DNA of 24,544 nt, filler included, from an uncultured virus (IMG/VR IMGVR_UViG_2049941000_000719) (lineage: Duplodnaviria; Heunggongvirae; Uroviricota; Caudoviricetes). It is 2 parts of one record of this genome, joined end to end, with 100 filler letters (N's around TTAATTAATTAA, not from the genome) between each part and the next. Parts side by side here need not be neighbours in the genome. Positions count along the whole stretch, not along the records: positions 1 to 12,934 come from IMGVR_UViG_2049941000_000719; 1 more part is not named here. One strand, written 5' to 3'. The position numbers were made by a program, and so were the translations under genes. This document shows, one piece after another, positions 1 through 24,544 of the stretch. Each line of letters starts with the position of its first letter. The stretch's first letter is position 1. The notes below the pieces were generated by a model. That model was not told the origin of the DNA. It ran no database searches and saw only the letters and a program-made list of their open reading frames with translations.

Positions 1-1
1 G

Positions 2-175
2 GAGAAAGCCGAGAGAGAACTTTCTCAGAAAAATACCATGAACAATATTTTGTACCTGCTGACCAATGACGGGTCTGAAGAATCGACTCTCGTAAAAGAT
101 ACGGATTTGATAAACAGCATTTACAATTCTTTGATTGATCAGAAGATAGAAGAGCTGAAAAAGGCAAAAAAATAA
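2..175 (+). CDS. 3' end of a hypothetical protein (partial; ...NSLIDQKIEELKKAKK*)
   Basis: Frame 2 is open from the window start to TAA at 173-175, followed by a T-run and a palindrome. Confidence 0.6.
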   Translation, partial: EKAERELSQKNTMNNILYLLTNDGSEESTLVKDTDLINSIYNSLIDQKIEELKKAKK

Positions 176-184
176 TTTTTGGAT

Positions 185-201
185 GTTCGGAAATTCCGAA
201 C
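185..201. terminator. Palindrome GTTCGGAA-A-TTCCGAAC between convergent genes (terminator or binding site)
   Basis: Perfect 8-bp inverted repeat between the stops at 175 (+) and 231 (-). Confidence 0.4.
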
Positions 202-230
202 CCTTATAATCGTTTTCGCGGAAATAAAAC

Positions 231-692
231 TTATATTTTCAGGTATATATCCATCTCTTTTTTGAGTTTGTCCAAGATAAATGCGACAACTTCTCCGTAT
301 CCGCGTGCGGTTATCATTATCATGGTCACATCTTCGGTTTTGATTGATATGTCTATGTCAACCCGACCTTTTTTTGTGTTTGCAGTGTAACTCCATACTT
401 CGGCATCTGCCGTGTGTAATACGGCTCCTATTCGGGTCAGGATATATTTCAGGAAATCCCGGACGGATGATTCTTCCGTTTTCGTAGTGTATTTCAAAGT
501 GCGAACCTGTTCGGGGATGTCGGGTGAATAGATTTCTCCGGCAAAAACATGTACCGATTCCCTGCCGTGACTTGTCCGCGNNNNNNNNNNCGGTTTTTCT
601 ATTTCTGCGCGGTCTTTCCACCGTCCGATTGCATAATCTATGCGCTTTCGTTCGGCATCACTTTTGTAGTCTACTATGATGAGATATTCCAT
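231..692 (-). CDS. Conserved euryarchaeal-type hypothetical protein (MEYLIIVDYKSDAERKRIDY...), with an internal gap
   Basis: ATG at 692 preceded by GGAG; DAERKRIDY...W and TKKGR...GYG motifs recalled from uncharacterised archaeal proteins; the track's 896 start is fused across a gap. Confidence 0.65.
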   Translation of the reverse strand: MEYLIIVDYKSDAERKRIDYAIGRWKDRAEIEKPXXXXRTSHGRESVHVFAGEIYSPDIPEQVRTLKYTTKTEESSVRDFLKYILTRIGAVLHTADAEVWSYTANTKKGRVDIDISIKTEDVTMIMITARGYGEVVAFILDKLKKEMDIYLKI

Positions 693-960
693 GCTCCATA
701 ATTTGTCTTTCGGATATGATAAAATTATCTCCATTTTGGATAAGATATATTGGTCNNNNNNNNNNGTATGTGCAGTTACAAAAAATATATCCTTTGAGTT
801 TGTGCAAATTTTGCACATACTGAACTCTTTCCTTTTTGGAAACAGTTCTTTTTTGTTCGTAGATGTCGTGGATTTCAACTGTTGCATTTTTTGCAACAGT
901 TCATTCCGGCATGGATTTCCTCANNNNNNNNNNCATGGATTTCCTCAATCTCCGCAAAAA

Positions 961-980
961 TTGTAATGTATTTTTTTATA
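961..980 (+). promoter_or_regulatory. Element-specific promoter motif TTGTAATGTATTTT running into a TATA-like TTTTATA (copy 1)
   Basis: Same 14-mer at 18816-18829(-), 18899-18912(+) and 22215-22228(-); lies ~50 bp upstream of ATG 1031. Confidence 0.65.
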
Positions 981-1030
981 TTGTTGCCGTCAAATTCTTT
1001 TACGGAATACATTTTCCAAAGGGGGAAAAT

Positions 1031-1487
1031 ATGCCGAATTACAATAAAACAACACAAAACGTAAAATCTCCGAGGGTCAGAAAAGTCATTGTAACCACTT
1101 ATTATGGATACCCTTGCTATAAACTCGGAGATTGGAAAGTTATTAAAAATGTAAGGTCTTTTTGGGGTGAAGTGTNNNNNNNNNNTTTCACTTGTATCAT
1201 ACCAAAATAATTTTAAGTATATGACACGTGATGGTGATAGTTTGGAAGTATCTATTATTTATGGTAAACCGAACGATCCGGATTCAAGAAATGTCGGATA
1301 TTTAGGGGTGTCTCCAAGACAGATAATAAAACTTCTTACTACTCCGATATCTCCTGAAGAAAAGTATTGGTATGTACTTTTTAGTGATCCCAAAACAAAA
1401 GCAAGATCTGAACGTATTTTTCCAAACATGTATAAACTGAGATTACCGGATGAGTTAAGCAGATACCTTTTAAAAAGGACATATTAA
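1031..1487 (+). CDS. Hypothetical protein, paralog family A (joined across the gap at 1176-1185)
   Basis: GGGGGA RBS then ATG 1031; TTYYGYPCYKLG...SPRQIIKLLTTP...LPDELSRY matches the 23950 gene. Confidence 0.7.
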
Positions 1488-1505
1488 CAAAAGGGGGAAT
1501 TTTAA

Positions 1506-1679
1506 ATGGCAATAGAAAATCCTACAATCAAAAGATGCATCACCGAATTAAGAAAAATTGACAGAGATCACTTATACACACTTACCTCTGAGAATGATGA
1601 AGAACTTCTGAAAATTCTTAACAGACTTATAAAGTTAAGAAAACATTTGGATGAAGAAAAATTATATCACAGATTCTAA
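1506..1679 (+). CDS. 57-aa hypothetical protein (MAIENPTIKRCITELRK...), not in the ORF track
   Basis: GGGGGA RBS, ATG 1506, TAA 1677-1679, followed by a T-run. Confidence 0.65.
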   Translation: MAIENPTIKRCITELRKIDRDHLYTLTSENDEELLKILNRLIKLRKHLDEEKLYHRF

Positions 1680-1809
1680 AATCATTTTTTAATTATTTTA
1701 CAGTCACCTCATTTTTCAGTGGAAAAATTTATTACTTCTCAGATGTATAGACTCATCAACTATGCTTGACGATAACATTGATCAAAGATGTCTTCCGGGT
1801 GGATGCTAT

Positions 1810-1944
1810 ATGAACACTCAGGTTGACTCCGCCGACGCGGAAATTCAGGAAGAACCTGATGACTGGTTTTCGAGAAACAAACTGTTTGTTTTCATTGGCT
1901 GTCTGATATTTATCAGATGGTTATGGGGATATATGGGTTGGTAA
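1810..1944 (+). CDS. Small membrane protein with an acidic N-terminus and a C-terminal TM helix (alternative start 1762)
   Basis: GGGTGG upstream of ATG 1810; hydrophobic stretch LFVFIGCLIFIRWLWG. Confidence 0.55.
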   Translation: MNTQVDSADAEIQEEPDDWFSRNKLFVFIGCLIFIRWLWGYMGW

Positions 1945-1947
1945 GCT

Positions 1948-1973
1948 ATACTATCATATTTTTTTGATAGTAT
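1948..1973 (+). terminator. Hairpin ATACTATCA-N8-TGATAGTAT, terminator-like
   Basis: 9-bp inverted repeat just after stop 1944, with T-runs downstream. Confidence 0.45.
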
Positions 1974-2013
1974 CTGCTTTTATGTCTTTTACTTTTTAAA
2001 AGGTTGTTTTTTT

Positions 2014-2409
2014 ATGGTTTTGACAAAATCCAACATGATTTATTCTTATATCAATTGGCTCAACAATCAGGTNNNNNNNNNNGCGGATATCAGCGGATGG
2101 ATTGAGATTACGACACCTTTTCTTGACGGTGATAACGACTGCATACAAGTGTATGCGCGGATGGAGTCTGACAAAATTATACTATCAGATTTTGGTGATA
2201 CTATCAGAAGTATCAGATTTTCCGGTTGGGTTATCCCTGAAGAGCATTTCACACGCTGTCTTGAGATAACGACAAACAGGTTCGGCATCAAGTGTGACAA
2301 TGAATATGTACTTTCTGCCGAGGTAACTTTAGACAAATTGCCCCAAAAGCTCAACGATCTGATTCAGTGTATTGCCGCGGTGAGCAATTTCCCCATTTTC
2401 GCGAGGTGA
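2014..2409 (+). CDS. DUF1828-family protein (stand-alone)
   Basis: WIEITTPFLDGDNDCIQVY...LSDFGDT...FGI...LIQCIAAVS matches the DUF1828 pattern. Confidence 0.75.
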   Translation: MVLTKSNMIYSYINWLNNQXXXXADISGWIEITTPFLDGDNDCIQVYARMESDKIILSDFGDTIRSIRFSGWVIPEEHFTRCLEITTNRFGIKCDNEYVLSAEVTLDKLPQKLNDLIQCIAAVSNFPIFAR

Positions 2410-2437
2410 TTCCCGAAAAGTTTCAAAAAAAGTGTAT

Positions 2438-5400
2438 TTATATGAGATTTATGAAGTCAAAAGGATTTGACTTCTTAGTTTTTGATTTCTGTTTTGATTT
2501 TTTATTCGATTTTGCGCTTGATTTTGTGTTTGTTTTGGTATTTGGTTTTGTGTTTGATTTGGATTTCGACTTGGATTTGGGATTGGGTTTGGTTTTGGGA
2601 TTGCTTTTTGCGGTCGGGAATTCAAACGGGTTTGTGAATGGGTTTGTGAATGTATTGTCTGACTTTAAATCAGGCATGTTCTTCGAGATTGTGTTTCCGA
2701 ATTCATAGAAAGTCTGTTTGTTTGCCGGAAGTTCATAAACGGGGGTGTATTCCGCAGTAAATGCTTCCCATCCGCGAACAATCGGGATTTCTACGTTTTC
2801 AAGATTAAACACATTCGCGTTCAGTCTCTTTTTCTTGTCTTTGTTTTTGTCGATATCGATTTTTATGGTTCTCCTCTTCTTTGTCGGCGGTGTTATGGTT
2901 GTTGGGGGGACTATTATGGGGGGGGATGATGGNNNNNNNNNNGGGTCTTGATGGTGTATATGGGGGGTATTTTGTCGTAGGTGTCGATGGCACGGATGGT
3001 ATCGATGGCGGTGATTTAGTTGTCGGTGTTGACGGCACGGATGGCGGTAATTTTGTCGTTGGTTTTGACGGTATGGATGGCGGTGATTTGGTTGTGCCTT
3101 TTTTTGAATACCTGCCGGAGTTGTCCCCTGACATAACCCTCTTAGGACTGCTTGGCGAGAAGTAATCCGGCAATTTATAATCTAAGTCAAACGGGTTTTT
3201 GTATGTCTCTTTAGATTTTTCCTCTGTTTTAAATGTATATAATGGGCTTGCCGCAAACGGGTTGCCCGATTCATATCGTTTTGGCAATTTGTGTGGTATT
3301 GAGGATATGAGACGTCTCGATTCCCAATCGTGTATAATTTTATCATTCTTATATTGTTCTTCTTGGATCATATCATATAATTTAGATGCCATGTTGAATC
3401 TTTGTTGATTTAGTTGCGATTTTTGATTGGCTTTTGTATTTATATATTTAGATACTCGATTCTTAATTCCTGACAATGCTTGTCTTTTATAAAATACATT
3501 GTCTTCTAAAAATGCAAGCTGAGTTTCCGTAAACAAATCATCTAATTTATAGGAGTGCTTTTCTTTTTTTGATGGGGTATATCCTTTATTGAAGACATTA
3601 ATTTTTACATCTGTTTCCAAAGCCCCTGTTGGAATGACACCTAATGTATCCACAGCCACACGCTTATCATTGTGTATGGTAAATGCAGTCTTATCTATTA
3701 TTTGGAGTTGATTATTAGGTCTTGTTGTTCCCTCTTTTTCAGCCCATATTTTCTTATGTTCTGCGGTTTTTGCAGATATTGCGGCATATTGATCTGGTTT
3801 TAGATTCTCTAAGATATACTCTTTTGTTTTTGCCTCCCCCATACCAAAAGGAACCTGACCGATTTCTCGAGTACTCAGTGTGTTATATACAATAGGGGGT
3901 TTATATTCGGCGGGTATAAAATTAAGACCAAATGATTTTTTGATTTTATCATAATCATAATCGGTGCGGTCAAAATGCAGAGATGCTTCATCTGGACTAA
4001 GTGATCCTGAAAATATATCACTTTCTTTATACTTAGTCGGTCTGACAGTTATTACATTTTTACGAATCTCATCTGAAGGTTGACTTTGTACTCTTATACC
4101 TGCCATTTTGACATTATCTGAGACTTCAATGCCTTGGTTTTCAATTCTTTTCATTGCGCCCCCTTCTCGACCAAACATATCTATAAATTCCTGTCTCATT
4201 TTTGGATTATCATAATCATATTGCATACTTGGGAATTTTCTTGCACCGGAAACAAGATCCCATTCCGCAAGAACCGTCGGGGGAATGTATCTGTTACGCT
4301 TTCTGAAAGCATTCCATTCATCGAATTTGATCAGACTCTTTCCGCTGAGTTTTGCACCTACAAGCATCGGTATGATTTCGTGAGACATGATCTGTTGTGG
4401 GGTTGTTTCATTATTTGCAACCCTTGTCGCAACGGATTGAATATACGTTGCCGTCATGAACAGTCCTAATGGGACACCTACAACGGTATCGGAATTAAGG
4501 TTATTGCGGATTGTCTCAAGAATGGATATTACTTGAGGATCTTTCTTGAAAGTCTTCATTGTCGCATTAATTGCTTTTTCTCCCTGTTCAGGTGATGAGT
4601 TTATGCCGAATTTATCAATGCGGATGACCTCACCTTTGAAGGGTTTGGTTGTGCCGCCGTGCAGTTTCTTAAATTGCGCATAATTATCCATTATCGCATC
4701 GTATGCTTCATCTCCGTAGGTTTTCAGGAATTTTTGGAATGACTTTAATGCTTTCAGACCCTCTTTTCTTTCTTTTGCATTCGGGGACAGCAACATCTGA
4801 TTAATCTGATCCATTGTTCCGAATGAAAAGTCCTGTAAGTCTTTCGCACGGTCTTCTTTACGCGGCTGTACCCATCCTACACCGGGCTTGCCCTCGCCGA
4901 ATGCTTCCGAGTATTTTAAATACACTTTCGGGCGTGTAAAGTTAAATAATGCCGTTTCTTTGTTGATATTCTGTTGAGCCATGGTCGTGGTTGTAACATC
5001 CGTACCCTCGATTTTTGCGGGTAACTCCGTCCGTATACCCATGCCGGAGAATAGATCCCCCGCACCAAACTGCTCCATAGAGTGTGCATCAAAAAATTCC
5101 TCTCCTGTGTCTTTTAACAGAAGTTTATTTCCTTTAATATACACAACTTCGCGTCCTTCTATATCGTTAATTCTTTTTGCAAGAGCCTCAATGAATTCCT
5201 TTGGGTCTTTGACGAATAAATCAAAATCATTCGGGTTTCTTGANNNNNNNNNNTTTTTCGCGGAAATTACTTTTTGTACATGAGGTTCCAAAGACTGAAT
5301 AACAACAGGACTTGCATGTTGAATATGTTTATTTAAATCCGTTATAATACTGAATCTGTCAAGTGCATTTTGAAGTGATTTCTGATATGACTCATTATCT

Positions 5401-8400
5401 TTAAATCCATACATCATATAATCTGTAGGATCCTTTTTACTCTCTTCTAATAGTTCATTTACAGCTCCGCGAACATATGAAGTCTCTATACCTGATTTAG
5501 GAATATATGCCTCTAACTGTTTTCCTGTGTTCTGGTCAATTAAAAGAACACCTGATGAAAGTTTTGGATCTCCGAAATATAATCTATTGGCGAGAGGGAA
5601 TTGTGAACCACTGACTTTAGTAACTATTGGTTTTACAATATCGAGATTCTTTACACGTCTTACTACTGAAAGAGATTTAGCCGTACCTGACGGTAAGTCT
5701 ACCTTAGTATATTGTAAACTTACCGGACTTCTCGGCAGATTTCCTGTGATTTCATCCATGTACTTTTTGCTTTTCTGTATCAGTTCTTTGTTTTTCAGTG
5801 GATCGACGACAGTATGATATACACCGGGTAATCTTTTTGACCCCGCTCTCATTGCCGCACCGAGACCTCCCATTAATGCGTATGATGCCGCATACTCGGC
5901 ACCGTAACTGACGGGGTTTTCATAGAAATCATCGTAGTTAAAGAGTCCGTAGGCTAAAGGAGACCCGTTTTCGAGTTTATCTTTCCAATAGTCCGCGGTG
6001 AGCTTTGATTTTGTCTCTCCTCCCCACAGGGTATTCCAAGCATCTCCCATATCGTCATGCAACATGCGGATTTGTCTCGTACCGGGGGTAAAGTAGTCAG
6101 CAACGTTCAGCGTTTTTCTGACTAAATTGGGGTCTGGTAAAACCGTGTGAACAGTTTCCTTTGCGGCATAGGGGATTCCTCCGTATATCTCTTTCTCCAA
6201 CTGCTCTTTTTCCCGTGCTTTATCGGAGAGTCTTTGATATTCGTTGTTCAGGTCTTCCTGAGCTTTAATCATCTCCTGTTCAACTTCGTTGAACCTGTTT
6301 ACCGCTTCGGGTGTTGCTCTCGATGACCACATAAGGTTAGTATATACATCTACGTTTCTGTCGGGGTTGTCCTTCTCCGAGTAGATGGTTTCACGGGTTG
6401 TGTCTGTCGGTATCAGATTGCCGCTTTTGACAAGCTCATCCACGGTATCGGAATATTTCTTTGTCGTCGAATACAGCCCGCCTACGGGTTTCCCCGCGGA
6501 ATCCGTGCCGCCTTCGGTGAGCAGTCCGATATTCTGTAATATCTCGGACATTTCCCTGTCGACATCCATCTGATCTATGATTGTTTTCGTCCTCTCTTTC
6601 AGAGTGTGGTCACGTTCCGTGTACTTCGGCACATCCGAGATGTTTTTCTGTTTCAGGTTGAGTGCTTCGCGGGTGTTTTCCGCCGCCGATATAAACGGAG
6701 ATTTGCCCGGAAAACTTTCGGTCGGCGCCGCTCTTAACGGTGATGTATCTCTGAATCCGCTGTCGGCATCCGCGAAATTACCGCCGAAGTCCGGCTGTGC
6801 ACCGGCATTACCGGCATAACCGCCGTCGGAGAATCCTGCCTCCGTGAAATCCTCTCCGCCCGCTCTGTCCGCGNNNNNNNNNNNNNNNNNNNNNNNNNNN
6901 NNNNNNNNNNNNNNNNNNNNNNNNNNNNNNNNNNNNNNNNNNNNNNNNNNNNNNNNNNNNNNNNNNNNNNNNNNNNNNNNNNNNNNNNNNNNNNNNNNNN
7001 NNNNNNNNNNNNNNNNNNNNNNNNNNNNNNNNNNNNNNNNNNNNNNNNNNNNNNNNNNNNNNNNNNNNNNNNGTTGTCCTCCCGCATAAGAGTAGTCTGC
7101 GTCTTCCGAGTCTTCGCCTTCGGCACCGAAATCTCCGTATTCCTCATCGTCGTAATCTCCGTCTCCGAGTTCTTCACCGCCGTAACCTTCTCCGCCGTAA
7201 TCTTCTTCGCCGTATTCGTCCTCGTCGAAATCTCCGCCCGCATTTCCCGCAAAGTCTCCTCCGCCATAGGACTCTCCTCCGTAACCAGCATCGGGCATTG
7301 CGGATGTGCCCGGCATACCTTTCATGCGATCAACGGTCTGCATGAAATTATCCTGAGCACCGTCAAAACCTTCAAAGCGCTGTAATCGGGACATTGCCGA
7401 CTCGTCCACCGGCTCTTTCAGCTCCGCCATCGCCTTTTGATAATCCGCATTATCCTTGGCAAGCGCATTATCGAGTTCATTACCCATCTCGTCTATGGTA
7501 TTGAAATAATCTTCAAATCCGTCAGACGCGCCGTTCTTTGCCGCATTAAACTGTGCCAACATCTCGGCATCTCTGCGGTCTGCTTCGGCATTACGGATCT
7601 CCTCATTTGTCCTGATTGTTCCGAGTGTGTCCGCCTTGAACCTTGTCGGTGTATCGAGGTCACNNNNNNNNNNTCGGTCTCCTCATCGAGCATAACGCGG
7701 GTACTGTCGGCATCGGGAATATACGGGTTGAAGGTATCTTCGTTGAACGGGATGTCGAGGTTTTTGAGCGCCGAAGGCAATCCTTCCGCGGAATCTCCGG
7801 ATGCAACGACATCACCCGACCATCCGTAAATTACAAAATTGCCGCCGTTATCTCCCGTGCGCAGTGTGTATCTCTGTTTGCCGTCACGCGAGATCAGGAT
7901 ATATTCATTGGTTGCGGAATCGGGTGCGGCTTTAAATCGGCTGTATGTTGTGGAGTCTCTGCCGTCCGCCATCGCCTCCGCCGCACTTTCTCCTCCCGCA
8001 CTTGTCCAGTCCGTGTTGCCGTACCTGTTTTCCGTTGCCGCCTGCTCTCTCATGAAGGCATCGGATGACAAATCCCTCTTGTTTTCGTCGTTGACTTTTA
8101 AAATAGATTCAACATAATTCGGGTTGTCAAGCATCCTCTGTTGAACTTCGGCATTCTGTTTTGCAAAGAGCGCTTCCGCGTGCTTTACCTGTTCGTCTTT
8201 CAAAGGATCCGTCTCATAATATACCGTGCCTGCATTTTTATCGGGGACAAATTTGGAATCTCCCGTCTCTTCATCTTTGACAAAGTATCCCGGAACCCCG
8301 ACATCTCCCGCTTCGACAGCGCTTTCTCTTGCTCTGCGGAGTGTATTTAATGCCTGATTGCCGCCTTCTACATTCGCAAGAACTGCCGCACGGGTATTTG

Positions 8401-9430
8401 CGTCCATGTCGCTTGCCTTATCTTTGGCATTTAATTCGGTGTAGATTTTGTCATTTTCCGTTTTATTTGGACTGGTTCTGTCCTGCTGAACATCATAGAT
8501 GGAACCTGTCATTCTGTCCGCCATTGACTTTGTTGTTTTGTCATATTGTGAGACATAGATGGCGTCAGCGGATTTGTTGAAATCAGCTTTACCGACGGTT
8601 GATCCAATCTCACCGAGATAGTTAAATGCGAACTGCTTTGCGTCTTTTGGCGCGGTTGATGAAAGTGCGATATTCATAAGTTTGGTCTGGTCACCTTCGG
8701 TGACGTAACCCTTATTTACGTCATCGCGTCTGATATCCTCAATTAAACGCTGTCTGGTATCCGTATCAATGGTGGGATCTTCAATAAGGTTCAGGTGTGC
8801 TTCCCTTGCTTCTACCGTCATCGGAGTGTATGAACTGCCCTGACCGACCATTGATGAACCTGTAAGGATTGCAAAACTTCTTACATTTTCCATCAATCGT
8901 TTTTCTTTTGCTTCCTGTTCGAGTTGTTTATTGACCGAACCGGCAAGTCTTTCCAATCCTGCATATGCGGCATCATAATTTTGTGAATCTCCCTGATCCC
9001 CGATTGTCTCAAACTGTCTGAATTCTTCAGGGTCAACTACTGGTGCCTGTGCACCTTGGAGTTGATCTCCGAGATAATCTCCGATGGACACTCTCTCGAT
9101 TTTTAACGGACTATTCACACCGCCTGAATAAAATGTTACTTTCTCACTTTTTGCCGCGGCTTTTCGTTCTTCAGCTCTTTTGTTTGCCGCCCCTTCCGCT
9201 TCTCTTAATCGTTTATATTCACGTTCAAGCTCAGCTTTGGCTACATTACCCGCCAAATTTTCTCTGCGTCTTGCCTCTTTTTCGGCAATCGCTCTGCGTC
9301 TTCTGTCGGCATTTGACTGACTGATTATTGTCGGAGTCGTTGATCCCGCACTTTGCGGAGATAATGTTCTCGGACTCATCGTGTTTGTTGTTGATGTTGC
9401 CCCGTTGTTTGGTGTAATATCCTGTCCCAT
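2438..9430 (-). CDS. Giant (~2300 aa) multidomain protein; one gene joining track ORFs 7493..9430, 2805..7562 and 2438..2812
   Basis: The 1585-aa frame stays open from 7562 up to the gap at 7664 (DLDTPTRFKADTLG...RDAEMLAQF); after the 2933-2942 gap the frame PSSPPIIVPPTTITPPTKKRR...NANVFNLENVEIP runs into the 2438 ORF; GGGGGA RBS before ATG 9430. Confidence 0.75.
2900..3100 (-). repeat. Pro/Ser/Thr-rich coding repeats, TTK(S/L/Y)PP(S/Y)(I/V/T)PS.P, about 4 copies of 12-15 aa
   Basis: TTKSPPSIPSKP TTKLPPSVPSTP TTKSPPSIPSVPSTP TTKYPPYTPSRP. Confidence 0.8.
6760..7290 (-). repeat. Acidic Gly/Asp/Glu/Tyr low-complexity coding repeats (about 5-aa period), partly unresolved (N-run 6874-7071)
   Basis: YGGESYGGGDF...DEYGEEDYGGEGYGGEELGDGDYDDEEYGDF. 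Confidence 0.7.
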
Positions 9431-9445
9431 TTTGTAATTTCCCCC

Positions 9446-10012
9446 TTATCCTGAAATTGCATAAAAATTGTCCAACCGCAATACCGCTAATTTATAGCAA
9501 AAATCAAATTTTTCAATCCGGTCTTTGTATAAATTTTTGATGTAATCCCTTACATCTTCGTCCTGTATGGTGTACGGACGATTTACCGATTTGTTGAGAT
9601 AATCGATTGCCGACAGAAATTCCGCCCATTTCGGTTTGTCTGCACCTACCGATTTCGGATTTTCCAACAGCGCATTGCATGTCTCAAACACGGTCGGATC
9701 TACATTATCTATTTTGTACCATGTATGATCTTTTTCCGAGCAATCTATTGCACTTTTTAAGTGTCGATATGTCCATGTAAGATCATAACAATACGGTATC
9801 CTCAATGAATTCCTTTGGGTCTTNNNNNNNNNNTCCAACCATTGAAATTCGTATCCGAGCGATACTCCGCATCTTTGAAACAGATATATCATTGCCTGAA
9901 TACTTCGGTTTTCCGGGTATTTGTCACCGTCTCCGTCGGGATTCCTAAGTTTATCCAAAGGATATCCCAACTTATCAAGCACCAAATACAATTGTACCTC
10001 ATTATCTCTCAT
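9446..10012 (-). CDS. YwgA/SocA-Panacea/DarG-C-terminal-like winged-helix protein (copy 1)
   Basis: R..Q...YLFQRCGVSLGYEFQW...PYCYDL...WAEFLSAIDYL; clear paralog of 20137..20769. Confidence 0.6.
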   Translation of the reverse strand: MRDNEVQLYLVLDKLGYPLDKLRNPDGDGDKYPENRSIQAMIYLFQRCGVSLGYEFQWLXXXXKTQRNSLRIPYCYDLTWTYRHLKSAIDCSEKDHTWYKIDNVDPTVFETCNALLENPKSVGADKPKWAEFLSAIDYLNKSVNRPYTIQDEDVRDYIKNLYKDRIEKFDFCYKLAVLRLDNFYAISG

Positions 10013-10043
10013 TTTTTCAATCCCCTTTTCCCTAAATACAGAT

Positions 10044-10211
10044 CTATCTGAACTTTATTAAACAATCCGATTGAGAGTATGTTCCCAACCTAATGAGGTT
10101 GTTTTTTGTGACCGTGTATGCATGGATGAGTTCTCCCGCATCCATGTCAACAATTTCGGAAAGGGTTATGTCCCTTCCCGATTTATCTCTGAATACCAGT
10201 TCTGTTTTCAT
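10044..10211 (-). CDS. 55-aa hypothetical protein (MKTELVFRDKSG...)
   Basis: GGGGT RBS before ATG 10211; fills the space between its neighbours. Confidence 0.55.
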   Translation of the reverse strand: MKTELVFRDKSGRDITLSEIVDMDAGELIHAYTVTKNNLIRLGTYSQSDCLIKFR

Positions 10212-10230
10212 TATTACCCCCGTTATCCGT

Positions 10231-10674
10231 TTACCTGTCCAACATGTATTTGGCAATCAATGCCGCAATACCGATACCGAGCATGGTTGTCCACACCATC
10301 GCGGCTTCCTGCGGTATCAGGACACCCCATATTGTCGAGGTCAGGATGCCGAGCACGATGGGCATCGTGATGTTGCCGGTTTTCTCATACGAACGATATA
10401 TAATCGCCGACCAGATGACCACGAAAAACCACGCTCCCCAAACAGTGGTCAATGGCGCTATCATCGAATATGCAAATCCGAATCCGTCAAAAACCTCGGC
10501 ATCCGGGTGATACCAATATTGGGTGAATGTTCCGTAGTTGTAATCGGGAATTGATATGTTTTCCAGATTCAATGCGGAAACAACCCCTACCTGTAACACC
10601 GTGAGTATTATCAGGATTACTAACGGTATTTTTGATTTTGCAGTTATTTTCTTTATTTTCTCTTTATCCATCAT
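10231..10674 (-). CDS. Membrane protein (signal peptide plus ~3 TM helices), putative virion-tip or assembly protein
   Basis: IPLVILIILTVLQVGVVSA signal peptide; hydrophobic C-terminal helices; GGGGAA RBS. Confidence 0.75.
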   Translation of the reverse strand: MMDKEKIKKITAKSKIPLVILIILTVLQVGVVSALNLENISIPDYNYGTFTQYWYHPDAEVFDGFGFAYSMIAPLTTVWGAWFFVVIWSAIIYRSYEKTGNITMPIVLGILTSTIWGVLIPQEAAMVWTTMLGIGIAALIAKYMLDR

Positions 10675-10692
10675 ATTCCCCCGAATATTTCT

Positions 10693-11115
10693 TCAGTCTT
10701 CAAATATCACACCGCGTACTATCTGTAATACTGCCGCACCGTACGCAAACCATGCGGGCGCCGTCAGCAGTGCACTTAACGCGGTAGGGATTCCCAAGGA
10801 CTGTAAGAAGAACGGCAAATACACCGTTGAATTATATAAAGCTCTGCCGAACATGACTAATACATCCAATATGGATGTCTCATCCAATCCCGTCATTTGG
10901 AAATCAGAGTAATTTACAGTTGATATTAATCCGGTGTCCGTTGCAAGATAGTAATTGTTTGTATCACTATCATACGTATAAGTCCAATTTCCGCTTAAAT
11001 TGGATGAATATTGAAGTCCGGGATATGCCGCTCCGAAAAGCGCCATCTCCGACATCAAAGCCACGGACAAGTTCAGGATGAATAAAAACATCGCGATTTG
11101 ATAACCTTTTATCAT
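10693..11115 (-). CDS. 140-aa membrane protein with N- and C-terminal TM helices and a glycosylatable loop
   Basis: GGAGGT RBS before ATG 11115; sequons NLS, NWT, NYS. Confidence 0.75.
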   Translation of the reverse strand: MIKGYQIAMFLFILNLSVALMSEMALFGAAYPGLQYSSNLSGNWTYTYDSDTNNYYLATDTGLISTVNYSDFQMTGLDETSILDVLVMFGRALYNSTVYLPFFLQSLGIPTALSALLTAPAWFAYGAAVLQIVRGVIFED

Positions 11116-11116
11116 A

Positions 11117-14100
11117 TTAAGACCTCCTTTGAGTGAATCCCGCAACCATTGCAATTACTATCGCAATAATAAGCCAATGCCACGGAATTGTAAGCCATCC
11201 GAGGTATGTGAAGAATATCGCACACATCGCGACAACCACGGCACCGCGAATTGCGGACATATAGCTGAATAACCCCGCAATCAGGATGAGCAGACACGAG
11301 AACAAAACATTGAGGATGTTTTTGTCCAACGGAATCGGTATAATATCCTGAGATGCCGAGACAAAGAAGTTGTTTCTTGTGACTCCCGAAACTCTGTTTG
11401 CCGAAAATTCGACTTTATACGACGTAGTATCATCGATAATCGGAAGTGTCTCGTTAATCGATTCCGTTCCGGTAAACGTTTCATCATAGACTGTTTCCCA
11501 TGTATCCGTCCGCATAATTTTGACATTCACATTTTGTGTCTGTCCCGATGAATCGGCATATTTGAACTGAATTCCGCCCGCCTGTGTATCCCATGTCGCG
11601 CCGTATGTGACGGAAGAGCTTATCGGGCTTGAGTATATGGAAATTGTCTGTGAATTCACGTTCGGTGTTGCCTGATAAATCATGATCTTTTCACCGTTGC
11701 CGACATCAAATTTATAATTTTGACCTGCCGTGAGCAAAATCACATATTTTCCGACGGAATCCGTCAAGCCTTGTGCAAAAGGACTCCATAGATTGTTATT
11801 GTAAATAGAGACATTTATTCCCACATTTCTGTATGAATCACTGTCTTTGTATGCGTAAAGGGTAAACCAGAAGGTATTTGTACTCGGCTCAGGAGCCGGA
11901 GATGTCTGCTGATAGAATGTCAGACCGTCAGTGCGACCCGCCAAGACAAAATTCCCGCTTGTAGCAATCTTTAACGCCGTTATCGGATTGTCGCTTTCTG
12001 AGGAATATTCGAGATACCAATTTGAAGATTGATCTTTACTGAATAGATACATCTTGCCGTCGGATCCTCCCGACGTTGCCCACAATGCATTACCGGCAAT
12101 ATCCACATGCCGAACATCTCCGCCCGCCGTGTATGTTCCCACTCTCGCCGCGATCTGACTGTATATGTCAGTATATTGTCCCTGTCCGATAACGGACATT
12201 GCCGCCTCGTTAGCCGTCGCTATCCCATATACCGTACCCTCACTGCCTAAGACCGCATTATAGGATGTTCCAAATCCTGAAGACGTAATCTGATCATGAT
12301 AGACTCTTGATGCCGTTGCTGTTCCTAACCAATCTCCCGCATCCGATACACTGATAGACTCTATCGCTCCTGTGACTGTTTTAGATGCCTGATACTCATA
12401 GATAGATAATGTCGGCTTTGTGCGCAGTTCATATGTGCCTGTGAAATCAACCGCGTTATTGTATGTTGTCTGTGTGTGCTGCGGAGAACTGCCTTGATAA
12501 TTATAGAATAACCATGTCTGTCCTGTTGAGGACGGCTGAATTTGCAACAAACCCTCAGACACCCAAACGTCATTTAAATTACTGCCTGTAGATCCGCCGC
12601 CAATAAATAATTTGTCTCCGACAACCCAACTACATGCCGCATATCGCGCCGCCCATCCCGCCGAGGCAGTCTGTTGAGTCCATGTTTGACCAAAATCCTC
12701 AGACACCCAAATATCTCTTAAATTACCGCCTGAAAATCCCCCGCCAATAAATAATTTATCTCCGACAACCCAACTACATGCTAATTGCCTTGCAGACCAT
12801 CTCGCCGAGGCTGTTTGTTGAGTCCATGTAATACCTAAATCCTCAGACACCCAAACATCCCTAAAATAATTACTGCCTGTTCTTCCCCCGCCAATAAATA
12901 ATTTATCTCCGACAACCCAACTACATGCTGCTTGNNNNNNNNNNNNNNNNNNNNNNNNNNNNNNNNNNNNNNNNNNNNTTAATTAATTAANNNNNNNNNN
13001 NNNNNNNNNNNNNNNNNNNNNNNNNNNNNNNNNNTCTTTCCCGTTCAGATATTTCACGATAACCATCATGAATCCTCCCGAAATTCCGAGGATTTCAAGC
13101 ACAAACAGATATATCCCTAAATAAATATCCGAAGGGTTGCAGACGGAAATAACCCCTAAAGCAAAGGTTATTCCAATCAATCCTTCAAGATATGCTGACA
13201 GTGCGGTTTTCATATCCTCTTTGGTTTTACCGAATTCCTTCCAATCCTCTATTAATCCCATGATATTCCCTCTTCNNNNNNNNNNACATATCGCGCCGCC
13301 CATCCCGCCGAGGCAGTCTGTTGAGTCCATGTAATACCTAAATCCTCAGACACCCAAACGTCATTTAAATTACTGTCTGTAGATCCGCCGCCAATAAATA
13401 ATTTGTCTCCGACAACCCAACTACATNNNNNNNNNNTCTCCCCCCGCCAATAAATAATTTATCTCCGACAACCCAACTACATGCTGAATGTCTTGCAGAC
13501 CATCCCGCCGAGGCAGTCTGTTGAGTCCATGTTTGACCGTAATCCTCAGACACCCAAACATCATTTAAAGTACTGCCTGTAGATCCGCCGCCAATAAATA
13601 ATTTATCTCCGATAACCCAACTACATGCTGATTGTCTTGCAGACCATCCCGCCGAGGCTGTTTGTTCTGTCCATACTGCTCCTAAAGTATCCAAATAATT
13701 ATATGCCCCTGTTGTATTCAATGATGAATCTGAAACGGCAATATAGTCATAAACCTGTTCCCAAAGTTCATCTCCCAGAGTTGTATTTGATAGTATAATT
13801 GCCTCAGTCTGATCCGGATTGGTATATAGAATCAAAAGGTTTTGGAAATCCGCAAAATTTGTATTAAACGAATTATAATTATTAACTGCCCAATAATCAT
13901 CTGTTGTCGTGATTACATATTTGTCAAGTTTAGATGTGCCTGACTGAACAATTGCATAATCATCATTAGGATCGATAACTCCGAGATCAAATGTGCCCGC
14001 AGTTGAATTGTAATCAAGATTACCATTTGAGAGATATTTATGAAATATGCCGGATTCTACAATCAGCACGTTGCCGACATCCGAGATATCAATATCCGTG

Positions 14101-14492
14101 ATATCCGTAAACTGTTCAGTCCATGTTATTTGCCCATCGTCAATATAATAGACCTCGTTTCCATCAGTATAAAGCGCCGTTTTGCTCCCGTCAGCTGTGC
14201 AGACAATTTCCTGAACGGCTCCCGATATGCTGAATGTGTTTTGCTGTGTGCCCTGTGAATCATACACATACAGCGTAGAGTCCGCACCGTCAGCAATTGC
14301 CGCATAAATTATGCTCCCATCCTCAGCCATATCAGCTGCTAAGACATCGCCGATCTCCTTTGTCCATGCGACCGATGTGTCCGCGGAAACAATACCGACG
14401 ATGCCAAAAATCAAAATACAGACTAATGCGATGTGAAAAAGAGAGTTATTGTCTGTTGTTGTTATTTTTGTTGATTCTTTTTTTTTATACAT
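11117..14492 (-). CDS. Large membrane-anchored adhesin or receptor-binding protein: signal peptide, WD40-like blades, Kelch/Asp-box repeats, more WD40-like blades, two Ig-like domains, three C-terminal TM helices; broken by assembly gaps
   Basis: Track ORFs 13365..14492 and 11117..12850 share the same 48-aa repeat; GGTGAT RBS at the 14492 start; ILIFGIVGIVSA signal; C-terminal TM trio. Confidence 0.75.
12979..12990. other. Artificial contig linker TTAATTAATTAA inside an N-run
   Basis: Six-frame-stop spacer flanked by Ns on both sides. Confidence 0.85.
13036..13261 (-). CDS. Small 2-TM protein, family B (3' partial; fragment probably misplaced in the scaffold)
   Basis: GAGGGA RBS, MGLIEDWKEFGKTKEDMKTAL...; bounded by gaps on both sides. 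Confidence 0.6.
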
Positions 14493-14496
14493 AATA

Positions 14497-14667
14497 TCAC
14501 CAAACTATCAGGGCATATATCATTCCTACCAGTGCGGCACCGCAGAATGTGCCGCCGACCTGACACACTGTGTCGATGAGTATATCCGCAAAGGTCATCT
14601 CGTGAAGATGTCCCTCGTCATCTATGTAAAACATGTTTTCATATCGTTTCGGGCTGAGTATTTTCAT
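14497..14667 (-). CDS. 56-aa protein with a C-terminal TM helix (MKILSPKRYENMF...ALIVW), not in the ORF track
   Basis: GGGGGA RBS; its stop overlaps the GGTGA RBS of the adhesin gene. Confidence 0.6.
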   Translation of the reverse strand: MKILSPKRYENMFYIDDEGHLHEMTFADILIDTVCQVGGTFCGAALVGMIYALIVW

Positions 14668-14848
14668 TTGATTTTTCCCCCAAGATAATCTGCATTGCCG
14701 TAAAACATATCCCTGTTATACAGGTGAATGCAAAGACGCACATTCCGAGATCGGTTACCGTCTGTATCATTACAATTGCCGGAAGTACCCATAAAATAAT
14801 ACAGAATACAAGTTCTGCTATTTTATTCTGCCCCGCATATTCGCTCAT
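14639..14848 (-). CDS. 69-aa 2-TM membrane protein
   Basis: Two hydrophobic helices; overlaps both neighbours as in an operon. Confidence 0.6.
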   Translation of the reverse strand: MSEYAGQNKIAELVFCIILWVLPAIVMIQTVTDLGMCVFAFTCITGICFTAMQIILGEKSNENTQPETI

Positions 14849-15095
14849 TTGTCGTGTTCTCCTGACATAAATAACATAGGAAATTACTCATAACCAGTAT
14901 TGTTGTAATCATGAATCCATACATGGTCAAAACACACAGGTTTTGGCACCAGTTTTCGATGTCGATTATGAAATTGAAATGGAAATTTAACGTAAGTGTG
15001 AGTATTGCCGCTATGTAATAGCACAACCATCCCAAAATATATATTTTGAATACCGACACAAGTTCTTTTTTGGTAACATTCTGTTTTAGTTTCAT
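14823..15095 (-). CDS. 90-aa 2-TM protein, family B
   Basis: AGGGGG RBS before ATG 15095; TKKEL...YLCQE. Confidence 0.65.
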   Translation of the reverse strand: MKLKQNVTKKELVSVFKIYILGWLCYYIAAILTLTLNFHFNFIIDIENWCQNLCVLTMYGFMITTILVMSNFLCYLCQENTTNERICGAE

Positions 15096-15115
15096 TATTG
15101 CCCCCCTTTTGAGTA

Positions 15116-15391
15116 TTATACCGTCACGGTTGCGGTTTCCGGTTTGACTAACTCGTCCTGACACAGATAGTATATCACCATTGCCAACAGAGATGTTACG
15201 AACGCTGAATACATTAATGCCATTCCGACAATCCAACTCATAAAATCAAATGAATTTACGAGACAGTATTCCAATAAATGAACGGCTGTATAAAATCCCA
15301 TGCCAATCTCCAAAATTTTGAGACAGTCTTTTAAAAATTTCAACATATCCGCTTTATCTATCAATTTATAAGGTCTATTCAGTAATCTCAT
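15116..15391 (-). CDS. 91-aa 2-TM protein, family B
   Basis: AGGGGA RBS before ATG 15391; DKADM...YLCQD. Confidence 0.65.
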   Translation of the reverse strand: MRLLNRPYKLIDKADMLKFLKDCLKILEIGMGFYTAVHLLEYCLVNSFDFMSWIVGMALMYSAFVTSLLAMVIYYLCQDELVKPETATVTV

Positions 15392-15597
15392 TGTAATCCC
15401 CTTCAATCCCNNNNNNNNNNNNNNNNNNNNNNNNNNNNNNNNNNNNNNNNNNNNNNNNNNNNNNNNNNNNNNNNNNNNNNNNNNNNNNNNNNNNNNNNNN
15501 NNNNNNNNNNNNNNNNNNNNNNNNNNNNNNNNNNNNNNNNNNNNNNNNNNNNNNNNNNNNNNNNNNNNNNNNNNNNNNNNNNNNNNNNNNNNNNNNN

Positions 15598-15850
15598 TTG
15601 CACCGCCTGATATTGTGGCGGTGTAAATCATCCAAATGAAACAGCATATAATGAACGGCACCGGGAACCACTGCCAACACAGCAGTAGGTTCTGTATGAT
15701 GTAANNNNNNNNNNCAGGCACCCCCGAATTCACAGCCAGATCATAGAGTGTAATCGTGACCAGATCATAAAGTGCTGTATAAACGAACATTACCGCCGCT
15801 ATCGCAAAAACGACGGTAATTCCTGAGTATGCTACGTCTCTTAATGTCAT
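15598..15850 (-). CDS. Hydrophobic hairpin membrane protein (3' partial), possible minor capsid protein
   Basis: Two hydrophobic helices; ATGA overlap with the upstream gene. Confidence 0.65.
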
Positions 15851-16119
15851 ATTCTATCCTCCCCATCATCGGAATTACCGAGGAAAATCCAAAGTATGGG
15901 CGCGATGATGCACAGGATGAAGATGAAAAGCATCGTGGACAGCCCTATTCCGAAGAAATCATAGATTGCCGTGTAATAAGTCAACCACACGTCAGAAAGG
16001 GATGTTGAGTCTAACGTGCCGTAGACCGAATAAAATACAATTCCTCCTACGTAGATAACTACGGTTAATCCGATTACGGTTGCTATAACTCCGCTGACCG
16101 ATCTGAATTCGCTTCCCAT
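15847..16119 (-). CDS. 90-aa hydrophobic hairpin protein, possible minor capsid protein
   Basis: GGAGGA RBS; two TM helices with a ~25-aa linker. Confidence 0.7.
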   Translation of the reverse strand: MGSEFRSVSGVIATVIGLTVVIYVGGIVFYSVYGTLDSTSLSDVWLTYYTAIYDFFGIGLSTMLFIFILCIIAPILWIFLGNSDDGEDRI

Positions 16120-16156
16120 TGTTTATTCCTCCTGTTTTACGATGTATTTGTGAATT

Positions 16157-16891
16157 TTATTTCAGGAACATAATTCCCACGCCGAGGAGAACACCCGCAA
16201 TAAAGCAGATTATCGGCAGATAATTTGTCGACGGACTCTGAGCTTTCTCATCGGTGACTTTTTTCATTGCTTCCTGATATCCCGTCAGGTCGGATGCCGT
16301 GAGGTTGCGCGGATAGTATCTCTGCAAGTCATACACGGGAACATATGAGAATGCTCTCATGCGGATTTCGGCATCCGACGGGCATTTTTCGATTGCCGCA
16401 TACAGTGTGTCAAAGTTTGTAATCGGCGCACGGTCTGCTTTCTTCGGTAACCACGTGAAATCAGGTTCAAACATGAATTCAGGTTCGTCGTCGGAATTCC
16501 ATGCATTTATGAAATCGAGTGTTGCGATGTTGATTTTCGGGTCAAGTGTCAATCCCCAGTAATCTACAAGGAGTTCTGCGTTACATTCTCCGAATAAGTG
16601 GTGTTCGGTCTTTTTTGCCGTCCACGTCATTCCGAGTGCGCTGAACACTCCGCTGAAATATCTCAGCCTTTTGAAAGATACACGGTGATTCTGGAATATA
16701 ATTCCAATATCTTTATCATCACCCGCACCGAATAGCGCCGTCCAGAAATATCCTTCGACCGGACCTAACTTGCTGTATCCGAGATACATTGCAAATCCCA
16801 TGACCATGATTACGAGAATCAGAAAGATTATTGCCCACGTGCTTAATCCGATTCCCAAAATGCTCTGCTCATAAACTGTGATATATGCCAT
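16157..16891 (-). CDS. 244-aa membrane protein with N- and C-terminal TM helices and a soluble middle domain
   Basis: Clean ORF, GGAG RBS, terminal hydrophobic helices. Confidence 0.75.
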   Translation of the reverse strand: MAYITVYEQSILGIGLSTWAIIFLILVIMVMGFAMYLGYSKLGPVEGYFWTALFGAGDDKDIGIIFQNHRVSFKRLRYFSGVFSALGMTWTAKKTEHHLFGECNAELLVDYWGLTLDPKINIATLDFINAWNSDDEPEFMFEPDFTWLPKKADRAPITNFDTLYAAIEKCPSDAEIRMRAFSYVPVYDLQRYYPRNLTASDLTGYQEAMKKVTDEKAQSPSTNYLPIICFIAGVLLGVGIMFLK

Positions 16892-16946
16892 ATTTTGACT
16901 CCTTTGTTATTTTGTGTTGTTTGTTTTTTATTCAGTCCGCCGTCGG

Positions 16947-17640
16947 TTAATTCCTCTTCAGGAAACTGAAAAATCCTCCGGACTTACTTGATTTTTTCTC
17001 TTCGGGGACACTCCTTAAGGCATCTACGACACCGGGGTTGAGTGTTCTGCCGAGGATGGTTGCATCTCTTAATCCGTCGCCTTCATAGGTTGTGCTCCTC
17101 GCTATGAGGTTGCGCGCCCAATGATGCAATTGGATGTAATCTGTGGGTGACATTTCGCGCGCTACCCTGCTGTCCGCAAGTGACGCGATAATGGATGCGT
17201 GCATCAAGTCCATGGCTTTTTTCTGCTGTTCGACGTTGGATGTGTTCGTCATGGTCTGGTGAATTCCCCCTTCAAACATTATCCAAAGTGCGTCCTGAAT
17301 ATACTTCTTGGATGCCGGCAGTGTGAAAGTCGTTTCTTTCTTGATGAGCGTTTCACTCAGCCCCTCACTTCCGCCGTAAGGTGTCGGGGACATGTCATCC
17401 GACATATCGGGCATATCCGACATGTCCGGATGATAGACTCTTNNNNNNNNNNTCGGCATCTTCGGGCATGTCAGGCATGTCGGGTGCGGCATCGTCTGCA
17501 TATCCCCCCATATCGGGCTGTTCGCCGTAATCGTCGTCGGGTGTTCCCCCGCGGTTTAACAAATCATTTATTGAACCGAGGCATGTGCCGTCTTCCATGA
17601 AGATGTTCCCCGATTCTTCATCAAGTAATAAATTTCTCAT
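16947..17640 (-). CDS. Hypothetical protein with an acidic (P/S)DM-repeat N-region and a C-terminal amphipathic helix (joined across the gap at 17443-17452)
   Basis: PDMPDMP before the gap and PDMSDMPDMS after it; ends KKSSKSGGFFSFLKRN. Confidence 0.7.
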
Positions 17641-17670
17641 TATATTCCCCCTTTATCTTATTTCGGTGTT

Positions 17671-18177
17671 TTACCGCACCGCGGTTGAGTATGCCGATGA
17701 TGCCAAGTTCTGTATGTGTATTCTGTACACATTGACTACACCGATGATGAGCATCATTACGGTTATCCAGATTAACCATGGCGGTTGAGTGTACACAACA
17801 GGCATCAAGTAGACCTGTGCGGACTCGTTGAGCTGAACGGTGACAACTTCATATGACCAAGATTGGACGTTGAATGCCGTAACTGACAGAAATCCGAACA
17901 TTACCGTGCTTATTGTCGCAATTATATCCGAACCGTTTTTGAGTGTCCACTTGAGCGATGCAAGGAAAAACACAAATGCGGTTACGAAAATTCCCCACCA
18001 TGACAGCATTGAGACGTGAACCGAGTCATTTCCCAAGTTGAATACGGGTTGCTGACTGAATTTCACATCCCACGGAATACTCTTGCCGACATCTTCCCCG
18101 GATGCGGGGGATATCATAAATACCGTCAACACGATGAGAAAAGCAATTGTTATCCGTGTTGCGAATTTGGAATACAT
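17671..18177 (-). CDS. 168-aa membrane protein (signal peptide plus 3 TM helices)
   Basis: GGGGTGAG RBS before ATG 18177; sequons NDS and NES. Confidence 0.75.
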   Translation of the reverse strand: MYSKFATRITIAFLIVLTVFMISPASGEDVGKSIPWDVKFSQQPVFNLGNDSVHVSMLSWWGIFVTAFVFFLASLKWTLKNGSDIIATISTVMFGFLSVTAFNVQSWSYEVVTVQLNESAQVYLMPVVYTQPPWLIWITVMMLIIGVVNVYRIHIQNLASSAYSTAVR

Positions 18178-18181
18178 CTTC

Positions 18182-18361
18182 TCACCCCGCCTTAAATTTA
18201 CTGAATACCGCAAGTATTACAGCAATTATCAATACGAGAATAAGAATTCCGAACAATCCGAAACCCGATGTTACCGTGTTTTCGATTGTATCCTGTAAAC
18301 CTGAATACGGAGATATTTCCGTTAAAATAAGATTGCTCTGAAAAAGTAAGTTAGAGGTCAT
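18182..18361 (-). CDS. 59-aa truncated paralog of the capsid-like protein (minor capsid candidate)
   Basis: GAGGT RBS; SPYSGLQDTIENTVTSGFGLFGILILVLII aligns with SPYYALQNSLETTTASGYGLIAIVIIIVAA. Confidence 0.7.
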   Translation of the reverse strand: MTSNLLFQSNLILTEISPYSGLQDTIENTVTSGFGLFGILILVLIIAVILAVFSKFKAG

Positions 18362-18375
18362 GATGTACCTCTGAC

Positions 18376-18770
18376 CTACTGCTGTCTGCGCTGAATCAGC
18401 GTGATTGCCGCCATGANNNNNNNNNNGCAGCTGCAACAATGATGATTACAATCGCGATTAAGCCGTATCCGGATGCGGTTGTGGTCTCAAGTGAGTTCTG
18501 GAGTGCATAGTACGGACTTGACTCGTTAACGGCAGGCATTGCCTGCTGAACGCTTGCGAGAATAATAACACCGATTGCGATGACGATTGCCAGTGCAATG
18601 AACGATGTAACCATTCCGGTAATCCAATCCGTAAAACCATTCTCATTGAGTCCAAGCGTCTCTCTTGTCTCCTCACGAAGACCTGAGAAAGCGCTCTCCC
18701 CCATTCTGTATGCCTGTGCTCTGCGTGCGATAAGACCGCCCGCAAGGCTGAGCTTTTCTTTAAGACTCAT
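18376..18770 (-). CDS. Putative major capsid protein of spindle-shaped-virus type (leader plus two-helix hydrophobic hairpin); real C-terminus ...IMAAITLIQRRQQ* after the gap
   Basis: Strong GGAGG RBS; first gene after the promoter motif; ~45-aa leader ending NENG|F; two hydrophobic helices; NES sequon in the loop; basic tail. Confidence 0.65.
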
Positions 18771-18810
18771 AACTTATTTCCCTCCTATACTGTCATTTGT
18801 TTGATGGAAT

Positions 18811-18917
18811 ATATAAAAATACATTACAAATTTTGGTTTGACCTCCGTATCACCATGGATTTTGAGATTCATCAACGGTCTTCGCGGCATTTTGAAAATT
18901 GTAATGTATTTTCATAT
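18811..18917. promoter_or_regulatory. Divergent promoter pair, each with TTGTAATGTATTTT plus a TATA-like box
   Basis: Motif at 18816-18829(-) faces the capsid gene; motif at 18899-18912(+) faces the family A genes. Confidence 0.7.
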
Positions 18918-18951
18918 NNNNNNNNNNAAACATATTGTGGAGGGAAATACG

Positions 18952-19356
18952 TTGATTAATAAATTCCACATAGATCGTAATCCTATGGGGGTTGTAAAGA
19001 AAAGAATTCTTGAGAAACTATCTGTGGGATGGGGTTGGGAAATTGCGCCAGTTGTGATATCTTTTGAACATAAAAGTGACACTATCTTTTTTATGATAAT
19101 TCATAATGGAAAGGCAATTTTTGCCACCCCTGATGGTAAGCATTACTATATGTTTGTTTCTCAAAAAGGAGATAATTTGACAGGTAAATACACTCCTCTC
19201 GAATTATTGAATCGATTGTACAGTGTTGGGCTTTCAGGGAAAATGAAAGCAGGACTGTTAGATGCACCATCATCATATGTTAATAAGATAGTTCCCAATA
19301 CTGTCAGTCAGAAAACTAATGAGTGTTTTAAATATGTAAAGGAAAGGTTATTTTAA
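18952..19356 (+). CDS. Hypothetical protein, family A (TTG start; alternative ATG 18985)
   Basis: GGAGGG RBS; paralog of 19375..19782. Confidence 0.65.
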   Translation: MINKFHIDRNPMGVVKKRILEKLSVGWGWEIAPVVISFEHKSDTIFFMIIHNGKAIFATPDGKHYYMFVSQKGDNLTGKYTPLELLNRLYSVGLSGKMKAGLLDAPSSYVNKIVPNTVSQKTNECFKYVKERLF

Positions 19357-19374
19357 ATTTTAAGGAGTATAATC

Positions 19375-19782
19375 ATGAGTAATCAATACAGTACAAATAA
19401 TCTTTTGACCGATAACAGGTCTTTGGGATATGATTGGGGAATTGCCCATGCGAGTATCATTGTTGCAAATAAAGGTCTTTTGAACTTTTATCTGATAACA
19501 CANNNNNNNNNNGGGAAAGTAATCTTCTGTGTCGAAAACGGAGAGCCTTTAAGGTTAATTAGTAAAAGCGGGGAAGATCTCACGGCAAAGTTATCCGTCA
19601 ATCAGTTTATCAATCGTTTTAAGATTAACAACACAGGAGATTACAGCATCTTTTTCAATCCGGTTACCCCGGCATCTGTCAGAAAGATGTTGCCGAACGC
19701 GGTTTATCAGANNNNNNNNNNTAAGAATTTCCCGTTCGAGGACAGCTCCAAGTTTAACAGGAAATATTCTTACAAAAGATAA
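19375..19782 (+). CDS. Hypothetical protein, family A (two internal gaps)
   Basis: AAGGAG RBS; G.DW.IA, GK.IF, SKSGEDLTAK and KMLPNAV are shared with the upstream gene. Confidence 0.7.
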   Translation: MSNQYSTNNLLTDNRSLGYDWGIAHASIIVANKGLLNFYLITXXXXGKVIFCVENGEPLRLISKSGEDLTAKLSVNQFINRFKINNTGDYSIFFNPVTPASVRKMLPNAVYQXXXXKNFPFEDSSKFNRKYSYKR

Positions 19783-19815
19783 ATTGTACGGCTGAAAAAA
19801 TTATCTCGTTTTTTA

Positions 19816-19847
19816 AGGAGATTGTATGATATAATCATACAATTCCT
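19816..19847. terminator. Hairpin ATTGTATGAT-ATA-ATCATACAAT between convergent genes
   Basis: 10-bp perfect inverted repeat (19821-19843), extendable with a bulge. Confidence 0.55.
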
Positions 19848-19863
19848 GTTTACATTTGATTTT

Positions 19864-20109
19864 TCAGAGTCTTTCCCATTCCCAATCGGGCAGTTCTCTC
19901 GGAGTGGTATTATAGAATGATATCGCGCTTCTTTTGTCCATGAAATAGAATACCATTACGATATATTGCTTTACATTTACCTGAAACCCTTCGGGAATAT
20001 CCGATAATCGCAGATATGTCCCAAATGGTATGGGTTCTCCGACAACTATCTCCTTTGTTTTTTTGTCATAATGTTTTGCAACCCTATAATAGAGGTTTCT
20101 GTCTGTCAT
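19864..20109 (-). CDS. 81-aa hypothetical protein
   Basis: GGAG RBS; clean ORF. Confidence 0.65.
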   Translation of the reverse strand: MTDRNLYYRVAKHYDKKTKEIVVGEPIPFGTYLRLSDIPEGFQVNVKQYIVMVFYFMDKRSAISFYNTTPRELPDWEWERL

Positions 20110-20136
20110 ACTCTGTCTCCGCAGTTTGTAATGTTC

Positions 20137-20769
20137 TCAGTAATCATATTTGCCATAATTCATAATGTCGGCATCCGTGAGATTGGCGCCGTTGATGACA
20201 TTCAATGCAATTTCATAGCTTTGTTCAAAATTGCCGAACATGGTACCTTTCTCTTTTTGGGTGAATGCTCTGATATCTTCTTCTTTTATTGCAGTCGGGC
20301 GTGACGGGCTGTTGTGCAGATAATCGACGGATGCGACAAACTCAAGCCAAACGGCATTTTGAGGTTTGGACGTGTCGGTAATCTGAACTCCGTCGGGAAT
20401 TTCGGATATTGCCCGATATTTTTCAAGACCGTTGGTTAACTCCTCCACTTCATCATCGAGTTTATACCACGTATAGTCCTTTTCATACTGTTTCAGGCTG
20501 TAATCCAAGTCATAGAGTGTATGTGCCAAATCCCTCGAATACGGGCTGATATACCATGAATAGTGATATCCCAAGAATACCCCGCACCTCTGCAACATAT
20601 ACTCCATATTTTGATAATACATCCTGTCAGCTTTGGTTTCGTAGTTAAAGCTGATTCCCAACTTTTTAAGAAGAAGATATATGAGAATTGATTCCGGTTT
20701 CATGGATTGATAGCTCCTGTTCCGTATCCGTTCATTTAATTTGTTTCCCAGAATGTTTTGGTCATTCAA
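20137..20769 (-). CDS. YwgA/SocA-Panacea/DarG-C-terminal-like protein (copy 2)
   Basis: DRMYYQNMEYMLQRCGVFLGYHYSWYISPYSRDL...WLEFVASVDYL. Confidence 0.65.
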   Translation of the reverse strand: MNDQNILGNKLNERIRNRSYQSMKPESILIYLLLKKLGISFNYETKADRMYYQNMEYMLQRCGVFLGYHYSWYISPYSRDLAHTLYDLDYSLKQYEKDYTWYKLDDEVEELTNGLEKYRAISEIPDGVQITDTSKPQNAVWLEFVASVDYLHNSPSRPTAIKEEDIRAFTQKEKGTMFGNFEQSYEIALNVINGANLTDADIMNYGKYDY

Positions 20770-21391
20770 TCATTATGCCTACCAACGGAACGGGTATTCC
20801 CGCTGACTGAAGAGCATTTGCCCGAATATCATATTCCGTGGTTCTTCTGAATCTGTAATTTTTGCCGGATTCAAACTTCTTATACATATAGTATTGAACG
20901 TCATCGGAGTATGTGATATCGCCGTCATTTGCAATTCTGTAATCCGTGTATGAATCGGGGTTGTCGGGGTATTCGATTTCGGGGTGATTGGCTCTTGCCA
21001 TCCGCAAAGCATCGCCGAACGTCTCACCCCATCCGCAGACATCCTGATTATACCTGAAAATCATGACATATGACCATTCGTGTGTTGCTTTCAGATGCGC
21101 TTTGTGTGCTTCAAGCTCTTTTTGGTATTGTGTTTTGGATATGTAATATATCTTGATGTGCATTCCGTCGGGTCTGCGCGCTTCTATAATCGCGTCCAGA
21201 GCCTCTTTCGGTGTGACCCCCGCTCTTTGTGCGATATGATATCCCCCGCACTCCAGAGAGCTTACATAGAACCCGCTGTACTGTGCATATTCATCCAAGA
21301 CCATTACGGTTGAGTCATTCATCCAGTGTTTCAATGCGTCCTTGGCATCGCGATCCGGTGCGATGTAGAATTCATCTGTGTTTTCGGTCAT
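20762..21391 (-). CDS. 209-aa hypothetical protein
   Basis: GGAG RBS; long ORF overlapping the next gene. Confidence 0.75.
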   Translation of the reverse strand: MTENTDEFYIAPDRDAKDALKHWMNDSTVMVLDEYAQYSGFYVSSLECGGYHIAQRAGVTPKEALDAIIEARRPDGMHIKIYYISKTQYQKELEAHKAHLKATHEWSYVMIFRYNQDVCGWGETFGDALRMARANHPEIEYPDNPDSYTDYRIANDGDITYSDDVQYYMYKKFESGKNYRFRRTTEYDIRANALQSAGIPVPLVGIMIE

Positions 21392-21424
21392 TTTCTGTCT
21401 CCTGTATTTTTGAAATAGTGTGTC

Positions 21425-21613
21425 TTACTTCGTTTCTCCGGGAAATTCTTCGGGGAACAATTCTCTCATCTTTTCCTCACGCTCTACCGCGGCTTTTATG
21501 CCGTCGGATGCGGCTTTGCTTATGTTGATACCGTATTCACGCGCTTTTGTCAGCAATTCCGTTGATACATACGCGGTGATTATCTTTTTTTCTTCGGCGG
21601 ACTTCGGTCTCAT
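21425..21613 (-). CDS. CcdA-family ribbon-helix-helix protein (regulator or antitoxin-like)
   Basis: ITAYVSTELLTKAREYGINISKAASDGIKAAV fits the CcdA-like RHH pattern. Confidence 0.7.
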   Translation of the reverse strand: MRPKSAEEKKIITAYVSTELLTKAREYGINISKAASDGIKAAVEREEKMRELFPEEFPGETK

Positions 21614-21986
21614 AGGTTATTCTCTGAATCGTTTCTGTACAGTTCTTCGGAGATCCGCGCGGTTTCGTTCATCTGTCTCAGCTCTGATACAANNNNNNNN
21701 NNATCAGGTTGTATTCCGCACGAAATCCCTCATCTTTGGTATCCAAATCAATGAGTCTGTTATATGCGTGTATCAGACAAAGGTTTGCTTTTTGGTCTTC
21801 GGGGTTGCCGAGACCTTGCAGATAATGATCTTTAATCCGATGCCTGTTTAGGTTTATGAGTGTCGTGAACTCTTTGAGTTCATCCGCAAAATCCCCTGAA
21901 TCAGGGTCGGGGATGTTTGAACAGATAGCCTCGATAAAAAGATGTGTGAGTTTTGAGAATTTTTCAAGATCCGAGTTCTCTTGCAT
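21610..21986 (-). CDS. Hypothetical helical protein (joined across the gap; ends ...RNDSENNL* with an ATGA overlap)
   Basis: The frame after the gap ends in a TGA overlapping ATG 21613. Confidence 0.6.
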
Positions 21987-21987
21987 T

Positions 21988-22173
21988 TTATTCACATCCT
22001 ATTGATTTGGGTTGATTATGTGATTTTTTCCAGAAATTATAATATTTATCATACCCCCCCGCATCATCATATATCCAATAATTCGCAAACTGTAAAATGT
22101 ACTCTTTCCAAACTTCATCGGGTATGGCTATGAGTTTATACCCGTCGATGTTAGCATATTCTGTGTAGTCTTC
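21988..22173 (-). CDS. Hypothetical protein, 5' end lost in a gap (EDYTEYANIDGYKL...SIGCE*)
   Basis: 62 open codons from the gap to TAA, directly before ATG 21986. Confidence 0.55.
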   Translation of the reverse strand, partial: EDYTEYANIDGYKLIAIPDEVWKEYILQFANYWIYDDAGGYDKYYNFWKKSHNQPKSIGCE

Positions 22174-22211
22174 NNNNNNNNNNCAATATAAACTATTCCT
22201 TTAAGGAATAC

Positions 22212-22228
22212 ATAAAAATACATTACAA
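22212..22228 (-). promoter_or_regulatory. Promoter motif TTGTAATGTATTTT (copy 4)
   Basis: Exact 14-mer on the minus strand at the head of the 22173->19864 gene run. Confidence 0.6.
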
Positions 22229-22270
22229 CTTTAGATTTTTACCCGGAAATGAGCGATAATTAAAAAGAGA

Positions 22271-22927
22271 TTAAGAGTTTGAATATTTCTTAGGAATGCC
22301 GATGAATACGGCATTCGGGTATTGTTTCATCTCCCATTCCCAATCGGNNNNNNNNNNTTCATATATCTTCTCATTATGCAATTTGTATAAATCTCTGTCT
22401 TTTTCGACCTTTTTCACTGCCTGTTCATAGGTATATCCACAGCATAGAATCTCTTCGGGGTTCAGATTATTTTTACAGGTTTTAAAATATTCATTTGCTT
22501 TGGCTTTTGTATCCTCAACTGTCTTACCATATACGCAAATTTCGTTTTGTTTATCTAACACAGCATAATGGATGTCCAAATAATCTGCATTAATTTGTTC
22601 ATTTATTTGTGTGTAATCCCTACCGTGTTCTGCACCATAATCAAATTCCATTTCGTGGAGTTCATTTGTCAGATTCCATAGCGTGTCATATATATTACAC
22701 AGCTCTTTCAGTAAATATTTGGCACGGTAATTTGATCCGAGGTGCCTGCCAGTTCTTTTAAGATCTGGGAAATAATGCTCTTTGAGATCATCCAAAACAT
22801 CGGTTATTTCATCAATACAATTTTTGATATCTTTTTCATAATCGTATTTTGTGTCATATTCTTTCAGCATATCTTTGATGATACCTGAATCTGCGCATTT
22901 TTTAATCATTTTCATTTCATAATTCAT
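22271..22927 (-). CDS. ~218-aa hypothetical charged protein
   Basis: GGAG RBS; long ORF with one internal gap. Confidence 0.7.
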   Translation of the reverse strand: MNYEMKMIKKCADSGIIKDMLKEYDTKYDYEKDIKNCIDEITDVLDDLKEHYFPDLKRTGRHLGSNYRAKYLLKELCNIYDTLWNLTNELHEMEFDYGAEHGRDYTQINEQINADYLDIHYAVLDKQNEICVYGKTVEDTKAKANEYFKTCKNNLNPEEILCCGYTYEQAVKKVEKDRDLYKLHNEKIYEXXXXDWEWEMKQYPNAVFIGIPKKYSNS

Positions 22928-23069
22928 TTTGTAACTCCTGTGCTTTGCACATATCCCTATATGATCGTTATATTATATAAAATTATNNNNNNNNNNATGA
23001 GATTTATTGATCCAAACATGTTAGTTCTCATAAATATAGGCAGAGTAATTTTTGATTTTCATAGAAACA

Positions 23070-23112
23070 AAACCCCGAAGATATTTTCATTACCTTTGTA
23101 TCTTCGGGGTTT
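23070..23112. repeat. 14-bp perfect inverted repeat AAACCCCGAAGATA-N15-TATCTTCGGGGTTT
   Basis: Read directly; intergenic, just downstream of the 23146 stop. Confidence 0.8.
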
Positions 23113-23145
23113 GTTGCTGACAGATAATATCACTTTTAATGTATT

Positions 23146-23313
23146 TTAAAAAGAAGATTTTCTATTAGGTTTTGTTTTTCGGGTCGATTCCGATTTATGC
23201 CCGATTCTTTTTACCATTTTTGCATGTGCTTTGGCTCTCTTCAAATCTTTCTTAAATTCAGGACTCAGTTCTATATGAGGTATTCTGATTTTCCGCTTTC
23301 TCTTAGCAGGCAT
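23146..23313 (-). CDS. 55-aa very basic protein (MPAKRKRKIRIPH...), not in the ORF track
   Basis: GGAGGT RBS; ATG 23313 to TAA 23146. Confidence 0.65.
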   Translation of the reverse strand: MPAKRKRKIRIPHIELSPEFKKDLKRAKAHAKMVKRIGHKSESTRKTKPNRKSSF

Positions 23314-23316
23314 CAA

Positions 23317-23439
23317 TTACCTCCTGAACTTGCTTTGATATTTTGCGAGTGTGCTGAATTTGATAGTTCTGAGTTCAGCCTTTGCCTTGAGAACTTCCGG
23401 ACTGTTCTGTGAATTTGCGTATTGGATGTAGCGTATCAT
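23317..23439 (-). CDS. 40-aa basic protein (MIRYIQYANS...SKFRR), not in the ORF track
   Basis: AGGAG RBS; fills the space between its neighbours. Confidence 0.55.
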   Translation of the reverse strand: MIRYIQYANSQNSPEVLKAKAELRTIKFSTLAKYQSKFRR

Positions 23440-23463
23440 GTTTTACTCTCCTTTGTTTTTTAG

Positions 23464-23937
23464 TTATCTGCGGCGCTTTGCCGGGTATGAGTGGATTGCC
23501 TTTTCTCGTTTTGAAACGTAATCCTGATATCTTTGCTTTTCTTTTTTATATCCGATATCCGCCCATGCCTGTTCATATTTTCTGCGGCTGTCCGCTTCTT
23601 CCGGTGTTAATAATCCGTTACGTACATACCAGTCCATCTGAGATTTACGGGCATTAATTTCTGAAAGGTATCGTTCCTCCCTTTTTCTTACCATATCCCG
23701 TGATCTTTGTAATATTTTATGTCTTATCTTACTCGGTAAAGTATTTTCATCAACGTACCAAAGAATATCCCCTTCGTTGTAAACCAATGCAAGTCTTTTG
23801 TAATCATTATGTTCTTCTCTGTTTTTGTCGCAATACATTATACCTGTCGGGAATACATATATGCCCAAGTCAATCGGTTTTTTGGATGCTTTCTTTGCGG
23901 ATGTCTTTTTTGGAGTTGTTTTACGTATTGTTGCCAT
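23464..23937 (-). CDS. 157-aa basic hypothetical protein with a Lys-rich N-terminal tail
   Basis: GGAG RBS; MATIRKTTPKKTSAKKASKKP. Confidence 0.75.
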   Translation of the reverse strand: MATIRKTTPKKTSAKKASKKPIDLGIYVFPTGIMYCDKNREEHNDYKRLALVYNEGDILWYVDENTLPSKIRHKILQRSRDMVRKREERYLSEINARKSQMDWYVRNGLLTPEEADSRRKYEQAWADIGYKKEKQRYQDYVSKREKAIHSYPAKRRR

Positions 23938-23949
23938 TTCAAATTCTCC

Positions 23950-24543
23950 TTAATTATAATATGGGCGTAACTCATACGGTAATTTTGCCGCAAAGTTAAT
24001 TGATCTTCCCTGTACAATATTCACTATAATTGAGTACTCATGTTTTGAATTAGGATTTGTAAGTATTTTAATTGCCTTCTGAGGAGATATTTTCCCACCT
24101 AAATCTTGATGATTAATATTTGATATTAATAAGTATTCATTTGGGATATGGAATGCCTTAGTCTTCATACATAAACTTACAAACTTATCATTCTCTGTAA
24201 GTATGTATATTTTTTGAGAACTTCCCCATAGTGGGATGTCTGTAATCAAACCATCCGCACCATATTTATGATATGGATACCCTAAACAAGTAGTATTCAA
24301 TAACCGTGCATTTACTTCATTATCAGGATTGGCAAACCTTAGTCCAAAAGAATAGTATATTCTGTTTTTAGGAATATCTACTACACTAAACACAGAATCT
24401 TTGACATTAGGATACATCTTTGCTCTTTCAGCAGGTGTGAAAAGTGCATCCGCATAAAGCGGCTCTCCAACCTTCCAAGAGTTATTTTTATCCCGTATAT
24501 ATGTCTGCTTATCGGCATATTCTTTTTTTACTCTATAATATTT
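23950..24543 (-). CDS. Family A protein with an extra N-terminal domain (5' partial)
   Basis: Frame open to the window edge (KYYRVKKEYADK...); the C-terminal half matches 1031..1487. Confidence 0.7.
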   Translation of the reverse strand, partial: KYYRVKKEYADKQTYIRDKNNSWKVGEPLYADALFTPAERAKMYPNVKDSVFSVVDIPKNRIYYSFGLRFANPDNEVNARLLNTTCLGYPYHKYGADGLITDIPLWGSSQKIYILTENDKFVSLCMKTKAFHIPNEYLLISNINHQDLGGKISPQKAIKILTNPNSKHEYSIIVNIVQGRSINFAAKLPYELRPYYN

Positions 24544-24544
24544 C

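What the first reader, a model, noticed from the sequence alone, without database searches (positions are those of the whole stretch)
2438..10012. Candidate viral effector-immunity system: giant NTase/ART-like protein preceded by a DarG-C/YwgA-like gene
Seen: a ~2300-aa gene ends the structural gene run and carries two enzyme-like motif sets. A YwgA/Panacea/DarG-C-like gene stops 15 bp upstream of its start on the same strand. Known: the DarG C-terminal domain binds the ADP-ribosyltransferase DarT, and Panacea/SocA domains neutralise diverse toxins. Inference: the giant protein is a packaged, injected polyvalent effector (host takeover or anti-defence) and the neighbouring gene is its inhibitor or chaperone. 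I do not know of such a module being described for spindle-shaped archaeal viruses.
Basis: partly seen in the sequence, partly recalled or inferred. Interest (0 to 1): 0.85.

Follow-up and report, generated by a model that had tools for sequence, protein, structure and literature searches.

The report
Giant viral nucleotidyltransferase protein with Panacea-like neighbour
An uncultivated archaeal virus encodes a 2,300-residue modular protein that contains a previously unclassified nucleotidyltransferase-type enzyme domain, and in this lineage a small antitoxin-like gene sits just in front of it, but whether the two work as a toxin and its antidote is still open.

Summary
The window is a gapped assembly with 25 N-runs, so the giant gene appears as three frame pieces (9430..2438, minus strand). 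A 97%-identical ungapped metagenome locus (L001) carries it as one 2,326-codon ORF. A 178-codon gene ends 15 nt upstream.

One of the two claimed enzyme motif sets holds. Residues ~1245-1580 form a Pol-beta-type nucleotidyltransferase (NTase) fold with invariant [G/S]S, DxD and a third Asp. This domain family is in no Pfam model. It occurs in large proteins on virus-like contigs binned with Methanomicrobia, Halobacteriales and Thermoplasmatales MAGs. An ART-like domain was not found.

The small protein is moderately supported as a divergent Panacea/YwgA-type protein: profile-profile probability 41-82%, controls 0.4% or less. No Pfam hit, and only a weak fold match to a chain of the DarTG complex.

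The pairing is lineage-specific. The small gene is adjacent in 3 of 6 loci that carry the giant gene. In those it was inserted between a conserved 55-codon ORF and the giant gene. A paralogue lies 10.7 kb upstream.

The giant protein has conserved N- and C-terminal modules around a replaceable centre.

The effector-immunity reading is possible (~0.35) but untested. Packaging and injection are not addressed by any data.

The parts
2438..9430 (-). Giant gene. It appears as three frame pieces (9430..7674, 7661..2943, 2932..2438) separated or interrupted by N-runs at 7664-7673, 6874-7072, 5244-5253 and 2933-2942. It equals the single 2,326-aa ORF of L001.
   Evidence: full-length relatives
7674..9430 (-). 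Conserved N-terminal module: an S/T-rich start, a basic RRRR coiled-coil stretch, then ~550 conserved residues. It is 40-55% identical in all five related loci, including L005.
4539..5384 (-). NTase-fold domain (P0035 residues ~1245-1580). DxD lies at 5228-5220 and the third Asp at 5090-5088. The [G/S]S motif lies in about 124 nt missing at the N-run 5244-5253.
2438..3100 (-). Pro/Thr/Ser-rich repeats (TTKSPPSIPS type). They are followed by a basic stretch, the conserved C-terminal motif (ENVxxPIxRGxEA...ELPxNxxTxYxFGN) and a Lys/Ser/Thr-rich tail.
9446..10012 (-). Small gene, 188 aa as printed and 178 aa in nature, a divergent Panacea/YwgA-like protein. Positions 9800-9833 hold a 24-nt foreign copy plus 10 N, both absent from L001.
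9431..9445 (-). 15-nt spacer with a purine-rich GGGGG stretch ahead of the giant ATG. This suggests translational coupling or co-transcription.
10044..10211 (-). Conserved 55-aa ORF. In L003, L004 and L005 it directly abuts the giant gene. In the window, L001 and L002 the small Panacea-like gene lies between them.
20137..20769 (-). Paralogue of the small gene (210 aa), a member of the wider subfamily P0038-P0047 that carries the YGPYS motif.
20762..21391 (-). 209-aa ORF of unknown family whose end overlaps the paralogue's start by 8 nt, a TA-like bicistronic layout.
10231..11154 (-). Two small membrane-protein genes (147 and 153 aa) that precede the 55-aa ORF in all relatives.
2014..2409 (+). 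Convergent DUF1828 / PDC-M24B-like gene (131 aa) that bounds the gene run.

Best explanation
Shown:
- The giant gene is one 2,326-codon gene. It is a conserved gene of a group of uncultivated, non-tailed archaeal viruses.
- Its product is modular. An N-terminal module of about 610 aa and a C-terminal motif of about 70 aa are conserved in every relative. The ~1,570-aa centre is replaceable.
- In this lineage the centre holds a Pol-beta-type nucleotidyltransferase domain of an unclassified family, with invariant [G/S]S, DxD and third Asp.
- The upstream 178-aa gene belongs to a small family with two copies in this genome. It resembles Panacea (DUF4065/YwgA-type) antitoxin domains at profile level.
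- In this lineage only, the small gene was inserted between a conserved 55-codon ORF and the giant gene, 15 nt from its start.

Inferred, and the mechanism I commit to:
- The NTase module is an active enzyme that nucleotidylates a host or viral macromolecule.
- It is carried on a scaffold made with the late, membrane-protein-rich morphogenesis genes.
- The Panacea-like protein, co-expressed from the same late operon, binds the giant protein and keeps its enzymatic module silent or folding-competent in the producing cell. This follows PanA-PanT logic.

My odds for each step: single gene 0.99; NTase fold 0.85; catalytically active 0.6; Panacea-like 0.65; functional pairing with the giant protein 0.35; packaged and delivered into the next cell 0.3.
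For: Gene and its relatives:
- One ORF in L001 and in two full-length relatives.
- Five related metagenome loci were confirmed out of 133 pattern matches.

NTase domain:
- The AF2 model of the domain has pLDDT 77.7 and pTM 0.75.
- Foldseek against PDB gave 0 matches at E<=0.001. The best rows are a putative H. pylori nucleotidyltransferase (4ok0_B, E 2.4e-3, prob 0.98; 4o8s, JHP933), then mostly nucleotidyl-transferring enzymes by entry title: CD-NTases (CdnE, DncV, CdnG) and the toxin TglT/MenT3.
- S81, D102, D104 and D149 sit on the expected strand/helix elements. The three Asp are invariant in 20 of 20 aligned domains and S81 in all 19 that cover it.
- The domain family gave 28 hits at E<=1e-3 among 1.84 billion representatives.
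- It is found in 9 MAG contigs, titled Methanoregula, Methanoculleus, Halobacteriales, Methanosarcinales and Thermoplasmatales among others, amid TM-rich ORFs.
- BFVD gave 3 matches at E<=0.001, one a 1,125-aa protein of Nitrosopumilus spindle-shaped virus.

Modularity:
- The L005 orthologue aligns to P0035 only at residues 3-614 and 2185-2255.
- L005 is not hit by the domain HMMs.

Small protein:
- hhalign of A5 against 10 archaeal proteins that pass Pfam's Panacea cut-off gave prob 82.4% (P 1e-5), 49.6% or 41.3% (E 2.8e-4), depending on match-state settings. The alignment always fell on the lQKivYLlQ...Y.W..(G)PYS core.
- 26 control comparisons with A5 as query gave 0.4% or less: 24 (3 unrelated alignments, 1 reversed, 20 shuffled; all 0.2% or less) and 2 (AbiEii 0.4%, MNT 0.2%).

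Pairing:
- Adjacent and co-oriented in the window, L001 and L002. L002's small protein is only about 51% identical to P0005, so the arrangement has been kept over real divergence.
- Insertion inside a tight late operon.
- All 4 NTase-positive close relatives have a family member within about 11 kb. The one NTase-negative relative (L005) has none.

Published background:
- Panacea domains neutralise many unrelated toxins by direct binding (PMC8832971, passages read).
- The DarG C-terminal domain sequesters DarT (PMC7003065, passages read).
Against: - Linkage fails in 3 of 6 loci that carry the giant gene. L004 has the NTase but only a distal copy. L003 and L005 have none in the DNA held.
- The window and L001 are nearly the same virus, so independent adjacent cases are 2 of 5.
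- None of the 3 distant NTase-bearing loci with 10-kb flanks (L010, L011, L014) has a family member.
- These few related genomes give no statistically independent co-occurrence.
- No member of the small family reaches Pfam's Panacea model: 0 of 17 at E<=5.
- The model of the small protein is poor (pLDDT 63.5). Its best whole-length fold match, 7yk3_D, is insignificant.
- The G of the GPV signature is missing in the giant-adjacent clade (IPY/MPY).
- Known PanT toxins are small. A 2,326-aa core virus protein as the partner has no precedent that I know of (recalled).
- The NTase domain matches no curated NTase family. Only marginal hits appeared: mCpol in 2 of 20 members at E 0.088 and SMODS in 1 at 0.28.
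- hhalign to AbiEii and MNT alignments gave only 0.2-12.5%.
- There are no data on toxicity, binding, expression or virion content.
Confidence: 0.35

Rival explanations
1. The small gene is unrelated to the giant protein. It is an orphan antitoxin-like gene, one of two paralogues. The virus would use it to neutralise host toxin-antitoxin or abortive-infection toxins. Alternatively it is half of another pair, as its paralogue may be with the 209-aa ORF. On this reading it merely landed in front of the giant gene in one sub-lineage.
For: - The adjacent copy is present in only 3 of 6 loci carrying the giant gene. The more widespread subfamily (P0038-P0047, 10 of the 14 database hits) is the distal type.
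- The distal paralogue overlaps a different upstream ORF by 8 nt.
- L004 keeps the NTase-bearing giant gene without an adjacent copy.
- Phage-encoded orphan antitoxin mimics that defeat DarTG are reported (PMC11825919 and PMC10760071; search listing and start of abstracts only).
Against: - The insertion lies inside a tightly packed late operon, 15 nt from the giant ATG, not in the region of small early-type genes.
- The arrangement is kept between L001 and L002 although the small proteins are only about 51% identical.
- No host toxin target is known.
Confidence: 0.3
2. The giant protein serves the virus itself: a morphogenesis, entry or genome-handling protein. Its NTase module would act on viral nucleic acid or protein, for example end modification, tailing or priming, and not as a host-directed toxin. 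The small protein would then be an assembly chaperone or irrelevant. No immunity relationship exists.
For: - The gene is conserved at the same position after the Kelch-repeat protein and two membrane proteins in all five related loci.
- NTase-bearing large proteins sit in equivalent membrane-protein blocks in three distant archaeal lineages.
- This is the behaviour of a core gene, not of an accessory toxin.
- The closest fold neighbours include viral poly(A) polymerases.
- There is a structural match to a large protein of Nitrosopumilus spindle-shaped virus.
Against: - The centre that carries the NTase is replaced by about 1,010 unrelated residues in L005. That is unexpected for an essential replication or assembly enzyme and is typical of swappable cargo.
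- No nucleic-acid-binding or polymerase accessory domain was detected.
Confidence: 0.25
3. One reading: a polyvalent effector with both NTase and ADP-ribosyltransferase activities. It would be packaged and injected, and held in check by a DarG-C-like immunity protein.
For: - NTase fold.
Against: - No ART signal in Pfam, NCBIfam, PADLOC, the PDB profile search or the Atlas.
- The DarG-type match is statistically insignificant and rests on a low-confidence model.
- There is no macrodomain.
- Nothing bears on packaging or injection.
- I did not verify which protein chain D of 7yk3 is.
Confidence: 0.07

Closest known systems
Pol-beta-superfamily nucleotidyltransferases, small ANT/LnuA/JHP933/MenT (AbiEii, DUF1814) type, and viral poly(A) polymerase catalytic domains
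   Same: - Predicted strand-[G/S]S-helix, DxD strand and third-Asp strand.
- Best structural neighbours by two independent aligners.
- MenT/AbiEii members are toxins of toxin-antitoxin systems.
   Different: - No curated family model is matched.
- Profile comparison with AbiEii and MNT alignments is at noise to weak level.
- It has extra invariant motifs: SEQxxRK and GRxKDxxD[YF][YF].
- It is embedded in proteins of 600-2,300 aa with Pro/Ser-rich tails, on virus-like contigs.
- The substrate is unknown.
PanA antitoxins (Panacea domain, DUF4065/PF13274; includes SocA and YwgA-type proteins) of PanAT toxin-antitoxin pairs
   Same: - Similar size (~180 aa), with the helix lQKivYLlQ followed by Y.W..(G)PYS.
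- Profile-profile probability of 41-82% with clean controls.
- Encoded directly beside, and co-oriented with, a gene that has an enzyme domain of a toxin-like fold.
   Different: - Below every Pfam threshold.
- The signature Gly is lost in the giant-adjacent clade.
- The partner would be a 2,326-aa conserved virus protein, not a small toxin.
- The pairing is not conserved among relatives.
- The element is an archaeal virus, whereas the published survey lists 17 bacteriophages and 3 archaeal phyla (PMC8832971, passages).
DarG C-terminal domain of DarTG
   Same: - An all-helical domain of ~190 aa that sequesters an enzyme toxin (PMC7003065, passages).
- Weak whole-length structural match to a 187-residue chain of entry 7yk3.
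   Different: - No macrodomain.
- No DarT-like ART next to it.
Large protein (1,125 aa, database label 'IgA FC receptor') of Nitrosopumilus spindle-shaped virus (Thaspiviridae), BFVD entry A0A514K2U2
   Same: [quoted passage not shown]
   Different: - No sequence comparison with it was possible: the NSV record is not held in the phage collection.
- Its function is not described in the ICTV profile I read in full (PMC8491892).
- TM-scores are low (0.26 and 0.10).
Polymorphic toxins and modular injected effectors: conserved delivery modules with swappable toxic centres or ends, and adjacent immunity or chaperone genes
   Same: - Conserved N- and C-terminal modules with a replaceable centre.
- A small binder-type gene is adjacent in some lineages.
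   Different: - This is a resemblance of architecture only, recalled and not tested.
- No secretion or delivery domain was recognised.
- The small gene is upstream and not universal.
- The carrier is a virus.

Membership tests
Pol-beta-superfamily nucleotidyltransferase fold | A beta strand followed by h[G/S]S at the start of a helix | tested here: met
   The model has strand 77-79, then G80-S81 opening helix 81-90. S81 is present in all 19 rows that cover the column. Position 80 is G in 17 of these and S in 2; L001 also has S-S. In the window this motif lies in the gap at 5244-5253.
Pol-beta-superfamily nucleotidyltransferase fold | [DE]x[DE] on the next strand and a third carboxylate on a following strand | tested here: met
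   D102 and D104 lie at and within strand 103-107 and D149 in strand 145-152. All three are invariant in 20 of 20 sequences, the window's own included.
Pol-beta-superfamily nucleotidyltransferase fold | Structural similarity to solved NTases | tested here: met
Pol-beta-superfamily nucleotidyltransferase fold | Nucleotidyl transfer activity | not testable with these tools
   Needs an enzyme assay.
AbiEii / MenT (DUF1814, PF08843) toxins | Match to the family model or profile | tested here: not met
AbiEii / MenT (DUF1814, PF08843) toxins | Adjacent AbiEi/MenA-type antitoxin | tested here: not met
   The neighbours are a Panacea-like gene, a 55-aa ORF and membrane proteins. No such family was hit.
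Panacea / DUF4065 (PanA, SocA, YwgA type) | Score above Pfam PF13274 gathering cut-off | tested here: not met
   0 of 17 family members are listed for PF13274 at E<=5. The same holds for P0004, P0005 and P0006 alone.
Panacea / DUF4065 (PanA, SocA, YwgA type) | Profile-profile similarity to bona fide members over the core | tested here: met
   Tested against 10 archaeal proteins that pass the Pfam cut-off. Probabilities were 82.4% (P 1e-5, 53 columns), 49.6% and 41.3% (E 2.8e-4, 77 columns). 26 controls gave 0.4% or less. This is moderate, not decisive.
Panacea / DUF4065 (PanA, SocA, YwgA type) | Conserved GPV signature (stated as critical for neutralisation in PMC8832971, passage read) | tested here: inconclusive
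   Pro and the following Tyr are invariant in 17 of 17. Gly is present in 8 of 17, all in the distal subfamily. The giant-adjacent clade has IPY or MPY. Bona fide archaeal members show GPY, GPF, GPA and GPV.
Panacea / DUF4065 (PanA, SocA, YwgA type) | Conserved two-gene arrangement with a toxin | tested here: inconclusive
   The small gene is adjacent to the giant gene in the window, L001 and L002, but not in L003, L004 or L005. The paralogue overlaps another ORF by 8 nt.
DarG C-terminal domain | Fold similarity to the solved DarTG complex | tested here: inconclusive
DarG C-terminal domain | N-terminal macrodomain and a DarT-type ART partner | tested here: not met
   The protein has 178 aa and no Pfam domain. 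There is no ART family hit in the giant protein.
ADP-ribosyltransferase domain in the giant protein | Any sequence or feature match to an ART family | tested here: inconclusive
   Nothing in Pfam at E<=1, NCBIfam at E<=1, PADLOC, the PDB profile search or the Atlas for residues 1600-2080. The regions outside 1245-1580 were not folded, so an ART fold is not excluded.
Spindle-shaped archaeal viruses | Short major capsid protein with two hydrophobic helices (SSV1 VP1 / His1 VP21 type) | tested here: inconclusive
   Candidates at 18396..18770 and 18182..18439 have the right size and hydrophobic segments. The only hit is a weak PHROG 'virion structural protein' match (E 0.0058). tblastn of one candidate (L001 867..1256) against the phage collection found nothing.

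The most novel reading that the evidence does not exclude
A group of non-tailed archaeal viruses encodes a giant 'polymorphic' protein. Conserved N- and C-terminal modules would serve assembly into, or delivery from, the virion. Between them sit interchangeable enzymatic cargo centres: a new NTase family here and an unrelated centre in L005. Lineages with the NTase cargo have recruited a Panacea-type protein as its dedicated immunity or chaperone partner. This would be the first effector-immunity module of the polymorphic-toxin kind described in an archaeal virus, and the first Panacea partner that is a virion-scale protein.
Probability: 0.12. Interest if true: 0.85.

Novelty: new variant of a known kind. 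Interest (0 to 1): 0.58.

Why it matters
- Almost nothing is known about how non-tailed archaeal viruses of methanogens and their relatives take over or enter cells. Their largest genes are unannotated.
- This work gives one such gene a concrete, testable biochemical handle: an NTase domain with defined catalytic residues, present in about 28 protein clusters across several archaeal lineages.
- It shows that the gene is built as conserved ends around a swappable centre.
- If the Panacea-like neighbour really neutralises it, the known reach of this antitoxin domain would extend to archaeal viruses and to a giant partner.
- If it does not, the two paralogues are candidates for viral antitoxin mimics against host toxin-antitoxin defences.
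- Either outcome can be tested with ordinary expression, rescue and binding assays.

Tried and rejected
Searches that found nothing:
- Pfam, PHROGs, PADLOC and NCBIfam on the three giant pieces, on the full-length P0035 and on the small protein gave nothing usable.
- Word-index homology search with the giant centre: none of 8,000 scored candidates passed.
- tblastn against the phage collection found no match with the N-terminal 585 aa, the NTase region, P0021, the whole P0035 or a capsid-like ORF. The NSV record is not in that collection, so this says little about thaspiviruses.
- IMG/VR scans found no confirmed relative with the small protein, the giant centre, the domain alignment or the N-terminal alignment.
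- The genome-contig scan with the small-protein family found none.
- PDB sequence-profile searches with A1, A2, A6 and A8 gave only chance-level rows.
- Atlas for P0005: the nearest clusters are unnamed, mostly archaeal. Panacea appeared only as a 0.86 lead carried by 13% of one cluster's members. For P0035 residues 1600-2080 the best score was 0.75, i.e. nothing.
- Earlier-findings look-ups returned nothing.

Insensitive or weak tests:
- hhalign of the NTase domain against AbiEii and MNT alignments gave 0.2-12.5%. I rejected this as a membership test because the two known NTase families score 0.1% against each other under the same conditions.

Tools not available:
Nothing was folded.
- No whole genome is held for the window. 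The L001 record is not held for whole-record search.
- The NSV paper PMC6681747 is not held.

Ideas considered and dropped:
- A tape-measure protein of a tailed virus. There is no terminase, portal, capsid or tail family in the window. The weak PHROG 'tail assembly' hit (E 0.0059) lies on another ORF.
- A programmed frameshift in the giant gene. The frame changes coincide with N-runs and vanish in L001.


Full report
**1. What is in the window**

The 24,544-nt window has 25 N-runs: 21 of 10 N, two of 44, one of 187 and one of 199. Five of them lie inside the finding.

On the minus strand the listed ORFs are 7493..9430 (645 aa), 2805..7562 (1,585 aa) and 2438..2812 (124 aa). Three-frame translation shows that the open frame changes exactly at the runs 7664-7673 and 2933-2942. 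It continues through 5244-5253 and 6874-7072.

I therefore read the gene as three pieces:
- P0001: 9430..7674
- P0002: 7661..2943
- P0003: 2932..2438

The small ORF 10012..9446 (P0004, 188 aa as printed) also holds an N-run.

**2. The gaps are artefacts and the gene is single**

An exhaustive HMMER search with 1,200 residues of the centre found 28 proteins at E<=1e-3 among 1.84 billion representatives. Among them were P0007 (1,999 aa) and P0009 (2,074 aa). Both match the window's N-terminus (MxQDITPNN...) and its C-terminal motif (ENVxxPIxRG...ELPxN..T.Y.FGN).

A metagenome scan with the N-terminal alignment confirmed 5 loci out of 133 pattern matches. L001 is 88-99% identical to the window block by block and has no N. 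It carries one ORF of 2,326 aa (10001..16981). A 178-aa ORF (9449..9985) precedes it, with 15 nt between the two.

Comparison with L001 shows the true size of the gaps:
- The 10 N at 5244-5253 hide about 124 nt.
- The 199 N at 6874-7072 stand for about 1 nt.
- Positions 9800-9833 of the small gene hold a 24-nt exact copy of giant-gene sequence plus 10 N, where L001 has 4 nt.

These are assembly artefacts, not biology.

**3. Context**

In L001, L004 and L005 the gene order is:
- a ~1,040-aa Kelch/BNR-repeat protein with terminal hydrophobic segments
- two small membrane proteins
- the giant gene

The DNA that looks intergenic in front of the giant gene encodes a conserved 55-aa ORF (window 10044..10211). 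In L003, L004 and L005 it abuts the giant ATG. In the window, L001 and L002 the small gene lies between them.

Downstream, a DUF1828 / PDC-M24B-like gene is convergent.

Eight of the 10 upstream ORFs examined in L001 have TM-like segments. No tailed-virus hallmark family was hit. A non-tailed, possibly spindle-shaped archaeal virus is plausible. Two short hydrophobic capsid-like ORFs lie at 18182..18770, with a weak PHROG hit at E 0.0058. This is not proven.

**4. The enzyme domain**

Twenty-six of the hits share one stretch with these motifs:
- YGSxxQ
- RxPRDFDV
- GEKLFDIH
- TTLSEQxxRKL
- GRIxPxHxGRxKDxxD[YF][YF]

None of the 27 hits scanned has any Pfam family at E<=1e-3.

I aligned 20 domain sequences, with the P0007 part first because the window's own copy is cut by the gap. 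The window's post-gap part was included. AlphaFold2 gave pLDDT 77.7 and pTM 0.75.

Structure searches with this model:
- Foldseek against PDB: no match at E<=0.001. The best rows are a putative H. pylori nucleotidyltransferase (4ok0_B, E 2.4e-3, prob 0.98; 4o8s, JHP933), then mostly nucleotidyl-transferring enzymes by entry title: CdnE, TglT/MenT3, DncV and CdnG.
- BFVD: 3 matches at E<=0.001. The best was an unnamed 1,041-residue piece (2.3e-8). The second was a 1,125-aa protein of Nitrosopumilus spindle-shaped virus (8.9e-5).

The motif residues sit where an NTase needs them. G/S80-S81 follow strand 77-79 and open helix 81-90. D102 and D104 lie at and within strand 103-107, and D149 in strand 145-152. 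The three Asp are invariant in 20 of 20 sequences.

L001 reads S-S at the first motif. The window retains DFD (5228-5220) and the third Asp (5090-5088).

I conclude that this is an NTase fold of an unclassified family. Membership in AbiEii/MenT, MNT or CD-NTase families is not shown.

**5. Distribution and modularity**

The domain HMMs hit:
- the window, L001, L002 (cut by the contig end) and L004
- nine MAG contigs whose titles name Methanoregula, Methanoculleus, Halobacteriales, Methanosarcinales and Thermoplasmatales
- two contigs binned as bacteria and one simply as archaeon

They do not hit L005 or L003. L003 ends before the region.

In the three loci with 10-kb flanks, the NTase-bearing protein (1,064-1,554 aa) lies among membrane-protein ORFs.

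BLASTP of P0035 against the L005 orthologue (1,661 aa) aligns only residues 3-614 (41%) and 2185-2255 (46%). The centre is unrelated. P0011 carries the domain twice. The giant protein is thus conserved ends around a replaceable centre.

**6. The small protein**

Its family is tiny. The first search found 2 hits and a profile search found 14.

The window holds a second copy at 20137..20769 (210 aa, about 31-33% identical). This copy belongs to the larger subfamily with YGPYS. Its start overlaps the end of a 209-aa ORF by 8 nt.

No member reaches Pfam's Panacea model: 0 of 17 at E<=5.

I collected archaeal proteins that do pass that model and compared profiles:
- My hhalign run gave 82.4% (P 1e-5, 53 columns).
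- A run with 50% match-state assignment gave 49.6%.
- The session's own tool gave 41.3% (E 2.8e-4, 77 columns).

All three fell on the same core. Three unrelated alignments, one reversed and 20 column-shuffled Panacea alignments gave 0.2% or less. AbiEii and MNT alignments gave 0.4% or less.

The published GPV signature (PMC8832971, passage) is GPY in 8 of 17 members. It is IPY or MPY in the clade next to the giant gene.

My estimate that this is a true distant Panacea-type domain is about 0.65.

**7. Linkage**

An HMM of the family run over six-frame translations of the window and L001-L014 hits only the window (twice), L001, L002 and L004. In L004 the hit is a partial copy at the locus edge, 10 kb upstream of the giant gene (tblastn agrees).

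Adjacency therefore holds in 3 of 6 loci that carry the giant gene. That is 2 of 5 if the window and L001 count once. It holds in 0 of 3 distant NTase loci.

All four NTase-positive close relatives have some family member within about 11 kb, and the NTase-negative L005 has none. With so few related genomes this is only suggestive.

**8. Mechanism**

The steps that are shown and those that are inferred are listed under Best explanation.

I favour, at 0.35, that the inserted Panacea-like gene is co-expressed with the giant protein and binds it, acting as a neutraliser or chaperone of the NTase module.

The rivals are:
- an unrelated viral antitoxin mimic or a member of another pair (0.30)
- a virus-internal role of the NTase with no immunity relation (0.25)

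Packaging and injection are untested.

**9. What is in print**

I searched the paper library five times:
- spindle-shaped viruses of methanogens
- Panacea/DUF4065
- spindle-shaped + nucleotidyltransferase + archaeal viruses + methanogen (2 papers, in one of which the term refers to a tRNA nucleotidyltransferase of a tailed virus, passage read)
- DarTG
- NSV

In these searches I found no description of an NTase-bearing giant protein or of a Panacea-like gene in a non-tailed archaeal virus. The library lacks most subscription papers, and the NSV paper is not held.

**10. Verdict**

This is a new variant of known kinds (NTase fold; Panacea-type neighbour) in an unusual carrier. Interest 0.58.

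Noticed in passing
window 9800-9833 and 5183-5206: A 24-nt string in the small gene, directly beside the 10-N run, is an exact copy of giant-gene sequence about 4.6 kb away. It is absent from the near-identical L001. It is most likely a scaffolding artefact, and it adds 8 false residues to the 188-aa ORF.
   Followed up: yes
window, all 25 N-runs: The N-run lengths do not reflect the missing sequence: 10 N stand for about 124 nt at 5244 and 199 N for about 1 nt at 6874. Frames across any N-run in this window cannot be trusted.
   Followed up: yes
window 20137-21391 (-): A 209-aa ORF of no known family overlaps the Panacea-like paralogue (210 aa) by 8 nt. This layout looks more like a classical toxin-antitoxin pair than the giant-gene pairing does.
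   Followed up: partly
window 10044-10211 (-): A conserved 55-aa ORF, too short for the ORF list from its ATG, directly precedes the giant gene in L003, L004 and L005. Its function is unknown.
   Followed up: partly
window 11117-14492 (-): The 577-aa and 375-aa Kelch/BNR-repeat ORFs are two pieces of one ~1,040-aa protein (L001 5225..8344), split by N-runs. It has TM-like segments at both ends and its middle differs between the window and L001. It is a candidate receptor-binding protein.
   Followed up: partly
window 2014-2409 (+): A DUF1828 protein matches the N-terminal half of the PADLOC defence candidate PDC-M24B (E 5.9e-29) and phrog_5059. It is convergent with the giant gene, 28 nt from its stop.
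   Followed up: no
L005 9998-14983: The orthologous giant gene (1,661 aa) shares only the N-terminal ~610 aa and the C-terminal ~70 aa with the window's protein. Its ~1,010-aa centre has no detected family.
   Followed up: partly
protein P0011 (1,528 aa): It carries two tandem copies of the NTase-like domain, with an HSHPG-containing stretch between them. It sits on a contig of 177,596 bases.
   Followed up: no
L001 (contig of 75,318 bases): The near-identical relative lies on a 75-kb contig, far longer than the 27-29 kb given for thaspiviruses. The element may be a larger virus or a provirus. The rest of the contig could not be read.
   Followed up: no
BFVD entry A0A514K2U2: A 1,125-aa protein of Nitrosopumilus spindle-shaped virus, labelled 'IgA FC receptor', matches the NTase-like domain model (E 8.9e-5). 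The label looks like an automatic misnomer.
   Followed up: no

Follow-up and report, generated by a model that had tools for sequence, protein, structure and literature searches.

Gene content of the locus

The window, by which we mean the whole stretch of DNA analyzed, is a 24.5-kb gapped scaffold with runs of N from the uncultured virus IMGVR_UViG_2049941000_000719. Its minus strand carries a conserved syntenic module of membrane proteins, made up of a hairpin protein, paralogs of it and a membrane-anchored adhesin. From right to left, the features are:

18808..18835, minus strand: promoter element before MCP1, a TATA-like box plus a conserved upstream motif (aligned in 8 loci)
18376..18770, minus strand: MCP1, candidate major capsid protein; a hydrophobic hairpin of two helices behind a leader of about 45 aa, its loop carrying an N-E-S sequon
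18182..18361, minus strand: 59-aa half copy of MCP1, loop and second helix only (family profile)
17671..18177, minus strand: conserved membrane protein, about four hydrophobic segments (hydropathy; 45-98% amino acid identity in 8 related loci)
16947..17640, minus strand: soluble protein, conserved, about 227 aa, interrupted by an N run (17443-17452)
16157..16891, minus strand: 244-aa protein, N- and C-terminal hydrophobic helices flanking a domain of about 170 aa
15847..16119, minus strand: 90-aa two-helix protein, distant third MCP1 paralog (family profile, hydropathy)
14497..15850, minus strand: several small membrane proteins in a row, beginning at the right end with a two-helix ORF of 83 aa and continuing with ORFs of 137, 69 and 56 aa
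11117..14492, minus strand: adhesin-like protein (about 1040 aa) with one hydrophobic segment at the N terminus, Kelch/BNR repeats, and three hydrophobic helices at the C terminus
10231..11154, minus strand: two conserved membrane proteins, 153 and 147 aa, the second with about four hydrophobic segments (hydropathy)
9446..10012, minus strand: soluble 188-aa protein, paralog of 20137..20769 (31% identity, E = 7e-23)
2805..9430, minus strand: giant hydrophilic protein, acidic and of low complexity in one stretch, with a tail rich in Pro, Thr and Ser

The block was first described as reaching left to position 10231; it extends farther, through the giant frame at 2805..9430. Hydrophobic segments are found in 14 of the 16 ORFs between 10231 and 18770, versus 2 of the 19 outside the block.

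For the membrane protein at 17671..18177 there is an ATG at 18177; ORF calling begins at a TTG at 18213 instead. The soluble protein at 16947..17640 has a single 227-aa ORF as its counterpart in L003, the window's closest relative, and matched no family in Pfam, PHROG and NCBIfam-type profile searches. The best-conserved core protein of the block is the one at 16157..16891, whose 15 homologs are all metagenomic and whose fold model (pLDDT 56.2) is too poor for use. Another 244-aa ORF, called at 15116..15850, is an artefact of ORF calling, because its frame passes through a run of 187 Ns. The 153-aa and 147-aa membrane proteins have 61-100% amino acid identity in the five longer related loci (L003, L006, L009, L010 and L011), and the soluble 188-aa protein occurs at its position only in the lineage of the window and L003. 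The giant protein is probably encoded by a single frame of about 2200 aa, which the N run at 7664-7673 interrupts; an open frame in L009 (17607-20300) matches both of the window's ORFs in this interval. Its gene is kept downstream of the block in the relatives, and it has no Pfam, PHROG, NCBIfam or PDB match.

An adhesin with three C-terminal transmembrane helices had been predicted, and is present. The window copy is split by scaffold gaps (N runs and a TTAATTAATTAA linker) into 13365..14492 and 11117..12850, and the latter, C-terminal part (minus strand) has three hydrophobic stretches at residues 506-573. In five relatives the adhesin is a single ORF of 1009-1062 aa. Its DNA contains repeats with a period of 144 nt, and of all genes in the block it varies most, with 58-77% amino acid identity to L003 versus 91-100% for most of its neighbors.

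The hairpin protein, its promoter and its paralogs

The MCP1 frame is interrupted in the window by a run of 10 Ns (18417-18426), with 114 aa readable before the gap. We compared the scaffold with contigs from metagenome run X1, possibly the very source of the window, and from runs X5, X6 and X11 of three other studies; the lead-gene region is bridged by one contig in X5 and one in X6. Contigs of three other runs show the gap to be 5 nt shorter than the 10 Ns that mark it, so that a 129-aa frame is restored; the L003 ortholog, which is intact, has 129 aa. By comparison with contigs of other runs, one piece of the scaffold, at 22184-22347, is apparently misplaced.

Hydropathy divides MCP1 into about 45 hydrophilic residues, a hydrophobic segment (46-81), the N-E-S loop and, from residue 94 on, another hydrophobic segment. 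An AlphaFold2 model built with 43 sequences (mean pLDDT 82.7) has helices at residues 3-22, 31-38, 43-77 and 86-128, the last two at pLDDT 86-91. The loop carries a sequon in 36 of 43 family members, versus 12 sequons across their other 4667 residues. Hydropathy, model and family alignment thus agree with the predicted leader and two-helix hairpin with a loop sequon, and by the first two MCP1 has the pair of hydrophobic helices joined by a short loop that is a feature of SSV1/His1-type capsid proteins. MCP1 has 28 homologs among 1.84 billion representative sequences and 84 in a larger collection.

MCP1 lies directly behind a promoter, as proposed from the window alone. A TTTTATATA box and a TAGGAGG motif 5' of its start align between the window and seven related loci, and a GGAGG ribosome-binding site just before the ATG at 18770 is invariant in all eight. 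The promoter motif (23-28 nt) recurs at 955-982, 18895-18917 and 22207-22232, giving four copies in the window.

The neighboring 59-aa ORF (18182..18361) was taken in the original prediction for an adjacent paralog. Its kinship to MCP1 stands (E = 4.7e-9 with the family profile; 45% identity over 29 aa), but it is not a full copy, having one helix and covering profile positions 64-108 only. Two relatives (L008 and L009) have a 72-aa leaderless hairpin copy in its place (E = 3.7e-9). The further hairpin proteins that had been predicted are borne out by the abundance of hydrophobic segments in the block and by the 90-aa ORF, which matches the family profile at E = 6.6e-5 in the window and 2.1e-8 in L011, and is found in all five longer loci and in L008.

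Searches against known protein families

Profile comparison with the capsid proteins of spindle-shaped viruses, the check proposed for MCP1, gave nothing significant against SSV1, His1 and PAV1 by hmmscan, hmmsearch or hhalign. The hhalign probabilities were 3.8% for SSV1 VP1, 2.2% for SSV1 VP3, 0.4% for a 17-member alignment of His1 VP21 and 0.2% for PAV1 ORF121. In hmmsearch the MCP1 profile reached at best E = 0.13, to a non-capsid protein, among 379 ORFs of SSV1, His1, PAV1, HRPV-1 and His2, and searches in both directions between the family and spindle capsid proteins did no better than E = 0.13. When 28 members were compared with Pfam by hmmscan, one matched His1_capsid (PF25665) at E = 0.049, and VP1_VP3 (PF06281) was absent among the 25 families listed of the 34 matched. 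The sole consistent PHROG match, of ambiguous meaning, was phrog_16261 (15 of 28 members, best E = 1e-6), which is absent from SSV1, His1, PAV1, HRPV-1 and His2 and has matches within Bacillus subtilis and Methanosarcina acetivorans. In Atlas, which finds neighbors by protein language model, the nearest named clusters to two diverged members were VP1_VP3 (0.84 and 0.86, with 158 and 171 shared features) and His1_capsid (0.84), scores that the tool rates as leads; no other search pointed to the spindle capsid proteins.

Core genes of the Fuselloviridae, namely a DnaA-like ATPase, a VP4-type end filament and an SSV-type integrase, were also sought: the ORFs of the window and its relatives had no phmmer match at E = 0.01 to SSV1 ORFs of at least 45 aa, and a PHROG search of the window found no fusellovirus family. 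Nor were HK97, jelly-roll, portal or terminase families found in the 33 window ORFs (Pfam/PHROG, E = 0.01) or in 129 ORFs of four related loci (E = 0.001), in line with what had been noticed from the window. The ORF at 23464..23937 has a PHROG 'tail assembly' match at chance level (E = 0.0059 over 30 residues).

The relatives contain other recognizable genes. A tyrosine integrase with a zinc ribbon is present in three of the four related loci scanned, L003 having none, and a DNA methylase in two of the four. L006, L008, L009, L010 and L011 encode a P-loop ATPase with a Walker A motif, which aligns over its full length with ORF375 of PAV1 (E = 5e-19; phmmer E = 1e-14 to 3.5e-17). PAV1 is its sole match among 50,697 virus records, and three Thermococcales plasmids are its sole matches among 72,556 plasmids. 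A search of the flanks for an ATPase or integrase had been proposed; the relatives have both kinds of gene, and neither was found in the window or in L003.

These searches bear on whether the hairpin protein could be a pilin of the VirB2/TrbC or Ced/Ted type, with the other membrane proteins forming the channel of a conjugation-like, DNA-transferring pilus. Conjugative pilins have the same architecture (a long leader and two hydrophobic helices), and Pfam TrbC/VirB2 matched 2 of the 28 members (E = 0.0013), though at noise level among 34 unrelated families. The R388 VirB5-VirB6 stalk chain matches the hairpin model with Z = 9.0, one among generic helical matches: the helical hairpin is a generic fold, since 998 PDB chains reach Z of at least 5 against the model. 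Set against this, VirB4/TrbE/HerA, VirD4 and relaxase families were not found among the 33 window ORFs or the 129 ORFs of the four loci of about 20 kb, so the pilus or T4SS ATPase machinery that the flanks of a pilin gene might encode was seen in neither, and the sole ATPase of the relatives is of the PAV1 ORF375 type. We consider a pilus very improbable.

Distribution and related loci

Related metagenome contigs, five longer and three shorter, show synteny with the window over the block. Gene order is preserved in L003 and in L006 to L011, with 45-100% amino acid identity, and upstream of the lead gene the lineages have unrelated DNA. Near-identical DNA occurs in ruminant gut or manure metagenome runs from 12 studies, and a 75,318-bp contig carries a relative with 91-99% nucleotide identity to the window. 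The element was said to span at least 24 kb, which agrees with the 24.5-kb window, free of recognizable cellular genes; it is probably larger than 24.5 kb and perhaps about 75 kb.

The virus also holds up as undescribed within the collections searched: IMG/VR contained no relative of the window, the 'phages' collection had no record matching the hairpin protein or the window DNA, and the block was not found in 185,579 species genomes, searched with two different queries. A Methanolinea metagenome-assembled genome (MAG) has one hairpin homolog, on a contig of 93 kb.

Such a distribution could be read as that of a non-viral integrated element or cell-surface operon, in which the membrane proteins and the Kelch adhesin serve a cell or plasmid and no particle is made. 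The IMG/VR result and the homolog on the MAG contig are compatible with it, as is the fact that no virus hallmark gene was recognized in the window or four relatives. Against it, the block moves with integrases and changing accessory regions in at least five lineages (contigs of 19-32 kb), it was not found in the species genomes, and the window and L003, together about 29 kb, contain no recognizable cellular gene. We regard a non-viral origin as decidedly unlikely.

Comparison with named viruses

The N-terminal extension of SSV1 VP1 is removed by processing. As in the window, the first structural gene of SSV1 encodes a hairpin protein with an N-terminal extension (the VP1 ORF is 144 aa), a leaderless paralog (VP3, 92 aa) adjoins it, the loops have sequons, and a large protein, the end-filament protein VP4, is encoded nearby; SSV1 also has an integrase. 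The two differ in that no sequence link joins them, the window element has no DnaA-like ATPase, and the window block has three hairpin paralogs versus two. SSV1, whose hosts are Sulfolobales, is 15.5 kb long, versus more than 24.5 kb for the window element.

His1 (Halspiviridae), which has a euryarchaeal host, is similar in gene order: its annotated ORF21 to ORF28 (a two-helix capsid protein, membrane proteins with two or three helices, then large proteins with a signal sequence and C-terminal anchor) mirror the order of the window block. However, its VP21 is 73 aa long without a leader, and the genome is linear, with a protein-primed polymerase and no integrase. In PAV1 the order from ORF121 to ORF898 likewise mirrors that of the block, a small membrane capsid protein being joined by other membrane proteins, large proteins of the lectin type and a very large coiled-coil protein, and PAV1 and the pTN2-type plasmids of Thermococcales share the full-length ORF375 ATPase with the window's relatives. 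On the other hand, ORF121 is dissimilar to the hairpin family, the gene next to the relatives' ATPase is dissimilar to ORF137, and no ATPase of this type was found in the window or L003. Passages of PMC3543421 also report the ORF375 cassette from a methanogen, in provirus A3 of Methanococcus voltae.

Metagenomic spindle-type viruses are already in print, according to excerpts of the reports on the Eurekaviridae of Methanosarcina (PMC12451623) and on ANME-1 spindle viruses, the latter ranging from about 25 kb to 72.6 kb with structural genes in one arm (bioRxiv 10.1101/2022.07.04.498658). By published description only, their methanogen or methanotroph hosts and two copies of the capsid protein recall the window element, whose proposed host is a methanogen; they differ in that the window DNA is from the ruminant gut.

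A membrane-enveloped pleomorphic virus or plasmid-vesicle element, similar to the pleolipoviruses or the vesicle-transferred plasmids of haloarchaea, would use the hairpin proteins as envelope proteins and the propeller protein as a spike. The block does consist almost entirely of membrane proteins plus one large anchored surface protein, its hairpin family is without significant capsid homology, and ORF375-type ATPases are also reported, in passages of PMC3543421, from non-viral Thermococcales plasmids. Yet of the marks of pleolipoviruses, a VP4-type spike, a VP3-type membrane protein and the conserved NTPase, none was seen: phmmer found no match to annotated proteins of HRPV-1 and His2, only one chance-level match to an unannotated reverse-strand His2 ORF (E = 8.6e-4, 14.7 bits), and no pleolipovirus PHROG family was matched. 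Spindle viruses are annotated with this pattern of several small paralogous hairpins and a first gene that bears a leader, and it is to spindle capsid families that the nearest named Atlas clusters belong. This alternative seems to us unlikely.

A probable virion-building module

We put at roughly 60% the probability that the minus-strand genes at about 2805-18835 build the virion of a temperate archaeal virus, non-tailed and functioning in the manner of the spindle viruses. Archaeal signals are present: the TATA box and ribosome-binding site, the PAV1 ORF375-like ATPase of the relatives, and the homolog in the Methanolinea MAG. Of the original proposal, a morphogenetic module of a spindle-shaped virus, the syntenic module, the integrase-bearing relatives and these archaeal signals stand, but no significant capsid homology to SSV1 or His1 was found. 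A lemon shape would be the likeliest form of the particle. We infer a ruminant-gut methanogen as the host, possibly one of the Methanomicrobiales.

The strongly signalled first gene encodes a small protein with a leader, a hairpin and a conserved N-glycosylation sequon in the loop. In such a virus, this protein would insert in the host membrane with its glycosylated loop outside, may have its leader removed at a small residue about seven positions ahead of the first helix, and would form a hydrophobic shell around the DNA. The paralogs of 59-72 aa and 90 aa could be minor components of the shell, in the role that VP3 has beside VP1 in SSV1, and the propeller protein could be a receptor-binding fiber at one end of the particle. 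On this reading the virus would be of a kind that is already known, but that has hardly been described from the ruminant gut.

Gene order and extent of the module

The block around 10231-18770 is best read, at a probability of about 60%, as the structural genes of a temperate archaeal virus that has no tail and resembles the spindle viruses in how it works. The observation behind the original prediction of a morphogenetic module was confirmed, with corrections to its extent and to one of its genes. As it had proposed, the block holds further hairpin proteins: hydrophobic segments occur in 14 of its 16 ORFs (compared to 2 of the 19 outside it), and a 90-aa ORF is a profile-detected paralog of the lead hairpin protein. 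The main features are:

18376..18770, minus strand: lead gene, leader plus two-helix hydrophobic hairpin protein (candidate capsid protein)
18182..18361: 59-aa ORF, half copy of the hairpin
15847..16119: 90-aa ORF, to judge from its sequence a third, conserved hairpin paralog
11117..14492, minus strand: Kelch-repeat adhesin
2805..9430, minus strand: giant protein, probably a single frame of ~2200 aa by its reading frames (645-aa and 1585-aa ORFs in the window)

A metagenome scan for the locus, made with sub-alignments of the hairpin family (A2 and A3; all 28 aligned rows together proved too varied as a query), yielded nine loci. The closest, L003, lies on a 75,318-bp contig; blocks of it share 91-99% identity with the window, so we take it for a variant strain rather than a second copy of this record. 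Gene order is kept in L003 and L006-L011 at 45-100% amino acid identity: the hairpin gene is followed by a membrane protein of ~170-180 aa, a soluble protein of ~181-227 aa and a 244-aa protein (for which the fold model was poor, pLDDT 56.2), then by a 90-aa hairpin, an 83-aa protein, small membrane proteins and the Kelch protein, and finally by a 153-aa protein, a 147-aa protein and the giant protein. Almost nothing is common to the lineages in the region preceding the hairpin gene. In the window, a minus-strand gene train runs from 18770 down to 2805, and divergent plus-strand genes begin at 18838. The relatives' gene order and intact ORFs show that the module reaches ~2805, well to the left of the reported start.

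Several ORFs of the window are fragmented because the sequence is a gapped scaffold, with 25 runs of N, mostly of 10 N. In relatives a single ORF of 1009-1062 aa encodes the Kelch protein, and one 227-aa protein takes the place of the window's 81-aa and 184-aa ORFs; these splits, like the probable one in the giant protein, are gap artefacts. The junction at 12935-13034 (N44-TTAATTAATTAA-N44, two 44-N runs around the six-frame stop linker TTAATTAATTAA) is a mark of artificially joined contigs, and it lies inside the repeat-rich adhesin gene. Separately, the piece at 22184-22347, between two 10-N runs, is placed beyond 23939 or 24544 by contigs of three sequencing runs (X1, X5 and X6), in joints that lead backwards along the window, so the scaffold is probably mis-ordered there.

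Pfam families matched only 3 of the 33 window ORFs: Kelch/BNR repeats in 11117..12850 and 13365..14492, and DUF1828 in 2014..2409. Searches with PHROGs gave no strong match on the block, and NCBIfam none for the module. In PDB sequence searches a Kelch protein was the adhesin's sole match, and the giant protein had no usable match. Between the window and L003, no gene has diverged more than the adhesin (58-77% identity, with most neighbours at 91-100%), as expected for a host-recognition protein, and we consider this variable propeller adhesin a candidate for that role.

Outside the membrane block there are two pairs of soluble paralogs, 9446-10012 with 20137-20769 (31% identity, E = 7e-23) and 18838-19356 with 19375-19782; in L008 and L009 the first family has a member ahead of the hairpin gene. 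A 209-aa gene at 20762..21391 is missing in contigs of three other runs, which have ~35 other letters in its place (window 20720-21448), and it is missing in L003 too; strains differ in whether they carry it. The accessory region of L003 encodes a 58-aa CcdA-like antitoxin (7861-8037; Pfam E = 3.9e-7, above the cut-off). We found no tRNA genes or Rfam families in the window, and no terminal direct repeats in four short complete related contigs.

Near-identical DNA is present in runs of 12 studies labelled as bovine or sheep gut, gut, or manure metagenomes, with no RNA run among those listed. The element occurs at 90-99% identity in contigs of X1 (which may be the window's source) and of X5, X6 and X11, from three other studies, and the lead-gene region is bridged by one contig each in X5 and X6. 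We found no close relative among phage and archaeal virus records (tblastn and megablast), in IMG/VR (four queries) or in species genomes (two queries).

The hairpin protein and its paralogs

The frame of the lead gene is readable for 114 aa before its run of N, and comprises ~45 hydrophilic residues and two hydrophobic segments separated by a loop with the sequon N-E-S. The gap spans 5 nt fewer than its 10 Ns in contigs of three other runs, a length that restores the frame of the intact L003 ortholog (129 aa). An AlphaFold2 model from 43 sequences has a leader that is helical and a long hairpin with helices at 43-77 and 86-128 (mean pLDDT 82.7). Upstream of the gene, a TTTTATATA box and TAGGAGG are aligned in eight loci, which fits a putative archaeal promoter with a ribosome-binding site. 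The ORF reading, the model and these motifs thus bear out the proposed leader and two-helix hairpin with a loop sequon behind a promoter. Four copies of the same motif, 23-28 nt long (AAAATTGTAATGTATTTTT and then a TATA-like box), lie in the window (955-982, 18808-18835, 18895-18917 and 22207-22232), and contigs of several runs diverge exactly at the edges of the second copy, near 18806-18839; it looks like a promoter or operator common to the element.

HMMER searches of 1.84 billion representative sequences yielded 28 homologs of the hairpin protein at E <= 1e-3 (7 of them at <= 1e-10), nearly all of 65-150 aa, and a profile search of a larger collection yielded 84, none with a functional name. 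One homolog is a hypothetical protein on a 93-kb contig of a Methanolinea MAG. Another, P0022, is 832 aa long with seven matched stretches, and may consist of several hairpins or be a fusion. Of 43 aligned members, 36 have the loop sequon, compared to 12 sequons in the remaining 4667 residues, and this concentration argues for a predicted loop that is exposed and glycosylated. In family members the first helix is preceded, at a distance of ~7 residues, by a small residue (G or A). The leader could conceivably be cleaved in the manner of pilins. At its contig end (1-466, minus strand), L010 carries a truncated FlaK-like prepilin peptidase gene adjoining a CopG-like gene (Pfam Peptidase_A24, E = 9e-8; NCBIfam FlaK_Arch, E = 7e-10, far below that model's cut-off).

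The adjacent paralog needs correcting. The 59-aa ORF is homologous to the family (E = 4.7e-9), but its match covers the loop and second helix only, so it is a half copy in the window; in its position L008 and L009 have a 72-aa leaderless hairpin (E = 3.7e-9). The 90-aa ORF matches the family profile at E = 6.6e-5, and its orthologs at down to 2.1e-8. Large proteins with capsid-like helices on either side were absent from both the window and the loci at E <= 1.

Comparison with known capsid proteins

The proposed link to spindle-virus major capsid proteins did not materialize in profile searches. With hhalign, the family matched SSV1 VP1, SSV1 VP3, a 17-member His1 VP21 alignment and PAV1 ORF121 at probabilities of 0.2-3.8%; hmmsearch, run both ways, had no match below E = 0.13; and a Pfam scan of the 28 members gave scattered weak matches, with His1_capsid in one (E = 0.049). 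The sole consistent library match was phrog_16261 ("virion structural protein"), in 15 of the 28 (best E = 1e-6). This family differs from those of SSV1 and His1, has no match in the five archaeal virus records that we tried, and also matches somewhere in Bacillus subtilis and Methanosarcina acetivorans. Structure searches were similarly uninformative: Foldseek against PDB found nothing, a BFVD fold search gave six matches (every E > 5), VIA-align wide retrieved generic helical hairpins only (top Z 9.6), and three chance matches (E = 0.4-0.49) came from a sequence-profile search of the PDB. In a protein-language-model Atlas, the nearest named clusters were VP1_VP3 (0.84 and 0.86) and His1_capsid (0.84), for the L003 protein as well as for the distant member from Methanolinea; the Atlas rates scores of this size as leads. 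Also in favor, the block is laid out like the structural regions annotated in His1 and PAV1, and the hairpin gene with its paralog like the VP1-VP3 pair of SSV1. The hairpin is a candidate capsid protein, and no link to the SSV1/His1 families emerged at the sensitivity reached.

A pleomorphic or vesicle-type particle built from these membrane proteins is the foremost rival, though we think it improbable. The hairpins could instead form a transfer pilus: TrbC/VirB2 was matched by 2 of the 28 members (E = 0.0013). VirB4 and VirD4 families had no match in the 33 window and 129 related-locus ORFs, and we regard a pilus as very unlikely. The same ORFs have no match to HK97, portal, terminase or jelly-roll families, in agreement with the absence originally proposed for a spindle-type virus.

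Integrase and ATPase genes in relatives

A search of the flanks for an ATPase and an integrase found both in relatives, but neither an ORF375-type ATPase nor an integrase in the window or in L003 (~20 kb of its contig). Of the four loci scanned with Pfam (L003, L006, L009 and L010), all but L003 have a tyrosine integrase with a zinc ribbon, and L006 and L009 an N6/N4 DNA methylase. Just upstream of the hairpin gene, relatives encode a 339-365 aa protein with a Walker A motif, alignable along its entire length to PAV1 ORF375 (E = 5e-19; phmmer 1e-14 to 3.5e-17). Its sole match in 50,697 virus records was PAV1; of 72,556 plasmids, just three matched, all from Thermococcales. Pfam at E up to 1 gave Walker-A-level matches only, and a PDB sequence search no usable match. 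ORF375 has been described as a P-loop ATPase akin to ABC transporters and common to PAV1, pTN2-type plasmids and the Methanococcus voltae A3 provirus (PMC3543421). A non-viral integrated element is a further rival reading, which we consider unlikely.

Implications

The kind of virus is already known, and we set it beside Eurekaviridae and the ANME-1 viruses by their descriptions only. Eurekaviridae of Methanosarcina are described with two capsid-gene copies (PMC12451623), ANME-1 spindle viruses as reaching 72.6 kb (bioRxiv 10.1101/2022.07.04.498658), and digesters as a source of putative spindle contigs (PMC9796341). Searches of two catalogues of rumen or archaeal viruses (PMC11542040, PMC13465236) did not turn up the word "spindle", and the methanogen-virus compendium of Medvedeva et al. 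(2023) may cover the group.

The hairpin family (at least 84 members), the 244-aa core protein and the variable adhesin provide a marker set for detecting the group in metagenomes, and the range of putative hairpin shell proteins is widened beyond the reach of current Pfam models. More tentatively, the module may represent the structural arm of a lineage of spindle-type viruses of ~75 kb that is specific to methanogens of the ruminant gut and has a three-paralog hairpin shell, unrelated in sequence to SSV1 and His1, and a ~2200-aa structural protein. If so, the lemon-type shells of large genomes would come from more than one hairpin family, or from families that have diverged beyond recognition, and rumen methanogens, whose viruses matter because of methane output, would harbor an abundant and hitherto unnoticed virus group.
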